64,000 nt of DNA, from NCBI GenBank assembly GCA_000092065.1, contig CP000594.1. One strand, 5' to 3'. Origin of the DNA: Ostreococcus lucimarinus. Its lineage: Eukaryota. Positions within the stretch are counted from its first letter, which is position 1; the number at the start of each line of letters is the position of its first letter. Shown here piece after piece: positions 1 through 64,000 of this stretch. The position numbers and the translations under genes were made by a program. The notes under the pieces were generated by a model, which made no database searches, had not been told where the DNA came from, and worked only from the letters and a program-made list of their open reading frames with translations.

Positions 1-26
1 CGGTCGGATCGCGCGTCGCGCGCGCG

Positions 27-956
27 ATGCCTCGCGGCGGCGCGTCGCGCGTCGCGGTGCTCGCGCTCATCGCGCTCGCGACGTCGGCCGCGCCGCGTCG
101 CGCGACCGCCGATCGCGCGCGCCTGCCGAGAGACGCGCGCGACGAACGATTGGACGACGACGACGCGCGATTGCGCGCCGAGGAGCACGTCGCGTACGCC
201 TCGGACGCGCGATCGCGCGTCGGACTGCGACGCGACGGCGCGGACGCGCGGCAGTGGATCGAGCGAATCTCGGAGTCGCCGCGGGCGTACGTGTACAGAA
301 ATTTCCTGACGCGCGAGGAGGCGGAGGCGACGATCGCGGCGGCGCGGCGGACGATGCGACGGAGCGAGGTGGTGAACGAGGCGGACGGAACGTCGAAGAC
401 GAGCGATGAGAGAACGTCGAGCGGGGGGTGGGTGAGCGGGGAGGATTCGGAGGTGATGGCGAACATCGAACGACGGGTCGCGGCGTGGACGATGCTGCCG
501 AGAAATCGAGGCGAGACGACGCAGGTGATGCGGTACGAGGCGGGGCAGGAGTACGCGGCGCACGATGATTACTTTCACGATGAAGTGAACGTGAAGAATG
601 GTGGACAGCGCGCGGCGACGGTGTTGATGTATCTGAGCGACGTCGAGGAGGGGGGGGAGACGGTGTTTCCGCGAGGGACGCCGCTGGGGGGGGCGGCGCC
701 GGAGAAGAGCGGAGTGACGCAAGGAAACGCGTGCGAACGCGCGTTGAGGGGAGACCCGAACGTCTTAGCTGTGAAACCGCGACGCGGAGACGCGCTGCTG
801 TTCTTCAACGTGCATTTGAACGGCGAAGTCGACGAGCGCGCGCGACACGCCGGGTGCCCGGTGGTGCGCGGGACGAAGTGGACGGCGACTCGCTGGCAGC
901 ACGTCGGCGCGCTCAATATCGGGAGTTTTGCGCGCACGGATTCGCAGACGACCTAG
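27..956 (+). CDS. prolyl 4-hydroxylase alpha-subunit-like 2OG-Fe(II) oxygenase with N-terminal signal peptide
   Basis: N-terminus MPRGGASRVAVLALIALATSAAP is signal-peptide-like. The P4Hc core has the HxD...H iron triad (HDDYF ... RHAGCPVVRGTKWTATRW) and a 2OG-binding RxS/T-like motif. The gene is bounded by an AT-rich 3' spacer. Confidence 0.8.
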   Translation: MPRGGASRVAVLALIALATSAAPRRATADRARLPRDARDERLDDDDARLRAEEHVAYASDARSRVGLRRDGADARQWIERISESPRAYVYRNFLTREEAEATIAAARRTMRRSEVVNEADGTSKTSDERTSSGGWVSGEDSEVMANIERRVAAWTMLPRNRGETTQVMRYEAGQEYAAHDDYFHDEVNVKNGGQRAATVLMYLSDVEEGGETVFPRGTPLGGAAPEKSGVTQGNACERALRGDPNVLAVKPRRGDALLFFNVHLNGEVDERARHAGCPVVRGTKWTATRWQHVGALNIGSFARTDSQTT

Positions 957-1053
957 CGTAGTACACGAGTAAAAGATTGTTTTCATAAAACGGACTAGAC
1001 GCGCGCGCGTCGCGATTTATCTACTACGTCTCGCGACGACGACGTTGGCTCGC

Positions 1054-3282
1054 TCAAAGTCGTCGCTCGAATTGGGCGAGTGTCGTGAACTCTTTCTTGT
1101 TGCTGGCTATGGTCATCTCTTCGATGACGGCCGCGCGCTCTTGACGTCGCGCGAGCGCGATGCGCGCGTCCGTGATGCGCGCGAGTAATTCGCGATGAAC
1201 TTCCTCCACGGCGTCGAGTTGACCAAAACTCAAGTGTTCGAGATCGATGCCGAGAACGTGTCCGCAGCCGACGCCCGAAGCGCACGCCTCGAGATGCACG
1301 GCTTCCATTCGTCTCGACGCGCGAGCGACCCAACCTAAGGCATCCCAGTCCGCATCTATGTCCGTGGTGAAGATTTCTCGATCCCAATCGGGCATAGTCG
1401 CGGCGGCTGATCGCGGCGGCGGCGAAGGCGCCCCGACAGAGGAGTGCACGGCTTGCGGGATGTGGGACCAAATCGACCCATCGCCTCGCCATTGATTTAA
1501 TCTCGACTTACTCTGGTGTAGTTCTTCCTGGGATTCTCGCTGTTGCTCTGATTGCTGCTGCGCCGGCATGACCATCTCGTGATGCTGCATGAGCTGCTTT
1601 GGAACATCCACGGACGCCCAAGCGGGCTCTTCTTCCTCGGCGACGCGACCACTATGTTGCTCTATGGGCGCCTCGGGCGCCGTGGATTGACTATAAGCGC
1701 CATTTCGATCCAGTATTGATCCAGGTTGCGCGGATGCTTTATCCGCGTCGACTTGCCGCTTTCGCGCATTTCTTTCGGGCATATCATCCTTCGGTTTTGT
1801 CCCCGCCTTCGTTCTCCCGCTGCGTTTGCGTCGCAAAACGGTGGCGGCTGAAGGTGTGTCCTCGTCTTCAACGTCTTCCTTTGCGCTCGCAAACGGACTA
1901 TGCTCCACGGCATAATCCACCAGCTGTCGAGGAATGATTTCATCAGCCAAATCAAGCGCCGTTTGAGTCGTGCCCGTCGAAGTCTCGTCCGAAGCTTCGC
2001 GTCCGTTGAGCACCGACGGTGGACTCTCGCTGTTATCATCTTTCGCCATTTTGCTAGGAGTGGCCGATTCCGGCTCCGGCTCCGGTTCCGGCTTCGGTTC
2101 CGGTTCCGGCTTCGGTTCCGGTTCCGGCTCCGGCTTCGGTTCCGGTTCCGGCTCCGGCTCCGGTTCCGGTTCCGGCTTCGGTTCCGGTTCCGGCTTCGGT
2201 TCCGGTTCCGGTTCCGGCTTCGGTTCCGGTTCCGGTTCCGGCTTCGGTTCCGGTTCCGGCTTCGGTTCCGGTTCCGGCTCCGGTTCCGGTTCCTTCACAT
2301 TGTCCGGCTTGTCCTCCTTCTCCGGTTCCGACTCTGACCCTTCTTGGGCTTCCTCGGCTCCTTCTTCCGTCGCAAGCTTTTTCCTCTGACTTCCAGTGAG
2401 CTTTTTCTGTTTCTTCTTCTTTTTCTTCGGCTCATCGTCGAACAACGCCAGAGACTTGTCAAAGGTCGACATCGTTTGCGCCTCCATCGCGCTATCGAGC
2501 AAATCGACAATCGCAGTGTGGCCGCGCGACTTTGCCACGTCGCTCGCCGTATCGATCGTCCGTTTCGAACGCGACGAAGGCGTCCTGAACGGATTGAGCT
2601 TCTTTCCGCCGCGAGAACCGCCCTTCGAACAGGCATCGTCCCACTCCTTAGCCTTTCGTTCCATCTCGAATGAAATTCTGTCAAACGGACTGGCGCCGTG
2701 CTTTAACAAAAGCTTGACCACGTCCAGCGTACCAGCTCGAGCGGCGTGGTATAACGGAAAGCACGCATTACAATCCGACACAAATCCATTCTTCGTGAAC
2801 CGTCCATCCTCCAACAATATTTCCATGCACTCTTTTCCCGAGGTGTACGCCCCCAAATCCTTGTCGCGTTCGAAATCCTTGTCCAAAACTTTCAACGTCG
2901 CGTCATCGACGGCCGCCACCGCGCGCTCTCGCGCGTCGCAAGTCGAGATCAGTAAGTTCACCGGATCTTTACCGAGAAGATTCAACACGTGCTGATCGGC
3001 ACCGTGCTTTAACAGCCATCGCACCGATTTCGGCGACCCCGTCGCGCACGCCGCGTGCAAGGGCGAGTTGAGCGCATCATTCGGCGCCGATAAGAACGCC
3101 CGCAGCACCTGCTCCTCGTCGCATCGCTGAAACTCACTCGACGCACCGTCTCGCCTCGCTATTTCGCGAAACGGCCCCATGAAATTAAACTGTTCGTCGT
3201 GAAACATCACCAACCGCGCGACGAAGCGCAACCCGTCCAACAGCGCGTCCAGCATCTCCACGTCCCCGTTCGCCGCCGCCAC
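1054..3282 (-). CDS. ankyrin-repeat protein with a central low-complexity (PEPEPK)n tract and K/E-rich linker
   Basis: The N-terminal half has ANK-like repeats ([49 protein letters not shown]). The middle is an 18-bp tandem repeat coding [12 protein letters not shown]. The C-terminal region is non-repetitive. Confidence 0.55.
2060..2296. repeat. 18-bp tandem repeat (ccggttccggttccggcttcgg family), ~13 units, coding (PEPEPK)n on the minus strand
   Basis: Directly visible periodic ggttcc/ggctcc/ggcttc units. They create open frames on both strands (ORFs 1900..2337 and 1970..2389 on + are artefacts of the repeat). Confidence 0.85.
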
Positions 3283-3847
3283 TGTTCACCGCGCGCGCGC
3301 GCGCGTCAGTCTCGCGCATCTCACCCTTCGCGCCCCCTCACCGCGCCCTCGCCGCGTCTTCGCGTCTTCGCTCTTCGAGTCTTCGCGTCGCGTCGCCTCG
3401 CCGCCGCACCGTGCACCGCCGTATCGCGCGTGTTCCTCCGCTCCCCGAACATCAACCACCTGACGCACTCGTTCCCATCTCTCAGCATCTCCTTCGCCGC
3501 GCTCGCGTCCCCCCGTTCGCACGCCCCCAGGAGTCCGCCGCTTTCGTCGTCGACGTCCGCGCTCGCGCGTTCGGCGCTCAGCGGATCCACCTCGGCAAAG
3601 TACCCGCGTATGCCGTCGACAAGGTGTCGCGCCCACGACACCGCGCGCGGGTCCTCGCTCGCCGCGCCGTCGCGCGCGATCGCGCCGCGCGTCGGCATGA
3701 CTCGCGGCGTCGCGACGCGCGTCGCGACGTGGCGCGATTCGCGACCGACGATTCGCGCGACGGCCCGATCGCGATCGATCGATCGCGCGATCGCGTCGAA
3801 CCTCGACGCGAGGTTCGACGCGACGACAACTCTGTCGATCGCGATCG

Positions 3848-6826
3848 ATGACGCGGCGGCGCGACGCGCGCGCGAAGAAGCGCGACGTCGCGACGCGCGA
3901 CGCGAGCGCGATGCGCGCGGAATCGCGCGCGCGACTGACGGCGGACGACGTCGTCGTCGTCGTCGGCGGCGGCGTCGCCGGGCTCGCGCTCGCGTCGTCG
4001 CTCGCGAGGGCGAGGGACGGGACGCGCGGCGCGGCGGACGCGCCGACGTGCGTCGTGCTCGAGCGCGACGGCTCGAGGGAGGCGCGAAGGCAAGGGTACG
4101 GGGTGACGCTGAGCGAGACGAACGCCGCGCTCGCGGGGCTGGGCGTGGGAGAGGCGCTGCGAGCGCGGTCGTGCGCGTCGAGCGCGCACTGGACGTTTGC
4201 GGCGAGCGGACGCGTGCTGGGGTACTACGGAAACGCGTTCGCGGCGACGGCGGGGGGGAAAGGGGACGGGTCGAGCGCGGGGGGGGCGATGGGGAAGCGA
4301 CCGATGAATCTGCGCGTGCCTCGCGACGCGGTGCGGAAGATTTTGTTGGAGAAGATTCCCGAGGCGTGGATTCGGTGGGGGACGCGAGTGGTGGATTACG
4401 CGGAGGACGACGAAAAGGTGACGGTGACGCTGGACACCGGGGAGAAGATCGAGGGCGCGATATTGGTCGCGGCGGATGGCGTGCGATCGGGAACGCGGCG
4501 AGCGCCCGGCGCGGGCGCGGATTTGAAGTCTGGGGAGCTGCGCTACCTCGGCGTCGCGCTCGTGACGGGATTTACGGATTTAGACGACGCGTTGTTGCGC
4601 GGGCAAGGGTTTTATACCGTCGACGGGCGGTCGAGGATGTTCACGATGCCCTTCGAGGCGGCGAACGAAGCTAAGGGCACGCCGCCGCGAAGCATGTGGC
4701 AACTGAGCGTGCGCGTGGACGAGGAGGAGGCGCGCGGATTGGCAAACGCGCCTCGCGAAGACGTCAAGGCGTTCGTTTTAGAGCACACCAAAGGATGGCA
4801 CGATCCGGTGAGCGCGATGTTCGACAACACGGAGTGGGAAGACGCCTGGGCGGGGCCGCTGTACGACCGAGAGGAGCCGCCGACGAGCAAGGCGCGAGCG
4901 AAGGAGACGCCGCACTTGGTCATGCGTAGCTCGAGCTCTCGAGTGATTTGCATAGGCGACGCCGCGCACCCAATGTCGCCGTTTAAAGGTCAAGGCGCGA
5001 ACACGGCGCTTTTCGATGCGTGGGCACTGTCAAAATGGTTACGCAAGGCGCCGCCTCAGACCGCGTTGGCGTGCTTCTACCGCGAGATGGTAGCTCGAGC
5101 GTTCGTGAAAGTGCGCGCCAGTCGAGAAGCGTGTGAAACGTTTCATAGTCCTAGCATACTCACCGAACGCATCCCAGAGTTTGCTGGGATCGATCCGAAA
5201 AAAATCAAGCTCGTGCTCGACACGCTGAACGAGCGAGGCATCGCGGCTTCGATGTGCGACGATCTAGAACCGGCGGTGCGACAGGTTGTCAACGAACTCG
5301 GCGCCGCAGAAGTCGTGAAACCGTACGCGGTGAAGAAAAAGTACGCCACGACGGCGTCCGAGGACGATCGCGGCTCGGAAACTGGATCCACGGCAAGCGA
5401 TGCGACAAATGCGTCTTTGGCGTCTTTTGCCTCGTCGGCTCTGTGCGGCGCGTTGAGCGAGAGCGTCGCCGACGCCGTAGCTTTGGCGTTATCGCGTTCT
5501 AATCAGCCTCCACTCACGACTGCTGAGCGTGAAATTGTCGGGAAATGTCGAGTGAGCGTCAATGGGCGCCGTCCCGCGAACAATTACGCGAGCAGTGCGC
5601 CCATTCGATTACTGGCCGCGAGAGGCGTGGCGAGAGTCGTCAACGGCGAAGAGGCGAGATTCGCTCGTCAAATCGCAGACGTCATCAATGAACGACAAGC
5701 GGCCCGAAATCGCGAAGATACCGTCGATGCTATCGTTGATGATACCGAAGATGATTATTTCATCTCCGCCAGACCCATGTCTGATGGTAAAGTGTTGCTC
5801 ACGACGAAGAAGCACGACGAGGCGCTGACGTCGCTCGGGTTGAAGCAATGCGAAGGTTGTTTGAAGTACTACGCCGTGCACGGCGGTGGCCTGCGGCAAC
5901 ATTGGGAATCTGGAGGCGATAGTCCCGATTGCGCTTCCGCAGCGCAGCGCGCGATGTCGTGCGAGAACACAGAGACTGAATCCAGCGCGTGGCGCGGCTC
6001 AGGCGCGGGGAAACCCAAGGCGTGGCGCACGGGTGGCAACCGCAAAGAGCTTTCGCCTGGAATGTCGGCCGCGTCACGTGGAGATTTGCTCGGCATGCGT
6101 CGAGCGATCGTAGAAGATGGCTGGGACCCAGTAACGGAGAAGGATGCCTTCGGGAGCAGCGCTCTGATGTGGGCCGCGGGCGGCGGTCACGTGGAGGCGT
6201 GCGAATTTCTCGTCGACGAATGCGGAGTCGATCCCAATCACACCGGCCGCAAAGACGGTCGAGTGCCCTTGCACTGGGCCGCTCGTAACGGCGAACTCGA
6301 AGCGTGTCAGTGGCTGGTGAGTCGAGGCGCGAAACCAGGGGTGGCGTCGTATGACGGTGACTTTCCTTTTCATTTGGCGATTTGGAAGAATCATCGAAAC
6401 GTAGCGGAATGGTTCGCGTCCACGCCTGGCTTTGATTGCGGGACGACGAACAGATGGGGGTGCAACGCCGTGTTATGGGCGTGTACCACAGAAACCAATC
6501 AAGACGATGCGCTGAGCATGGTGAAATGGCTCGTCGAGGATCTGAAGGTGGACTTTTCTGTCGTCAACGTCAACGGCCACTCGGCGTTGCACAAGTGCGC
6601 GATTTACGGCCACGAAAGTGTGATCGATTACTTGCTTGAATCGAAGATTGAATCGACAAAACGGGCAAAATTCATCATACCGGATGATAGAAACCAAGCG
6701 CCGAGCGAGTTGGCGCGCGTGAATGGATTTTTAGAGCTCGAAGTCAAGCTTCGACACATGGAGGATGAGACGCTGCGACTTCCGGCGATCGTCGAACCGT
6801 CCAGAGATTCATTCATTCGTGCCTAG
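3848..6826 (+). CDS. FAD-dependent monooxygenase (FAD_binding_3 / UbiH-salicylate hydroxylase type) fused to C-terminal ankyrin repeats
   Basis: Dinucleotide-binding motif VVVVGGGVAGLALASSLA, ADGVRSGTRR (DG motif) and ICIGDAAHPMSPFKGQGANTALFDAWAL (GD..H...P..GQG.N fingerprint). The C-terminus has ANK repeats (SALMWAAGGGHVEACEFLV, PLHWAARNGELEACQWLVSRGA, ALHKCAIYGHESVIDYLL). The true start may be the internal Met MRAESRARL. Confidence 0.7.
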   Translation: MTRRRDARAKKRDVATRDASAMRAESRARLTADDVVVVVGGGVAGLALASSLARARDGTRGAADAPTCVVLERDGSREARRQGYGVTLSETNAALAGLGVGEALRARSCASSAHWTFAASGRVLGYYGNAFAATAGGKGDGSSAGGAMGKRPMNLRVPRDAVRKILLEKIPEAWIRWGTRVVDYAEDDEKVTVTLDTGEKIEGAILVAADGVRSGTRRAPGAGADLKSGELRYLGVALVTGFTDLDDALLRGQGFYTVDGRSRMFTMPFEAANEAKGTPPRSMWQLSVRVDEEEARGLANAPREDVKAFVLEHTKGWHDPVSAMFDNTEWEDAWAGPLYDREEPPTSKARAKETPHLVMRSSSSRVICIGDAAHPMSPFKGQGANTALFDAWALSKWLRKAPPQTALACFYREMVARAFVKVRASREACETFHSPSILTERIPEFAGIDPKKIKLVLDTLNERGIAASMCDDLEPAVRQVVNELGAAEVVKPYAVKKKYATTASEDDRGSETGSTASDATNASLASFASSALCGALSESVADAVALALSRSNQPPLTTAEREIVGKCRVSVNGRRPANNYASSAPIRLLAARGVARVVNGEEARFARQIADVINERQAARNREDTVDAIVDDTEDDYFISARPMSDGKVLLTTKKHDEALTSLGLKQCEGCLKYYAVHGGGLRQHWESGGDSPDCASAAQRAMSCENTETESSAWRGSGAGKPKAWRTGGNRKELSPGMSAASRGDLLGMRRAIVEDGWDPVTEKDAFGSSALMWAAGGGHVEACEFLVDECGVDPNHTGRKDGRVPLHWAARNGELEACQWLVSRGAKPGVASYDGDFPFHLAIWKNHRNVAEWFASTPGFDCGTTNRWGCNAVLWACTTETNQDDALSMVKWLVEDLKVDFSVVNVNGHSALHKCAIYGHESVIDYLLESKIESTKRAKFIIPDDRNQAPSELARVNGFLELEVKLRHMEDETLRLPAIVEPSRDSFIRA

Positions 6827-6869
6827 TATATTTTATTTATTAGTGATTCTTTGTTACACATTGTTGTTG

Positions 6870-9323
6870 TTAAAGCCACGGCGTATCATTTGCAGATAAC
6901 TCAATCTGGCGCTTAAGCCGCTCGAGCTGCGACTCCTCCTCTAATCGCTCGCGCTCGTCTTCCAATTCGACGAGTCGACGGATGCGATCGAGTTCGCCCG
7001 TAATCTCGTCGTCGGCTGACTTCTCAGCCCACCTTTCGATGAGTTTGTGCGCGCGCTCTGTTTGCTCCTTGCTCAAATCTTCAGCGCTTGTGACTTCCTC
7101 CACTCTCGTCGCTGCGGACTCGTTCTCTTCGTCGTTATCCTTGACGTCGCTCGCCGTCGCGGTCTTCTTTTGCGACGTCTCCGCGCCATCTTTTCCGATG
7201 TCGCTCACACTGCGGGAACGCTTCCGATCGAACGACGACGTCTTACCGACTGATGGCGAATCATCGTCAGCACCGCTACTTTCCGCGCTATGCTCGTGCA
7301 TCACCCTGGTGTGCTCGAGATGCGGCCGGTTTGGCGCCACGCCTCGCGTGCGAATTTTCGCCAATTCACCGACGAGCGTATCTCTTTCACCAACTAATGA
7401 TGCCACCATCGCGCGCAAATAGTACGCATACGAGCACACAACGTAAAACAACAACGCCGAGGATGAAAAGAACCACGAAAACGCGGGGAACATGTCCGCA
7501 ATGACGCGGAGCAGGGACGAGTTGGAGTGATACGACGGCACGTACGCGGGCTTCCCGATTTGGTACCTGCACTCATTCGCCACATCCACGGTTTGCGTCA
7601 ACGAGCGCTGCGCCGCCAACAAGTGCGTCTTAGTCTTGGTCAACTTCGACTTCGTATCCGCGGCGTCTTTCTCCGCACTCTCGGCGCGCGCCGTCGCGAT
7701 GTCTTTGGCGGCTTTGAGCTTCAACGCTTGCGCCGACGTGGACTCGCAATACGTCGCTCGCGTCGTCATCTTTTGTAACGACTCTTGTAACTGCGCCACA
7801 GTCATCGCTGACGAACCTAAGCGATTGAATCGGTCTTCGGCTAACTTTTGTGCGCTCTGCGCCGCGGCGACGTCGGCTTTAGCCTTGGTGAGTTTCACCT
7901 CTAAATCGGCAACTTGGACGACGGAATCTGAAACCTTGGCCTCCGCGGAAGCGATTGCGGCGTTTTGACTCGCGTCGGGCACGCCGCCACCGAACGTACG
8001 ACACGCCTCTAATTCTCTTCGCTGCATCGCCGACGCACGCGCTAAAATCGTCACGTTTCGTTGCGCCTCGGAGAGATGCTGGCGCACGACGGAGGTCGCC
8101 CCGGCGCCGACAAAGGAAGGCGAGACGCCAGTCAAGATGGACGCGAGCGCGATGGCGCCGAAAATCGCCAACAGTACGACGACTATAATGATGGTCGACA
8201 TGTGCTGCGACGATGACGATGACGTTCGCGGCGACGGCTGCGAGACCGCGCTCGCAACCGGCGTCATCGTCGTGGCGTCCACCAGCTTCGTCGTCTTCGT
8301 CTTCGTCATCTTCTTCGCATCGGCACTCTTCTTCGTCACGACTACCGTTTCCTCCGCTTCATTTTCTCCGGACTCGCGCACGACGACTTTCCGTCGTCGA
8401 ACTTGCGCGCGCTGCGTTTGAGGCGCGGACGTCGTTGTCGTGGACGTCGTCGACGTCCCCGACGTCGTTCGTTCGACCATCACCGCGGCTTCAATCTCTT
8501 CCACGACGTGTGACACCGGCATCGGCACCGCCGCGGGGTCAGCCTTGGTCCACAATCTGCTCTTCATGTCGCCCACGCTCACGGTGGCGTGTCGTTCCCT
8601 GCGGCGAACCGCCGCCGCCTTGGTCGGCGCCGCGCTCGGCTCCGCCGCCGCCGCGGGTTCCACCGCGCGCTTCCGTCCCCCTCGCGCCTCAACGCTCTCC
8701 TCCGTCGCCTGTCGCCAATGCCTCAAGAACTTCTTCGCCCGCCACACCAAATACTTGTGAATCACGTCGCGTCTCGCCTCCCTCGTCCGTCGCACGCTCG
8801 CCTTCCACTCCCTCAGCGTCCTCAACTTTTTCGCGTGTTCCCGCTGCGCCCTCGATCGCTCCAGCGTCATCTCCCGTCGTTTCGCGTTAAACTTCGTGAT
8901 TCGCGCCCACGCGATCAGCGTTCGCGCGCTCGTTCGTCGCGACCGATCCCGCCACAGCGCCGTCGCGCGCGCGTTCGTCTCCCTTCGTCGTCTCGTCACG
9001 TGCGTCCACCCGCTCCACGCCAACCGCGCGATCGTCGAGCTCGCCATCGCCTCTTCGATCGTTTTCGCCGCGTTTCGCCGCGTCGTCCCGACGTCCGCGA
9101 TCGGCGCGTCGTCGTTCATCGCGTCGCGCGACATCGCGATTCGATTCGATTCGTCGTCCGTCAACAGTACGCGCGTCGCGCGGTCGACGAATTCGCGTTG
9201 GACGCGCGTCGGGCGCGCCGATGCGCGTCCTCGATCGTCGAGTCCGTCGACGGCGAACCCGACGCGCGGTCGAGTCGCGCGGTCGAGTCGCGGCGCGCTG
9301 CGGCGCGCCGACGATCGATGCAT
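6870..9323 (-). CDS. hypothetical membrane/coiled-coil protein (two TM segments, IQ-like basic region, acidic coiled-coil C-terminus)
   Basis: Long non-repetitive ORF. The ORF-track start at 9560 is an antisense translation of the tRNA at 9504..9575 and was trimmed to the next Met (cat at 9321..9323). Predicted TM segments are IIIVVVLLAIFGAIALASILTGV and FSWFFSSSALLFYVVCSYAYYL. The start site is uncertain. Confidence 0.4.
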   Translation of the reverse strand: MHRSSARRSAPRLDRATRPRVGFAVDGLDDRGRASARPTRVQREFVDRATRVLLTDDESNRIAMSRDAMNDDAPIADVGTTRRNAAKTIEEAMASSTIARLAWSGWTHVTRRRRETNARATALWRDRSRRTSARTLIAWARITKFNAKRREMTLERSRAQREHAKKLRTLREWKASVRRTREARRDVIHKYLVWRAKKFLRHWRQATEESVEARGGRKRAVEPAAAAEPSAAPTKAAAVRRRERHATVSVGDMKSRLWTKADPAAVPMPVSHVVEEIEAAVMVERTTSGTSTTSTTTTSAPQTQRAQVRRRKVVVRESGENEAEETVVVTKKSADAKKMTKTKTTKLVDATTMTPVASAVSQPSPRTSSSSSQHMSTIIIVVVLLAIFGAIALASILTGVSPSFVGAGATSVVRQHLSEAQRNVTILARASAMQRRELEACRTFGGGVPDASQNAAIASAEAKVSDSVVQVADLEVKLTKAKADVAAAQSAQKLAEDRFNRLGSSAMTVAQLQESLQKMTTRATYCESTSAQALKLKAAKDIATARAESAEKDAADTKSKLTKTKTHLLAAQRSLTQTVDVANECRYQIGKPAYVPSYHSNSSLLRVIADMFPAFSWFFSSSALLFYVVCSYAYYLRAMVASLVGERDTLVGELAKIRTRGVAPNRPHLEHTRVMHEHSAESSGADDDSPSVGKTSSFDRKRSRSVSDIGKDGAETSQKKTATASDVKDNDEENESAATRVEEVTSAEDLSKEQTERAHKLIERWAEKSADDEITGELDRIRRLVELEDERERLEEESQLERLKRQIELSANDTPWL

Positions 9324-9503
9324 TCGATCCCCCGCGCGCGATCGATAGAACCCGTAACTCGGCGCGATCGCGCGAGCGGGGACGCTCGGCTGGAGATTTA
9401 TCGACAATTTACCTCGTGTGCGACCGTATACGGGCGCGTAAGACGCGGATGTGCGATCGTCGATTTTCGGCGATCGGGACAGACCGCACCACTCGGAGCG
9501 AAC

Positions 9504-9575
9504 GCTTCTATGGCCCAGTGGTAAGGCGTCCCCTTCGTAAGGGGAAGATCCTCGGTTCAATCCCGAGTAGGAGCA
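9504..9575 (+). tRNA. tRNA-Thr (anticodon CGU), eukaryotic type, no encoded CCA
   Basis: The cloverleaf was folded by hand. Acceptor GCTTCTA/TAGGAGC has 7 bp including one G-U. It has U8, D-arm GCC/GGC with AGTGGTAA loop, anticodon stem TCCCC/GGGGA, loop TTCGTAA (U33, CGT, A37), variable AGATC, T-stem CTCGG/CCGAG, T-loop TTCAATC and discriminator A. The cloverleaf matches the canonical eukaryotic tRNA-Thr-CGT fold. Confidence 0.85.
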
Positions 9576-9589
9576 AATCGTATATTAAA

Positions 9590-9596
9590 TTTTTTT
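9590..9596 (+). terminator. RNA polymerase III terminator (T7 run) 15 nt downstream of the tRNA
   Basis: The run tttttttt lies immediately 3' of the tRNA in an otherwise ~68% GC genome. It is embedded in a 70-bp AT-rich spacer (9576..9643) that also holds a TATA-like tatattaaa. Confidence 0.6.
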
Positions 9597-9643
9597 AGCC
9601 TATCATTTACAAATATTTTATTTATTTCATCTCACTGCGTCAC

Positions 9644-11206
9644 ATGCCCGAATGTCCGATTGCTCGATTGTCCAACCGCGGCGGTTCAGGTCGAGACGAG
9701 ACGAGACGAGACGAGACGAGACGAGACGACGCGCGCCACGGCGCGACGCGCGGGATGTCGCTCGCGGAGGAACAGGCGCGGAGGGACGATGAAGTCTACG
9801 ACGCACTCATCCGTGAACTCGAGCGCGTCCCGGACGATGCAAGGGATGCGGTGGCGTCGTTTTTACAAGATTTGAGACGCGACGGCGTCGATTGGTACCG
9901 GGTTGGCGACGGTGGCGAGTTTGATGACAAGGAGAGTTTCTTTCGAACAGTACATGCGGGGGCGTGCATGCGGGCTGCGCGCATTATGGGTTCAGGATGT
10001 TTGAAGTTCGCGCGCGAGCACGGGTGTCCTTGGAACGAGTGGACTTGCCTGTTTGCCGCCATGAATGGAAATCTGGACTGTTTGAAGTACGCGCACGAGA
10101 ACGGGTGTCCTTGGGACAACAGGACGTGCGATAATGCCGCCCGTTATGGACATTTGGACTGTTTGGAGTACGCGCACGAGAACGGGTGTCCTTGGAACTG
10201 GGCGACGTGCGATAATGCCGCCTATTATGGACATTTGGAATGTTTGGAGTACGCGCACGAGAACGGGTGTCCTTGGGACGAGATGACGTGCCTGTTTGCC
10301 GCCAAGTATGGACATTTGGAATGTTTGAAGTACGCGCACGAGCACGGGTGTCCTTGGGACGTGTCTACGTGCCAGGCTGCCGCCGAGTATGGACATTTGG
10401 ACTGTTTGCGATACGCGCACGAGAACGGGTGTCCTTGGGACAAGCGGACGTGCGATAAGGCCGCCTATTATGGACATTTGGAGTGTTTGAAGTACGCGCA
10501 CGAGCACGGGTGTCCTTGGGACAACAGGACGTGCGATAATGCCGCCCGTTATGGACATTTGGAATGTTTGGAGTACGCGCACGAGAACGGGTGTCCTTGG
10601 GACGAGATGACGTGCCTGTTTGCCGCCTCGAATGGACATTTGGAATGTTTGAAGTACGCGCACGAGCACGGGTGTCCTTGGGACTATTGGACGTGCTATA
10701 ATGCCGCCTATTATGGACATTTGGAGTGTTTGAAGTACGCGCACGAGCACGGGTGTCCTTGGGACAACAGGACGTGCGATAATGCCGCCCGTTATGGACA
10801 TTTGGAATGTTTGAAGTACGCGCACGAGAACGGGTGTCCTTGGGACGAGGTGACGTGCGATAATGCCGCCTATTATGGACATTTGGAGTGTTTGAAGTAC
10901 GCGCGCGAGAACGGGTGTCCTTGGAACGAGAAGACGTGCATGGATGCCGCCGAGAACGGACATTTGGAATGTTTGAAGTACGCGTGCGCTCACGGATGTC
11001 CAGGCTCCGATCGGTACGCCGAGGCGCTGAACGAAGTCGTCATCCCAGACGTCGACGAGTCATTCGGCGTCGAAGTCGCGCTCGCGTTTCAACAAAACGG
11101 CGGCGAGATCTCCATGCGCGAGTTCCTGCCGTTATGGGTAGCGCACAGAGAAGGTTACCGCGACGCGCACTTAGAAATCGCTCGAAACTGGATAGCTCAC
11201 GATTGA
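9644..11206 (+). CDS. ankyrin-like repeat protein built from ~13 tandem 33-aa GCPWD...TC.NAA.YGHLECLKYAHENGCPW repeats
   Basis: The repeats are near-identical, with period 33 aa / 99 bp. An alternative start is at 9755 (MSLAEEQ), downstream of a (GAGAC)n microsatellite. The C-terminus is non-repetitive (VALAFQQNGGEISMREFLPLWVAHREGYRDAHLEIARNWIAHD). Confidence 0.7.
   Translation: MPECPIARLSNRGGSGRDETRRDETRRDDARHGATRGMSLAEEQARRDDEVYDALIRELERVPDDARDAVASFLQDLRRDGVDWYRVGDGGEFDDKESFFRTVHAGACMRAARIMGSGCLKFAREHGCPWNEWTCLFAAMNGNLDCLKYAHENGCPWDNRTCDNAARYGHLDCLEYAHENGCPWNWATCDNAAYYGHLECLEYAHENGCPWDEMTCLFAAKYGHLECLKYAHEHGCPWDVSTCQAAAEYGHLDCLRYAHENGCPWDKRTCDKAAYYGHLECLKYAHEHGCPWDNRTCDNAARYGHLECLEYAHENGCPWDEMTCLFAASNGHLECLKYAHEHGCPWDYWTCYNAAYYGHLECLKYAHEHGCPWDNRTCDNAARYGHLECLKYAHENGCPWDEVTCDNAAYYGHLECLKYARENGCPWNEKTCMDAAENGHLECLKYACAHGCPGSDRYAEALNEVVIPDVDESFGVEVALAFQQNGGEISMREFLPLWVAHREGYRDAHLEIARNWIAHD
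9693..9730. repeat. (GAGAC)n pentanucleotide microsatellite, ~7 units
   Basis: Directly visible gagacgagacgagacgagac... in the 5' end of the ankyrin-like gene. It is coding (RDETRRDETRRD) if 9644 is the start, or 5'UTR if 9755 is. Confidence 0.9.
9960..10995. repeat. 99-bp coding tandem array (about 10-13 units) with very high inter-unit identity
   Basis: Repeated units of the form gagcacgggtgtccttgggacaacaggacgtgcgataatgccgcc(c/t)(g/a)ttatggacatttgga(a/g)tgtttgaagtacgcgcac. The antisense frame is also open (spurious ORF 9992..10993). Confidence 0.85.
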
Positions 11207-11890
11207 ATCGACCGACCGCGCACCGCCGCCGACCAACCGTCTCGCCTCCACGCGCGCGCGCTCTACTCACGAGTGACTATGATCATTACACTTTCTCGCG
11301 CTTCGCCGCGCTTCGCGTTCGTTTCTCGCGCTTTGCGTTCTCGCCCCCCCCGCGCGCGTCTCCCGCGTCCCATCCCGCCTCGCGCCCCGCCCCGCGCCCT
11401 CCTGGCCCTCACGCCGACGGTCGCAGCGCCTTCGCCACCGCCGCCGCGCTCGGCACCGCTCGCGTCGCCTTCCCATCCCTCGAAAACGTCTCCACGAGCT
11501 CGCGCGGCACGATCGCCGGCAGCGCCATCCCGAGCCCACCGATCGCGCACGACCACATCACCACCGGTTCGCGGTGCATCGCGCGATAGAACCACCCCGC
11601 CATGCGCTCGCGCCGTCCCTCGCGCGCGCGTCGCGCTCTCGCGCGCGCGTCGTCGTCGCGAATCGCGAACCCTCGTTCGTCGTATTCAAGCACCACACGG
11701 ACCCATCGCGCGCACCGTCCGGTCCGTGTTCATCTCATACCGACTCGACGGCGCGCGCGACGCGGATCGCGCGCGCCCCGCCTCTCGCGCGCGCGCGTCG
11801 TTTGCTCATCACGCTAAGGCAGAACCTCGGTTCTCGGCTACGAACACGAACGCACAGTAATTCACCACACACACACGCACACCGCACACG

Positions 11891-12447
11891 ATGAAATACG
11901 TCGCCGCGTACTTGCTGGTGCGCACGATCGCGAACGAGCGCGCGAGGGCATCGCGCGCGGGACGACGACGGGACGCGGGGACGCGCGATGGGAGGCGCGC
12001 CGGAACGCTCGAGGGACGCGAGCGAGAGGAAGCGTTCGTTCGTTTCGGGACGGCGCGAACGCGCGCGCGGGCACGCGAGGGGTCGGAAGCGCGGGCGACG
12101 CGGGACGGCGAACGATGGGGCTAGGGCTTTGGGGACGACGACTGACGCGGACTCTCGCTTCGCGACGCGCAGGCGCAACTCGCCGGGAAGGAATCTCCTT
12201 CCGAGGCCGATGTGAAGGCGATTCTCGCCGGAGGTACGTCGCGAACGACGCGCGACGCGACGCGACGCGACGCGAACGCGCGCCTCGAGAGACGCGCGAC
12301 TGACGAGACGACGACGCGCTTCGTTCGAACGCAGCCGCGGCGGAGGTCGACGATTCCAAGCTCTCCGCCTTCTTCAAGGAAATCGAGGGTAAGGACGTCG
12401 CGGAATTGATCGCTGAAGGTAACGCCAAGCTCGCGTCCGTGCCCTCG

Positions 12448-12493
<46 letters not shown>

Positions 12494-12585
12494 CCGGCGG
12501 CGCGGCCGCCGCGGCGGCTCCGGAAGCCGAAGAGGAAGAAGAAGCCGACATGGACTTCGAACTTGTTCGATTAATCGTTCGATAG
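11891..12585 (+). CDS. RPLP2: 60S acidic ribosomal protein P2, three exons: join(11891..11917,12173..12233,12335..12585)
   Basis: Exon 1 is MKYVAAYLL with a GT donor at 11918. Exon 2 is [20 protein letters not shown], with ag at 12171-72 and gt at 12234. Exon 3 is [42 protein letters not shown]...[10 protein letters not shown].., with an ag acceptor at 12333-34. The spliced product aligns along its length with the eukaryotic P2 layout: MRYVASYLLAALGGN..SPSA.DIKKIL, the KLASVP hinge, an acidic tail and DDMGFGLFD. The introns are 255 and 101 nt. The annotated stop (12583-85) follows ...[12 protein letters not shown]; see the finding on a probable 1-nt frameshift at the C-terminus. Confidence 0.75.
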
Positions 12586-12702
12586 ATCCCATCGTTCGCG
12601 TCGCATCGCGCGTTTCAAATCGAATCACCACTAGTCGTTCGTTGTGAAAAGTCCGAGCGCGTTCACTCACTCATCAATCGAGCACTCATCGGTCGCGCCC
12701 GA

Positions 12703-14070
12703 TTGCCGCATTCCTCGGCGCGCCGTTCGATCGGGCGTCCACTCGCGATGTCGTCCTCTCCCGCGCCGGCCGTGCTGACGTTCCAGACGTTTCTGGAAAA
12801 AATGCGTCAACCGAGCGCCGGCGCGCTCGTGCGCGACGTCAAGACGTTCATCGCGAGCCTCGACGACGACGCCTCGACGACGACGACGACGGTTGATGGC
12901 GAAGACGACGATGATGGCGACGACGACGCGATCCTGCGCGTGGCGCGGCGCGTGCAGACGTTCCTGCGCGACACGGAGGCGACGTTCGAGCGACACCCGG
13001 CGTGGCGAGGGGCGTCGATGGCGGAATTGGACGCGTCGGGGGAGGGATTGGAAAAGTACGTCATGACGAAGGCGCACGCGGGCGTCTTCGCGAGACGACG
13101 CGAAGATCGAGCGCGGGACGAAAGGCTGGCGAAACGCGTGGAGACGCTGAAGAAAATAATAGAACCGAAACATCTGGACATCGGGGAGTGCAGCGCGTCG
13201 TGGGCGCTGGCGGAGGTGGAGTTGGGGAAGATGAATCAGTTCAAGGCGCCGCGGGATAAGTTGGTGTGCGTGTTGAATACGTGTCGAATAATCAATAATA
13301 CGCTGACGACGCGGCAGGGTTCGGACGGGGGGGCGGACGATTTCTTGCCGGTGTTGATTTACGTCGCGATGCGAGCGAATCCGGGGCGGTTGGAGAGTAA
13401 TTTAAAGTACATTCAGAGATTTCGCGGCGAGTCGCGATTGGTGAGCGAGGCGGCGTACTTTTTCACCAACCTCGTGAGCGCGGCGCGGTTTTTGGGGCGA
13501 TGTGCGGCGAACGATTTCACAAACATGGATGTCGAGATGTTTGAAAGGGTGATGAACGAGGACGGGGTGTTGGCGAGCGTGGATTTAGACGAAGACGAGG
13601 AAATAGCGGAGACGCCGGTCGAGGCGGCGTCGGCGGAGAACCCGCCGCCGTCCACGCCGCCGCCGCAGATTTCGGTCGAGGAGATGAGCGCGGCGTTGAG
13701 CGCGCTCGAAGGTGGGGACACGTCGACGACGCCCAGGGAAATACCGAAGAACGCTGGCGGTGGCGTCGGCGACTACGCGACCGACGACGATAATTTGCAC
13801 ACGCCGACGTCTCGCGCCGCGGCGCCGTACGTTCCGTGGCGCACGACCGAGGACGTCGAAGCCGAGGGCGCGACGCAACTCACCGCGCTCGACGTCGCTG
13901 GAAACTTGACTTTGAGTTCGGACTATAAGTTTCTGTACGCCAAGGTGGAAGACTTGACCGTCGGCGACGTCGCGAGGTTGCTTCACGACTACAAAGGATT
14001 GGCGCTGCAGTACGAAAGCCTCAGTCGAGGCGTGGCCAAGGTGCTGACGACTCTAGATGCGCGGTTGTGA
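12703..14070 (+). CDS. VPS9 domain-containing protein (Rab5-family guanine-nucleotide exchange factor)
   Basis: VPS9 signature GADDFLPVLIYVAMRANPGRLESNLKYIQRFRGESRLVSEAAYFFTNLVSAARFL. Alternative start MSSSPAPAV at 12748. Confidence 0.8.
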   Translation: MPHSSARRSIGRPLAMSSSPAPAVLTFQTFLEKMRQPSAGALVRDVKTFIASLDDDASTTTTTVDGEDDDDGDDDAILRVARRVQTFLRDTEATFERHPAWRGASMAELDASGEGLEKYVMTKAHAGVFARRREDRARDERLAKRVETLKKIIEPKHLDIGECSASWALAEVELGKMNQFKAPRDKLVCVLNTCRIINNTLTTRQGSDGGADDFLPVLIYVAMRANPGRLESNLKYIQRFRGESRLVSEAAYFFTNLVSAARFLGRCAANDFTNMDVEMFERVMNEDGVLASVDLDEDEEIAETPVEAASAENPPPSTPPPQISVEEMSAALSALEGGDTSTTPREIPKNAGGGVGDYATDDDNLHTPTSRAAAPYVPWRTTEDVEAEGATQLTALDVAGNLTLSSDYKFLYAKVEDLTVGDVARLLHDYKGLALQYESLSRGVAKVLTTLDARL

Positions 14071-14122
14071 TTTAGATTTTTACAACTTAGACGAAACTTA
14101 GACGTAACCGTTCTCGTCGACA

Positions 14123-15277
14123 TTACTCTTCGCCCTCTTTGTCCTCGGACGGCAACATGAGACTGGCGCCGACGCCGCCGCCGAGCATGGTGACGACGAC
14201 GGCGAGCGAAGCCTCGGTTGGGACCTCGACGCCCGCGTACTCGACGATCATCTTGGCCCCGATAAAGCCGAGCACGAGCGCCACGGCGGTTTGCAAGTAC
14301 TTCAACTCCCCCACGGCTTTGGAAATCAACGTGTAAAGCTGTCGAAGGGATAGAATCGCAAACAAGTTTGAGGTGTACACGATGAACGGATCCTTCGTCA
14401 CTCCGAAAACCGCCGGGATGGAATCCACGGCGAAGACGACGTCGCTAATCTCCACCACCGCGAGCACGAGCAACAGCGGCGTCGCCATTTTCACCCCGTT
14501 TTGCACGGTGAAGAAATTATCGCCGTCGTAATCTTCGCTCACCTCCAAAAAGTTTCCGACAAACTTCACGATGGCGTTATCCCCCATGTCCTCCTCCTCC
14601 TCTTCCCCTTCCGCGAGTAGCTTGTACGAACTAAAAATCAAAATACCCGCAAACACCAAAAGAATGGGTTGGAAATTTTCAATCAACTCCACCCCGGCCC
14701 CGACCATGACGGCTCGCATCACCAGCGCCCCGACGATGCCGTAGTTTAACACCCTCGTCTGCCTCTCCGGCGGCACCTTGAAATACTCAAACAACAGCAC
14801 GAAGACGAATAAATTATCCACACTCAAACTCTGCTCCAACAGGTACCCAGCAAAGTATTCGCTCGCCTTATCCGCGCCCTCCACCGCGCCGATCCCCGCG
14901 CCGAACGCGCACGACACCCCCAAGCACGCCGCGACGATGGCCACGTCCCGATTCTGCTTCGCCTCGCTCGTCATCTCCCCGCTCTGTGCTGTGGTCACGC
15001 TCTCACTCTTCGTCGTCGGTTCCTCGCTCGCCGCGCGCGGTCGCGTCGTCGTCCCTCGCTTTTCTCGCGTCGTCCTCGTCGTCCTCGTCGCCGCCGCCGC
15101 GCTCGGCGTCCATCGTCGCGGCTCCGCCCGCGCCGTCCCGCTCGCCGCCCGCGCGACGCGCGATCGATTACCGATCACCGCGCGCGTCGATCGCGCGCTC
15201 GATCGCGCGCCGAGCGTCGTCGTCGCGCGCGCGCCGAGCGTCATCGTCGTCGCGGCGGATCGCGTGCCGATCACCAT
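14123..15277 (-). CDS. TerC-family integral membrane protein with S/T/R-rich N-terminal transit-peptide-like extension (plastid thylakoid TerC-like)
   Basis: TerC motifs YFAGYLLEQSLSVDNLFVFVLLF, NYGIVGALVMRAVMVGAGV, and multiple TM helices. The N-terminus MVIGTRSAATTMTLGARATTTLGARSSARSTRAV resembles an organellar targeting peptide. Confidence 0.8.
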   Translation of the reverse strand: MVIGTRSAATTMTLGARATTTLGARSSARSTRAVIGNRSRVARAASGTARAEPRRWTPSAAAATRTTRTTREKRGTTTRPRAASEEPTTKSESVTTAQSGEMTSEAKQNRDVAIVAACLGVSCAFGAGIGAVEGADKASEYFAGYLLEQSLSVDNLFVFVLLFEYFKVPPERQTRVLNYGIVGALVMRAVMVGAGVELIENFQPILLVFAGILIFSSYKLLAEGEEEEEDMGDNAIVKFVGNFLEVSEDYDGDNFFTVQNGVKMATPLLLVLAVVEISDVVFAVDSIPAVFGVTKDPFIVYTSNLFAILSLRQLYTLISKAVGELKYLQTAVALVLGFIGAKMIVEYAGVEVPTEASLAVVVTMLGGGVGASLMLPSEDKEGEE

Positions 15278-15526
15278 CCGCGGCGCTCGCGTCGCGCTCG
15301 CGTCGCGCTCGGCGCCCGAAACGCGCGAAGACGCGCGGAAATGCGTTCACGGCGCGCGCGCGCGGCAGGACGTCGGCGCGGTCGTCGCGCGCGCGTGTGC
15401 GGAGGGACGCGCGCGTGATCTCTCGGGGTCCGGTCGGTCGGAATAAATTTTCATAATATGAGGGTTTAAACGTATATTGAAAATGTTTAACGCTATGTAA
15501 TACACATACAACTGTACAAGAACAGA

Positions 15527-16333
15527 TCACGCGCGCGACCGACGCGCGGCGACGAGACGGTGAATGAGAATGCCGGCGGCGACGGAGACGTTCAGAGAGT
15601 CCACGCCCGCGGCGGAAGACGCCGAACGAGGGATCTCTATCAAGCGGTTGCACGCGCGGCGGACGTTGGTGCGCAAACCCGAGCCCTCGTTGCCCATGAC
15701 GAGAATCGTCGGCGCGCGCACGGAGAAATCGGAGACGTCCTCGGCGCGAGCGTCGGCGGCGGCGCCGACGACGTCCCAGCCCTCGTCTCGAGCCTTGGCT
15801 AAAAATCTGTGCATGACGCCCGTCTGATGGACGACCTGAGCCTCCATGGCGCCCGCGCTCGCTTTGCTCACGGTGGCGTTGAACGGGGCGCTGTTCTTGG
15901 CGCAACAGACGACGCCGTCGACGCCTAAAAAGTGCGCGCTTCGCAGGGCGGCGCCCAAATTTTGAGGATCCACGATTTCATCCAGCGCGAGCCACACCGG
16001 GGGTTCGCCTCGCCCGTCCCACTTCGGTAAGTCCTCCAGCGTCGGAATCTCCAACGCCTCGGCGTCGAGCAACACGCCCTGGTGCGGTTTATTATCGCAC
16101 GCCATGTTTAAATCGTGCTTGCTCGCGCGCTTCACCGTCACCGCGCGCGCCTCCGCCAACCGCAAGATCTCCGACTCCGCGCCCGCGCCCTTCCCTCCGT
16201 TCGCCGCGCCGCCCTCGCCCGTCTGCACGTACAGCGCGAACAGCGCGCGTCGATTCCGCCGCAGCGCCTCCAGCACCGGATTCGTCCCGTACACGATCTC
16301 CCCCACCAGCCCCTCCGCGATCGTCGGCGCCAC
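15527..16333 (-). CDS. SpoU/TrmH-family RNA 2'-O-ribose methyltransferase (MRM1-like)
   Basis: SpoU motifs: LALDEIVDPQNLGAALRSAHFLGVDGVV (motif 1), ILVMGNEGSGLRTNV (motif 2), IEIP...SLNVSVAAGILIHRL (motif 3, SPOUT knot). The N-terminal GTNPVLEAL substrate-binding region is present. Confidence 0.75.
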   Translation of the reverse strand: MAPTIAEGLVGEIVYGTNPVLEALRRNRRALFALYVQTGEGGAANGGKGAGAESEILRLAEARAVTVKRASKHDLNMACDNKPHQGVLLDAEALEIPTLEDLPKWDGRGEPPVWLALDEIVDPQNLGAALRSAHFLGVDGVVCCAKNSAPFNATVSKASAGAMEAQVVHQTGVMHRFLAKARDEGWDVVGAAADARAEDVSDFSVRAPTILVMGNEGSGLRTNVRRACNRLIEIPRSASSAAGVDSLNVSVAAGILIHRLVAARRSRA

Positions 16334-16904
16334 CCCCCGCTCGCGCCTCGCCGCCGCTCGATCGTACCGCGCCTCGCGCTCGCTCCCGCGGCCGCGTCGC
16401 CGCGCGTCCTCCGCGCCCTCCCGCGCCAGCCGCCCTCGCGGCGCCTCCCCGAACCCGTCGTACGACGCCTCGCCCTCGTCGCGTCGCCCACGCGCGTCGA
16501 CGCTCGCGTCGCGCCGATTCTCGCGCGCGCGCGTCGCGCCGATCGTCCCGCGCGTCGTCGTCGTCGTTCGAGCCGCCGTCGCTCATTCGCCACGACGCGC
16601 GTCGCGTCTTCGTCGCGTCGCGTCGTCGCGTCGACCGCGTCAGCCGCGCCAGCGACGGCGACGCGCGCACCGCGCGCATCGCGCGCGCGTCGCGGCGCGC
16701 GAGACGGGCCGACGCGACGCGACGCGATGTGATTTCGATTCCGGCGGCGCCGCAGATTCCGACTCGACATGGCGCACCGGTACGAAATTCGCGCGACGCG
16801 ACGACGCGACGCGACGCGACGACGACACCGAATAGCGTCTCGCGTCGACGCGGCGCGCGACGCGGCGCGCGACGCGGTGCGCGACGCGGCACCGACGCGA
16901 TCGA

Positions 16905-18470
16905 ATGATGATTTTGATCTCGACGACGACGACTGACGACGCCGTCGACGACGCGCGCGCGCGCAGGCGGGACGACGAGTACGATCGCGGACGTCGGGTC
17001 GCGGCGAACGATGGACGGCGCGCGGTGACGGCGACGGGGCCGTACGATCGCGCGCGGGCGGCGGCGCGGTTCGGCGGCGGCGGCGACGAGGGCGCGACGC
17101 GGGCGAACGCGAACGCGGCGCCGGATTTGGCGAATTTGCTGCGACAGGTGAACGAGGCGATGGCGCAGGGAGGGCAGGGACAGGAACATGGACAACAGGC
17201 GCGAGGTGGGCGCGGACAGGCGCCGGCGAGGGTGATATCGGGGGCGGATCCGAGGGCGAGACGGGCGGCGAGGGCGAACGCGAACGCGAGCGCGAGCGCG
17301 GCGGCGCCGACGGCGGCCGGGATGGTGTACGGACAGGGACAGGGGATGTACGGAGCGCCGATGCAGGGGGGAGGACCGCCGCCGCCGCCGCCGGCGGCGG
17401 TGGGACGGTTCGGCGGCGCGAGCGCGGGGTACGGCGGCGGCGTCGCGGCGGCGCCGCAGTTTGGGCCGGGGAGCGTCGGGTACGGCGCGCCGCCGGGGCC
17501 GCCGGGACCACCGCGCGCGGTCGCGGGCGTGCAGGCGATGGACCCGAGCTCGGTGACGGAGTACGTGATGTGTCCGAACGAAAGCGCGGGTAAGGTGATC
17601 GGACACGGCGGGGAAAAGATTAACAGCATACAAACCGAAAGCGGGGCCATCGTGAAGATTCAAAACCAAAACGAAGTCGGCCCGGGACAACCGCGAAGGA
17701 TCACGATCAGTGGCGCGCCCGAACGCGTCGCGCACGCGTCGCAGTTGGTGTACGCGATCATCGGACAATCAAGCGCGAGCCGCGCGGCGCAGGCGCCGCG
17801 CGGCGCGGGCGGCGGTCGCGACGCGGCGGGCGCCGAGATTTTCGTCCCCGTCGAGCCGGACCAGTTCGGTAAGATTATCGGTCGAGGCGGAGAGACGATT
17901 CGTAGGTTGCAAGAAGAGAGCGGCGTGCGCATGCAAGTCGATAGACCGAACAGTCGCGTGCAAATCACGGGCGACGCGTCGGGGTGTGAAGTCGCCCGAA
18001 CGTTGCTTCAGGAAGTCCTCGACGCGACGAACGAACCCGTGGGAATGGGAACGTCGGGCGCGCAGTCCACGGAGATTTCGGCGCAAGGCCAAGAGGGTCG
18101 AATCATCGGTAAGGGTGGGGAAAATATTCGTTCGCTCGCCGCGCAAACCGGCGCGAAGCTGAGCATCATCAAAGAGACGGGCATGGTTCGCATCCAAGGC
18201 GACCCGCGGCAAATCGAAGACGCCGTGCGCGCCGTCAACGAGTTCATCGACGCGCAGGTGAACCCGGTCAAGTACCCCAACGCCGTCGGCGGCGGCGCCG
18301 GGATCCCATCCAACGGCGCGTATCACCCGCCCGAAGATTCCGGCGGGTTGACGCCGTACAAGCCCCTCTGGGAGACGCACCAAAGCCCGGAGGGATACAC
18401 CTACTATTACAACACCACCACGGGCGAGACGACGTGGGAAGAACCCGAGGACTACGACGGGTTCAGCTGA
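16905..18470 (+). CDS. RNA-binding protein with three KH domains and a C-terminal WW domain (FUBP/KSRP-like architecture)
   Basis: Three KH cores: VIGHGGEKINSIQTESGAIVKIQ, IIGRGGETIRRLQEESGVRMQV and IIGKGGENIRSLAAQTGAKLSII. WW domain: LWETHQSPEGYTYYYNTTTGETTWEEPEDY. The N-terminus is G/A/Q-rich and low-complexity, and the exact start is uncertain. Confidence 0.7.
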   Translation: MMILISTTTTDDAVDDARARRRDDEYDRGRRVAANDGRRAVTATGPYDRARAAARFGGGGDEGATRANANAAPDLANLLRQVNEAMAQGGQGQEHGQQARGGRGQAPARVISGADPRARRAARANANASASAAAPTAAGMVYGQGQGMYGAPMQGGGPPPPPPAAVGRFGGASAGYGGGVAAAPQFGPGSVGYGAPPGPPGPPRAVAGVQAMDPSSVTEYVMCPNESAGKVIGHGGEKINSIQTESGAIVKIQNQNEVGPGQPRRITISGAPERVAHASQLVYAIIGQSSASRAAQAPRGAGGGRDAAGAEIFVPVEPDQFGKIIGRGGETIRRLQEESGVRMQVDRPNSRVQITGDASGCEVARTLLQEVLDATNEPVGMGTSGAQSTEISAQGQEGRIIGKGGENIRSLAAQTGAKLSIIKETGMVRIQGDPRQIEDAVRAVNEFIDAQVNPVKYPNAVGGGAGIPSNGAYHPPEDSGGLTPYKPLWETHQSPEGYTYYYNTTTGETTWEEPEDYDGFS

Positions 18471-18605
18471 TCGTCTCAAAATCAAACCTTTCTCTGCGTA
18501 GTTGCGTAGTTGCGATTGAATTGACTCTCCTTTAATCACTTTTGCCCGTCTTCGCCTCGCTCGCGTCTCGCGTCGGTTACGCCCGCACTTCGCCGCGCGC
18601 GCGCG

Positions 18606-20852
18606 ATGTCCCTCCACGCCGCCCGCGATGAGATCGCGTGCGCGACGTGCCGCGCTCGCGGTGCGGCCTCCTTCGCGCCCTCCGACGCCGGCTTCTACGT
18701 CTGCGTGCGCTGCGGGACGCAGAGCCAAACGCAAATCGCAAATCTCGCCGAGATTGGGCTCGAGGACGCGGACGACGGCGACGCGTTCGTCCCGGGCGCG
18801 GGACGCGTGAGCGGACGAAGCCTGCGCGCGCGCCGCGCGAAGAGCGCGCGCAAAAGCGCGACGCGGGCGGGGAAGCGGGCGCGAGACGCGGCGCGCGACC
18901 CCGGGACGGCGGCGGAGGCGTACGCGCGCGCGTTTCAGGCGGTGTTGATGACGCAGACGCGCGCGGTGGCGACGCTGATGGACGACGCGCGAGACGCGAG
19001 CGAAAAAGGATTGGAAAACGCGGTGCGAGACGTGTGGGGACGGTATCTGCGAGCGAGCGGGACGCTCGAGCGCGAGAGCGGAGGGACGACGACGACGACG
19101 GCGAGCGGCGAGGCGGACGACGGCGACGAAGACGAACGGACGAAATCGACGACGGCGCGGTTCGTCAAGGATCGATTGCCGATGGTGATGAGCTTGGGAC
19201 TGTTGTATTTGGCGTTGGCGCGGCGCCGCGCGGCGATTTTGCCGTTTGAGCTCGCGAAGATGGCGGCGGAGGGATCGTTGCCGTACTTGAACGTGTACGA
19301 CGTCGTTCACGAGCACTGCGGCGAGAACACCGTGGAGCTTCTTCCGTCGGATGAAATATTTCTGTTCGAGCATCCGAAGAGGATACCCACGCCGCAGCGC
19401 ATCGTCGCGGCGGCGGCGTTCGCGGCGGCGAAAATTGACGCGCAGTTGCCGCCGATTAACGCAGCGGCGATATTGACGCGATACGTGGGAACGCTGTTCA
19501 ATTTGGACTCGCAAGTATTACACGCAGCGCGTAGAACGCTTTCGGTTTACTTGTCGCCAGCTTTACGATACGGCGCGAAAAATGTCGTCGGCGCGCCCGA
19601 GTCGGCGCTCCTGGCGTACGTCGTCGTGGCGCTGAAGTTTTTGTACGGTTTAGACGGGAGAACGCACACGCAAGCGCGCGTTCAAATTTCGCGTAATGGT
19701 GTTCTGGGTAAAATCGTTCGTCCATCGATCCAGGGCGTGTCTCCGGGTGGATGGAGCGCTTGGGCGCGCGGCGTCGGGGCTTTGGGCGCGCCGGCGCTGC
19801 CGTGGAGCGAGGACTACGTGTCAAAGCTCGACGATTGCGACAAGGATCGTCACATTCGATTCGCTTATCACAGACTATTGAGCGGTCGTATTATGCCGTT
19901 TCCATTCAACAGAATCGAAGAGAAACTGTTGAAAGTCGTACCACCGACGAGATTGAACGCCGACGCGTCGGTGCCGGCGCCGCCACCGCCGCCGGCGCCG
20001 TCCACGACGGATCCTCAGCTCGAGTGTTTGAAAGCAAAACACGCGCTCGCCGAGTCATACGAGACGCGTGTGCGCGTTCACTGCGCGCATGCCGTCATCG
20101 ACGAGCTCAGGCTCGCGAACCCAGAGGTGGGTGTTGACTTCAATAATGAGCTTCGACGCGCGTGCGTGCGATCGGTGCGTCTTCGCGCGGGCGGTCTCGC
20201 GCTGCGTCACGTCACCGATGAACGCGCGAGCTCACTCATCGCTCGCAATGTGAACATTTTCATGCACGAGAAGGAAGAAAGTATTGTGCACGCGGTCGGC
20301 GGCCAGCAGATTATCTCACGCATGCGATTAGATTCGCTGGTGCGCCGTGTTCTCGCGGCGACTTTCAAGTCGGACGACGCGTTCGACGGCGCCCTAGCCA
20401 AGAGATTGATACGAACGATTTTAAAGGCCGTGGAAACCGAGGATCCGGATTTGAACGCAGAATTTACCAACAATGAACGAATCTCGTACATTAAGGAGAC
20501 GATCAGTGACTTGGCTCGCGAGCAAGAGCACTTGAACGCCGTGTTGCGACTCGATCCCGATTGGAAAGGTTACGACGACGGCTCCGAGCGCACCGCCAAA
20601 ATCATCGATGAGCACATCTGTGTGCGCACCGCTGGATCGTACTTACCCGCGGCGAGCGCGAACAACGTATTCGACGCTTGCCCTGCGGAGTATGTGCAAA
20701 TCGTCGAAGCCTTGGCGCGTTTTGCGTGGATTAATCCCGAGGCGTTGCACGAGAGTGTCATGGAGCTCGAGCTCGTGTTACTCGGCGTCGAAAAAATGAT
20801 AGCTGTAGAGAAGACCAAGAATAAAAAGGCTTTGAAGAAACGCAAGCGTTAG
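18606..20852 (+). CDS. RRN7/TAF1B-like RNA polymerase I core-factor subunit (N-terminal zinc ribbon + cyclin-like region), tentative
   Basis: N-terminal C-x2-C...C-x2-CG zinc ribbon (CATCRARGAASFAPSDAGFYVCVRCGTQSQ). It is followed by FQAVLMTQTRAVATLMDDARDASEKGLENAVRDVWGRYL, which resembles the conserved Rrn7/TAF1B cyclin-fold helix. This is recalled from memory; no search was run. Confidence 0.45.
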   Translation: MSLHAARDEIACATCRARGAASFAPSDAGFYVCVRCGTQSQTQIANLAEIGLEDADDGDAFVPGAGRVSGRSLRARRAKSARKSATRAGKRARDAARDPGTAAEAYARAFQAVLMTQTRAVATLMDDARDASEKGLENAVRDVWGRYLRASGTLERESGGTTTTTASGEADDGDEDERTKSTTARFVKDRLPMVMSLGLLYLALARRRAAILPFELAKMAAEGSLPYLNVYDVVHEHCGENTVELLPSDEIFLFEHPKRIPTPQRIVAAAAFAAAKIDAQLPPINAAAILTRYVGTLFNLDSQVLHAARRTLSVYLSPALRYGAKNVVGAPESALLAYVVVALKFLYGLDGRTHTQARVQISRNGVLGKIVRPSIQGVSPGGWSAWARGVGALGAPALPWSEDYVSKLDDCDKDRHIRFAYHRLLSGRIMPFPFNRIEEKLLKVVPPTRLNADASVPAPPPPPAPSTTDPQLECLKAKHALAESYETRVRVHCAHAVIDELRLANPEVGVDFNNELRRACVRSVRLRAGGLALRHVTDERASSLIARNVNIFMHEKEESIVHAVGGQQIISRMRLDSLVRRVLAATFKSDDAFDGALAKRLIRTILKAVETEDPDLNAEFTNNERISYIKETISDLAREQEHLNAVLRLDPDWKGYDDGSERTAKIIDEHICVRTAGSYLPAASANNVFDACPAEYVQIVEALARFAWINPEALHESVMELELVLLGVEKMIAVEKTKNKKALKKRKR

Positions 20853-20902
20853 CAAATATTGGCTTGCTAGTACATTAGAATAGTTGTTACAATAGATTAG
20901 AC

Positions 20903-22375
20903 TCAAAGTTGCGCGCCAAACTTGACTCCGACGCCGGGCTTCCAAGTCTTCGCGCTCTCCGCGCGTGCTAATTTGGCCTGCGCTTTGAGCTTTTCGACGT
21001 AATTCCTCGGTGACTCTACCGCGTTCGCGTCTCCTCTATGACTCCCTACGCTCGGTGGTGGGGCGAACCCATAGTCATCCTCATCGCTGTAAATTGATTT
21101 GGCTTGCGCCGGCGAGCGCTCGTGCCAAACGCGGCGATTCGTCGCCGGCGTCGAGGGCGAGCGTCGCACCGGGAACGGACTACCAGCAGAGGCGTGGTCA
21201 TCGCTCACACCACCCTCGTCTTCAAAAACAGTCTTCAATCCGAGTCGTTCGAGCTTTTCATTCGTGCTCATCTCACCCACTGACTTGAGCAAATCGGAGC
21301 GCAGGACTGACGTGACGAGTTTCGGTGGCTTTTCCGGCGACGTCGGTGTTGATCCCTCGCCGTTGTTGCTCACATTTTCAAACTTCACGCGCATCTCGCG
21401 CGAATTTTTATTCTTAGGATTGAGTATCGTCCCCGCACTGCTCGAGCGCTCCGAGCGAGCGCTCTTTGAGTGTCTGTCACCCGCCCACGAACTCCCTCGT
21501 TCCTCCCAAGGCGCGACTGGTTTCAACTTTAAGTTGTCCACGCGGAAGCCCAAGTCATTAATTTCGTCCCGCACGCGCTCGGCTGTCGACCCAGCGCGTT
21601 CGGCGACGGCGAGAAGTTTATCTAATTGCGTCTCGTACGAATCCTTACCCTCTGCGATCCACCGGTTGGCGTCTTTTTGTCTCTCCGTCGACCGCGGCGG
21701 CAGCTTGATTCGCAAGCTCGATCGCGGCGTCACGACTTCCGGGAGTCTCTGGTCGTCGTCTTCCTCGTCCCGTCTCGGTTTCTCTTGCACCACCGCCGCC
21801 GCTCGGGCTTGTTTTCGCAACTCACGCCTCGCCCGTCGCGCCGCCGTCTCCCTATCCACCGGCGGACGCGCCGCCGGCGTCGATTCCTCCTCGTCGCTCT
21901 TGTTGTACGCGTCCACGTCCGCGGTCGAGGCCTTCGTCGCGCGCGCTCTCCTCGACCTCGACCCCGACGACGTCGACGCCCCACCGCCGCGATACGGCCG
22001 CTCCTTCATCGTCTCCGACGACCATCCCGCGCCGGTTTTCGACGACGCCGGCAGCGTCGCCTCCAGCGCGCGTCTCAGCGCCTCGATCGTCGCCGCCTCC
22101 TCTTCGCGCGCCGCCTCCGCCTCTACCTCCGACGCCCTCTCCTCCTCTTCCCGCGCCGTCTCTTCGACCTCCGGCGCGTCGGCGACGACCGCGACCTCCC
22201 CTCGCGCCTCGCCGTCCCGCGCGCCGCGCGTCGTCGCCGCCGCGTCCTCCTCACCCGCCGCGTCCGCGCCCCCCTCGTCGCCCGTCGACGCGCTCGACGT
22301 CACCGACGGCGTCCTCGACACCACCACGATCGTTCGCGTCGGTTCGCTCGCGTCTTTCGAGGCACACGCGCCCAT
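20903..22375 (-). CDS. hypothetical protein with N-myristoylation-type start (MGACASK), K/E/R-rich coiled regions
   Basis: The ORF-track start at 22702 gives a 109-aa arginine-rich extension that would overlap the divergent promoter. The internal Met at 22375 begins MGACASKDASEPT (G2, S6 myristoylation consensus). There is no recognisable domain. Confidence 0.4.
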   Translation of the reverse strand: MGACASKDASEPTRTIVVVSRTPSVTSSASTGDEGGADAAGEEDAAATTRGARDGEARGEVAVVADAPEVEETAREEEERASEVEAEAAREEEAATIEALRRALEATLPASSKTGAGWSSETMKERPYRGGGASTSSGSRSRRARATKASTADVDAYNKSDEEESTPAARPPVDRETAARRARRELRKQARAAAVVQEKPRRDEEDDDQRLPEVVTPRSSLRIKLPPRSTERQKDANRWIAEGKDSYETQLDKLLAVAERAGSTAERVRDEINDLGFRVDNLKLKPVAPWEERGSSWAGDRHSKSARSERSSSAGTILNPKNKNSREMRVKFENVSNNGEGSTPTSPEKPPKLVTSVLRSDLLKSVGEMSTNEKLERLGLKTVFEDEGGVSDDHASAGSPFPVRRSPSTPATNRRVWHERSPAQAKSIYSDEDDYGFAPPPSVGSHRGDANAVESPRNYVEKLKAQAKLARAESAKTWKPGVGVKFGAQL

Positions 22376-22647
22376 CGCGCGCCGAGATATTTCTCGCGCG
22401 TCGGACGCCCCGCGGATTGATCGCCCTCGCGTCGCGCGCGCGCGCGCGTTCGCGCCACCGCGCGTCGCGCTCGCCGCCGCGAATTTCGGGTCGTCGCGTC
22501 GCGCCGTCGCGATCGCGTCGCTTCGCGTCGCGCGCCGCGCCCGCGCGCCGCGAAGTCCCGCGCCGCGTCGTCGCGACCGCGGCCGCGCGCGACGTGCATA
22601 AATAAAACCACACCGAACCCTAGCGTATACTAACCAACGCGAACCCC

Positions 22648-24951
22648 ATGAACCGCACGGATTCAAACGTCGCGGCGCCGGCCGCCGCGCGCGCGTCCGC
22701 ACGCCGCGACGCGCTCGCCGCGCGCGCGCTCGGCGCCGCCCGCGCGGCGAATCGGCGAATTCGCGAATTCCCCCGTCATCCCGCGCTCGATTCGCGCGCG
22801 ATGTCGCCGGTGTCGCCGCTCGAGCGCACCGACGGCGCGCGCGCGCTCGAGTCCGTCACCGCGAGCGCGATCGACGACGCGCTCGCCGACGCGGCGCTCG
22901 ACGCGGGCGGTGGAGGGACGACGGAGGAAAAGGCCGCGCGTCACGACGGGACGATCGGCGCGCGCGTCGTCGGCCACGGCACGCGCGTCGGGTCGCCCGG
23001 GGGCGGGAGCGGGCTCATCAAGGATGCGCTGCGACTGGTGACGAAGAAGACGAGGGACGGCGCGACGCGGGCGGAGATCGCGCGCGTGGACGAACAGCTG
23101 AGCTTTGATAAGGGGTTTTATCTGACGATACGCGCGATACAGCTGCTGAAGGCGTCGGCGCCGGAGAGGACGATCGTGGTGGGCGTCGCGGGGCCGAGCG
23201 GGGCGGGCAAGACGGTGTTCACGAGTAAGATTCAAGAGTTCATGCCGGGAGCGGTGACGCTGTCGATGGACATGTACAACGACTCGAGCATGCTGCTGGA
23301 GGGGAACTTTGACGATCCGAGGTTGACGGATTACGCGTGCCTGTTGGAGAATTTGAAAGGGTTGAAGAACGGGGAGACGGTGGAGACGCCGGTGTACGAT
23401 TACAAGGAGAGTAAACGGACGGGTTACGTGACGGTGCCGTGTCCAGCGTCCAAGGTTGTGATTTTAGAGGGTATATACGCGTTGAACGAAAAGCTACGAC
23501 CGATGTTGGACCTCAGGGTGAGCGTCACGGGAGGGGTGCACTTTGATTTGGTCAAGCGCGTTTTGCGCGACATTAATCGAAGCGGTCAGGCGCCGGAGAG
23601 CATCATTCACCAAATTAGCGAGACGGTGTATCCGATGTACAAGGCGTTCATCGAGCCCGATCTTCGCACCGCGCATTTGAAGGTGGTGAACTCGTTCAAC
23701 CCGTTCGCTGGGTTTCAAGATCCGACGTATATTTTGAAATCCGACCGCGTCCCCGACGAGGCGCGCATCCACGCCGTCTTGGGCAAGGATTGCCAAGTCA
23801 CGGACGAAATCGAGACGGCGGATATTTATCTGTTGCCCCCGAACGAAGACCCCGAGACGTGCACTTCTTGGCTCAGAATGCGTAATCGCGACGGGCACTA
23901 CACGCTAATGTTCGCCGAGACGGTGACGGATGGGCCGATTATGATTTCGCCGCGCATCAAGTTTGAAGTCGGCGTTCGCATTCTCGGCGGTCTCATGGCC
24001 CTCGGCTACGTCGTCGGCGCCATCATGAAACGTCGAAGCAAAGAGTACAGCGACGACTTACTGACGATCAAGGTCGATTGGGTCGAAGGCCTCGATCGAT
24101 CCTTTGTTCAAGTGCAAGGGCGCCTGCGCTCCGCGGTGGAGGAGGCGGGGAAAAAGCTCGGTCTCAACGGCACCTACATCGCGCACTCCTACATCGAACA
24201 AGTTCAGCTTGAGCAGCTCACGAAAGAGCTCTCATCGCTCACGGATGACTTGAAGGAACGATTCCCGATCACGGAGGCCATGCTGACGTCCAACACCGAG
24301 GCTTCGGACACGTCGAGCGACGAGGTCGGATCGCCGCACAGCGCCAACGGTCACAGTCGGCGTCGCTCGTCGCCCGGGGGAAGCGACAGCGGTGGCCGGC
24401 CGCCGCACCCGCCCCGTCCTCGCTCCGCCGCGCCCGCGAACTGGGGTGGCTACGGTCTCGACGGTCCGGGAGATACGACATTTTACACGCCGCCGCCGCG
24501 AAGCTTGAGCCGCGGCCCGAGCCGCAACGGCAAGTCGTACGACATGGACCGCATGGCGAGCCCGAGCCGTCGCCGCACGAGCCCGAGTGATAAGCGCACG
24601 TCACCGAACGCCTCGCGCGAAAACCTCAACGCGCACGGTTTGGAGATGAAGTTTGATTGGCTCGCCAACCGCGTCGAAAAGCTCGGCGAGCTCCAACGCC
24701 AAGCCTCCATGGAAACCATCTCCGCGAGCGATCAAATGATCACCACTCCCGGCGGTTCTCGCATCAAAGAGTCCGACCTTCTCATCCGTGAGCTCCAATC
24801 GCTCACCGCCAAGGTCGACGCCTTATCGACGAGCTTCCACAAGCAACAACTCGACCTCTCTCGCGTCGAGTCGCGCCAATTCGTCGGTTTCGCCCTCGCC
24901 GGCGCCGCGTGCGTCTGCGCCGCCTTTCTCGCCGGCGCCACCCGTCGATGA
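22648..24951 (+). CDS. TTM-type protein: uridine-kinase/phosphoribulokinase-like P-loop domain + CYTH (triphosphate tunnel) domain + coiled coil + C-terminal TM anchor
   Basis: Walker A VVGVAGPSGAGKTVFTSK within a PRK/UK-like region (TLSMDMYND, ILEGIYALNEKLRPMLDLRVSVTGGVHFDLVKRVLRDI). A downstream region is consistent with CYTH, and the hydrophobic C-terminus is FVGFALAGAACVCAAFLAGAT. The architecture matches plant TTM1/TTM2. Confidence 0.65.
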   Translation: MNRTDSNVAAPAAARASARRDALAARALGAARAANRRIREFPRHPALDSRAMSPVSPLERTDGARALESVTASAIDDALADAALDAGGGGTTEEKAARHDGTIGARVVGHGTRVGSPGGGSGLIKDALRLVTKKTRDGATRAEIARVDEQLSFDKGFYLTIRAIQLLKASAPERTIVVGVAGPSGAGKTVFTSKIQEFMPGAVTLSMDMYNDSSMLLEGNFDDPRLTDYACLLENLKGLKNGETVETPVYDYKESKRTGYVTVPCPASKVVILEGIYALNEKLRPMLDLRVSVTGGVHFDLVKRVLRDINRSGQAPESIIHQISETVYPMYKAFIEPDLRTAHLKVVNSFNPFAGFQDPTYILKSDRVPDEARIHAVLGKDCQVTDEIETADIYLLPPNEDPETCTSWLRMRNRDGHYTLMFAETVTDGPIMISPRIKFEVGVRILGGLMALGYVVGAIMKRRSKEYSDDLLTIKVDWVEGLDRSFVQVQGRLRSAVEEAGKKLGLNGTYIAHSYIEQVQLEQLTKELSSLTDDLKERFPITEAMLTSNTEASDTSSDEVGSPHSANGHSRRRSSPGGSDSGGRPPHPPRPRSAAPANWGGYGLDGPGDTTFYTPPPRSLSRGPSRNGKSYDMDRMASPSRRRTSPSDKRTSPNASRENLNAHGLEMKFDWLANRVEKLGELQRQASMETISASDQMITTPGGSRIKESDLLIRELQSLTAKVDALSTSFHKQQLDLSRVESRQFVGFALAGAACVCAAFLAGATRR

Positions 24952-25161
24952 CGTCGTCATCGTCGCCCTCGACGTCCGCGCCTCGACGCTCGACGCTCGT
25001 TCGCTCGTTCGTTCCTCCGCGCGCCGACGGCGCGCCTGTAATCAATGTCTCACTCACGAAATGACCGAAAATCACACCCGCGCGCGCGCCAACCGCGAAA
25101 ATCACCCCTCGCGCGCGCGTCCTCGACGCGGCGTCACCCCGCGACGCGCGACACGCACACG

Positions 25162-25536
25162 ATGTTCGCCGCCGCGCAGACCCGCGCGCAATTCACGCCG
25201 TCCGCCCTCGCGCGCGCGCCCCGCGCGACGTCCGCGCGTCGCGCCCGCGCGCCGCTCGCCGTCGTCGCCGCCGCGCAAACCCTCGAGGGCGTCGTCGTCG
25301 CGCGCTCGGGCGCGAAATCGAAAACCCTGCGCGTCGATCGCAAGGTGCCGCACCCGAAGTACGTGAAGCGCATGAACGTGAGCAAAAAATTCATGTTTCA
25401 CGACGCCGCGGAGGCGTGCAAGGTGGGCGATCGCGTGGTGATCGAGGCGTGTCGACCGATGTCGAAGGCGAAAAAGTTTACGCTCAAGGAGGTGGTGTAC
25501 GCGTGCCAGGTCGACGTGGATTGCGTCGTGGCGTGA
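25162..25536 (+). CDS. organellar (bacterial-type) ribosomal protein uS17 with N-terminal transit peptide
   Basis: VVARSGAKSKTLRVDRKVPHPKYVKRMNVSKKFMFHDAAEACKVGDRVVIEACRPMSKAKKFTLKEVV resembles the bacterial S17 pattern (V..DKM.KT.VV.VE....HP.Y.K...R.KK...HDE.N.A.VGD.V.I.ECRPLSK.K.W.L). It is preceded by MFAAAQTRAQFTPSALARAPRATSARRARAPLAVVAAAQT. The start was moved from 25045 to the Met at 25162. Confidence 0.7.
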   Translation: MFAAAQTRAQFTPSALARAPRATSARRARAPLAVVAAAQTLEGVVVARSGAKSKTLRVDRKVPHPKYVKRMNVSKKFMFHDAAEACKVGDRVVIEACRPMSKAKKFTLKEVVYACQVDVDCVVA

Positions 25537-25764
25537 TGGACTCGCGGCGGATGGCGCGCGCGCGCGTTTACGTAAGATTTATGCGGAGGGCGTTCGGGAG
25601 GACGGCGGCGCGCGATCGGTCGGCGCGGCGCGAAGATGAAATGAAACCCTAAAGCCTCAAATTTAGATAGAGCTCGCCGCGCGAGCTCCTAGCTTGTAAG
25701 ATGATTGATTCTTTCATGATGAATGCGAATCGAGGGCGAGCTAATAGAATCCGCGCGATGGTGG

Positions 25765-28700
25765 CTAACGCGTGCGCAAGACGCCGCGAGCGACGGTGAG
25801 GAAATCGGCGAGGTTGCGACGGAAGCGACGCTTGTTGACGCGGTCGACGCCCTCGGCGAGGCCGTTGGCGCTCGTGAGGGCGACGAAGGCGTTTTGGAGT
25901 AAATCGACGCTTCGTGGCTCGTCGGCGACGGCGGAGATGAAGGCAGAGGCGAGATTTTGGAACGCCGGGCGCTCGTGGAGGATGATGGGGAGGAGTGCGT
26001 CGGCGGCTTCGTCGACGAGATTGAAGACGGCTTCCTCGTAGACGAGACGGTGGAACAAGAGGCGCATGAGATGGGCGAGGATGGACACGCCCTCGGCGTT
26101 AGGGGCCATGTGTGCGCCTAAACCGATGGTTTGTGTCTTCGCACTGTTGCATTGGAACGTGGCCAGGGCGCCGAGCGCAGTCATGCTCTCCTTACTCACC
26201 GTCTCGTCGGCGTGCTTCAAGCCGAATTCGAGCGTCGACATGAGGGTGCCGAATAAGTCGGGCGCTAGCTGCGCGACTTTTTTGGGGTAGGCCTCGAGCA
26301 TGTACGCCAAAAGCTCGAAATATTGTCTGCAAAGCTTGGGGAACTTGAGCAATTCATCCGTGATGAGCGGGATGACGGCGTTCAAACCGGCGAAGACGAC
26401 GCGAGCGATGTCGATTTGTTCCGCGAGCGCCGCCGCCTGGTCGGGCGGCGCGCTCTCGATGATGGCGTCGTGTAAGTTTCCGCTCGACATGTGCGTGAGC
26501 ATGCGCAATAGCGCGCGAACTTCTTTATACGCCTCTTTTACCGCCTCTTGACTCAATAGCGCGCCGGCTTCCGACTTGACGGCGCCGCGGCCGGATTTCG
26601 CGTACGTCTCCACCACGCGCAGGCAATACCGACACACCCAATCCACTTGTTGGGCGTTGAGATACGGCGAGTTGGCCTCGACGAACTCCTCGGTCAGGCG
26701 CAGCAATAGCTTCATCACTCGTCCTAAATCTTTCGCGAGCGTTTGCAAATTTAGCAAGTGATCGACGGCTGCGACGAAAAAGTTGAAAACCGCCGGTTGG
26801 CTCTTTCCATTCGTCGATCGCACGACGCCTCGCAACGCCTCGAGCGCGGCGCACGCTCGAGCCTCGCCTTCGGGGTGATGTAAACCCTCACGATCGACGC
26901 TTACCGCGGCGATGACTTCGCCCGGGGGCGTGATGAGGGCGTTCACATACGCCTCGCACTGCGCGGGATCAATCACGCTCGCGGCGACGCGCCCGACGCA
27001 CTCGCTCAAACCGCGATGGACTTCGGGCGGGAACGCGACGACGCCGCGCTCATGATGCGCCCCAGCGCACGCCTGACGCAACGCATCCCACGAAGGCATG
27101 TTTACTAAGTGCTTCAACAGCGTCTTTCGTCGCGTGAGCACGGGAAACAACACGAATCCGATTGTTTTTTGTAAACTCGTCTCCCCCGGCCAATCGCTGA
27201 GCGCCTTGACGCCGATTTGCACGAGCGCGTCGAGCGCCTCCACGCCACCGTTTCTTTCGCTGAACATTCCCCCACCGTTCTCAGCGAGCTTGTTCGCGAT
27301 GTCAGCACCTCGTCGCACGCCTCCAGCGGCGGCGTACACCGCAGCGTGTAAGCTACCGCCGGAATCCTCTGGAATCAAATACGTATCCGCCCAACGCGCG
27401 AGCGCCCACACGACGGTTTCGAGCAGGCGAGGCGACAGCGCGCCGCGCGCGTTGGCGTCGAGCGCCAAGCAACCGAAATCGATCAACGCTCGCGCGAGTT
27501 CCACTACGCAGTTTGGTGCGCCTGGTGCCGTGGCTGCGGACGCCGCAGCGAGGGAGTCTGGTGGAATCGGCGTTTCGCCGTCGCCGTCATCCGCGAGCAC
27601 GTGCGCAGCCAGGCGCGTCAGCCACCATAATTCCTCCAACAACTCACTCGGATCTTGACCGCTCGCCATGCACGCGGGAAGCGAGTTTCGCTTTTCAACT
27701 AAAACGTGCTGCAGCGTCGGTAAAGTCGTCGTGGGATGCGCGCGCAAGACTTGGGCGGCGAGTTCGAGTCTCGCGTCGAGCGCCGCCGCCCCGGCTTGGC
27801 CCTCCTCTTCGTGCCCATCGTCCTCTTCGTGCGCGCCCTCGCGCGCGGCTTTCAACCCAGCGACGACGTAAGCGTGCGAAATATTTGCCGCTCCTTCTAA
27901 AACCGCGCTCGGAACCGCCGTTTCCACGCCTCCCGGCGCGCTCATGCCCTTGTTCACCAACGACGCCCACGCCTCGAGGAGCATCTTTAAACAATCATCC
28001 GTCACCGTGCCCTCGCACTGCACCGACAGCGCGTCTTGATTCAAGCACTCTAACGTGAGCTCGCCGAGTAAGTCTAGCGCGGTACGCTCGTTCAACTCCG
28101 GACCGAGCGATAAACTCGCGAAATCGTTGGCGTCGTGCACGAGCGCCAACGCGGACATGGAGCGGCAGCCGTCGATGAGGGCGTCTTCTCCGTGCCCCTC
28201 CAACGCCGCGCGCACGCTCGTCGCAGCCGGTAAGAGATACTTGGCGATCGCGCGCGCGCATCGCACGAAATGGCCCTGTCTCAGGCTATCGTCCGCATCC
28301 CGCGGGGGAAACACGCATCCACTGAGCGTGCAGAGCGCGCTCAGCGTCTTGCGACTCGCCGCGGCGACGCGCTTCGCCTCGACGCCTCCGCCCGCCAACA
28401 CCGCACTCTCCGCCCCAGCGTGCAAGTCGAACAACCAATCCAGCGCGCCTGGATTCAACAACACATCCCTCCACTCCATTCCCGGCGTGAGCTTCACGAA
28501 CGCGTTCGCCGCGCTCTCCGAGCTCGGAAACGCCCGTCCCCGAAACCCGTAACTCACGTCTCTATTAAAATCCCAACTCAACACCGCGTTCATCAACCGC
28601 AGCGCCGCCGCGCACGCCCCCCGATCGCTCCCATCGCTCACCCTCCCCGTCTCCACGCACCGTCTCGCCGCTTCGCACCCGTGCGCGAAGAACGGTTTCA

Positions 28701-29265
28701 AAAAATGTTTCTCCGCGCTCGCTCGACATCCTTCGTGCCGCTCCCACGTCGTCCCCAGTTCGCTCGCCGTCCCCGGCGCGAACTCGCTCACGATCGCCGC
28801 GAACACCTCCAGTCCCATCGTCTCCGCGTCCGATTCCCCCTTCGACGATTCCATCTTCGCCCGCACCTCGCGTTCGCACGCCCCCAGCGTCGCCATCTTC
28901 GTCGCGTCGTCCGCGTCCACCGCCGCGCGCTTCACCAGCGTCGCGCAGCACGCCGTCATCTGATTCCTCACCGCCCTCGCCGCGCCCTCCGCGTCCAGCG
29001 TCCATCGCAGCGCGAACGCGCGACACTCCTCGCGCTCGCTCGCGCGCATCGCGCCCCAGTCTCGCAGCGTCGCGTCGCGAAAGCACCGCGCGGCGTGAAA
29101 CTGGCCGTCGGTCGAGCTCTCGCGCGGGCGTTCGAGGACGCCGCGCGCGATCGCGCGCGCGTCGCGCCGCGCGCGCAGCTCGAGCAGCGCGCGCTCGGCG
29201 TTCGCGCGCTCGGCGCCGCGCAGCGCCGTCGCCGCGGCGTCGAACGCGCGCGCGTCGGCGTCCAT
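25765..29265 (-). CDS. exportin (importin-beta superfamily; XPO4/XPO7-sized, 1166 aa)
   Basis: Single uninterrupted 3.5-kb ORF. The N-terminus has an importin-beta N-terminal-like region ending ...CRAFALRW. The rest is an all-helical HEAT-like 1100-aa body. Family-level call only. Confidence 0.6.
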   Translation of the reverse strand: MDADARAFDAAATALRGAERANAERALLELRARRDARAIARGVLERPRESSTDGQFHAARCFRDATLRDWGAMRASEREECRAFALRWTLDAEGAARAVRNQMTACCATLVKRAAVDADDATKMATLGACEREVRAKMESSKGESDAETMGLEVFAAIVSEFAPGTASELGTTWERHEGCRASAEKHFLKPFFAHGCEAARRCVETGRVSDGSDRGACAAALRLMNAVLSWDFNRDVSYGFRGRAFPSSESAANAFVKLTPGMEWRDVLLNPGALDWLFDLHAGAESAVLAGGGVEAKRVAAASRKTLSALCTLSGCVFPPRDADDSLRQGHFVRCARAIAKYLLPAATSVRAALEGHGEDALIDGCRSMSALALVHDANDFASLSLGPELNERTALDLLGELTLECLNQDALSVQCEGTVTDDCLKMLLEAWASLVNKGMSAPGGVETAVPSAVLEGAANISHAYVVAGLKAAREGAHEEDDGHEEEGQAGAAALDARLELAAQVLRAHPTTTLPTLQHVLVEKRNSLPACMASGQDPSELLEELWWLTRLAAHVLADDGDGETPIPPDSLAAASAATAPGAPNCVVELARALIDFGCLALDANARGALSPRLLETVVWALARWADTYLIPEDSGGSLHAAVYAAAGGVRRGADIANKLAENGGGMFSERNGGVEALDALVQIGVKALSDWPGETSLQKTIGFVLFPVLTRRKTLLKHLVNMPSWDALRQACAGAHHERGVVAFPPEVHRGLSECVGRVAASVIDPAQCEAYVNALITPPGEVIAAVSVDREGLHHPEGEARACAALEALRGVVRSTNGKSQPAVFNFFVAAVDHLLNLQTLAKDLGRVMKLLLRLTEEFVEANSPYLNAQQVDWVCRYCLRVVETYAKSGRGAVKSEAGALLSQEAVKEAYKEVRALLRMLTHMSSGNLHDAIIESAPPDQAAALAEQIDIARVVFAGLNAVIPLITDELLKFPKLCRQYFELLAYMLEAYPKKVAQLAPDLFGTLMSTLEFGLKHADETVSKESMTALGALATFQCNSAKTQTIGLGAHMAPNAEGVSILAHLMRLLFHRLVYEEAVFNLVDEAADALLPIILHERPAFQNLASAFISAVADEPRSVDLLQNAFVALTSANGLAEGVDRVNKRRFRRNLADFLTVARGVLRTR

Positions 29266-29357
29266 GCGTCGCGATGTGTCCCACGTAGAACTTAGGGTTT
29301 AGACAGTTTGCCGACACGACACCTCAACTGTCGAGCCTCGTCAGCACACTCCTCGGC
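29266..29357. promoter_or_regulatory. 92-bp bidirectional promoter/5'UTR spacer between the divergent exportin (-) and EGF-like membrane-protein (+) genes
   Basis: Head-to-head ATGs at 29265 (minus strand) and 29358 (plus strand). The spacer is less GC-rich than the flanking CDS. Confidence 0.4.
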
Positions 29358-30308
29358 GTGACACCGACGATGGTGTACGGCGCCGTCCCCGTTAAGGACG
29401 AGGAGAACCCTCTCCTGGGCGTCCGATCATCTTCGAAGCGACCACGTTCGTTCGCGTACGGCGTTATCGCCGTCGTCTGCGTCGCGGCGCTTGCAATTTC
29501 GGGCGTCTCGCGCGCCACCGATGAATCCTCACGAGAGGATCATCTCTCCGCTTTGGGCGATCTTTCGAATGACTATCTCGCGAAGAGATCCTGGTGGCAG
29601 GACGTGAAGACTGCGAATGAAACCCTCATCACCGCGAAGCAGGCGTCCGACAAGGCGATGGAAGCCGCGGCCGAGGCGGAGGAGAAGTTCGACGAGCTTA
29701 AGCTTGATGCCGAGGAGAAAGACCGCATGTGCACAGATATTCATAAGGCTGAAGACCAAACATCGGGGTGCGACGACCATTGTTCCACCGGCGCTGTCCA
29801 GGCATCGCGTCTTGGATGGGGCTCGTGGTCCGTGTCTTCGTGGTCCTGGTCCGTGTCTTCGTGGTGGCAGTCTATTCGCCAAAGAGCTGCAGAAGCGGCA
29901 AAAAAGGCGGCCGAGGCCAAGAAAGCCAAGTGCATGGAGACGTGCAAAAGTCTCGACTGCGGTTTACCGAAATGTAAGAACGCCCCGGCACATCGAACAT
30001 GTCCTCCCGCATACTCGGGCGACCGGTGCAAAACTGGTTTTGATTTGTACGCTGACAAACCATATAGAAACATCGGGTGGCGTGTAGGAATAACCGGAGT
30101 CGATGAAAGCAGGAAATATTTTAAATGCCTCGGTACATACTGTAACCCTCCGATAGGGGCAGAGTATTACTTTCCAGATAAAAGAACCAACAAGTGCACA
30201 GAACGGGTTGTCATGGAACGGAAGGATACCTGGGGCAGGCTGAAATCCTACCACACCGTGGGTGTTGGCTCCGACTACTTAAGCGAGTGTGGAAAATGTA
30301 CCGATTAA
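29358..30308 (+). CDS. type II (signal-anchor) membrane protein with coiled-coil, W/S-rich tract and C-terminal EGF-like Cys-rich domain; compositionally atypical (low GC)
   Basis: Signal anchor FAYGVIAVVCVAALAISGV, coiled-coil region, WGSWSVSSWSWSVSSWW, and EGF-like CKNAPAHRTCPPAYSGDRC plus further Cys pairs. GC falls to ~42-57% in 60-bp windows at 29960..30180, against ~80% in neighbouring genes. A/T-ending codons are frequent. Confidence 0.5.
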   Translation: MTPTMVYGAVPVKDEENPLLGVRSSSKRPRSFAYGVIAVVCVAALAISGVSRATDESSREDHLSALGDLSNDYLAKRSWWQDVKTANETLITAKQASDKAMEAAAEAEEKFDELKLDAEEKDRMCTDIHKAEDQTSGCDDHCSTGAVQASRLGWGSWSVSSWSWSVSSWWQSIRQRAAEAAKKAAEAKKAKCMETCKSLDCGLPKCKNAPAHRTCPPAYSGDRCKTGFDLYADKPYRNIGWRVGITGVDESRKYFKCLGTYCNPPIGAEYYFPDKRTNKCTERVVMERKDTWGRLKSYHTVGVGSDYLSECGKCTD

Positions 30309-30730
30309 GTCGGCTTTCACCCTCGCCTATCAAGATTTTCTCAGACAACACCGACGATTTTTCAAACGTCCCCGCGTCGTTGTTTTTTGAGTACTATCCA
30401 AAGTTAAGTTTTACATAAGTCCTTCCAGCTCCTTGACTGAAAAGTTGTATTTTGCAATACTGCGCTCGGTGGGCGGCGTGCCTCGGTCGTGCGCGTTTTA
30501 AACACGTTTTTCGGAGGATTTTCGCCGCATGTTCGTTGTAGTATTGCAATTGGTACAACCCCCTTCGTCTTGTTCCACGAGAACTGAGGGACGCATTGAT
30601 AGACATCATCAAGAACCCGGAGACGCCGAGGGAGGAGGAGGTGGCAGAGTTGCCTCCATTCGCGCGACCAGAGCGTTGACGCGCTCTTCGAGTTCGTCGA
30701 GCGCCGCCGCGCGCGTCGACGCCGCGCGCG

Positions 30731-31912
30731 ATGGCGCGCTCGACGCGCTCGGGCGATGCGACGCGCGTCGACGCCTTGATGCGCGCGGTCGACGCGGTCG
30801 CGGACGCGCTCGGCGACGCGGGCGAGGCGAATCATCGCGCGTTTCGGGACGACGCAGAACGCATCGCGACGGCGCTGGAGCGAACGCTGACGCGCGACGA
30901 GGACGCGGACGCGTTCGCGGTGCTGGGCGTCGAACACACGGCTTCGATGTGGACGGCGTGCGTGGACGCGTGGACGCGGGCGGCGGAGACGCGCGAGGCG
31001 ACGCGCGCGACGGCGGCGACGCTGCGGGACGTCGCGGCGGCGGCGCGAGACGCGGAACGCGCGTGGGCCGCGAAACGCGCGCGAGGGGTGGCGAGAGAAC
31101 TGGAGGAGGTGGAATTGAGACACGACGCGCGAGTGCGCCGAGGCGAGGACGCGGCGCGAAGAGCGCGACTCGTCGGACGATTTCGAGCGGAGGAGACGGC
31201 GGCGCGGGACGCGCTCGGCGACGCGGGCGAGGCGAGCGCGGGCGTGGACGTCGTGGCGCGGTTTCGAGCGCTCGAGGGCGAGTTTTTGTGGCGCGAGGAG
31301 TGCGTGCTGCGAGGCGAGCGCGGGGCGAGCGCGCTGGAGGCGAGCGTGCGGGCGTTCGAGCCGGATTCGAGGGTGGGCGCGTTGGCGCTCGCGGTGACGC
31401 GCGCGGCGCGTTGGCGCGAGCGAGTGGCGACGTTCGAGGGACGGCGCGACGACGAATTCGAGCGCCGATGCGATCAAGACGTCATCGCGCGCATGGAGGC
31501 GCAGCACCCCGCGCTCGTGGCGCAGTACGTGATGTGGATGAAAGACGCCGCGTTGGAGTCGAGCGAACGCGCGGCTTCGAGCGCCGTCGCCGCCGCGACG
31601 ACGCATCTCTACGATTTCCTCCTCGCCCTCGACGCCGACGTCTACGACGCCGTTTTCGACGCCCAAGGCCGCGCGAACGTCCTCTGCGCGTCGTTCAACG
31701 CCCTCCACGTCCTGCGCTCGCGCGCGTCGCCGTCCTCGCCGCCGCCTCGGCTCGCCGCCGACGCGCGCGCGTTAATCTCTCGTCTCGTCGTCCGCGTCGA
31801 CGCCGAGCGCGACGCCGAGATCGCGCTTCACGGCGACGACTGGGGCCAGGCCGCGTTCGCCGTCGTCGCCGCGCGCTTGGCGAGCCAGAGATTACTCGAA
31901 GTCGTCGCGTAG
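30731..31912 (+). CDS. hypothetical protein (non-repetitive, no recognised domain)
   Basis: 393-aa ORF with balanced composition, unlike the overlapping arginine-rich frames (30529..32913 N-terminal part, 30404..31708 minus). Confidence 0.4.
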   Translation: MARSTRSGDATRVDALMRAVDAVADALGDAGEANHRAFRDDAERIATALERTLTRDEDADAFAVLGVEHTASMWTACVDAWTRAAETREATRATAATLRDVAAAARDAERAWAAKRARGVARELEEVELRHDARVRRGEDAARRARLVGRFRAEETAARDALGDAGEASAGVDVVARFRALEGEFLWREECVLRGERGASALEASVRAFEPDSRVGALALAVTRAARWRERVATFEGRRDDEFERRCDQDVIARMEAQHPALVAQYVMWMKDAALESSERAASSAVAAATTHLYDFLLALDADVYDAVFDAQGRANVLCASFNALHVLRSRASPSSPPPRLAADARALISRLVVRVDAERDAEIALHGDDWGQAAFAVVAARLASQRLLEVVA

Positions 31913-31971
31913 CCCGGCGCGGCTCGCGGCGGCCCGGGACGTCAACCGTCGACCGCACTCCGTCGCGCGCC

Positions 31972-32913
31972 ATGCGCTCGACCGCGCTCGCGCGCTCGAC
32001 CGCGCGCGTCGATCGTTCGCCGCGCGTCGCGCGCGCGCGGACGACCCGCGGACGCCCCGCGCGCGCGCGCGACGGCGACGGCGACGACCGGGACAACCGT
32101 CCCGAACCGACGACGCGTCGAAAGACGCTCGCGCTCGCGCTCGGGTGCGCGTGCTGCGCGCGCGGGAGCGACGCGCGAGCGATGGTGCGATTGATCGCGC
32201 CGGACGACGCGAACGAGGCGACGTTCGACGTCGAGCGCTCGACGACGCGCGATGAGGCGTTCGCGAAGGGCATGGCGACGATGATGGATGGATTCGAAGA
32301 CGCGGTGCGCGCGCGCAAGAGGGCTCTGATCGATGACCTGCTGGCGGAATACGACGGGGCGAAGGAAATGACGGTGTGCGAGATCGGGGCGGGGAGCGCG
32401 CCGAACGCGCGGTATTACGCGAACGCGTCGCGCGGGCCGGAGACGATGGACTGGGTCGGCGTCGACCCGAACGACTCGATGCGAGCGTACGCGGAAGAAA
32501 ACGTGGCGGCGGCGAACGACGGTGGTCGGGTGAAGATAAACGCGAGATACGTGCACGGCGTGGGTGAGGCGCTGCCGCTGCCGGACGCGAGCGCGGATGC
32601 GGTGGTGTCGACGTTGACGCTGTGCTCGGTGCTCGATCAGGGGCGGACGCTGCGAGAGATTCGTCGGGTGCTAAAACCGGGAGGGAAATTTTTGTTTCTC
32701 GAGCACGTGCTGTCGAGGGATCCGAGCTTTGCGAGGTTGCAAATCGCGCTGACGCCGATGCAAATCAGCGTGGCGGATGGGTGTCATCTGGACCGACGGA
32801 CGCTGGACGAGATCGAGGACGGCGGGTTGTTTTCGAGCGTGAACGCGGAGTACTACGAGCTCGACGGGTTTTGGGTGATCGCGCCGCAAGTCGCCGGCAT
32901 CGCCGTGGCTTAG
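31972..32913 (+). CDS. SAM-dependent methyltransferase (Methyltransf_11 type) with N-terminal targeting-like peptide
   Basis: Motif I VCEIGAGSAPNARYY, post-I D at WVGVDPNDSM, and motif II/III region VVSTLTLCSVLDQGRTLREIRRVLKPGGKFLFLEH. The N-terminus MRSTALARSTARVDRSPRVARARTTRGRP is transit/presequence-like. The 30529 start of the ORF track is a spurious R/G-rich extension. Confidence 0.7.
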   Translation: MRSTALARSTARVDRSPRVARARTTRGRPARARDGDGDDRDNRPEPTTRRKTLALALGCACCARGSDARAMVRLIAPDDANEATFDVERSTTRDEAFAKGMATMMDGFEDAVRARKRALIDDLLAEYDGAKEMTVCEIGAGSAPNARYYANASRGPETMDWVGVDPNDSMRAYAEENVAAANDGGRVKINARYVHGVGEALPLPDASADAVVSTLTLCSVLDQGRTLREIRRVLKPGGKFLFLEHVLSRDPSFARLQIALTPMQISVADGCHLDRRTLDEIEDGGLFSSVNAEYYELDGFWVIAPQVAGIAVA

Positions 32914-32944
32914 AATGAATGTGTATCTATAACATTAGTATGTT

Positions 32945-34309
32945 TCAATCCGACTGCAAGTGCTTCACGAGCAAACACTTCTTGAATAGCCGATACTCCA
33001 CCGCGGCGCGCAGCCGCGGCGGCGTGTCTTCGGCGCTAAACAGCTTTTCATCCTCCTCGATAGTCGTCTTCATCGATAACAGCACCTCTTCGCAGCGCTT
33101 TTTAATGGCGTGCATGACGATCTGGTCGGCGTTTTCGTCTGGCATGAGCGCCTGCGTGAAATGTCGAAACATCAACCACAACGCCTCGTCGTAATCCGTG
33201 CGCCACCCCACGCTCGGGCCCATGAGCGTGGATTGTATATCTCGAAGCCTCAACTCCGCCGCATCGTCCGCGGTACCACCGCCACCGCTCAATTCCACGA
33301 TTGAAGCGCGCTCCCTCGCGCGTTGCTGCGCCTCGAGTTCGTTCGCTATCGAACGCCCGGCGGCTTTATCCAACACGACTTCTCCGCCTTCGCTACGAAA
33401 CGTCTCGGCGAACCAATCCGCGGCTTCGCCGAGCGAACTCCACAACTCCACTCGATCGTACGGGTTCATGCCACCCACGAATCCCATGTAAAGCAGAAAC
33501 GACTCCGCGGGCTCGCACGCGTACTGCGTCAGTAACTCCTCGCCCTCGTCAATCGTCTTCAACGCGCGAAGCACGACCGCCTCGCCATCGTCGCTCGCGT
33601 CCCATTTCACGTTCGCCGCGCCGTGAGAATGATTCAACATGTCTAACATTGGCGCCAGAAAGCTCTCTCCGCGCTCTAAATCCACCGCTCGGCTTCGCAC
33701 GCACGACAACGCCCAGGCGAAATGTTTCGTCCAGCTCGCGTCGCCGTATTTTTCGTTCAACTTTTTGATAGTCCCCGCGTCGCGCGCTTTCGCCTTGGCG
33801 CAATTCCCGATCCCACGCGCGAACGCCATCTCTGCAATTTCAGCGTTCGTCCACGTCGTCACGGGCGAGTCTACCGTTTGCGGCAACGCGTCGACCACGT
33901 ACGCTCGCCACGCGCCGCCGTCCCGGTCGCCGCCCCCGGTCCCGCCCTCCGCCTCGAATCTCGCGTGCGCCAGCGTCGCCGCCAATCGATCGGAGGGCGT
34001 GTAAAACTGTTTCGAGCTTCCGACGTCGCCGTCGTCGAGCGGGCACGTGGCGTAGCCGCAGCGCAAGCCCGTCGTCCCGAGGCAAGCTGTAAAAGGTACC
34101 CTCACGGCGACTTCGCCGGCTTTAATCTTCGCCGTGGACGCGCACACCACGGCGCGGGCGCGCGTGTGAGGGTCCACGCGAAGGTCCACGCGCGAGGTGT
34201 CGATGCCGCGGGCGTTGGACCACAGGATGAAATCTTCCATGGCGCGGGCGAGGACGGGGTGGCGGAGTGCGGCGAGCGAGCGGCGGCGCGCGCGCTTTGA
34301 TGCATCCAT
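32945..34309 (-). CDS. SET-domain protein of the Rubisco LSMT / SETD3-SETD6 family
   Basis: The N-terminal ...FILWSNARGID...VAVRVPF... region and the overall length are typical of RBCMT-like SET plus C-terminal Rubis-subs-bind helical domain. This is a family-level recall. Confidence 0.55.
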   Translation of the reverse strand: MDASKRARRRSLAALRHPVLARAMEDFILWSNARGIDTSRVDLRVDPHTRARAVVCASTAKIKAGEVAVRVPFTACLGTTGLRCGYATCPLDDGDVGSSKQFYTPSDRLAATLAHARFEAEGGTGGGDRDGGAWRAYVVDALPQTVDSPVTTWTNAEIAEMAFARGIGNCAKAKARDAGTIKKLNEKYGDASWTKHFAWALSCVRSRAVDLERGESFLAPMLDMLNHSHGAANVKWDASDDGEAVVLRALKTIDEGEELLTQYACEPAESFLLYMGFVGGMNPYDRVELWSSLGEAADWFAETFRSEGGEVVLDKAAGRSIANELEAQQRARERASIVELSGGGGTADDAAELRLRDIQSTLMGPSVGWRTDYDEALWLMFRHFTQALMPDENADQIVMHAIKKRCEEVLLSMKTTIEEDEKLFSAEDTPPRLRAAVEYRLFKKCLLVKHLQSD

Positions 34310-34323
34310 ATGATTGTAATCGT

Positions 34324-37300
34324 CTACGTGTCTAAGAGAAATGAGTGTTCGCGAGCGATCGCGCTGAGTGGGGTTTTAAGCGATGGCGTCGCGGGCGCGG
34401 TGACGACGGCATCGAGTTTAAGCTTGAGCGCGGCGAGCTTGGCGTCGTAGGACGCTTTTTGCGTCTGCAGCTTGCCGTAAACCATTTTCGCAACGCCCTT
34501 GTAGTACACCGCACGCTGTTTTGTGGACTCGCACACGTCTAACGCGACTTGCGTGGCCTCTTTTGCGGTGTCGATGACGTTCTGTCGTTGGATCGGAGAA
34601 GGAGAGGCGTCGCGCGAACGCGTCGGCGTCGACTTTGGCGGCTTCGCAGCGCCGCCGCGCATCTCGCGCTCAACCTTGGCAATTTCTTCATCCAATCTCT
34701 GGGCGTACAAATCGTTGCTTTGCATCGCCGCCTCGGCCTCGGCGGCTTCGTGTGCGAGATAGTCCGCGAACGAAGTTTCGTGGACGTCCTCGTCTCGCGG
34801 CTGCGTGGATTCGGCTTGTTGTCGCGAGGCGACGGTGATTTCCTTCAACTGCGCGCTGAGTTCTTCGAGCATCGTCTTTTTCTCCATTTGAACGGCATTT
34901 AGCGATCTCTTCATCTCGCTCAACTCGTCGCGAAGGTTTTCAATTTCTGAGGATTCTTTCATTGACGCCGCTTCGGTGCGGCGCTCGCTCGCTCGCGATA
35001 ATTCGCTTCGAAGTTGCTCGACGGTTTCCTCGAGCGCTCGCGCCGTGTGTTCGTACTCGTGCAAACGAGACTCCACGAGCTGCCTCGCCTTGATCTCATC
35101 ACTCGTCTTTTGCAAATTCGCCTTATATTTGCACGCGAGCGCGAGGTTTTCATCCTTGAACTTGGTTAATCGCGCGAGCGCGGCTTCGCTCTTGGTGAGC
35201 TCTGCGCGCAGCTTTGACCGTTCGGCTTGCAGACGACTGATTTCGTTCGACTGCCTCGAAGCCATGTCCACGAGATCCCGATTGGTGGCGACTAAATTTG
35301 CAACGTTCATCTTGCGAGATCCCGAGCTCGACGCGCGCGCGCGCGCGTTCTTCATCGGCGAAGGCGAGTGGGGATCTTCGCTTTCAGAAACGTCTTCGAT
35401 GTCGACTTCCGTCTCCTCTTCCGCGAGCTGCGCGGCGATGATGACGTCGTCGAGCTGCGAAAGCAAGTCTTGTTCGCGCTCGCGCATCGTGGCTAGCTCT
35501 TGCTGCAAGTGCGCGCAGTGCTCGAGCGCGCTTTCCAGTTCAGTAGTGAGATCGACGATTTTATATTCCTCCACGCTCGACGCCTCTGCGGCGGCGCGAC
35601 GCGCTTCTTGCGCTTCCACGATCGCCCTGTCCTTCTCCACTCGCGCTTGCTTCAGCTCGTACTGCGTCTCCTCCACCACCCGCGTAAGATCGTGGATGTT
35701 GTTCATCGCCGTCGCAAAATCTTTCTCGAGCTCGTATCGCTTCGACGAACCGTCCACGGTGACGCTTTGCAAGGCCTTTTCAAACTCGATGTTTTGCCTT
35801 CGAAGCGCCTCGAGCTCCGACGATGACTTCGCCGCGTTCGCCGCGTTTTCCGCTAAACGACGCTCCGCATCGCTGAGCGATCGACGCATTTCATCGAGTT
35901 CCGCGTTTTTGGCTTCAATCATGGCGTAGACGTCTGATTCAGACTTGGAGCTCTCGGCGCGATGCAACACGACTTCGCTCTCAGAACGCTCGAGCGCGGC
36001 GCGCAACTCCACTTCTCCCGCCTTGCGCCAAGTCAGCTCGCGCTCCAAGTCTTCATTTTCGCGCTCCAAGCGTTGATTCTCGGTCTCGTAATACACCTTT
36101 TCATTGGCCGCCTCTTGCACCTCTTCCAATCGCGCCTCGAGTTGTTCAATCTCCGCGCGCGCCGCGTCGAGTTCGGCGCAGAGTTCCTCGGCTTCGATTT
36201 CGCTCGCACCCGCGGCGAGTTCTCTCAACTTCGCCATATCGTCTTGAACGCTTTTGTGATTCGCTCGAGACGCGCTCAACTCGCGTTCGCTCTGCCGCAA
36301 CCGAGTTTCGAGCTCTATGAGCTCGCGCCGCGCTTCCTGCGCCTCCACTTGCGCGGCGCACCGCTCGGTCTCCGCCTTGACACACTGCGCGTTCGCCGCG
36401 TCCATCTTCGCCCAAACATCGCGCACGGCCTCTTTCACCGCCCCCTGCACGCGACGATCGCTCGCCTCGAGCTCGTTTTCCTTGTCGTTCAATCGAAGCT
36501 CGAGCTCGTGCAAGCGCGCCTTTAATCGAGCGGCGTTTTCATTCGCCGCGACGAGTTTACGCGCCGTCTCCTTCGTTTTGCGCTCCTCGACTAATCGCAC
36601 GCGCTCGATCGCCATCGCGACTTGTGGATCGTCCACGTTCGGCGTCGCGCACGCGGATTCGTCTCCTTCGTCGTCGTCGTCCTCCGCGCGCGTCGCCGCG
36701 CTCCCCTCACCCACCTCCACCGCCGCCGCCCTCGACGGCGATTCCACCGAACCCTCCGCCGTCGTCGCCTCCAACCGTCGCTCCAGCGCCACGACCACGT
36801 CTCCCGCGTCGACGTCCTCCGTCTCCGAATCCCCGTCCTCGCTCGCCGTCGTCTTCTCCATCGACAGCGCGCGCGACCGCGCCAACCGTTCCCTCGTCCT
36901 CGCCATCTCCTCCCGCCACGCCGACCCAAGCGGTGATTTCCCTCGACTCGCGCTCCCCGTCCCTCTCGGCGTCGTCGTCGTCGTCCCCATCGGCGTCCGC
37001 CGCGCGTCCCTCTCGCGTCTCGCCGTCGCCGCCGCGTTTAAATCGTCGTCGTCGTCGTCGTCATCACGATTCGTCCCCCCATCGTCCCGTCGCGCGTCCG
37101 CGCGCCTCCCTCGCGTCCGCGCGCTCACCGGCGGCGTGTTCTCCTCCCCCCTCGCCGTCCCTCGCCCCTTCTTCCCCCTCGTCGTCGTCGTCGTCGTCGT
37201 CTTCGCCCCGTCGTCGTCCCATCGCGGCGGCGTCATCGCCCCCTCGCGCGTCGCGTCGCGCGCCGCGTTCGCTCGCGCGTCGCGCGGCGTCAGCGGCGAC

Positions 37301-37326
37301 CGCGTCGCCGTCGCGCGCGTCTCCAT
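34324..37326 (-). CDS. 1000-aa coiled-coil protein (myosin-tail/golgin-like heptad repeats) with D/T-rich disordered N-terminus
   Basis: Hundreds of residues of E/L/R/A heptad-like sequence (RLHELELRLNDKENELEAS..., EIEQLEARLEEVQEAANEK...). Poly-D and poly-T tracts lie near the N-terminus. The stop is 14 bp from the start codon of the downstream SET gene. Confidence 0.5.
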   Translation of the reverse strand: METRATATRSPLTPRDARANAARDATREGAMTPPRWDDDGAKTTTTTTTRGKKGRGTARGEENTPPVSARTRGRRADARRDDGGTNRDDDDDDDDLNAAATARRERDARRTPMGTTTTTPRGTGSASRGKSPLGSAWREEMARTRERLARSRALSMEKTTASEDGDSETEDVDAGDVVVALERRLEATTAEGSVESPSRAAAVEVGEGSAATRAEDDDDEGDESACATPNVDDPQVAMAIERVRLVEERKTKETARKLVAANENAARLKARLHELELRLNDKENELEASDRRVQGAVKEAVRDVWAKMDAANAQCVKAETERCAAQVEAQEARRELIELETRLRQSERELSASRANHKSVQDDMAKLRELAAGASEIEAEELCAELDAARAEIEQLEARLEEVQEAANEKVYYETENQRLERENEDLERELTWRKAGEVELRAALERSESEVVLHRAESSKSESDVYAMIEAKNAELDEMRRSLSDAERRLAENAANAAKSSSELEALRRQNIEFEKALQSVTVDGSSKRYELEKDFATAMNNIHDLTRVVEETQYELKQARVEKDRAIVEAQEARRAAAEASSVEEYKIVDLTTELESALEHCAHLQQELATMREREQDLLSQLDDVIIAAQLAEEETEVDIEDVSESEDPHSPSPMKNARARASSSGSRKMNVANLVATNRDLVDMASRQSNEISRLQAERSKLRAELTKSEAALARLTKFKDENLALACKYKANLQKTSDEIKARQLVESRLHEYEHTARALEETVEQLRSELSRASERRTEAASMKESSEIENLRDELSEMKRSLNAVQMEKKTMLEELSAQLKEITVASRQQAESTQPRDEDVHETSFADYLAHEAAEAEAAMQSNDLYAQRLDEEIAKVEREMRGGAAKPPKSTPTRSRDASPSPIQRQNVIDTAKEATQVALDVCESTKQRAVYYKGVAKMVYGKLQTQKASYDAKLAALKLKLDAVVTAPATPSLKTPLSAIAREHSFLLDT

Positions 37327-37744
37327 CGCGATCCGCGCGTCGCCGCCGACGCCCGTCGCGCTCTGCGGCGGACGCCCGCGACGTCAACGGTCGGAAATCT
37401 TTGACGTTTCGCGTCCGTCTCACTGTTTACCCATACGACGTCCCGAGTTTGTCGTCCCGACGATGGATGGATGGATGCATCCCGCACGCGACGACGCGAT
37501 GCCGCGGTGTCGCGCGCGGTACGAGATCGTGGAGCACGGCGCGCGCGCGCCGCTGCGCGCGACGTGCGCGACGCTCGTCGAGGGCGCGCGAGCGCTGCCG
37601 GTGCGCGATGCGTGCGAACGCGACGAACGACGCGAATGAAATGAAATCGAAACGGCGCGACCGACGGCGACGGACGAGACGACGCGCGATGGCGCCACGG
37701 ACTGACCCAGCGCGCGACAAACGGAACAGGGCGCGCGCGCGGCG

Positions 37745-39547
37745 GTGCGAGAGTGCGCGAACGCGCGCGGCGTCGTGGACGCGGATGACTGCGCGCGCGC
37801 GCTCGGGACGACGGCGACGGCGGCGAGACGCGCGTTCGACGCGACGCGCGCGACGAGCGAACGCGCGAGCGATGATCTGGACGACGACGCGAGCGCGCGA
37901 AGCGAACGGGGCGCGACGGACAGGGAGACGTGCGAGGCGAGACGGTTGATGCTGTATCTGGCGGCGGCGTGCTACGCGACGGCGCGGGGCGGAGGCGCGA
38001 CGGCGCTGCGGGACGAGGCGCGGCGGTGCGCGGACGAAGACGCGAGCGAGGGAAACGAATGGGTCGGGCGCGAGGTCTCGGCGAGGAGCTCGCCGTCGAG
38101 GAGTCCGTCGAAGCGGGCGATGCTGCGGCGCGCGAACGGCGCGGGGTCGCCGGCGAGAGGGGACCGGTTCGTCGTCGACGACGAGGACCGGGAAGACGCG
38201 GCGTTCGGGAGCTTCGTTTTGCTGAATTGGGACGCGTTCGCGGACGCGTGTCGATCGGACCGCGGCGAGGGCGAGGGCGAGCGCGGTTCGGCGACGACGC
38301 TGACGCGGGAGGAGGTCGCGTGTTTGGACTACGTATTCGAGACGCGGGACGAAAACGGCGAGCGGAGTTCGCTCGCGGATTGCGCGATGGCGAGCGGCGA
38401 GGACGCGATCGAGAGCGCGCACTTGCGCGAGTGGGTGGCGAGAAACATGTCCGCGGACGCCACCTCGATGGCGTCGGCGAGCGCGAAGGCGAGCGGATCC
38501 GCGGTGGCGGCCGTCGCCGAGATGGCGGCGAACGTTTCGGAGAGCGACGTCGCGCGACCGGGGTCGAAAACCACCGTCACCGTCGACGGCGCGTACAAAA
38601 CCACCGTCGTTAGGCGACAAGGGTGCGATGTCACGCGCACGGCGTCGGGAAACGCCGCGGGATGTCGAACATCGCCGCGCGATCTCGCGACGTTTGGTTC
38701 GCCGCGGTACGTCTCCGGCGGCACGCCGTGCGCCAAAATCACCGATTGCGCGGAGTCGATCATTTATTTGCTCGAACCTTATCACTACGTCTCTATCGTT
38801 GGATGCGTGGATTGCGTGATCGTCGTCGGCGCCGTCGCGCGGTCGTTGCGCGTGGAGGGCTGCGAGCGCGTGACGCTCATGTGCGCCGCCAAACGCGTCA
38901 CCGTGCGTTCGTGTTTCGATTGCAACTTTCATCTCGGCGTTCTCACCCAGCCGTTGTTCGTGGGTGACAATCGAAAGTGCGTGCTGGCGCCCTACAACAC
39001 GTTTTACGAGCATCTCGGAGAGCACCTGATTGAGGCGCGTTTGCGACCCGAGGCGTGCACGGCGTGGGATCGACCCGTGGTGCTCGGCGTGGACGTCACG
39101 ATTCAAGACGGCTCGTCTTCCCCGAGCGCGCCAGACGTGGTGAGAATATCGAGTGGGATAACGCTCATGCCTCCGGACGCGTTCACGCTCTTCATCGTGC
39201 CGTTTCGCGAGTACGTCGCCGACGTCGTCGCCGACGCGCCGCCGACGCCCTCGAGCGTCGCGGCGACGACGCAGGCGAACCCGTTCGACGTCCCAGCGAA
39301 TTACGTCACCGCACTCGAGTCGAAGATGCAGCTCATCTGTGACGTCCGCGCGCGCGTGCGCGACTCCTCCCTCCCCGAGACAAAGCGCGGCGAACTCCAA
39401 GCCGCGATTCAGAGCCACTTCAAGGCGTGGCTGCAACAATCGGGAAAGTCGCGCGAGATCTTCGATTTATCCGCCATCGAGCGCGAGGAGATGCGCGCCG
39501 CGGGCGGTGAGATGCGCGCCGCGGGCGCCACCGCCGCCACCGCGTGA
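37745..39547 (+). CDS. TBCC (tubulin-folding cofactor C / RP2 C-CAP) domain-containing protein, TBCCD1-like
   Basis: Parallel beta-helix periodicity characteristic of the C-CAP/cofactor-C domain: VSIVGCVDCVIVVGAVARSLRVEGCERVTLMCAAKRVTVRSCFDCNFHLGVLTQPLFVGDNRKCVLAPYN. Compare the RP2/TBCC pattern ...C.nC.i.l...q.R.rDC....flc....PiiE.s.ni.FapY. Confidence 0.5.
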   Translation: MRECANARGVVDADDCARALGTTATAARRAFDATRATSERASDDLDDDASARSERGATDRETCEARRLMLYLAAACYATARGGGATALRDEARRCADEDASEGNEWVGREVSARSSPSRSPSKRAMLRRANGAGSPARGDRFVVDDEDREDAAFGSFVLLNWDAFADACRSDRGEGEGERGSATTLTREEVACLDYVFETRDENGERSSLADCAMASGEDAIESAHLREWVARNMSADATSMASASAKASGSAVAAVAEMAANVSESDVARPGSKTTVTVDGAYKTTVVRRQGCDVTRTASGNAAGCRTSPRDLATFGSPRYVSGGTPCAKITDCAESIIYLLEPYHYVSIVGCVDCVIVVGAVARSLRVEGCERVTLMCAAKRVTVRSCFDCNFHLGVLTQPLFVGDNRKCVLAPYNTFYEHLGEHLIEARLRPEACTAWDRPVVLGVDVTIQDGSSSPSAPDVVRISSGITLMPPDAFTLFIVPFREYVADVVADAPPTPSSVAATTQANPFDVPANYVTALESKMQLICDVRARVRDSSLPETKRGELQAAIQSHFKAWLQQSGKSREIFDLSAIEREEMRAAGGEMRAAGATAATA

Positions 39548-39607
39548 CCCGCCGCCGACGTGAACCCATTAACTACGATTTCTAGACTGTATTAACGAAA
39601 AAGCGAG

Positions 39608-40090
39608 CTACGCCAACGGATTCGCGTGAATCGTCACCCTCTCAATCTTCGCGTCCCTCACCGGCCGATCCCGTTCGTCCACCGCCAACCGTTCCAGCGC
39701 GTCCAGCGTCCCGTGCCCGTCGATCACCCGTCCGAATATCGTCACCTTCCCGTCCAGGTGCGGCAGCTTCGCGAAGCTCAAAAAAAACTGGCTCTGATTC
39801 GTGTTCGGCCCCGCGTTCGCCATCGCCAGCATCCCTCGACGCGAGAACCGCAGGTGCGCGCGTATCTCATCCTTAAACGCGCGTCCGTCGTATATCGACG
39901 TCCCGCCTCGTCCCGTGCCCGTGGGGTCGCCGCTCTGAATCATAAAGTTTTTCACGCATCGATGAAACGCGCACTGATCGTAGTACCCGCTCGCGCACAG
40001 CGCCAGAAAGTTCTCGCACGCCCTCGGGCAGTCCGCGACGTGAAGCTCGACCTTGACGTCGCCGCACGTCGTGTGCAGCGTCGCGGACAT
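39608..40090 (-). CDS. PPIL3: peptidyl-prolyl cis-trans isomerase, cyclophilin PPIL3-like (160 aa)
   Basis: MSATLHTTCGDVKVELHVADCPRACENFLALCASGYYDQCAFHRCVKNFMIQSGDPTGTGRGGTSIYDG...GKVTIFGRVIDGHGTLDALE matches the single-domain cyclophilin-like PPIL3 pattern. The start was trimmed from 40471 to the Met at 40088-40090. Confidence 0.85.
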   Translation of the reverse strand: MSATLHTTCGDVKVELHVADCPRACENFLALCASGYYDQCAFHRCVKNFMIQSGDPTGTGRGGTSIYDGRAFKDEIRAHLRFSRRGMLAMANAGPNTNQSQFFLSFAKLPHLDGKVTIFGRVIDGHGTLDALERLAVDERDRPVRDAKIERVTIHANPLA

Positions 40091-40177
40091 GACGCGCGAG
40101 GCGCCCTGTGACGAACGACGCGCGCGGCCGACCGCCGCCTCAAAAGTCGACGCCGAGAGTCGCGCCGCGCGCGCGCG

Positions 40178-41584
40178 ATGCGCGCGCGGTCGACCGCGAT
40201 CGACAGCGCGGGCGATCTCGAGCGCGCGGGCGCGGTCGAACGCGCGCGCGAGGCGCGCGCGACGTCGCGGGCGCGCGATGAAGCGAAAGATGCGTCGAGT
40301 CGAGCGTCGAACGACGTCGACGCGCTTCGCGCGCTCGCGCGCGCGGCGTCCGCGGCGCGCGGCGCGGAGGCGGCGATGACGCGAGACCGGTGCGTCGACG
40401 CGCTGCGAGCGGCGAGCTCGAGGGAGGCGGACGACGAGGCGGACGCGTACTACGCCGCGCTGAGCCTGCACCGAGCGCTCGCGACGCGGGCGAATCGAGA
40501 CGACGACGAGGCGATGGCGCGATGCGTCGCGACGTGCGAGGAGGTGGTAGAGAGGTACGCGCGACGCCGCGGCGGGCGCGACGGCGCGATGCGGCGGGAG
40601 ACGGTGGCGCTGGCGGCGTTGACGGTGGCGCGCGCGAGAGGACCGGCGGCGGCGGCGGAGACGCTGAGGGGCGGCGACGAGCGCGCGAGCGTGCTCGGCG
40701 CCGCCGTCGCGCGGTGGTTAGCGCTGCGATTGGTGGACGTGGACGCGGAGAGGGAGCTCACGGTGGCGGATTTGACGCGATTGGCGGTTATTTTGTCAAA
40801 GGCGCGGGATTCGCGCGCGGCGACGGCGTTTTGCGAGTGCGGCGGCGTGTCGTCGTTGTGCGCGTTGATCGACGTCGAATCGTCCCCGCCGCTGAGCGCG
40901 GGGACGATATTTGATTGCGCCAAAGCCATCGCGGGTTTTTGCGCGGCGCTTTCGGATGGTTCGACGACGACGAGGTTCGACGTCGAAGGCGTGTCGCGCG
41001 AGTTGAGGGCGATTCTCTCGTCGGCTTCGGGTAAGATGGCCGATCCCCTTCCCGCGGTCGCCGCCACCGCGTGTCGCCAAGCGTTGGCGTCTTTGGAAAA
41101 GTACGCGGCGACCCGAGCGGGAGCGGTGTCCACGGTGGAGCGGCAGTCGTCGTACGGGGCGCTCGGCGATTGCGTCACCGCGGCGAAGGAGCTCGATTTC
41201 GCCGACGCCTCGCGCTCGGGTTCGCACGCCAGTCTACACCGCGCGCAAAAATACGACGGTTCGTTTGGATCGCAAATCGATCTCTCGCGCACGCGCTCGG
41301 AATCGCTCAACTCCTTGGATGCCTCGTTTAGTTCGCCGACGAAGCTCATCCCCGCGGCGTCCGTTCCCGAAGCCTCCGACACCGCCACCGCGCTCTTCAC
41401 CACCCCACCGCCGCTCGCGCGAAAACGATCCGACTCCGGCACATCACCTCTGCTCAAGTCCAAGTCCCCGGCGCGCGCGCGCTCGAAGAAGCGCGCCGTC
41501 GCGCTTCGCCGCTTCCTCTTCTTCGTCTTCGCCGTCGGCGTCGTCTTCGCCTTCGCCGACCGTCTCCGCGCCCATCGCGCGTGA
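40178..41584 (+). CDS. hypothetical tail-anchored protein (helical N-terminal region, S-rich linker, C-terminal TM FLFFVFAVGVVFAFA)
   Basis: Non-repetitive ORF with a single C-terminal hydrophobic segment. No recognised domain. Confidence 0.4.
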   Translation: MRARSTAIDSAGDLERAGAVERAREARATSRARDEAKDASSRASNDVDALRALARAASAARGAEAAMTRDRCVDALRAASSREADDEADAYYAALSLHRALATRANRDDDEAMARCVATCEEVVERYARRRGGRDGAMRRETVALAALTVARARGPAAAAETLRGGDERASVLGAAVARWLALRLVDVDAERELTVADLTRLAVILSKARDSRAATAFCECGGVSSLCALIDVESSPPLSAGTIFDCAKAIAGFCAALSDGSTTTRFDVEGVSRELRAILSSASGKMADPLPAVAATACRQALASLEKYAATRAGAVSTVERQSSYGALGDCVTAAKELDFADASRSGSHASLHRAQKYDGSFGSQIDLSRTRSESLNSLDASFSSPTKLIPAASVPEASDTATALFTTPPPLARKRSDSGTSPLLKSKSPARARSKKRAVALRRFLFFVFAVGVVFAFADRLRAHRA

Positions 41585-41823
41585 TTTCCTCCGTTCGTCC
41601 GTCCATTCCGCCGTTCGTCGTCCGTTCGCTTCCCCGTTTCCTCGCCGCCGTCTGTTCCTTCGGGCGTCGACCGCGTCGATTCGCCGCCGAGTCGCGTCGC
41701 TCGAGTTAGTTAGTTAGTTGAAAAGATCCTCCAGCGACTAAACCCCAACACTTCGGCGCCACATCATCGCGCCGCGTCGACGCGCGCGATGCGCTGCGCC
41801 GCCGCGCCGCGCGAGATGCGCGC

Positions 41824-42909
41824 GTGCGCGACCTCCTCGCGCGCGCGCGCGACGCGAGACCGCCGCGCGACGCCGCGAGCGGCGCGATCGCGCCGCCGCG
41901 CGGCACCCAGGAAAAGCGCTCGATCGGCGCTCGCGCGCGCCGCGGACGGCGCGCGCGACGACGAAACGACGCACGAGTGGTGCGCGGGAGATGCGTCGTC
42001 GACGGACGCGCGCGAAAGCGTCGACGCGCGCGACGCGGGCGCGGACTGACCTCGACGCGTCGAGCACTCGCGCGCAGCGTCGTCATCGAAAACCGAGCGG
42101 CGAGCCTAGACGGCGATAAGCGCACGCTCGTCGTCGCGATCGAGGATAAACAGACGGAATCGAACTTGCGTAAGAGCCCGGGGAGCGCGGTGTACGGAAA
42201 TGGGAACGGGAAGGTGTGGACGGAGATGTACGACGAGCCGGGGCAGTACGTCAGGGCGCGGTGCGGGTGCGGCGCGGAGACGCGCTTGCCGATAGCGCGA
42301 TCGCCGTATCACGTGCGGTACGACTCGGCGAGGTTAGACAGCGCGAAGGTTGAATTCTTGGTGGATTCGAGTCATCATCCGAACGCGCTGACGGGCGCGA
42401 AACCGGGCGACGTGTTTCACGTGAGCGAGCCGCGCGGCGTCGGCTTCTCCAACGTGTTGTTCGCGGAGCGATCGCTCGAGGCGGCGATGCGTAAAAACCA
42501 TCCATTGGTCCTTCTCGCGAACGGTACCGACGGTCTCGCGAGCGTGCGCTCGCTATTAGATTGGCAACCAGTGATGGCGTACGCGGACGCGCATCCTGTG
42601 ACGTTATTTTACCTGTGCGAGAGTCAAGAGAGCGCCGCGCTCTTGTCCATCCACGACGAGTGGCGGGAGGAGGGCTTCAAAATCATTCCGTGCTACGGCG
42701 CTTTGGACGACCAACTCTTCTTGATGGAGCAGTGTTTCCTCACCGGCGCCGTCGCGGCGGGTGGCAAGCCAACCATTCTCGGCGCCGACCCCGCGGCGTG
42801 TTCCGTCTTGCTCGCCGGCGCCGAGGGCGACGTCGCCGGGAGCATCTTGAAGCTCCTGAACGCCCGAGGTATCGCGCGCGACAACATCTTGACGAGTGAC
42901 TTTTTTTAA
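41824..42909 (+). CDS. FNR-like oxidoreductase (FAD-binding beta-barrel + NAD(P)-binding Rossmann-like domain), tentative
   Basis: HPLVLLANGTDGLASVRSL resembles the NAD-binding GTG.AP motif of the ferredoxin reductase-type fold, after a ~100-aa beta-rich segment. The N-terminus is R-rich and the start is uncertain. Confidence 0.4.
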   Translation: MRDLLARARDARPPRDAASGAIAPPRGTQEKRSIGARARRGRRARRRNDARVVRGRCVVDGRARKRRRARRGRGLTSTRRALARSVVIENRAASLDGDKRTLVVAIEDKQTESNLRKSPGSAVYGNGNGKVWTEMYDEPGQYVRARCGCGAETRLPIARSPYHVRYDSARLDSAKVEFLVDSSHHPNALTGAKPGDVFHVSEPRGVGFSNVLFAERSLEAAMRKNHPLVLLANGTDGLASVRSLLDWQPVMAYADAHPVTLFYLCESQESAALLSIHDEWREEGFKIIPCYGALDDQLFLMEQCFLTGAVAAGGKPTILGADPAACSVLLAGAEGDVAGSILKLLNARGIARDNILTSDFF

Positions 42910-43055
42910 TCCCTAAAGAAGCGTCCGCGCGCCGCGCCGTCGTCAGATTATTCGCGCGCGCCGCGCGTCGTCCGCGCCGTCGTCGCCGCAGCGCGCGACC
43001 GACGCACCGCACTTCCCCGCGCGCGTCGTCGCGCCGTCGTCGCTCGCGCGCGATC

Positions 43056-45464
43056 ATGGGAAAGAAGGAAGAGACCCCCGAGCAGCGCGCCGCGCGCAAG
43101 GCGAAAGGTGCGTCGCGCGTTTCGTCGCGTTTCTTCGAGGCGGCGGCTGCGCTGGTCTCGAAAGATCGCCGCGCTCGCGCCGCGTGCGCGCGCGCGGCGC
43201 GCTCGTGCGCGCGCGAAACCGAACGAAGCGATCGCGATGAAGGACTGACGGACGTTCGCGACGCGCGTCGCGACGGTGTGCGCGCAGAGAAGGGCGAGAA
43301 GAAGTCTGACAAGGGCGAAAAGAAGGAAAAGAAGGAAAAGAAGGAGAAAAGGGACGACAAGGGCAGGAGAGGGAATGAAAAGACCGCGCCGAGAGCGCCG
43401 CCGAAGATGCGAGCGCCGCCGCCGCCGACGAACGATCGGGACGATTACTTGGCGGGGATGGATTTGCCGTCGAGCGATAGCGATAGCGGAAGCGAAAAGG
43501 AGGTCGCACGCGAGGAGAAGGTGACCGCGCTTCCGTCGGGACCGACGGATAAACAAATCAAGCGACAGAGACAGAAAGAGATTGAAGCGGCGCGTAAAGA
43601 GGCGCAGGCTAAAGCGGAGGCGATGATGGAGGATGATGACGCGTTCAACGTGCGAATTCCGAACATGTCGGACGAAATGATGGCGGCGATGGCGAATAGT
43701 AGGGATATTAAGATCGACGGGTTCTCCGTGAGCGCCCGAGGGAAGCCTTTGTTGACCAACACCTCGTTGACGATCGCACACGGGCGGAGATACGGTTTGG
43801 TGGGTCCTAACGGTACCGGTAAAACCACCGTGATGAAATTGCTCGCGAGGCGCAAAATTCCCGTCCCAGAGCACATCGACATTTTGCTCGTCGAACAAGA
43901 AGTTGTCGGTGATGATCGCTCGGCGTTGCAATCTGTCGTCGCGGCCGACGTCGAGTTGCAAGATTTACGCAAGAAGAAGGTTGAGCTCGAAGACTTGATG
44001 GAGAAGCTCGCCATCGGCGACTCGAGCGTGACGGAGCCCGTGTTCAAAAACGAAGAGACGGGCGAAGAGAACGATTTGAACGCTGAGCTCAACAAAACGT
44101 ACGAACGATTGAATGAGAAGGGAGACGCCACCGCAGAAGCGCGCGCGTCGAAGATTCTTCACGGTTTGGGTTTTACGGTGCCGAAGAAGGATGGTTCGCA
44201 AGGGCCGGATCGTTTCTCCATGCACAACACTACGAAAAGCTTTTCTGGTGGTTGGCGTATGCGCATCTCCCTCGCCCGCGCGCTGTTCATCGAGCCCACG
44301 TGTTTGTTGCTCGATGAGCCGACCAACCACTTGGATTTACGAGCTGTTATTTGGCTTGAAGAGTATTTGATGCGCTGGAAGAAGACGCTCGTCGTCGTAT
44401 CGCACGATCGCGACTTCTTGTCCTCCGTCACGACGGATATCGTGCACTTGCACGACCACAAGCTCGACCAATACAAGGGCTCATTCGATCAATTCGAAGA
44501 GATGTACGAGATTCGTCGTCGCGAGGCTAATAAGGCTTTCGAAAAGTACGAAAAGGAGATGAAGGCGGCGAAGAAGGCGTCGAGCAAATCGAAGCAGCAA
44601 GATGTCAAGGACAAGGCGAAGAAGGCCCAAGAGCGCAAACAAGGGAATAAAAAGAATAAGGGTATGATGATGGACGACGACGACGACGCGCCGTCACAAT
44701 TACCTGAGAAATGGGCCGATTACCAAGTCAAATTTAGCTTCCCGACGCCGACTGAGTTGCCTCCGCCACTCATTGGCCTGAACGAGTGTTCGTTCGAGTA
44801 TCCCGGACTCAAAGGCTTTTCGTTGGACAAAATCGACCTTGGTATCGATATGGGTACGCGAGTGGCTATCATTGGCCCGAATGGTGCGGGTAAGTCTACG
44901 CTGATGAATCTCTTAGCCGGCGACTTGGAACCAACGAGCGGGGAATCGCGCCGTTCGCACGCGCTGAGAATCGGTCGCTACTCTCAGCACTTCGTCGACG
45001 TCTTAGCCATGGACGAAAATCCAGTGGAGTACTTGAGACGCAAGTACCTGAAAGAGAACGGCTCTTCGTACAAGCCCGAAGAAATCCGCGCCAAGCTCGG
45101 TCGATTCGGCTTGCCCGGGCACAACCACTTGACACCGATCGTGAAACTTTCCGGTGGTCAAAAAGCTCGCGTCGTTTTCACAGCCATCGGTCTATCCAAC
45201 CCTCACATCTTGCTTCTGGATGAGCCGACGAACCACTTGGACATGCAGTCGATCGATGCCCTCGCGGATGCCTTGGAAGAATTCGAAGGCGGCGTCGTCA
45301 TGATTACGCACGACGCGCACATTTGCGAACAAGTGCTCGACGACGAGAAGAGCGAGATTTGGGTCGTCGACGAAGGTCGTGTCGATAAATTCAACGGCGA
45401 TTTCGCGGAGTACCGCAAACAATTAGTCGCTGAAATCGCCGCCGAGCTCGACGACGAAAATTAA
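43056..45464 (+). CDS. ABCF1: ABC-F family ATPase (ABCF1/ABC50/GCN20-like) with K/E-rich N-terminal extension and two ABC cassettes
   Basis: Two Walker A motifs (GLVGPNGTGKTT; AIIGPNGAGKST) and two ABC signatures (FSGGWRMRISLARAL; LSGGQKARVVFTAI). There is no transmembrane domain. The K/E-rich N-terminus matches ABCF1. A possible in-frame 180-nt intron at 43108..43287 is discussed in the findings. Confidence 0.85.
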   Translation: MGKKEETPEQRAARKAKGASRVSSRFFEAAAALVSKDRRARAACARAARSCARETERSDRDEGLTDVRDARRDGVRAEKGEKKSDKGEKKEKKEKKEKRDDKGRRGNEKTAPRAPPKMRAPPPPTNDRDDYLAGMDLPSSDSDSGSEKEVAREEKVTALPSGPTDKQIKRQRQKEIEAARKEAQAKAEAMMEDDDAFNVRIPNMSDEMMAAMANSRDIKIDGFSVSARGKPLLTNTSLTIAHGRRYGLVGPNGTGKTTVMKLLARRKIPVPEHIDILLVEQEVVGDDRSALQSVVAADVELQDLRKKKVELEDLMEKLAIGDSSVTEPVFKNEETGEENDLNAELNKTYERLNEKGDATAEARASKILHGLGFTVPKKDGSQGPDRFSMHNTTKSFSGGWRMRISLARALFIEPTCLLLDEPTNHLDLRAVIWLEEYLMRWKKTLVVVSHDRDFLSSVTTDIVHLHDHKLDQYKGSFDQFEEMYEIRRREANKAFEKYEKEMKAAKKASSKSKQQDVKDKAKKAQERKQGNKKNKGMMMDDDDDAPSQLPEKWADYQVKFSFPTPTELPPPLIGLNECSFEYPGLKGFSLDKIDLGIDMGTRVAIIGPNGAGKSTLMNLLAGDLEPTSGESRRSHALRIGRYSQHFVDVLAMDENPVEYLRRKYLKENGSSYKPEEIRAKLGRFGLPGHNHLTPIVKLSGGQKARVVFTAIGLSNPHILLLDEPTNHLDMQSIDALADALEEFEGGVVMITHDAHICEQVLDDEKSEIWVVDEGRVDKFNGDFAEYRKQLVAEIAAELDDEN

Positions 45465-45556
45465 CACCACGAGTTGCTTTTGTTATGAGATGGTGACCCC
45501 ACCTGAAATACACTAAGTCTTGCTACTGCTAATCATCAATCGCTCGACATCGAGTC

Positions 45557-46222
45557 CTAAAGCGTTCGCAATAAATACTCCACCGCCTCTTCCTTCGTGC
45601 TTCCCGTGGATAACAAAAAGTCCACCATCTTTTTCGCGTTTTCGTTGGCGTCCAACCCGAGCAAGCTCGGCCGCTTCGTCACGTCATCCACAAACATCTC
45701 CGCCGTCCGCTCGAACGTCGCCTCCATGTACTCAAACAACGGTCTCAATCGTTTCTCCACGTCGTACGCCAACACCGCGGGATTACGTATGACTAAAAAT
45801 CCAACCGCGTCCTCCTTCACGCCGCTCGCCTTCAGAAACTCCACCACCTCTCGCATCTCTTCCGCGCCGAATTTCATCGCTTTCGGGTCTTGGCCTCGTC
45901 GCACCGCCTCGCGCTCGAACGCTGTGGACGCTCGGGACATGACTTGCAGCGCCTGCGCCCTGGGGACGCCGATGGACTCGAGGTATTCGTACTCGCCAAT
46001 CATTTCCTTTTCCTGGGTCAGGCGATAGATTCGTTGCACGCCCTGTCGCCCGGGGCGCAGGCGCGATTCCGTCGCGCGCGAGACGCGGCGACGCTCGCGT
46101 CGCGAGCCGTGCGCGAGCTTGAGCTCGCGGGTGATCGGTTTAAACATCGCGAAAATCGGTGTCCCGAAATGAGGTTGAGGTTTTGGGCAGCCGTCGGGGC
46201 GTCGGGACTCGCGAGAGAACAT
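45557..46222 (-). CDS. mTERF-domain protein (mitochondrial/plastid transcription termination factor family)
   Basis: Repeated mTERF-like motifs (YLESIGVPRAQALQVMSRAS, EVVEFLKASGVKEDAVGFLVIRNPAVLAYDVEKRLRPLFEYM, KMVDFLLSTGSTKEEAVEYLL). The start may instead be the internal MFKPITREL. Confidence 0.65.
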   Translation of the reverse strand: MFSRESRRPDGCPKPQPHFGTPIFAMFKPITRELKLAHGSRRERRRVSRATESRLRPGRQGVQRIYRLTQEKEMIGEYEYLESIGVPRAQALQVMSRASTAFEREAVRRGQDPKAMKFGAEEMREVVEFLKASGVKEDAVGFLVIRNPAVLAYDVEKRLRPLFEYMEATFERTAEMFVDDVTKRPSLLGLDANENAKKMVDFLLSTGSTKEEAVEYLLRTL

Positions 46223-46243
46223 AATAATACAGCGAACGTCGCA

Positions 46244-48775
46244 TCACTCGCGCTTGACGCGCTCTAAAGGATGCCTAGAGAAAGATGAAGCGACGGCGAC
46301 GATGGCGCAAACGTCGGCGACGGTGGAACCGATGGCGTCGAAGACGAATTTTGGCGCAAAAATCGCCCAAACCATCAAATGTCGACGGTGGATGAAGGCG
46401 CACAGGGCGGCGCACGTCGCCGCGAATGCGCGGAAGAGCGCGACTTTCATCGATACGCGCACGGTCAATCGTTGGAAAGACTCGTATGGTTCATTTTGAG
46501 TCATAGCGAACGCGAAGAGCGGAATGGCGACGGCGAGAATGATTTCACCACTCCACGTTTCAAAGCCGAGGAGAAATCCCATGCCGTAAAAGTTGAATTT
46601 GCGAAAGCCGGTGAACGCGACGGCGAAGTGTAAACCGTCAAACGAGCACGTGTGTCCTCCACCAAAAAATACAACCGTGCTCGCGAGCCATAGTCCACTG
46701 GCGACGACAGTTTCCGTGCCTTTCGAGCGCGGCGACGCGTCGACCAAGAGGCTGAGCAAACCGTCGTACAAGACGTATGTCAGCGCTACGTACGCGACGC
46801 CTAGGATTGGTCCGGCGAGCATGGCGATCGTCGGTGCGACTGAGAGTATGAAAACTCGCAGAAGACGTGCGACGTTCGCCGACGGCGACCGCGTCGACGT
46901 CTCGATCCCGTTCGCCACAGCGCCTGCGATTGAAAGCGCGTACGTCGCACGGGCGAGCGCGATTCCTTCGCCTTTGAAAACTAAAATTTGCACGCTCCGA
47001 ATCGCCACGGTGAGCCAGGCGCACGATGCGATGTCGACGACGCGTAACTTACCATTGTACGACGCCATCGACGCATGGCGACGAATCGCGTTCAAAGCGA
47101 CGATGACGACGACGAGCCCGCACGTTGCGATGACGACGGTGATCGCGGGCGACGCGATCGCCGTCGAGTCACTCTTCACCCACGACACTCCTAAAACATA
47201 AAGCGCACCGTTAGCAAAAAGGCACTTGCATCCACTTTGCAAGACCCCCGCTTGACCTCGTGTGAATCTCCCAAACATCGCGGCGACGATGAACGTGGCG
47301 AAGAGAAATTGCATCATCTCGCGCTCTTGCACCACGAAACTATTCGATAATCGTGCCACGGACGCTAATATCACCATAAATACACCGACGCGCGCGATCA
47401 TAAGATCTAAATCTCCATCGCGCGCGTCGTCGACTTTGTCGTACGCGAGCACGGCGTGCGCCGTGAGCGTGACGACGAGCGCGATGAAACCAACCGTCAT
47501 GCTCAACAATCCGAATTGTGCCCACTTCGCGCGCGCCAATTCTGCCACCTCATTCATGAAATCCAGCACAAACTCTGTCGTGTCTACAGATTTATTCGCT
47601 CGCACCACCTTCATGAGCGCCGCGAGGCGCGTGGTGTGTTCGGCACCAAACGGACTCGTCTTGCCGTCGCCGTACGATTGAACGTACGTCCAAATTTGCT
47701 CCGCGTTCGCGTGCATCGCGCGCACGTAAGCGGCGAACACATCGCCTCGCCCACTCGCGCGTTTCCCCTCGTGCGCGAGATTGAATACTTTTTCGTTCAC
47801 CTTTCCTAAATTTCCATGCGGTATGGGCACGCCCAGAAGCGTCGCCATCGTCGGCGCGAAGTCAATCTGTGGGAAATCATCGTCGTCTTCGCCGTCGCCG
47901 TTCCCACAGTTCTCACCTTTCGCCCAGGGGTGATACGCGAGCATGAAAGACTCCACCTCCTCGGGCGTCCCACCGCCGTGGTCTCCGTTGTCTGTCATCC
48001 CATGATCGCCGAACACGAACACCATCGCGTCGGCGTACTTTTCGTCCGCTCGCATCGCCTCGACTACGTTCTCGATATCTCGATCATTCTCCTCTAACTT
48101 TGCGCGCATGAAATCCGTCGTCGCCCCGTGCGTGTGGCCGACGTGATCGGCACCGAGCATGTGCCCTATCAAAACGTCCCAGTCATCGGGCGCGCGCAAC
48201 GCGGCCGCCATCGACGCGCGCACGCCGGCGTCCACCGTCTCCGTATCCTTCACGTCAAAGCTCGGATACATCGCCGCCCCCGCCCGAAACGTCGCGTTCA
48301 CGTCGAAAAGTTCGCTCCACGTATCGTCCCCACTGATCGCCATCCGTCGTCCATTCGCGCTCAACTGTTCGATCAAATTATCTTCCCCGAGCGTCGTCCC
48401 GCCGAACGACGCGCTCGCGTCGATAAACGTCGGCAACCCTCCCGTGAGCAATCCCTTCAACCGCTGCTGCGTCGTCGTCGGCGCGTCCGCTATGAATTTA
48501 AACACCATCCCTCGTCCTCGTTCGTTCGTCGCGTCTTCGCACCGCCTCCCCCCCCCGTATCGTCTCGCGCTCGGCAGTTTCAACCGCCGCCGCGCCTCGT
48601 CGCCCTCGTCCCTCGTCGCCGTCGTCCAATCGTGCCGCGCGCCGTCGACGACGAGCACCACCGCCTTATCGACGATCGCGCGCGCCGCGTCCGGCCTCGC
48701 GGTCGCCCTCGACGGCGATTCCACGCGCGCGAGCAGAAACCCAGACGCGAACAGTCGCAGCGCCGTAAACTTCAT
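46244..48775 (-). CDS. PIGO: GPI ethanolamine phosphate transferase 3 (PIG-O/GPI13-like; alkaline-phosphatase-superfamily lumenal domain + polytopic C-terminal domain)
   Basis: N-terminus MKFTALRLFASGFLLARV resembles the PIGO N-terminal TM (LFTSGFLLTR). Catalytic-domain motifs VVLVVDGARHDW and HMLGADHVGHTHG (metal-binding H.LG.DH.GH) are present, then ≥10 TM helices. The 48949 ORF-track start adds an arginine-rich 58-aa extension, judged spurious. Confidence 0.8.
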   Translation of the reverse strand: MKFTALRLFASGFLLARVESPSRATARPDAARAIVDKAVVLVVDGARHDWTTATRDEGDEARRRLKLPSARRYGGGRRCEDATNERGRGMVFKFIADAPTTTQQRLKGLLTGGLPTFIDASASFGGTTLGEDNLIEQLSANGRRMAISGDDTWSELFDVNATFRAGAAMYPSFDVKDTETVDAGVRASMAAALRAPDDWDVLIGHMLGADHVGHTHGATTDFMRAKLEENDRDIENVVEAMRADEKYADAMVFVFGDHGMTDNGDHGGGTPEEVESFMLAYHPWAKGENCGNGDGEDDDDFPQIDFAPTMATLLGVPIPHGNLGKVNEKVFNLAHEGKRASGRGDVFAAYVRAMHANAEQIWTYVQSYGDGKTSPFGAEHTTRLAALMKVVRANKSVDTTEFVLDFMNEVAELARAKWAQFGLLSMTVGFIALVVTLTAHAVLAYDKVDDARDGDLDLMIARVGVFMVILASVARLSNSFVVQEREMMQFLFATFIVAAMFGRFTRGQAGVLQSGCKCLFANGALYVLGVSWVKSDSTAIASPAITVVIATCGLVVVIVALNAIRRHASMASYNGKLRVVDIASCAWLTVAIRSVQILVFKGEGIALARATYALSIAGAVANGIETSTRSPSANVARLLRVFILSVAPTIAMLAGPILGVAYVALTYVLYDGLLSLLVDASPRSKGTETVVASGLWLASTVVFFGGGHTCSFDGLHFAVAFTGFRKFNFYGMGFLLGFETWSGEIILAVAIPLFAFAMTQNEPYESFQRLTVRVSMKVALFRAFAATCAALCAFIHRRHLMVWAIFAPKFVFDAIGSTVADVCAIVAVASSFSRHPLERVKRE

Positions 48776-48961
48776 CGCCGTCGCCAGCGTCCACGCGCGC
48801 GTCCGACGCGCCGGCGACGCATCGCCGTCGCGACCGCGACGGCGCATCGCGCGCGCGCGCGCGCGTTCGTTCGAATCGAAATCGAACGCCGTCGTCGCGC
48901 GCCGGCGACTGGATGGTCGTCGCGCGCGCGCGCGCGCGCGCGCGCACACATTTTTATATGG

Positions 48962-49165
48962 CGCAATCAGAGGTATTGTACGACCTCAGCGTTCATACAA
49001 CGGCGGTGCGCGTACCCATGTATGTATTCATTACCAGAGCCACGGCGACGGCCCGCGCGTCGACCGCCGGACCCACACAGCGCAATCAGAGGTATTGTAC
49101 GACCCCAGCGTTCATATAACGACGGTGCGCGTACCGATGTACGACCAGAGACGCGGCGACGGCCA
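48962..49165. repeat. two imperfect ~88-bp direct repeats (cgcaatcagaggtattgtacgacc[t/c]cagcgttcata[c/t]aacg[g/a]cggtgcgcgtacc...), period ~119 bp
   Basis: Visible duplication at 48962..49050 and 49081..49165 inside the 456-bp divergent spacer between PIG-O (-) and the J-domain gene (+). It is preceded by a (CG)13 alternating tract at ~48925..48952. Confidence 0.7.
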
Positions 49166-49230
49166 TCGGACGCCACGTCGCGCCGCGACGCGCGCGCGCG
49201 ACGGCGCGCGCGTCCGAGATCGCGCGCGCG

Positions 49231-51003
49231 ATGCCGCGCGCGTCGACGCGCGACGCCGACGCGCCGGGTTCGGCGCGCGCGGACGCTCGCGCGCGCGATG
49301 CCGCGTCGACGTCGCGCGAGACGGACGACGCCGACGCGCTGGCATCGGCGCGCGCGTCCGCGCTCCTCGACGACGCGACGCTCGAGCGCGCGATGGGGGC
49401 GACGGAGCATCGACGATTCGCGTTGAAGTGTCGCGCGCTGCGGTTCCGCGCGCGACGCGCGATCGAATCGAGACGCGACGGCGACGACGACGCGGCGCGC
49501 GAGCGACGCGCGGAGGACGCGGCGACGCTGGAGGCGACGGCGGCGTTTTGGCGCGAATTGTCGAGCGACGCGTCGAGCGGGACGAGGGCGCTGACGGCGC
49601 TGTTGAGACTCGCGCTGGACGGACGCGAGGGCGCGGGATCGGACGGGACGCGCGTGTCGAGCGCGAGAGCGCTGGCGAGGGCGCACCGGCCGCGAGACGT
49701 CGACGAGGACGAGGCGCCGACGACGGAGGCGCTGTTTCGGAGCGGCGACGCGCTGCGCGCGCGGGCGACGGCGCAGAATTTCGGAAGCGGCTTCGTCGCG
49801 GGGTTGGGGGGGGTGTTGACGCTGCCGATCGCGATCCCGGCGCAGCTCGCGGCGACGACGTTTACGTCGCTGCGACTCGCGCTGGCGCTGGCGATTTTAG
49901 CGGGGAAGGATCCGCTCGAACCGTCCGTCGCGGCGAAGGCGATCGCGGCGGCGCTCGGGAGCGCGGGAAGCGCGAGCGAAGAGTTGGACGACGTCGCGAG
50001 CGTGGGCGCGGGGGTGCGGGACGGGGTGCAATACGCCGCGATTCGAGCGAGCGGCACCGCGATGCAAAACGCTTCGTGGCGATTGACGCGCGCGGCGGCG
50101 ACAAAGTTGGCGCAGCGCGGGGCGCAGCGCGGCGCGTCGATGGCGATCACTCGCGCGGTGCCGATCATCGGAGGCGTCATCGGCGGCGCCGTGGACGGCG
50201 TCGTGACGCAAAACGCGGGGAACCGCGCGATGGCGGCGTTTTTCCCGCCGCGGCCGAAGGATTGTTCGACGATTGAGGAGAGCATTCGCAAGAGTAAAGA
50301 CGAGGCGGTGGCGAACGTGAAGAACGCGGCGGAAACCGCGGCGAAAACGTTAAACGGCGCGTTCGATAAAATATCCGTATCGCTGAAGACGAGTTTCGGA
50401 AAGCAAACGGACGACGCCGAGGGCGTCGCGACGCCGACGAGCGCGGGCTATCAAAGCCGCGAACTTTTAGCCGACGACTCGTGGGAACGCTTCGAGCGCG
50501 AGCGAGAATTGGAAAACATGCGCGCCGTCTTAGAAGACGACGTCGCGTTCGACGACGTGCACGCAGACGTGTTTTCGACGAAGTCGTCGTCCACGACGAC
50601 GACGACGACGACGACGAAATCTTCGCTCAAAGACGCCGACGCCGTCGAACGCGCCGCCAGGGACAAGAAAAAAGCCGACGCGTGGGCCGAATTCGACGCC
50701 CGATGGAAAGTGTTTCACGAAGACGTCGCCGACGCGACGACGAAAGTGATTCGTTACAAAGACATTCCGTGGCCGCCGAGCACGTCGCGCGCGCTCGCCG
50801 GCTGTCGCGGCAAAAACGCCGCGCCGGACGCCACCAAACGCGCGTATCGCAAACTCATCTTGCGTTTTCACCCCGATCGTTTCTCGAGGTTCACCCTTCA
50901 CGAGAGGGACAGGGATAAAATCATGGCCAAATGCGTGGCCGTGTCCGCCGCGATTCAGACGCAGTACGCCGAAGCGACTCGCGAGTCGCGAATAGCCGAA
51001 TAG
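49231..51003 (+). CDS. J-domain (DnaJ-like) protein with C-terminal J domain (HPD motif) and N-terminal helical/membrane-associated region
   Basis: C-terminal ATKRAYRKLILRFHPDRF (HPD tripeptide in J-domain context). Upstream hydrophobic stretch GSGFVAGLGGVLTLPIAIPAQLAATTFTSLRLALALAILAG. The overlapping +2 frame ORF 48159..50276 is R-rich and rejected. Confidence 0.6.
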   Translation: MPRASTRDADAPGSARADARARDAASTSRETDDADALASARASALLDDATLERAMGATEHRRFALKCRALRFRARRAIESRRDGDDDAARERRAEDAATLEATAAFWRELSSDASSGTRALTALLRLALDGREGAGSDGTRVSSARALARAHRPRDVDEDEAPTTEALFRSGDALRARATAQNFGSGFVAGLGGVLTLPIAIPAQLAATTFTSLRLALALAILAGKDPLEPSVAAKAIAAALGSAGSASEELDDVASVGAGVRDGVQYAAIRASGTAMQNASWRLTRAAATKLAQRGAQRGASMAITRAVPIIGGVIGGAVDGVVTQNAGNRAMAAFFPPRPKDCSTIEESIRKSKDEAVANVKNAAETAAKTLNGAFDKISVSLKTSFGKQTDDAEGVATPTSAGYQSRELLADDSWERFERERELENMRAVLEDDVAFDDVHADVFSTKSSSTTTTTTTTKSSLKDADAVERAARDKKKADAWAEFDARWKVFHEDVADATTKVIRYKDIPWPPSTSRALAGCRGKNAAPDATKRAYRKLILRFHPDRFSRFTLHERDRDKIMAKCVAVSAAIQTQYAEATRESRIAE

Positions 51004-51044
51004 CGAATAGCGAATAGCGAATAGCGAATAGCGAATAGCGAGTA
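50989..51044. repeat. (GAATAGC)n heptanucleotide microsatellite, ~7 units, overlapping the stop codon of the J-domain gene
   Basis: Run cgaatagcgaatagcgaatagcgaatagcgaatagcgagtag. It is followed at 51089..51117 by a second (GTCGCGA)n run (gagtcgcgagtcgcgagtcgcgag) and by a duplicated ~40-bp unit tgattcaatagtcgc[a/g]gtcacacgtcgacgcga (51054.. and 51138..). Confidence 0.85.
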
Positions 51045-51636
51045 GTCAACATTTGTGATTCAATAGTCGCAGTCACACGTCGACGCGAGTCGCGAGTCGC
51101 GAGTCGCGAGTACTGTAGCGAAAAGCGAGTAGTCATCTCATCATTCGTGATTCAATAGTCGCGGTCACACGTCGACGCGATCGTCGCGTGGATGCGCGCG
51201 CGCGCGGACGCGAGCGACGCGAGCGACGCCGCGCGCGACCGCGACCGCGACCGCGCGAGCGCGGCGACGCGGGACGCGGAGATCGACGGGTTTCGACTCA
51301 TTCGCGCCCTCGCGTCGAATTCAACGCTCTCGACCTCGCGCGCGTCGGTCCTCGCGTCGCTCGCGGCCGCGTTCGGCGTGTCCGCGGTCGGCGCGGCGAC
51401 GGTCGTCGCGCGCGCGCGGTCGAGGACGAAGGCGGAGCGGGACCTGCCGCGAGGAACGCACTGGAGGGCGGCGGCGCACGCGGCGCGAGCGCTGGCGGCG
51501 GCGACGAGCGGAACGGCGGCGGCGTGCCTGGGAGCGTACGGCGCGTGTCACGCGCTCGGCGTGCGAAACGTTGAAGATTTGAGAAGAACTCTGCGACGAG
51601 GGACGACGAACGCGCTGGAGGCGGCGCCGGGGGAGT

Positions 51637-52344
51637 TTGGGAAGGATGTCGTCGGGCGAGGACGATGAGGTGGATTTGAGCGCGCTGGCGACGATTTCGG
51701 AGACGTGTCGCGAGTTTCGACGGTTGCACGAGGCGAGCGATCGAGCGATGGCGGTGATTCCGCGGTGGTACGCGCTGTGCGTGAACGATGCGGCGGTGGA
51801 GCTCGGAGAAGCGGCGACGGCGGCGACGCGAGCGGCGCCGAGCGCGCGACTGGACGCGTTTCTCGAGCGCGGGTTCGCGCACGAGAGCGAGAAGGCGCGC
51901 GCGCCGGAGAAGCTGACGAGCGCGATCGAGGACGTTGGAAGGTGCGTGGCGTTCATGGGCGATGCGGTAACGCGCGCGAACGAGGCGCTGGGAGAGTTTG
52001 TGGAGGCGACGTCGGGGAGGCGGCCGAGCGACGACGGCGACGCGCGTTGGATCGCCGACGTTCCGGTGCCGGTGATGCGCACCGCGTTCAAATGGGGCTC
52101 GGAGGAGGAGTACACCATCGAGCAGTGGCTTTGGATGGCGACATCCGTCGTTGAGCAGCTTGAGCGTGAGTTAGAGACGCGGCGTAAGATTTTAGATTAC
52201 GTGCGCGGCGGCGTCGCGAGCGCTCGAGCCGAGGAATTGGACGGATGCGTCGCCCTCTGGAGCGCGCAGCCGTTCGTAGACGATAGATTGTTCGCCATCG
52301 TGTGCGGTGATTCCGCGGACGCGGACGCCGCCGCGGCATCGTAG
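51637..52344 (+). CDS. hypothetical protein (235 aa), possibly the 3' part of a longer gene that includes ORF 51192..51668
   Basis: Balanced composition (WYALCVNDAAVELGEAATAAT..., EEYTIEQWLWMATSVVEQLERELETRRKILDYVRGG). The upstream ORF 51192..51668 overlaps by 32 nt in another frame. Confidence 0.35.
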   Translation: MGRMSSGEDDEVDLSALATISETCREFRRLHEASDRAMAVIPRWYALCVNDAAVELGEAATAATRAAPSARLDAFLERGFAHESEKARAPEKLTSAIEDVGRCVAFMGDAVTRANEALGEFVEATSGRRPSDDGDARWIADVPVPVMRTAFKWGSEEEYTIEQWLWMATSVVEQLERELETRRKILDYVRGGVASARAEELDGCVALWSAQPFVDDRLFAIVCGDSADADAAAAS

Positions 52345-52433
52345 TGTTTGTTGTATTCAATGTATGTACAAGTATCAATTGATTCTAAATCGTTCCGTCG
52401 GCTATAATTCGTTCTAAAAAAAGACGCGCATCG

Positions 52434-54843
52434 TCAAGCGCCCGACGATCGTCGCGATCGACCCCAGGTATTTTGCGTTCCTTGCGTTGAAGTGTTTTGC
52501 GTCCCGCGCGTGCCGCGTCGAGATGGAGCGATTATTTCATCCACATCGTCGCCGCTATCATCACCCGCCGCGGCTCGACCGCGCGTCGCCTTTGCTCGTC
52601 CCGTCGGCGGTTTCGCCGCCGGCTTGGTCTTCTTCGTCGCCGGCTTGGTCGCCGCGGCGCGCTTTCGACCTCGCGCAGGCGGTGATGCGTCAATGACTTC
52701 GTCGTCATCCGATGCCTCGATGACCTCGTCGTCGACGATAAAAGAATCGTCCGAATCGCTCGGCGCGTCGTCTCGCACGACTGGCTTCTTTGCGGCGTTT
52801 CGTTTGACGCGCGTCGAAGCGATGGCCGCCGCGCGAGAAGGTCGCGTCGACTTTTCCACTGGTGCGCTCAAAGGAATGACGTCAGCGTCAGAATCTTCGA
52901 TTTCGTCGTCAGAATCATCGTCCACGCGCGGAGGCTCGGGCGTCGGCGGTTTGGCTGACGCGCGACGCTGCGTCCGTTGCTTCTTTTGCGTCGCCGGTTG
53001 CGTCGGCGCGGCGTCTTCCACCGTCGCCGTGGGTGCGGCGTCATCATTTTCCACCGCTACCGTGCTCACTCGCGCGCGCTTTTTGGACGTCTTTGGTGGC
53101 GGCGGCGCCGTGTTTTCATCCATGACTGGTTTATGCTTGCTAGGTTTGTTTAACTGCACCTTCACGGCTTCGTAAATCTTCGAAGTCAATCGATCGACGT
53201 CGTCGGTGTTTTCTTGATCATCCGCATTCACCGATGTTTGCACCGCCTTTAAGCGCGTTTGACAAAGCTTGGAAATCGCCGCCTTTTCGTCGCGATTGAC
53301 GAAATCGTCGAGCGCGGCGGAGAGATCGTTAGGTGTGAGAAGTTGTAAACCGTCGCTCGTCGACAAGTGTTCGCGCACGAGTCGATCGATTCGTCGTTGA
53401 TTCTCGAGCATGCCATCGGCGAGGGCGTCTTCCTCCTCCAACGCCGCCGCCTCCTCATCGATCATGTCTTCATCCACGTCCACGCCATCGCGACGTTGCT
53501 TCTTTTGAGATTTATGAAAGAGCAAAACATCGTGCGGATTCGCCACCTTGCCGACAAACTTTTGACCGAAGCGCTGCGGATTGATGGTGCTAAAGCCGCC
53601 CGAGTAATCCACGCGCAGACGAATCAAAGGCAAATTCAAGCGGTCGAGCATGTCGACATCGTCTCTCCCATTTTTCGCGTGTCGTTCTCTATGCTTGCGC
53701 CCCGCCCGGACTATCATGGCGTTCACGCGGTTCTCCAGATACGTCGCCACGCCTTGGGCATCCGCGCCTTCGAGCTCGGGCGTGTTCGCCAACGTCATTT
53801 GCTCAAACTCGAACGGTCGCGTCGTTCGCAAGGTGATGGGCGTCGTGCGCCAGAATGGCGCGCTATTCGGATTCTCCGGATCACTTCGCACTTCGAGCAC
53901 GCAAATCTTCTTCTCCTTCGCCTCGCCTTCAATCAAAGACGTCACCACGCTCGATCCCGGTTGCGACACGTGAAATCCCTGCGCGCTCTCGGTTGGCTCC
54001 ACTAAACACTCGTGCTCGTGCCCCCAAACGACGTAATCCAACCAACTCGGCAAGTAACGATCGGAAATCGCATTCTTCGAATGCGCGGCTCGATTTTGAT
54101 GAATCAACATCACGTTAAACCACGAACTCGACGAGCAATCCTCCGTCTCCGCCGGTCGATGCCATCGCACGCATCCCTTGACGCTAAACATTTGATGTAA
54201 ACGATTATCGCGAATGTATCCCAACCCGTACAGCGCCACCTTAGTCTGTCCTTTACGTAACAATACCGGCTTCAAGTCCACGCGACCGGCTCCCCCCCCA
54301 CCGAGCGCGTGCTTGCCGAAATAATTCACCAATCCCGCGCTCGCGAGCACGTCCATCGCGCTCAAATTCGCCTCCCCCGCGGGATCGTCGTGATTCCCGT
54401 GTATGCTAAACACCGGCAACGACACGTTACAATTCGGATCCTCATAATTCGCCATGCCTGATTTTCCCGCATCCGCGCCGTCAGTCATCGTTTCGACCTC
54501 GTCTTCGCCTCGCTTCGCGCGCACCTCGACTCGGAAAGTTTTCCTTCCCATCGCTCAAAACTTCAATCTCGATCCCTTTATTCCCTCGCGTCGCCTCCCG
54601 CAGCGCGTCCATGCACCGCACCAGCGTCTCTCGGCTCGGTTTATTCACGTCGAACACGTCTCCCGCGAGAAACACGCAATCACAGAGTTGTTTTCTCGCG
54701 TGATCGAAGATTTCTTCAAACGCTAAAAACGCGTCATCTTTTCGAATCGGATCGCGCTCGTGCGCGCCCAGGTGCGTGTCCGTGGCGATGAGCACGCGCA
54801 GCGTGTTCGCATCGGGCGGTTTCACCCCCGCGGCCGGTCGCAT
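52434..54843 (-). CDS. MRE11: double-strand-break repair nuclease MRE11, two exons: join(52434..54457,54525..54843) with a 67-nt GT-AG intron
   Basis: Exon 1 (54843..54525) is MRPAAG...TLRVLIATDTHLGAHERDPIRKDDAFLAFEEIFDHARKQLCDCVFLAGDVFDVNKPSRETL...[18 protein letters not shown], which follows phosphoesterase motifs I-II (compare human ILVATDIHLG, LLGGDLFHENKPSR). Exon 2 continues [27 protein letters not shown] (motif III). The two ORFs are in different frames. A 67-nt intron (minus strand GTGCGCGCG...AAATCAG, plus coordinates 54458..54524) restores the frame exactly. The C-terminal region is acidic, K/R-rich and disordered. Confidence 0.85.
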
Positions 54844-55608
54844 CGCTCGCGGCGACGTGTGCGGACGCGATTCGTTTCGTTTTGAATCAGCCTCGTCAGA
54901 CGGTTACCGAGGTTTCGCGCGTTTCGCGCCTTCGCGATCGAATCCACGCCGCGCGCGCGTCGCGCGCGCGATTTTCGCGCCGAGTAAAGCACACGCGAGT
55001 GAATGTTAATGTCACAACGTCACGGTACGGCGCCGAATCGCGGTCGCGAAGCCGCCGAATCGCGCGTCGCCGCGAATCGCCGTCGCGATTCGCCGCGAAT
55101 CTCGAGCTCACGCCCGCGCGCCCGCGCCCGCGCGCGGTGAATTCCCCTGCGAGTGCGCGCTCACCACCGCGGGACTCGCGAATCCGTCGCCCGCCGTCGC
55201 GCCGCTCGAGATTACATCCAAATCCGCGCGCAATCGCTCGTTCACCTCGTCGAACTGCGACCGCACCGACGCCTTCCCGTCCGCCGACGCGCGAAACGCC
55301 TCGTACGCGCGCGTCCAATCGTCCCGCGCGTCCGTCGCGCGACGCGGCGACCCGATCGGCGCGACGAGCTCCGTCGTCGCGCCGTCGTCGTCGTCGTCGG
55401 TCGATTTTCGCGCGTCGCCGCGGCACCGCGCCGGTTCGCACGACGCGCACGGATCGAACGCCACGCGCTCGCGCACCGCGGCGACGAGTCGCGTCGCGGT
55501 GAGCTCGGAGTCGCGCAGCACGCGGTGCGGCGCGGACATGGCGCGTCGCGGTGCGACGATTCGCGTCACTGCGCGACGGGGACGCGTTGCGTTCGATTCG
55601 TCGCGACC

Positions 55609-56790
55609 ATGTTCGAGTTCTTCTTTCGCGCGCCTCGCGCGAGGGGACGGCCGGGACGGCGCGCGTGGGCTTCGGCGTGGACGACGGCGATCGGCGCGTG
55701 CGCGTGCGCGCTCGCGTGGCGCGCGACGCGCGACGCGAGGGCGTTCGATGGGGCGAAACGATGGTTCGACCGGTCGAGTTTGAAGGCGTCGACGCGCGCG
55801 CGAGGCGACGAGGACGCGGAGACGGCGCTGCGAGCGGAGATGGCGCGCGTGGACGCCGTGACGAACGAATTGACGACGCCGGGCGTGGCGGAGGGCGTGC
55901 GAAGGGCGACGCGGGCGGCGACGCGGGGCGACGGGACGCGGGACGTCGGGACGGCGCGAAGGCCGAGCGAGGCGCTGGCGGAGGCGTGCGCGACGCTCGC
56001 GGCGACGTCGGCGTGCGCGCTGCTCGTGAAGACAGCGATGAATTTGATCGGACGACGAGGGTTTCTGGATCGCGAGCGGCGGGAGGGGGGGGACACGCTG
56101 GACGACGCGTCGAGGGCGGCGTTTTTGAGCGCGACGACGACGGATTTCGCGCGTCGCGGCGTGGGAGAGTTGGCGGCGATCGCGCGGGCGATCGTGGAGC
56201 GGGAGTTGCGAGAGTTTAACGATGGGAGGGAGGAGGACGAGGCGTCGGCGTCGTGGACGCGCGAGGACGCGATAGATTTCATGCGCAGGTGTCGGGAGAC
56301 GTTGAGTCGCGCGTTGTTGGTGCCGTCGGACGTGTTCAGCGATCCAAAGGCTTTGCCGTTCGAGCGTAAAAATAGACTGCACGTGAAAGCGCCGCGGTCG
56401 TTCCCGTCGTGGGAGTCCATGCTGTTGCCGCCGAAGAATCCAGATTTCGACGCCGCGCTCGGGGCGCCGTCGAGCGGCGCCGAATCGCTCGCCGAGCGCG
56501 AACGGCAGGTTTCGAATTTGAAAGACATCATGAACGAAACGCGATTGGTGATTCGATCGCCGCATTTCGTGGTGGCGCTGAACGACGCCATGCACGCGGC
56601 GTGGGCTTCGCACGCCGACGCGATGCCTCAAAAGTTTTTCGGCGCGACGCGCGCGGCGCGACTCAGCCTGGCGCGCGCGGCGCTCGTCGTCGAGGCGACG
56701 GCGGATAGAATCGCGTCCGATCCCGACGGTCTCTTGGCTTCGATTGCGAATGAATCGGGGGTTACGTACTTCGGCAACTCGATATGGTAG
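55609..56790 (+). CDS. PEX3: peroxin-3 (PEX3, peroxisomal membrane protein import)
   Basis: Starts MFEFFFRAPRARG..., a basic-hydrophobic N-terminus like the human Pex3 segment NFLKRHKKK. Internal LLVKTAMNLIGRRGFLD resembles the Pex3 segment LLRVQLNIIGGYIYLD, and C-terminal ...IRSPHFVVALNDAMH resembles ...LESPDFSTVLNTCLN. The 152-aa arginine-rich upstream extension from the ORF-track start 55153 is rejected. Confidence 0.6.
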   Translation: MFEFFFRAPRARGRPGRRAWASAWTTAIGACACALAWRATRDARAFDGAKRWFDRSSLKASTRARGDEDAETALRAEMARVDAVTNELTTPGVAEGVRRATRAATRGDGTRDVGTARRPSEALAEACATLAATSACALLVKTAMNLIGRRGFLDRERREGGDTLDDASRAAFLSATTTDFARRGVGELAAIARAIVERELREFNDGREEDEASASWTREDAIDFMRRCRETLSRALLVPSDVFSDPKALPFERKNRLHVKAPRSFPSWESMLLPPKNPDFDAALGAPSSGAESLAERERQVSNLKDIMNETRLVIRSPHFVVALNDAMHAAWASHADAMPQKFFGATRAARLSLARAALVVEATADRIASDPDGLLASIANESGVTYFGNSIW

Positions 56791-56918
56791 AAGCGCGCCA
56801 TGAGAAGCGAGACGCGTTGTATTTAAAGAAAATGAAAGAAATAACAATAACGGTTGCAACAAATAACCGCGCCACGCGAGCGAAACGACCGCACGCGCGC
56901 GCTTAAGAATCAACATAA

Positions 56919-58037
56919 CTAATCATCGGTCGCGAGCTTGGCGGCGAACTTCCTGCCTTCGTCCGATCGCAGCCAAGACGCGATGTCTCGCTTTCCGCAC
57001 TCGTACATGTCCCACAATTCGGCGTCGTCCAAGGGGATGAACGTCGCGTACCTCGGCTTGGGCTCGCTCGGAATGATCGTAGCGTCCCAATCGGTCTTAT
57101 CCTCGGGATCTAATCCAACGCGCAACGTCGCCGGGCTCAGCGACGCGAGATTATTGCACACGCCGCCGTCGACGCAAACCATGCCCTTGTGCAAGCACAC
57201 GCCCGGAAACGTCCACGTCGGTATGTACGTCGACGCGATCACGGCGTCGATCAAATCGTCTCGCGTGTCGTACTCGGTGAGAATCACGTTGTGCGGCAGC
57301 GGTAACAACGACGTGACCGAGATGAAACACCTCCCCGTGCATCGTTCGTGCGCGTCCGCCGGCAAGACGTCGTCGAGCAAAAATCGGCACTTACTCCCCA
57401 CCGTGGTCAAATTCTCCATCCACGAATCTCGGTGCAGCGCGGCTATTTCCGGTATGTGCGCCCACACCACGTCGGGATCGACCCCGCACGCCGCGATCGC
57501 CGCCATGATCGACCCCACGCTCGATCCCGACCACCGCGCCTTCTCCAGCGCCTTCGCCCCGAACCTCTCGTACAATCCGTGGTACACCCCCAAGTGATAC
57601 CACGTTCGAAATCCCCCCCCGCACATCGCCACGCTCGCGTGTCCGTCGTGCACGACCGGCGTTCGCCGCCGTCCTCGTCGCGCGCCCGCGTCGCCGTGGT
57701 GCCTCCGCCTCGGCTTCCACATCGGCTTCCGCGCCGCCTCCCAAAACGCGATCCACGCCGCGATCCACGCCGCCTGCGCCAGCGCCGCCGGCGCGCCGTA
57801 CGCCACGCGCATCGCCACCACCAACCGTCCCTTCCCCGTCTCCAGGTACATCGGGTTTCGCTTCGCGTGAAACACCCCGTGCGCGAGCGCGTTCGCCGCG
57901 TACAGCGCCGCCGCGACGACGAGCATCCATCGCCACTCCTCCCGCGTCAGCGCCGCCCCCTCGAGCGCGCGCGCCAGCGTCGTCGCGCGCGCCATCCCGC
58001 TCGACGTCCGCACGCCGCGCGCGTGTGCGGCATCCAT
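56919..58037 (-). CDS. patatin-like phospholipase domain protein (PNPLA family) with N-terminal TM segment
   Basis: Oxyanion-hole GGGFR (MCGGGFRTWYHLGV), nucleophile elbow G-S-S-V-G-S (GxSxG), catalytic Asp in VCVDGGV (DGG). The start was moved to MDAAHARG (cat at 58035..58037). Upstream of it lies a (gatcggtgcgtc)3 tandem repeat. Confidence 0.7.
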   Translation of the reverse strand: MDAAHARGVRTSSGMARATTLARALEGAALTREEWRWMLVVAAALYAANALAHGVFHAKRNPMYLETGKGRLVVAMRVAYGAPAALAQAAWIAAWIAFWEAARKPMWKPRRRHHGDAGARRGRRRTPVVHDGHASVAMCGGGFRTWYHLGVYHGLYERFGAKALEKARWSGSSVGSIMAAIAACGVDPDVVWAHIPEIAALHRDSWMENLTTVGSKCRFLLDDVLPADAHERCTGRCFISVTSLLPLPHNVILTEYDTRDDLIDAVIASTYIPTWTFPGVCLHKGMVCVDGGVCNNLASLSPATLRVGLDPEDKTDWDATIIPSEPKPRYATFIPLDDAELWDMYECGKRDIASWLRSDEGRKFAAKLATDD

Positions 58038-58365
58038 CGCGCGTCGATCGATACACCGATCGACGCACCGATCGACGCACCGATCGATCGCTATTTTGAT
58101 CCAACCTCGCCTCGAGCGTCGATCGTTTTTCGCGGCTCGATCGATCGGTCGGTCGCCGCGCTCGATCGACGTCTCGCGATCGACGTCGCGATCTCGTCGA
58201 ACCTCGGCGCGAGGTTGGATAAAAATAGCGATCGGCGCGTCGATCGACGCGCGAACGAGTGGCTGAGATTCATTCGCCCGGTCGTTATCCGATCGCGAAT
58301 CGCGACGCGACGCGGCACACCGCGACGCGGACGCGCGACGTGGACGCGCGACGCGAGAGGCGTGC

Positions 58366-60195
58366 ATGGGAGCGTTGACGACGCGCGCGGCGCCTCGAAC
58401 GACGACGACGACGACGACGACGCGCGCGCGGTCGACGAGGACGCGAAAGACGGCGAAGACATTCGGGACGATCGCGCGAGGGACGACGACGACGCGACGC
58501 GCGAGCGCGGCGGGAGGGATGGTGACGGTGCGCGAGGTGCCGACGACGCCGATCGAGGGGCAGAAGACGGGCACGAGCGGACTGCGGAAGAAGGCGGCGG
58601 TGTTCAGCGAGGGGAACTATTTGGCGAACTGGGTGCAGGCGCTGTTCGGCGCGCTGCCGAGGCGCGAGGTCGAGGGGAGCGCGATGGTGCTGGGAGGGGA
58701 CGGACGATGGTTTAATAAGGAGGCGAGTCAAATAATTTTGAAACTGGCGGCGGGGAACGGGGTGAAGAAGATGTACGTCGGGAGGGATGGGTACTTGTGC
58801 ACGCCGGCGGCGAGCGCGGTGATTCGCGAACGCGGGGCGTACGGGGGATTCATCATGAGCGCGTCGCACAATCCGGGCGGGCCGAAGGAAGACTGGGGGA
58901 TCAAGTTTAATTACAGCTCGGGCGAACCGGCGCCGGAGAAGATCACGGATGCGATTTACGGGTTCACGCAAACCGTGGACACGTTGAAGATGGCGGACAT
59001 CCCGGACGTCGACTTGAGCGTGTGCGGCGTCACCAAGTTTGGTGACTTTGAGGTCGAAGTCATCGATCCGGTGGCCGATTACTTGAAGCTTCTCAAGCGA
59101 GTCTTCGACTTTGATCTCATCAAGTCGTTGTTGACGCGCCCGGATTTCAAGATGCAATTCGACGCCATGCACGCCATCACGGGCGCGTACGCCAAGCCCA
59201 TCTTTGTCGATGAACTCGGTGCGTCGCCAGACTCGTGCGTGAACGCCGTGCCGAAGGAAGACTTCGCGGGCGGTCATCCGGACCCGAACTTGACGTACGC
59301 CGAAGAGCTCGTCAAGGTGATGTTCTCCGCCGACGCGCCGGATTTCGGCGCCGCGTCCGACGGCGACGGCGATCGCAACATGATTCTCGGTAACAACTTC
59401 TTCGTGACCCCGAGCGATTCCGTCGCTATCATCGCCGCTAACGCGGTCGAGTGCATCCCGTACTTCAAGTCTGGTTTGAAGGGTTTGGCGCGCTCCATGC
59501 CCACCGCCGCCGCGCTCGATCGCGTCGCCGCGGGTCTCGGCGTCGAGTGCTTTGAAACCCCCACTGGGTGGAAGTTTTTCGGCAACTTGATGGACGCTGG
59601 TCGCTTGTCGGTGTGCGGTGAAGAATCCTTCGGTACCGGCGCCGATCACGTGCGCGAAAAGGACGGTCCCTGGGCCGTTCTCGCGTGGTTGTCCATCTTG
59701 GCGTACCGCAACAAGGACGTGCCGGTGGGCGGCAAAAAGGTGAGCGTCGAGCAAATCACCAAGGAACACTGGGCCAAGTACGGTCGCAACTTCTTCTCTC
59801 GTTACGATTACGAAGGCTGTGAGTCCGACCCGTGCAACGCCATGGTCGAGTCGCTCCGTGCCAAGGCTGCCGCCTCAAAGAAGGGCGACAAGTACGGCGA
59901 CTACGAGTTGGACTACGCCGACGACTTCGAGTACACCGATCCCATCGACGGTTCCGTGTCCAAGAATCAAGGCGTCCGCTTCGTCTTCACCGATGGTTCT
60001 CGTTTCATCTTCCGCCTGTCTGGCACCGGTTCTTCCGGCGCCACCGTGCGCATGTACATTGAGCAATACGAAGCCGATCCCGCCAAGCAGGGCGCCGACG
60101 CCCAAGTCGCCTTGGCGCCTTTGATCAAGATTGCTCTCGAGACCAGCGAGCTCGCCAAGTTCACCGGTCGCGAGTCCCCGACCGTGATCACGTAA
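58366..60195 (+). CDS. PGM: phosphoglucomutase (alpha-D-phosphohexomutase family, PGM1-type) with T/R-rich N-terminal extension (possible plastid transit peptide)
   Basis: Substrate-loop TGTSGLRKK, active-site phosphoserine loop [14 protein letters not shown] (TASHNP), metal-binding DGDGDRN, sugar-binding GEESFG and phosphate-binding [11 protein letters not shown]. There are 609 aa including the ~50-aa [32 protein letters not shown] presequence. Confidence 0.9.
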
Positions 60196-60367
60196 TTCTT
60201 CATTCTCTCATGCTTTTACGCGCGCGCGACTGTTTTAATCAAACTCAAAGTCGTCGTCGACTCTTTCTCCGTCGCGCGTTGACTCTGAGAGTCGACGTCT
60301 CGTTCTCAAACCTAATCTATCGTTACAATCTACCCTTCGCGCCGCACGCCGCGCACAAGAGACGCGT

Positions 60368-60553
60368 TTATTCTCTCCCCACCGCCTCGCTCTCGCGTCT
60401 GAGCTCTCGCACGACCGCGGCGAGCGCCTCTGGATTCACCCCACGTTCGATCAGCGCGATCAAAACCGCGAGTTGTTCGCGATCAACGCCGCAATCGAGC
60501 AGCTTCGCGACGTCGTACGCGTTATCGAGCGTTTCTCGAGCGGCGTCCGCCAT
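60368..60553 (-). CDS. MZT1: mitotic-spindle organizing protein 1 (MOZART1, gamma-tubulin complex subunit), 61 aa
   Basis: MADAARETLDNAYDVAKLLDCGVDREQLAVLIALIERGVNPEALAAVVRELRRE matches the MZT1 consensus (...[47 protein letters not shown]...) nearly residue for residue in spacing. Confidence 0.8.
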   Translation of the reverse strand: MADAARETLDNAYDVAKLLDCGVDREQLAVLIALIERGVNPEALAAVVRELRRESEAVGRE

Positions 60554-60706
60554 TTCGCCGCGGACGCTCGAGCGCGCGCGGTGTGACGCGAGCGCAGGAA
60601 GTCGAGAAGCTCAGCAACTGTCACATTTTCAAACGCGGCGCGACGCGGCGATGGATGATTGACTAACGATTGGCTTATATTACAAGTGGTGATTTTACTA
60701 GAGCTC

Positions 60707-63700
60707 TCAGAGCATTCGGCTGGCGCGCTGCGCTGCGCGCGCGCGCGCAGCGGCGCGGCGGTCCGTCGGCGCGGTTTCAGTCGACGGCTCGGTCGCCGCT
60801 CGGTTATTCCGGCGCGGCGGTTCGACGACGTCGTTCGCGCGCGCGTCGGAGTCGCTCAGTTCGAGCGACTCTTTGGACTCGTCCACGTCGCCGTGGGAGT
60901 CGGAGTCGCCACCGGCGAGCTTGGTTGTATTCGGCGCGTCTTCGCCGAAACCAAAAGAGCGCATCATAGCGCGTGATTCGCGCTTTTCGATGCGACGTTG
61001 GACTCGCCAGCGAGAGTCATCCATTTTTTCTCGCCATGTCATTCGTCGACCAGATGAAGACTCTGGATCGTGCGTAACGTCGACGTGGGCCGTCGCGTTG
61101 ATTTCTTCTTGCATCACGGCTTCGAGCTCGGCGACCTTTTCGGTAGCGCTGAGCTCGTCGCGCATCTTGGTCATTTCAAAGTAGTCGTACGTGAACGGAT
61201 CAACGCTCGTCGACGCTGCGTTCGACGTCGCGGTAATAGATGATGTCGATGGTTTTCTTGGCGGTTTCGTCGGTGACTCGAGCATGATATCGGCCGACGG
61301 CGGCGTCCACGAAACCGAATCGCGCGCCGGGAGTCGCGGCGGTCGCGGGATGTAACCTGGCGGATACAAAGGCGCCGGCTTTTCGATCGATTCTTTTTCG
61401 GTTCGCTCGCTTTGTCGCGCCAGACGTAATTGTTGCGCGATGATTTCGTTGTACTGCGCCACGCGGGCCTCGACGCTGTCACGAGCTGCTTTTTCTCCTG
61501 TGGCGGCGTAGGCGGAATCGTCGCTCGCCACAGATTTGCGCTCACCCTCGCTCGAGTGCGACGCCACTTCGAACTCATCTTCAGAGGACCCACCGATGGC
61601 GGTGTTTTTCCTGCGCCAGCGCTCGTGATCGATCGCCTTGAGCTTGCGCTCGAGCGCGAGCGCTTCAATTTCGTGATCCCGATGCGCCGATTGATCCACC
61701 ATTGACGACTTGCGTGCTTGCCATTTGTTCCGCAAACTCTCCAAATGCACGCTGAGCTGAAGATGTCTCAGCTTTAAATCGTTCGCACCGGCTTTAGATA
61801 ACTCTTCTACCAGCACTTGATCGTCAAAAGCGGCGATCAGTTTCTCAGCCATTCGCGGATGCAACGCACGCGACGCCGCGTGGGTATCCACGATCGCACG
61901 TTTCACCGCCTCGCGTCTGTACGCGTGCTCGTCTTCGATTTCTTTTCGCTCAGCTTCTATCTTAGCCGCGATGACCTCGTCTTTGACGTCTCCGCGCACA
62001 GAGCGCAAGACTGTGATACAAAAGTTCAAATTCAACGCGTAAATGAGCAACGCTGCGATGACGGAGGCTGCTTGGTGCTTCACCGTGGACATCAACGCCC
62101 CGGCGTTGTAACTCACCAAAATTGTTGTCAGCGATGCGATCTCTACCTTGCGGTGTTGATCCTTCTCGTAAATGTCCAAAATCAACACCAACGCGAGGTA
62201 GCTTTGTAAGATGCCGATGGAGATGTACGCCGCGAGAAGCGGAGTTTCAGGAAGGAGCACCGAAGCTGCGACGAGCAAGCCTTTCCGCATCATCACCACG
62301 AATTCCCAGTAATACCTTTCTTGCGTGAATCCGATGTAAAGAAAGCCGTACAGCGCTTTTGTCTTTGCCCAGCGTAATTGATTCCGATGTCGTTTCAGCG
62401 CTCCAAGGATGAAATACGGAAATCCGAAGACGAATATCGAGGCTAAAATGAAATATCCATACATCGTCATCTTGTATCGAGCGTTATCAGTGCGCACGTT
62501 GTAATCGATGAACAAAAATCGTCCGATACCCTCGACAGAGGTCGAACGAATCATCTGCATGATGTTGGTAAAGATTGGGTACCAGCACATGGCGAGCGTC
62601 ACGGCTTTAAACAACCCGTTGGTGATGTCGCCCGCTGACGGCGCGAGCACTTCGAGTTCGTCCTCGGTCCATTGCTGGACAATATATCCTTCTTTATTCA
62701 CCTTTGTGAGAAGTTGCAACTTGTACGCATCCGGTTCGGAATCATTTAAATCTGGCGCGCGTTTCATGCGATCCAACTGGAATCGCAATCCTTCGACGTC
62801 TTCGCCCTCCCTTCTCGCGTTAATGTACGCCGACTCCAACGCATGCCTCTTTTCGTACCACTCACTTCGTAGTTTGAAGAACGCCGTCAGGCGAAGGTAT
62901 AAATAAAGAGGCACACACAGCGCCGCGAAGATGCCGACCGTGCCAAAACTGTACGTCGTGTACTGAATGTGATTCCACTTTGACACGCAATCCGTCGCAA
63001 ACGCCTTGATCGACGTCGTGGACGTGAGCCTGGCGAGCGGGAACAGCACGCCGACGACGTCTGGCCACCCGAGGTTGATCGTTCCGAGCGTTGCAAGCAT
63101 GTGAAAGTGAGAGACGATGACCTTGGTGTAGACGATTTGCGCTGGTAATGCGCTCCGCGCGGCGCGACAAATCAACAACATGGAGACGATTTGGACAATC
63201 GTGAGGACGAACAAGCTCATACCGCTTAGCCATTTTGGCCAACATTTCGTGCACCGCAGCGACGTTTCAAGCGAGCGCGAGTCTTCTAGACTGGCATACT
63301 CTTTTCGCGCATCACACGTACCACACAGCGTCCCAGAGTAACCGATGTTACACAATTCGTCGCCTTCACCGACGCCGCCTTTGCAGCTGTACGGTGATCG
63401 ACACCTTAGCACGCCCAACTTTGTCTCGTCGGCGCGCCAGTTGCCTTCCGAGAGAGATAATTTTGTGATGTCTCGTGAATCGCACACCGCGCCATCGGGA
63501 CAAGATCCACACTCGTACGCGTCGTACGGCTCCAATCTGTAATAACGCGTATACGTCGTCGTTCCATTTTGCGCCGGTCCAGTGAGTGTGCACTGACACG
63601 AGGTTTTGTTCACGTTTGCGAGATGGCCCGGAAGTGTTTCCCCGCTCGAAGTCACGTGCATCTGGCGCGGTTTGCCATCTTCGCCGGTGTACGTGTTCAT

Positions 63701-64000
63701 CCGTATCGGACACGCATCGCACAGTGCTGGTCCACTACCGGTTTTGTAAAAACCCGCCGCGCACGGCACACACGCACCGTACGGCCGCAACGAAGTTATG
63801 AAGCTCGAAATCCTGGATGGGTCGACTTGAGCGTAGAGACCTGGATAACTCGATACTGAAACTGACGGAGGTTGATAACCCGATCCTGAGGCGTCTTCCG
63901 TATATCCTGGATAACACTCGCACGAACCATTGGAGGTAGACTGCGAATGTGGCTTTACTGTGCTGCACGGAAAGAGCGTGAGTCCACCGGTAACGTTGAG
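60707..64000 (-). CDS. multi-pass membrane protein with N-terminal Cys-rich ephrin-receptor-like (GCC2/GCC3) and EGF-like ectodomain repeats and a C-terminal coiled-coil/acidic cytoplasmic tail; 5'-partial (runs off window)
   Basis: C.PC..G.Y....G...C..CP motifs (CVPCAAGFYKTGSGPALCDACPIR; CGSCPDGAVCD; CGTCDARKEY). The same frame is open upstream to the window edge (…CSTVKPHSQSTSNGSCECYPGYTEDASG…) with no Met, so the true start lies beyond 64000 or across an intron. There are ≥8 hydrophobic helices (LFVLTIVQIVSMLLI, VGIFAALCVPLYLYL, YGYFILASIFVFGFPYFILG, LLVAASVLLPETPLLAAYISIGIL, VIAALLIYALNLNFCITVL). Confidence 0.5.
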   Translation of the reverse strand, partial: LNVTGGLTLFPCSTVKPHSQSTSNGSCECYPGYTEDASGSGYQPPSVSVSSYPGLYAQVDPSRISSFITSLRPYGACVPCAAGFYKTGSGPALCDACPIRMNTYTGEDGKPRQMHVTSSGETLPGHLANVNKTSCQCTLTGPAQNGTTTYTRYYRLEPYDAYECGSCPDGAVCDSRDITKLSLSEGNWRADETKLGVLRCRSPYSCKGGVGEGDELCNIGYSGTLCGTCDARKEYASLEDSRSLETSLRCTKCWPKWLSGMSLFVLTIVQIVSMLLICRAARSALPAQIVYTKVIVSHFHMLATLGTINLGWPDVVGVLFPLARLTSTTSIKAFATDCVSKWNHIQYTTYSFGTVGIFAALCVPLYLYLRLTAFFKLRSEWYEKRHALESAYINARREGEDVEGLRFQLDRMKRAPDLNDSEPDAYKLQLLTKVNKEGYIVQQWTEDELEVLAPSAGDITNGLFKAVTLAMCWYPIFTNIMQMIRSTSVEGIGRFLFIDYNVRTDNARYKMTMYGYFILASIFVFGFPYFILGALKRHRNQLRWAKTKALYGFLYIGFTQERYYWEFVVMMRKGLLVAASVLLPETPLLAAYISIGILQSYLALVLILDIYEKDQHRKVEIASLTTILVSYNAGALMSTVKHQAASVIAALLIYALNLNFCITVLRSVRGDVKDEVIAAKIEAERKEIEDEHAYRREAVKRAIVDTHAASRALHPRMAEKLIAAFDDQVLVEELSKAGANDLKLRHLQLSVHLESLRNKWQARKSSMVDQSAHRDHEIEALALERKLKAIDHERWRRKNTAIGGSSEDEFEVASHSSEGERKSVASDDSAYAATGEKAARDSVEARVAQYNEIIAQQLRLARQSERTEKESIEKPAPLYPPGYIPRPPRLPARDSVSWTPPSADIMLESPTKPPRKPSTSSITATSNAASTSVDPFTYDYFEMTKMRDELSATEKVAELEAVMQEEINATAHVDVTHDPESSSGRRMTWREKMDDSRWRVQRRIEKRESRAMMRSFGFGEDAPNTTKLAGGDSDSHGDVDESKESLELSDSDARANDVVEPPRRNNRAATEPSTETAPTDRRAAARARAAQRASRML

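What the first reader, a model, noticed from the sequence alone, without database searches (positions are those of the whole stretch)
29358..30560. A ~1 kb low-GC island carrying an EGF-like type II membrane-protein gene
Sixty-base windows at 30061..30180 are 42-43% GC, and the gene body averages roughly 50%. Genes a few hundred bp away sit at about 75-82% (for example 31021..31080). Codon choice also shifts to A/T-ending codons such as AAA, TAT, ACA, AAT and GAT. The encoded protein is atypical for the neighbourhood. It has a signal anchor, a K/E coiled coil, an unusual WGSWSVSSWSWSVSSWW tract, and an EGF-like Cys-rich domain (C..C..CPPAYSGDRC). A sharp compositional discontinuity confined to one gene suggests recent acquisition, for example horizontal or viral-derived. 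Alternatively it could be a gene under very different expression or mutational constraints. In small green algae, low-GC outlier regions are a known and poorly understood phenomenon.
Basis: seen in the sequence. Interest (0 to 1): 0.6.

Follow-up and report, generated by a model that had tools for sequence, protein, structure and literature searches.

The report
Inserted hypervariable surface-protein gene in Ostreococcus
The low-GC patch is a single 1.1-1.3 kb gene inserted only in the Ostreococcus lucimarinus lineage. It belongs to a small mobile gene family encoding a membrane-anchored protein whose outer tip differs completely between wild cells of one species, making it a candidate cell-surface recognition molecule (virus or mate), though its function is untested.

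Summary
The window is Ostreococcus lucimarinus CCE9901, and the gene is XP_001421336.1 (312 aa, ATG at 29370).

- **Observation:** real but overstated. The CDS is 55% GC. Only 29919-30617 falls below 50%.
- **What the low-GC part is:** a hypervariable cassette (29976-30260) plus the 3'UTR.
- **Allelic variation:** wild contigs of the same species are 98-100% identical on both sides. Across the cassette they are unalignable, with at least two cassette classes at this locus.
- **Empty sites:** three related lineages keep the flanking synteny but lack the gene. A fourth has no family gene next to XPO4.
- **Other locations:** the same unit sits at at least four other loci in a lineage or lineages not closely related to CCE9901. 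One copy lies 3 kb from a telomere. One lies inside a low-GC cluster with a D5-type primase-helicase and a weak integrase-like ORF.
- **Divergence:** family dS is 0.03-0.2, against 1.0-2.9 for housekeeping genes.
- **Negative results:** no viral relatives, no Pfam EGF match, no remote homologues and no confident fold.

Recent acquisition is supported. A giant-virus origin is not. The most likely reading is a mobile variable-surface-protein family. Its recognition function is inferred, not shown.

The parts
29291..30552 (+). Inserted gene unit with its own 5' region, CDS and 3' region. It lies between the divergent genes XPO4 (25765-29265, minus strand) and the 393-aa gene (30731-31912, plus strand).
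   Evidence: Window 29293-30411 is 92-94% identical to copies in unrelated contexts (L001-L004). The 3' homology runs to 30433-30477 in L009, L015 and L025, and to 30552 in L014. The syntenic site is empty in L018-L022, and XPO4 has another ORF as its immediate neighbour in L023/L024.
29291..29302 (+). TTAGGGTTTAGA, a telomere-repeat-like (telo-box-like) motif at -77 from the ATG. It marks the 5' edge of the shared unit.
   Evidence: It is the only TAGGGTTTAG in 64 kb, with 0 expected by chance. TAGGGTTT lies at about -67 to -123 in most other copies (one further site at -29 in locus C). It also occurs at -77/-70 of an unrelated Sad1_UNC gene. A promoter element is therefore more likely than a telomere relic.
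29370..30308 (+). CDS of 312 aa plus stop. It equals XP_001421336.1 / UniProt A4S7U7, annotated 'predicted protein'.
29370..29453 (+). Predicted cytoplasmic tail (aa 1-28). It carries an almost invariant EENPLL (an [DE]xxxL[LI]-type acidic dileucine pattern) and the basic stretch KRPRSF just before the anchor.
   Evidence: Residues A5 to F28 are conserved in at least 90% of 18 sequences. The sorting-signal reading rests on established motif knowledge and was not tested.
29454..29507 (+). Single hydrophobic anchor AYGVIAVVCVAALAISGV (aa 29-46). With basic residues on the N-terminal side it implies type II topology.
   Evidence: The sequence itself. The AF2 model has a helix at 27-46. The model is low-confidence, so only the secondary structure is used.
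29523..29975 (+). Conserved helical stalk (aa 52-202). It holds a conserved N-x-T sequon (NET/NDT), the W/S tract, and the Cys-rich border KCMETCKSLDCGLPKC (29928-29975).
   Evidence: The conserved N-terminal part as a whole (tail, anchor and stalk, through GLPKC) is 82-100% aa identical across all loci, with dN/dS mostly 0.2-0.6 (one pair 1.06). AF2 places helices at 52-150 and 164-194.
29817..29867 (+). W/S tract WGSWSVSSWSWSVSSWW, encoded by a 21-nt tandem repeat (29823-29864). Its length varies between alleles.
   Evidence: family D5, two copies, 95% identical. Length variation is visible. Identity drops with gaps here.
29900..29905 (+). A6 homopolymer. It is A7 in two independent metagenome contigs, giving a +1 frameshift in an otherwise intact gene.
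29976..30260 (+). Hypervariable cassette (aa 203-297). It is the Cys-containing, beta-rich head, and the lowest-GC coding segment (49% GC, GC3 0.52).
   Evidence: Same-species contigs L005-L008, L011 and L012 are 98-100% identical on both sides but only 22-40% (unalignable) here. Cassette aa identity is 19-94%, against 82-100% for the N-terminal part. GC is 45-53% in all alleles examined.
30261..30305 (+). Conserved C-terminal tail GVGSDYLSECGKCTD.
   Evidence: It is invariant or nearly so in 18 sequences. It is shared with two tandem domains of the secreted protein P0147.
30309..30552 (+). 3'UTR and downstream part of the unit (47% GC). It is conserved between alleles and contains a 10-nt perfect inverted repeat at 30452-30461 / 30540-30549.
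   Evidence: No Rfam match.
30652..30700 (+). A 49-bp stretch shared with a subtelomeric contig of a related lineage. Its relation to the insertion is unexplained.
   Evidence: It is 94% identical to L025 9614-9662 (minus strand). Its first 21 nt also abut the terminal (TTTAGGG)n of L025.

Best explanation
**What it is.** The island is one self-contained gene unit of about 1.1-1.3 kb (29291 to about 30552). It was inserted into the bidirectional promoter region between XPO4 and its divergent neighbour, in the O. lucimarinus lineage only.

**The family.** It belongs to a small, apparently Ostreococcus-restricted, dispersed gene family. Copies in other Ostreococcus lineages lie next to unrelated genes. 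One lies 3 kb from a telomere. One lies inside a low-GC cluster with a D5-type primase-helicase and a weak tyrosine-recombinase-like ORF.

**The protein.** It has a short cytoplasmic tail with an acidic dileucine-type motif, a single anchor, a conserved helical stalk and a C-terminal Cys-containing head.

**The variation.** The head is a sharply bounded hypervariable cassette between two conserved borders, KCMETCK..GLPKC and GVGSDYLSECGKC. Alleles with 98-100% identical flanks carry unalignable cassettes. The same cassette classes recur at different loci and in different lineages. The family therefore behaves as a shared pool, exchanged by recombination at the conserved borders.

**Why low GC.** The signal is the sum of two parts: the cassette (GC3 0.41-0.61 in every allele examined) and an ordinary AT-richer 3'UTR.

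**Shown:** the insertion, the family, the cassette boundaries, the composition, and the low divergence between lineages.

**Inferred:**
1. Type II topology with the head outside the cell.
2. The head is a recognition surface under diversifying or balancing selection. The likeliest partners are prasinovirus attachment proteins, or else gamete or self recognition.
3. The cassette's low GC reflects the GC-to-AT mutation bias left uncorrected by GC-biased gene conversion, because diverged cassettes rarely recombine. Alternatively or additionally, it reflects residence in low-GC mobile or subtelomeric DNA.

**Confidence.** The figure of 0.7 is for the statement as a whole. I put the structural and evolutionary part (insertion, mobile family, hypervariable cassette) at about 0.85. 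I put the recognition function at about 0.4.
For: **Identity**
- 100% match to the O. lucimarinus CCE9901 predicted protein.

**Same-locus alleles**
- L005-L008, L011, L012 and L026 come from independent assemblies.
- Their flanks are 99.1-99.4% identical to the window up to 29975 and from 30261-30265 onward.
- In 50-bp bins identity is 98-100% outside the cassette and 22-40% inside it.

**Empty sites**
-. tblastn finds no family sequence in L018-L024.

**Other contexts**
- Locus B.
- Locus C.
- Locus D.
- Locus E, with terminal TTTAGGG repeats.
- The locus B lineage is not closely related to CCE9901. Its YAK1 kinase is at most 87% identical to any other cluster (77% for the next full-length one), and no CCE9901-named protein appears among the close hits listed or the cluster members read.

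**Divergence**
- XPO4 dS is 0.011 within the species and 1.0-1.3 between lineages. YAK1 dS is 2.9.
- The family's N-terminal dS is 0.03-0.2 across all loci. The class I cassette has dS 0.016 between the window and L002.

**Selection**
- N-terminal dN/dS is mostly 0.2-0.6 (one pair 1.06).
- L002 and L004 encode identical proteins with only 2 synonymous differences.
- Class I cassette changes are 6:1, 20:3 and 17:2 nonsynonymous to synonymous.

**Cassette classes against N-terminal types**
-.

**Composition**
-.

**Literature**
- GC-to-AT mutation bias, with equilibrium GC 36.8% against 59% observed in O. tauri, and the AAACCCT telomere repeat (PMC5455958).
- Lower GC3 where recombination is suppressed, and GC-biased gene conversion in Ostreococcus (PMC8557840).
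- Prasinovirus hypervariable region encoding genes linked to host recognition and attachment (PMC12906663).
Against: - Function is untested.
- Two AlphaFold runs gave mean pLDDT 43, so there is no fold evidence. There is no Pfam or PDB match.
- The excess of nonsynonymous change in the cassette is not significant (Fisher p 0.055-0.35). dS between cassette classes is saturated.
- Only one copy is annotated in CCE9901, and none lies elsewhere in the window. Exchange between copies within one genome is therefore not shown for this strain.
- The lineage identity of loci B-E rests on neighbouring-gene divergence in metagenome contigs. Some of these contigs are long-read assemblies with frameshifts.
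- The integrase call is weak (PHROG 1e-5; Pfam 0.047, below threshold).
- No target-site duplication or terminal repeats were found at the insertion, so the insertion mechanism is unknown.
- The conserved 3'UTR is also low in GC. Hypervariability alone therefore does not explain the island.
Confidence: 0.7

Rival explanations
1. The gene is cargo of, and is spread between Ostreococcus lineages by, an integrating virus-like or mobile DNA element. The window copy would be a solo remnant delivered by such an element. This overlaps with the best explanation and differs mainly on the ultimate source.
For: - In L001-L003 the gene sits in a unidirectional 46-56% GC cluster. That cluster holds a D5_N/DUF5906 primase-helicase (Pfam above threshold; PHROG DNA primase 6e-16) and an integrase-like ORF.
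- 108-nt repeats with an AT-rich palindrome lie left of the cluster's first ORFs and, twice, between the family gene and the primase gene.
- A repeat of about 150-200 bp recurs just upstream of family genes at other loci.
- Between-lineage dS is 6-25 times below background.
Against: - The window shares only the gene unit with locus D. It has no integrase, primase or repeats.
- IMG/VR holds no close relatives of the primase or the 472-aa protein, as tested with single-protein queries.
- The integrase evidence is weak.
- Within locus D the N-terminal part of the gene is richer in GC (58%) than its surroundings (39-45% in the 300-bp flanks). That fits capture of a host gene at least as well as an origin in the element.
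Confidence: 0.3
2. One reading: a recent horizontal acquisition from a prasinovirus, another giant virus, or a foreign organism.
For: - The cassette GC (45-53%) is nearer the roughly 41% GC reported for some prasinoviruses (PMC12906663) than the host's 63%.
- The syntenic site is empty in related lineages.
Against: - No relative was found in IMG/VR with the protein, the full alignment or the head alignment.
- No virus-labelled hit appeared among 29 homologues from 5.8 billion proteins.
- Only family members, fragments and one weak tail-only match (P0147) appeared among 1.84 billion representatives.
- No PHROG match.
- Every family member whose genomic context was examined lies among Ostreococcus-type host genes or in the locus D cluster.
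Confidence: 0.06
3. An ordinary, vertically inherited host gene whose composition merely reflects low expression or local mutational constraints.
For: - Other long ORFs in the window, taken as genes, have similar overall GC (55-58%) and GC3 of 0.65-0.69.
- Low-GC patches are common at 3' ends.
Against: - No syntenic copy was found in the four related lineages sampled.
- The same unit occurs in four other contexts.
- Family dS is far below species divergence.
- The cassette GC3 lies in the lowest 0.3% of windows.
Confidence: 0.03
4. An assembly or annotation artefact, or a decaying pseudogene.
For: - Some homologues carry frameshifts (P0004, P0024, P0026, L027/L028).
- One short contig begins with an adapter sequence.
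Against: - Seven independent metagenome contigs reproduce one or both junctions at about 99% identity.
- The ORF is intact in most alleles.
- dN/dS is mostly below 1 in the N-terminal part.
- L002 and L004 encode identical proteins despite synonymous differences.
Confidence: 0.02

Closest known systems
Subtelomeric or dispersed variant surface-protein ('contingency') gene families of microbial eukaryotes: Trypanosoma VSG, Plasmodium var, Giardia VSP, Candida EPA and yeast FLO. (Comparison from my own knowledge.)
   Same: - A multi-locus family with at least one copy 3 kb from a telomere.
- Conserved anchor and stalk with a hypervariable, Cys-containing exposed domain.
- Conserved borders that could guide segmental recombination.
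- The same cassette classes found at different loci.
- Repeat-length and homopolymer variation.
   Different: - No sequence or detectable fold relationship to any of them.
- Type II topology.
- The family is very small (about 29 clusters at 90% identity).
- The organism is a free-living haploid picoalga, not a parasite or pathogen.
- Only one copy is annotated in the reference strain.
- Switching within a clone is not shown. The variation seen is between individuals and lineages.
Long-term balanced recognition loci with highly diverged alleles and homogenised flanks: fungal het and MAT idiomorphs, plant S-locus, MHC, and the candidate Mamiellales mating-type region (PMC8557840).
   Same: - Unalignable alleles at one locus within one species.
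- Allele classes shared across lineages.
- Lower GC3 in the diverged segment, as reported for Ostreococcus mating-type genes.
   Different: - The diverged segment here is only about 290 bp inside one gene.
- The gene is recently inserted and mobile between loci.
- More than two classes exist.
- There is no link to the big outlier chromosome. The window is 62.8% GC overall.
Low-GC outlier chromosomes of Mamiellales: the big and small outlier chromosomes, the 'viral immunity chromosome' (PMC5082852, PMC5498103; titles and abstracts only).
   Same: - Low GC.
- Hypervariability between strains.
- A proposed link to virus resistance.
   Different: - Scale: 1.3 kb against hundreds of kb.
- The gene lies in a normal-GC chromosome arm with conserved synteny.
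Cargo genes of integrating virus-like elements of protists, such as polinton-like viruses and virophage-like elements (PMC10120064; title and abstract only).
   Same: One family copy is embedded among a primase-helicase, an integrase-like ORF and unidirectional ORFs of lower GC than the host genes nearby.
   Different: - No capsid or packaging genes were identified.
- No IMG/VR relatives were found.
- The window copy is a solo gene.

Membership tests
EGF-like domain (Pfam EGF clan; PROSITE EGF_1 and EGF_2) | A significant match to an EGF profile. | tested here: not met
   No EGF family at E <= 1 for the window protein. None at E <= 0.1 for three other alleles.
EGF-like domain (Pfam EGF clan; PROSITE EGF_1 and EGF_2) | A conserved six-Cys framework that includes C-x-C-x5-G-x2-C. 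| tested here: not met
   Only C-x5-G-x2-C is present (CPPAYSGDRC). The preceding C-x-C is absent. The motif lies in the variable cassette and is missing from cassette classes II and III.
Prasinovirus or giant-virus-derived gene | A homologue encoded in viral genomes or contigs. | tested here: not met
   Three IMG/VR scans found none. No viral label among hits. Profile search of 1.84e9 proteins. No PHROG match.
Mamiellales low-GC outlier chromosome region | A region of 100 kb or more whose GC is about 10 points below the genome, with disrupted synteny. | tested here: not met
   The window is 62.8% GC overall. The low-GC stretch is about 0.7 kb. Flanking synteny is conserved in related lineages.
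Variant surface-protein / contingency gene family | A hypervariable exposed domain bounded by conserved sequence. | tested here: met
   Exposure itself is inferred from topology, not shown.
Variant surface-protein / contingency gene family | Several copies per genome, including subtelomeric ones. | tested here: inconclusive
   Five contexts exist across lineages, and one copy is 3.2 kb from TTTAGGG repeats. Two copies occur in one sample, ERZ28548058. Only one copy is annotated in CCE9901, and its full genome could not be searched.
Variant surface-protein / contingency gene family | Switching or exchange of variable segments by recombination or slippage. | not testable with these tools
   The evidence is indirect only. 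Cassette class and N-terminal type are combined differently at different loci. An A6/A7 frameshift occurs in an otherwise intact gene.
Balanced recognition locus (het, S-locus or MHC type) | Highly diverged alleles at one locus in one population, with homogenised flanks. | tested here: met
   Locus A carries classes I and II, with flanks 99% identical.
Balanced recognition locus (het, S-locus or MHC type) | An excess of nonsynonymous change in the recognition segment. | tested here: inconclusive
   Omega is 1.4-2.3 in class I pairs. Counts are 6:1, 20:3 and 17:2 in the cassette against 8:5, 5:4 and 10:7 in the N-terminal part. Fisher p is 0.055-0.35.
Diversity-generating retroelement target | A nearby template repeat of the variable region, plus a reverse transcriptase. 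| tested here: not met
   No second copy of the cassette or of the family exists in the 64-kb window. No reverse transcriptase was seen in the neighbouring genes.
Integrating virus-like element (tyrosine recombinase plus primase-helicase), considered for locus D only | A primase-helicase and an integrase within a bounded element. | tested here: inconclusive
   The primase-helicase is solid (DUF5906 32.7 bits against a 27.6 cutoff; PHROG 6e-16). The integrase is weak (PHROG 1e-5; Pfam 0.047). Element boundaries and capsid genes were not found.

The most novel reading that the evidence does not exclude
Ostreococcus carries a previously undescribed, horizontally mobile 'variable receptor' gene family. 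It encodes a type II surface protein whose roughly 100-150-residue head is swapped as a cassette between loci, strains and even species, possibly carried by an integrating virus-like element. The head would be the strain-specific determinant of prasinovirus attachment, or alternatively of gamete or self recognition. Homopolymer and repeat slippage would provide on/off and length variation. This would be a free-living alga's counterpart of parasite antigenic-variation systems, and a first candidate host-side partner for the hypervariable attachment region of prasinoviruses.
Probability: 0.25. Interest if true: 0.8.

Novelty: new variant of a known kind. Interest (0 to 1): 0.62.

Why it matters
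**The open question.** Prasinovirus-Ostreococcus infection is highly strain-specific. [quoted passage not shown] The passages I read name no host-side receptor. To my knowledge none has been identified.

**What this gene offers.** It is a compact, experimentally tractable candidate. It is a single-exon gene in a transformable genus. Its exposed tip is completely different between wild cells of one species, while the rest of the protein is nearly invariant.

**What the low-GC patch shows.** A kilobase-scale low-GC patch in a compact algal genome can mark a recently inserted gene that is shared across lineages, rather than a viral import. This extends the link between low GC, rare recombination and hypervariability from the outlier chromosomes down to a 290-bp cassette.

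**What could follow.** Allele frequencies in Tara-type metagenomes could be used to test frequency-dependent selection in the open ocean.

**If the function turns out to be mundane.** The finding still documents gene sharing between Ostreococcus lineages whose housekeeping genes are saturated at synonymous sites.

Tried and rejected
1. **Domain and family searches.**
   - Pfam gave only sub-threshold hits: Alanine_zipper (E 0.01) and CdiA-CT RNase A (E 0.58). I treat both as noise.
   - PHROGs gave nothing.
   - A profile search of PDB sequences gave nothing.
2. **Structure.**
   - AlphaFold2 on the full alignment gave mean pLDDT 42.8. On a head-only alignment that included the two P0147 domains it gave 43.3.
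   - Both are too poor for a fold search, so none was run.
3. **Remote homology.**
   - A profile search of 1.84e9 representatives found only family members, fragments and one tail match, P0147.
4. **Viral origin.**
   - Three IMG/VR scans for the family were negative. Two more, for locus D proteins, were also negative.
5. **Telomere relic at the 5' edge.**
   - Rejected as the preferred reading. The same motif sits at a similar distance upstream of most other copies and of an unrelated gene. A true telomere adjoins only locus E.
6. **Transposon signatures at the insertion.**
   - No convincing target-site duplication or terminal inverted repeats were found. The only candidate is an 11-nt direct repeat, ACACCGACGAT, at 29361 and 30348, which is probably chance.
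7. **Known RNA elements.**
   - No Rfam match in 28800-31200 at E <= 1.
8. **Silent cassettes or paralogues in the window.**
   - None found.
9. **JGI metagenome scan.**
   - It returned only 3 loci, because one search pattern was unspecific.
10. **Lineage naming of loci B-E.**
    - Cluster look-ups gave no species names. 'Different lineage' therefore rests on divergence of neighbouring genes.
11. **Literature.**
    - Four searches found no description of this gene or family.
Full report
**1. Source and gene**

- The 312-aa protein encoded at 29370-30308 (+) is 100% identical to 'predicted protein [Ostreococcus lucimarinus CCE9901]'. Its accessions are XP_001421336.1, ABO99629.1 and UniProt A4S7U7. 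It lies on a 708,927-bp record.
The annotated ATG is at 29370.

**2. The observation**

- The window is 62.8% GC.
- The quoted 60-bp values are correct: 43.3% at 30061-30180 and 81.7% at 31021-31080.
- The CDS is 55.1% GC, not about 50%.
- 200-bp windows fall below 50% only across 29919-30617. That is the last third of the CDS plus the 3'UTR and intergenic DNA.
- The N-terminal two thirds are 58% GC with GC3 0.68.
- At whole-gene level the composition is not unique. Several other long ORFs in the window, taken as genes, have 55-58% GC and GC3 0.65-0.69. About 15 other patches fall below 50% GC, many of them at convergent 3' ends.
- The last 95 codons before the conserved tail have GC3 0.516. 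Only 0.3% of 95-codon windows in the other genes are that low (mean 0.743).
- The anchor, the helical region and the W/S tract are real. The W/S tract is a 21-nt tandem repeat at 29823-29864.
- 'EGF-like' is not supported. There is no Pfam EGF hit at E <= 1, the C-x-C is missing, and the motif is not conserved among alleles.

**3. A hypervariable cassette**

- The 29 homologue clusters found are almost all from marine metagenomes.
- They share a conserved N-terminal part of about 200 residues (82-100% identical) and a conserved tail, GVGSDYLSECGKCTD.
- Between these lies a segment of 76-152 residues that is only 19-94% identical. It falls into about seven classes.
- Contigs L005-L008 (P0012), L011 and L012 (P0011) and L026 (P0003-like) come from independent assemblies. 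They carry the same neighbours as the window: PRK/CYTH, RPS17, XPO4, then the gene, then the 393-aa gene, methyltransferase and SET.
- In the contigs carrying class II cassettes (L005-L008, L011, L012), flanks are 99.1-99.4% identical to the window up to 29975 and again from 30261-30265. No similarity is detectable between those points. L026 carries a class I variant and aligns throughout at 99.1% overall.
- In 50-bp bins, identity is 98-100% outside the cassette and 22-40% inside it. The W/S repeat also shows indels.
- One species therefore carries at least two cassette classes at this locus. These are class I, in the window and in L026 (80% identical within the class), and class II, in P0011 and P0012.
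- The cassette boundaries coincide with the drop in GC.
- Every allele examined has a low-GC cassette: 45-53% GC and GC3 0.41-0.61.

**4. A lineage-specific insertion**

- XPO4 orthologues at 76-77% aa identity lie on contigs with the same gene order (L018/19, L020/21, L022).
- In those contigs XPO4 and the divergently transcribed neighbour (a detectable orthologue of the 393-aa protein in L018-L020) are about 80-280 bp apart. In the window they are 1,465 bp apart.
- tblastn finds no family sequence in those contigs.
- In the closest lineage (XPO4 82%; L023/24) another ORF starts 28 bp from the XPO4 ATG.
- About 25 bp lie left and about 180 bp right of the unit (29291 to about 30552). Together these match the size of an empty intergenic region.

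**5. The same unit elsewhere**

- Window 29293-30411 is 92-94% identical to L001-L004, but the surrounding DNA there is unrelated.
- The contexts are:
  - **Locus B:** Gpi1 - 2OG-Fe(II) oxygenase - YAK1 kinase, then the gene (L004, L014). It lies 6.7 kb from the end of a 1.0-Mb contig.
  - **Locus C:** pseudouridine synthase ... Sad1_UNC, then the gene (L009, L015-17).
  - **Locus D:** L001-L003, described in the next section.
  - **Locus E:** La - LSM11 - DUF4336, then the gene (L025). It lies 3.2 kb from a contig end that terminates in TTTAGGG repeats. This is the Mamiellophyceae telomere repeat (PMC5455958).
- Alternative cassettes also occur at loci B and C, within flanks 99.4-99.7% identical.
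- Cassette classes cross loci. Class I occurs at A, B and D. Class III occurs at B, C and E.
- The locus B lineage is not closely related to CCE9901.
  - Its YAK1 kinase is at most 87% identical to any other cluster, and 77% identical to the next full-length cluster.
  - No CCE9901-named protein appears among the close hits listed or the cluster members read.
  - That next cluster's loci have a different gene order and no family gene.

**6. A virus-like neighbourhood at locus D**

- In L003 the gene lies in a unidirectional block at 46-56% GC.
- The block contains a D5_N/DUF5906 primase-helicase (Pfam 32.7 bits against a 27.6 cutoff; PHROG 'DNA primase' 6e-16).
- It also contains an ORF with weak tyrosine-recombinase similarity. 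PHROG scores it at 1e-5. Pfam Phage_integrase scores the same residues at 0.047, below threshold.
- 108-nt repeats with an AT-rich palindrome lie left of the cluster's first ORFs and, twice, between the family gene and the primase gene.
- No capsid genes or IMG/VR relatives were found.
- This keeps a mobile-element vector on the table, but it is not shown.

**7. Divergence**

| Comparison | dS |
|---|---|
| XPO4, window vs same-species contig | 0.011 |
| XPO4, window vs other lineages | 1.0-1.3 |
| YAK1, between lineages | 2.9 |
| Family N-terminal part, all loci | 0.03-0.2 |
| Family N-terminal part, window vs B/D copies | 0.045-0.06 |
| Family N-terminal part, two alleles at locus A | 0.05-0.07 |
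| Class I cassette, window vs L002 | 0.016 |

- Family members at different loci and lineages are thus no more diverged than alleles at one locus. They are far less diverged than the host genomes.
- That requires either recent movement between lineages or a continuously shared pool.
- N-terminal dN/dS is mostly 0.2-0.6 (one pair 1.06). L002 and L004 encode identical proteins with only 2 synonymous differences. The gene is therefore under purifying selection and is not junk.
- Within class I, cassette changes are mostly nonsynonymous: 6:1, 20:3 and 17:2. The N-terminal part gives 8:5, 5:4 and 10:7. Omega is 1.4-2.3, but this is not significant (p 0.055-0.35).

**8. What the protein looks like**

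- The tail (aa 1-28) is nearly invariant. It contains EENPLL, which fits the [DE]xxxL[LI] adaptor-binding pattern. This is established motif knowledge and was not tested here.
- Basic residues precede the single anchor (aa 29-46). This predicts that the N-terminus is cytoplasmic.
- The stalk keeps an N-x-T sequon (NET or NDT) in all sequences. That is consistent with a lumenal or extracellular location.
- AlphaFold models are poor (pLDDT 43). They consistently give helices for aa 52-194 and beta strands for the head.
- The only remote relative is P0147, a secreted metagenomic protein. It has two tandem domains sharing the scaffold C..GF[DE]M...KC.E.V...GVGAD[YF]..CGKC.
- The head is therefore probably a small disulfide-stabilised module with no described family.

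**9. Best explanation and its limits**

- The island is a recently inserted member of a mobile family with a hypervariable head, plus that member's AT-richer 3'UTR.
- The low GC of the cassette fits two known features of Mamiellophyceae.
  - One is a strong GC-to-AT mutation bias, with equilibrium GC 36.8% against 59% observed in O. tauri (PMC5455958).
  - The other is GC-biased gene conversion, with lower GC3 where recombination is suppressed (PMC8557840). Cassettes too diverged to recombine would drift toward AT.
- Residence in low-GC mobile or subtelomeric DNA is an alternative or additional cause. I cannot separate the two.
- The functional reading is inference from architecture and population pattern. 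I read the head as an exposed recognition surface under diversifying or balancing selection. Prasinovirus attachment is the most attractive partner, given the hypervariable attachment region described on the viral side (PMC12906663).

**10. Verdict**

- The EGF label is rejected.
- The gene belongs to no described family.
- As a kind of system it resembles variant surface-protein families and balanced recognition loci. It appears here in a new setting: a free-living picoalga, a cassette shared across lineages, and a possible mobile-element vector.

Noticed in passing
window 29900-29905; L027 near 1567; L028 near 773: The A6 run in the stalk-coding region is A7 in two metagenome contigs from different sources (JGI and Tara). 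This causes a +1 frameshift. Deleting one A restores an intact 304-aa ORF through the conserved tail. It could be slippage-type on/off variation, a recent null allele, or a shared sequencing error.
   Followed up: partly
window 30652-30700; L025 9614-9662 and 11780-11800: A 49-bp stretch upstream of the 393-aa gene is 94% identical to a sequence in a subtelomeric contig of another lineage. Its first 21 nt (CCTCCATTCGCGCGACCAGAG) also directly abut that contig's terminal TTTAGGG repeats. Unexplained.
   Followed up: partly
window 25644-25651; L018 10769, L020 10595, L023 4246 and others: A telo-box-like AAACCCTA between the 3' ends of RPS17 and XPO4 is conserved in lineages whose XPO4 is only 76-82% identical. 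This suggests a functional element.
   Followed up: no
L013 298-499; L009 and L015-17 5797-5903; L010 1327-1522; L001 636-846; L003 1001-1188: A repeat of about 150-200 bp recurs just upstream of family genes at several loci. It also occurs as inverted copies beside the locus D cluster, so it may be a small mobile element. L013 begins with a Nextera adapter sequence and may be chimeric.
   Followed up: partly
L003 1726-1833, 7784-7891, 8001-8108: 108-nt direct repeats with the palindrome CTTTAACTTTAAAAAATTTTTAAAGTTAAAG occur in the low-GC cluster that holds the family gene, an integrase-like ORF and a D5-type primase-helicase.
   Followed up: partly
L014 7130-7417; L025 9201-9503: Small nuclease-like ORFs lie just downstream of the subtelomeric or contig-end family copies. 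They are GIY-YIG (Pfam 1.8e-6) and Mrr_cat_2 (Pfam 2.8e-5).
   Followed up: no
window 30731-31912: The 393-aa neighbour has no Pfam domain and evolves very fast. It is 32-34% identical between lineages in which XPO4 is 76% identical. It is also extremely GC-rich (70-81%).
   Followed up: no
P0147 (ENA metagenome protein, 290 aa): A secreted protein with a Pro/Thr-rich linker and two tandem copies of the head-domain scaffold, each ending GVGAD[YF]..CGKC. It is the only remote relative found. Its organism is unknown.
   Followed up: partly
window 60707-63700 (-), 1054-3255 (-), 3848-6826 (+), 43056-45464 (+): Other long ORFs, taken as genes, contain low-GC coding patches. One 95-codon stretch is 43.9% GC, and others have GC3 0.47-0.50. 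They were not examined for hypervariability or insertion.
   Followed up: no
P0019 and P0022 (source 'merc', accessions ERR1712159_...): Two full-length homologues come from a catalogue whose accessions look like sequencing-run assemblies, possibly metatranscriptomes. If so, the family is transcribed in the sea. This was not verified.
   Followed up: no

Follow-up and report, generated by a model that had tools for sequence, protein, structure and literature searches.

The minus strand of the window, by which we mean the whole 64-kb stretch of DNA analyzed here, almost certainly carries the nuclear MRE11 of Ostreococcus lucimarinus CCE9901. The best model of the gene has exons at 54843..54525 and 54457..52434, with a single phase-1 intron of 67 nt between them (U2-type, GT-AG), and its spliced product is a Mre11 nuclease of 780 amino acids. 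The value of this result is practical, in that it fixes the two-exon model of O. lucimarinus MRE11 (780 aa, spliced at 54525/54457).

Gene structure and spliced product

The ORF listing contains two minus-strand ORFs in this region, which were found where the earlier note had placed them (Table 1). The shorter one encodes 120 aa (MRPAAGVKPPDANTLRVLIATDTHLG...ENFPSRGAREARRRRGRNDD*), and the longer one, of 705 aa, starts with ATG and opens with MGRKTFRVEVRAKRGEDEVETMTDGADAGKSG. The nuclease motifs I and II that had been assigned to the 120-aa ORF were located in exon 1 as D22xH24 and G61-D62, respectively. The leading 31 residues of the 705-aa ORF (MGRKTFRVEVRAKRGEDEVETMTDGADAGKS) are without MRE11 homology; the earlier note had regarded its start as artefactual.

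Cutting out 54458..54524 results in an ORF of 781 codons with zero internal stops and a product of 780 aa. At the junction ...ENFPSRG is joined to MANYEDP..., and the codon of Gly107 is split as G|GC; the read-through sequence that retains the intron is GAREARRRRGRNDD. In the mechanism proposed here, the spliceosome would recognise the 5' sequence GTGCGCG, the branch motif GACTGACG and the 3' AG located 20 nt past this motif, with the A of CTGAC as the putative branch point. Removal of the intron would then create the junction given above and, with it, a Mre11 nuclease possessing five motifs and a DNA-binding domain. By homology, this protein is predicted to be a nuclease that binds Rad50, as its counterparts do in the Mre11-Rad50 complexes of other eukaryotes.

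Pfam analysis of the 780-aa product detected the Metallophos domain (PF00149, 41 bits, cutoff 21.5) and the cap domain Mre11_DNA_bind (PF04152, 156.5 bits, 1e-45), the latter covering profile positions 2-178 of 178. All five phosphoesterase motifs are present in the spliced product, starting at residues 22, 61, 127, 225 and 252, among which motifs III (GNHD), IV (IHQN) and V (GHEH) are contributed by exon 2. The solved MRE11 structures of Chaetomium, human and S. pombe matched the spliced product with E values of 1e-104 to 1e-91, and the HMMER alignments were colinear with them across about 440 residues, with a gap of 1-2 residues at the junction; the comparison with human MRE11 quoted in the earlier note agrees with the HMMER alignment. 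Since this match to solved MRE11 structures settles the family at the sequence level, the gene can be identified as MRE11. Its likeness to the solved eukaryotic proteins (Chaetomium 4yke/7zr1, human 3t1i/8bah and S. pombe Rad32 4fbw) lies in the five motifs and the cap domain, whereas motif II reads GDVFD in the algal protein and GDLFH in those structures, and the algal C-terminal tail is long, charged, of low complexity and lineage-specific. This tail, in which acidic and basic residues prevail, forms the end of exon 2, and its last residues are ...WGRSRRSSGA.

Table 1. Features of the MRE11 locus and other features of the window mentioned in the text
Feature	Coordinates	Strand	Description
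Probable 5' UTR	54844..55014	-	from the ends of intron-less contigs
MRE11 exon 1	54525..54843	-	319 nt, ATG at 54843 to first base of Gly107; motifs I (DxH) and II (GD)
U2-type GT-AG spliceosomal intron	54458..54524	-	67 nt (1 mod 3), phase 1, 63% GC
5' splice site GTGCGCG	54518..54524	-	6/7 positions of the published GTGCGTG (PMC2483917)
Branch-site motif GACTGACG	54479..54486	-	exact match to the published extended consensus (PMC2483917)
3' splice site AG	54458..54459	-	intron ends ...AAAATCAG; contig junctions
MRE11 exon 2	52434..54457	-	2024 nt including stop (52434..52436); motifs III-V and Mre11 DNA-binding domain
ORF of 120 aa	54481..54843	-	ORF listing
ORF of 705 aa	52434..54551	-	ORF listing
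RPLP2 intron	11918..12172		255 nt
RPLP2 intron	12234..12334		101 nt
ORF identical to a reference protein	18606..20849		XP_001421333.1

Position and splice signals of the intron

On the minus strand, from 54524 to 54458, the intron reads GTGCGCGCGAAGCGAGGCGAAGACGAGGTCGAAACGATGACTGACGGCGCGGATGCGGGAAAATCAG, and its 3' end is ATCAG. There are four placements of the 67-nt deletion that give the same cDNA (three overlapping bases, AGG), and GT..AG ends are obtained in one of the four. Near the frame break, 54 pairs of GT or GC with AG would restore an open frame. The nearest rivals of the 67-nt segment were a 73-nt segment from 54530, a 40-nt segment from 54497 and a 61-nt segment with a GC donor; all the rival pairs were rejected because the junction of the contigs described below retains ...AGTCGAG and loses GTGCGC..., and because the 67-nt solution alone aligns gap-free to the MRE11 of Bathycoccus.

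The splice signals were also searched as one composite pattern, GTGCGYG-N(10-40)-ACTGAC-N(12-35)-AG, which has a single match in the 64-kb window (both strands, 128 kb), exactly at the intron. By itself this match is not significant, with 0.5 matches expected by chance and at least one match in 27 of 100 shuffles; it carries weight because it coincides with the frame break, and it is corroborative, not decisive.

Could the segment be removed without the major (U2-type) spliceosome, as a U12-type intron, as a self-splicing or otherwise structured RNA, or through ribosomal frameshifting or bypassing? We consider this improbable in the extreme. The 5' consensus of U12-type introns is (A/G)TATCCTT, and the 5' end found here, GTGCGCG, does not correspond to it. 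Group I and group II introns are far longer than 67 nt, and no family matched the intron when 52000..55300 was scanned against Rfam at E <= 1. Translational bypass is ruled out by the physical absence of the segment from transcript-like contigs. Nothing specific speaks for such a route, except that the GTGCGTG consensus of this species is atypical for eukaryotes and that a divergent spliceosome has been raised as a possibility (PMC2483917); however, the same study concluded that a single ordinary spliceosome is most likely in O. lucimarinus (PMC2483917). In the Rfam scan mentioned above, a chance-level sRNA match was obtained at 52026..52126 only.

Contigs with and without the intron

The exact 780-aa product is held in a public protein collection (P0241), with JGI/IMG and Logan as its sources, and is carried by 16 contigs, all of which fall into the 2-10 kb length classes. 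Ten of the 16 were retrieved (L003-L012); each is a Logan assembly from a different sequencing run, with lengths of 3.7-5.6 kb. The sequencing runs behind the intron-less contigs include SRR11178182, SRR11178171, SRR25907260 and SRR28369095, and no paper came up in a full-text literature search for five of these accessions. All ten aligned to the window with 99.2-100% identity in two blocks (ending at 54524 and starting at 54459, respectively), exactly 67 nt being missing, and the junction CCGAGTCGAG|GCATGGCG was observed in every one of them. These ten contigs and the colinear alignments of homologues bear out both the exact boundaries 54458..54524 and the canonical GT-AG ends that had been claimed for the intron.

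Look-ups of the adjacent 232-aa gene yielded metagenome contigs, which served as genomic controls. The identical 67-nt intron was present in all ten genomic contigs (53-337 kb), which come from different samples and several of which are labelled METAG. In addition, 685 contigs are on record with the 120-aa exon-1 ORF, whose stop lies within the intron.

The missing intron, the short lengths, the recurrent contig ends (55014, n=3; 55117, n=4; 51234, n=5) and the existence of intron-bearing genomic contigs together suggest that the intron-less contigs are spliced, RNA-derived transcripts, and the recurrent ends place a likely transcript start near 55014. An intron-less genomic allele in natural O. 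lucimarinus populations, through presence/absence polymorphism or as a retro-processed copy, would also produce such contigs, and in that case they would be no direct demonstration of splicing in the reference copy. In its favour, the RNA origin of L003-L012 is deduced and not read from run metadata, and the extension of these contigs past MRE11 into neighbouring genes, including the convergent neighbour, can look genomic. This run-on is nevertheless explained by transcription units that overlap in the genome, since overlapping transcripts of adjacent genes have been documented in the compact genome of O. lucimarinus (PMC2367439). The retrieved contigs are at most 5.6 kb long, and their shared ends (55014, 55117 and 51234) behave like transcript ends and not like assembly breaks. 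Moreover, the intron is borne by the long genomic contigs without exception, and the 685 records of the truncated exon-1 ORF also argue against such an allele. We therefore regard it as very unlikely; even if it were real, homology and splice signals would still mark the 67 nt as an intron.

Comparison with related lineages

The exon-1 ORFs of at least eight related lineages keep ENFP(S/H)RG and diverge immediately after it. Introns of 67-142 nt are located at the same site and in the same phase in every Ostreococcus-like lineage sampled (Table 2). All of these orthologous introns share a CTGAC or CTAAC close to their 3' ends, and the remainder has diverged so far as to be unalignable. Their 5' sites are GTGCGC, GTGCGT, GTGAGA, GTAAGC and GCGCGT. 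Both exons are under obvious purifying selection, with 97% amino-acid identity to a lineage at about 92% identity in DNA.

Table 2. Orthologous MRE11 introns at the junction site
Lineage	Intron length	Remark
Window	67 nt	reference
L001 / L002	67 nt	DNA about 92% identical; 5 intron substitutions
L013 (O. tauri-like)	73 nt	
L017	100 nt	donor GCGCGT, giving a GC-AG intron
L016	102 nt	
L014	123 nt	
L015	142 nt	

These comparisons also bear on the possibility that the frame break stems from faulty assembly or sequencing, or from the decay of a pseudogene, with GT..AG ends that are coincidental. The 1-nt frameshift which the reference seems to carry at the RPLP2 C-terminus, in the same window, could be taken to favour this reading, since it indicates that the reference is not free of errors or strain-specific lesions. 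The extra segment in MRE11, however, is 67 nt long and not a slip of 1-2 nt, at least ten independent assemblies share its exact sequence, and related lineages hold segments of other lengths and sequences at the same site with the same splice signals. The selection apparent on both exons and the intact spliced ORF in the transcript-like contigs likewise speak against it, and its probability is in our view negligible.

The deposited 'Mre11 protein' of O. tauri (P0002, NCBI/UniRef) shares the junction residue (ENFPHRG|IVNYEDP) and reads ENFPHRGIVNYEDP there. The O. tauri-like genomic contig has a GT-AG intron at this site, with CTGAC located 24 nt from the 3' end; its sequence is unrelated to that of the 67-nt intron except for the splice signals. 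The O. tauri model is only 69% identical in amino acids to the O. lucimarinus product. It differs in including the upstream GWT1 gene as a fusion (1147 aa in total), in not having a 15-residue stretch and in a C-terminal region that departs from what a simple translation of the ORF gives.

The MRE11 of Bathycoccus prasinos (P0028 and relatives) is 51% identical over the conserved part and reads NFPNRGIVNFEDE across the junction, and the spliced product of O. lucimarinus aligns gap-free across the junction both to it and to the O. tauri model. The C-terminal ending WGRS(K/R)(K/R) is common to Bathycoccus and O. lucimarinus. Unlike O. lucimarinus, Bathycoccus is without an intron at this site, its 920-aa protein being encoded by an uninterrupted ORF of 2763 nt on a genomic contig, and in a more distant GC-rich relative (P0237) the ORF apparently crosses the site uninterrupted as well. 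Judging from these lineages, the intron is conserved across Ostreococcus and not across Mamiellales. It is possible, although we hold this only tentatively, that the intron is a lineage-specific gain in the Ostreococcus-like lineages; the alternative is that an ancestral intron was lost in the other genera. If the gain is true, a core gene of DNA repair in an intron-poor, streamlined genome would have acquired an intron at a datable point.

Intron class and genome context

The earlier note had taken the locus to be eukaryotic, and this can now be specified, since the product of one of the other ORFs in the window (18606..20849 in Table 1) is identical to a protein of O. lucimarinus CCE9901. 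The GC content of the window (63%) and its few introns fit the bulk of the O. lucimarinus genome, and proteins that match those of the window exactly are on record from an NCBI contig of 708,927 nt.

In the survey of Irimia & Roy 2008 (PMC2483917), the O. lucimarinus introns that are confirmed by ESTs and lie outside chromosome 2 have the 5' consensus GTGCGTG; the branch motif ACTGAC occurs in 87% of the non-chromosome-2 introns, with GACTGACG as its extended form, the distance from branch motif to AG peaks at about 20-35 nt, and CGCAG is preferred at the 3' end. The median length of all annotated O. lucimarinus introns is 111 nt (PMC2483917), and the mean length is 168-188 nt (PMC2367439, PMC2483917). 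The MRE11 intron resembles this class in its GT-AG ends, its 5' site (6/7 positions), its exact GACTGACG and the 20 nt which separate that motif from the terminal AG, a spacing at the low end of what has been published; its GC content is also the same as that of the genome's introns (AT 37.2%). It differs in being shorter than the species median and mean and in having ATCAG instead of CGCAG, neither of which is unusual. By its letters, the MRE11 intron is thus a typical, somewhat short member of the published non-chromosome-2 class.

The intron is of an already known type, and the genome, the intron class and the O. tauri orthologue with the same junction are all public. With the splice signals of a textbook member of a class characterised genome-wide, it adds nothing new to splicing biology, and placing it correctly here is routine gene-structure annotation and not a discovery. 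The deposited O. lucimarinus MRE11 model may be missing or different, because the exact 780-aa product lists JGI/IMG and Logan, and not NCBI, as its sources.

Fragmented MRE11 in metagenomic ORF sets

It had been predicted that single-ORF calling would mis-annotate the locus, and the public records contain this error many times over. Beside the 120-aa fragment (685 contigs, as above), nine of the ten listed long contigs carry a 684-aa fragment, and in a related lineage a 696-aa fragment lies beside the exon-1 fragment. Prokaryote-style ORF calling on marine metagenomes repeatedly splits MRE11 into pieces of 120 and 684-705 aa. The split fragments inflate protein catalogues, and the fragment with Mre11_DNA_bind loses the catalytic motifs I and II.

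Other introns of the window

The earlier note had also modelled two introns in RPLP2, and both are supported by the three-exon product, which equals XP_001421330.1 of O. lucimarinus CCE9901 at every residue. Its statement that 67 nt is the shortest length holds among the introns modelled in the window; other candidates with the species signature, collected in a non-exhaustive survey, are longer than 67 nt. At the C-terminus of RPLP2 we noted what seems to be a frameshift of 1 nt in the reference.

Variants of the MRE11 intron and candidate introns in other genes

In L017, a contig of another Ostreococcus-like lineage, the orthologous MRE11 intron (about 1396..1495, 100 nt) begins with GCGCGT instead of GT, so that the intron is present there in a GC-AG form; GACTGACG is retained within it, with the predicted branch A located 23 nt from the 3' end. 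P0237 (234 aa), a Gly/Ala-rich and more distant MRE11 homologue, is uninterrupted across the Ostreococcus intron site. Because its homology to MRE11 is lost after ...ILLQK and the ORF then runs VREAER, a stretch compatible with a GTGCGCGAG-type donor, the protein suggests that MRE11 in the source organism may carry an intron at a different position.

The species-typical signature GTGCG(T/C)...ACTGAC...AG was used to search the window for candidate introns, and the four segments listed in the table as candidate introns are putative introns of other genes. Further matches at 33512..33704 and 43205..43287 are probably false positives, since both are located inside ORFs with exact products on record.

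Candidate introns and other features located in the window
Feature	Position	Strand	Remarks
Candidate intron	3282..3468	-	187 nt; species-typical signature; contains extended motif GACTGACG
Candidate intron	16877..16966	+	90 nt; species-typical signature; contains extended motif GACTGACG
Candidate intron	37601..37729	+	129 nt; species-typical signature
Candidate intron	41980..42064	+	85 nt; species-typical signature
Convergent 232-aa gene	51646..52344	+	adjoins MRE11 (region 51646..52436)
RPLP2 C-terminus	12547..12590	+	compared with XP_001421330.1 and P0401

Genomic neighbourhood of MRE11

Upstream of MRE11, gene order differs between the window (54844..57500) and contigs L013 and L016: GWT1 lies immediately upstream on the same strand in these O. 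tauri-like contigs, whereas the window and its close relatives carry unannotated ORFs of 143 and 394 aa, followed by a patatin-domain gene. Downstream, the stop codons of MRE11 and the convergent 232-aa gene are separated by only 89 nt and both genes are traversed by the intron-less contigs, which implies that their 3' UTRs overlap or abut. Overlapping transcripts of adjacent genes have been reported for this compact genome (PMC2367439).

Irregular MRE11 models and sequences

The deposited O. tauri 'Mre11 protein' (P0002, 1147 aa) looks mis-modelled in respects other than the intron studied. In this model (locus on L013, 1..3486), the upstream GWT1 gene is fused to MRE11; the model lacks 15 residues (VNRDEKAAISQLCSQ) that P0003, the plain ORF translation, contains, and it departs from P0003 near the C-terminus. 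On the METAG scaffold L025 (same record as L021), about 100 additional bases (94-100, as the alignment blocks overlap by 6 nt) are located within MRE11 exon 2 at about 4553..4652, and consequently the MRE11 ORF was not called there. Identity outside the insert is 100%, and a scaffolding gap is one possible origin of the insert.

C-terminus of RPLP2

The window RPLP2 product is identical to XP_001421330.1, and its tail departs from the canonical acidic-stalk ending LFD*, which is found in the +1 frame. The environmental protein P0401 (108 aa) is otherwise the same as the window product but ends in ...DMDFDLFD*. The window reads GAAC at about 12559..12562, where GAC would bring back the conserved tail; this probably reflects either an erroneous 1-nt insertion in the reference sequence or a frameshift specific to the strain, and it has been passed on into the public protein XP_001421330.1.
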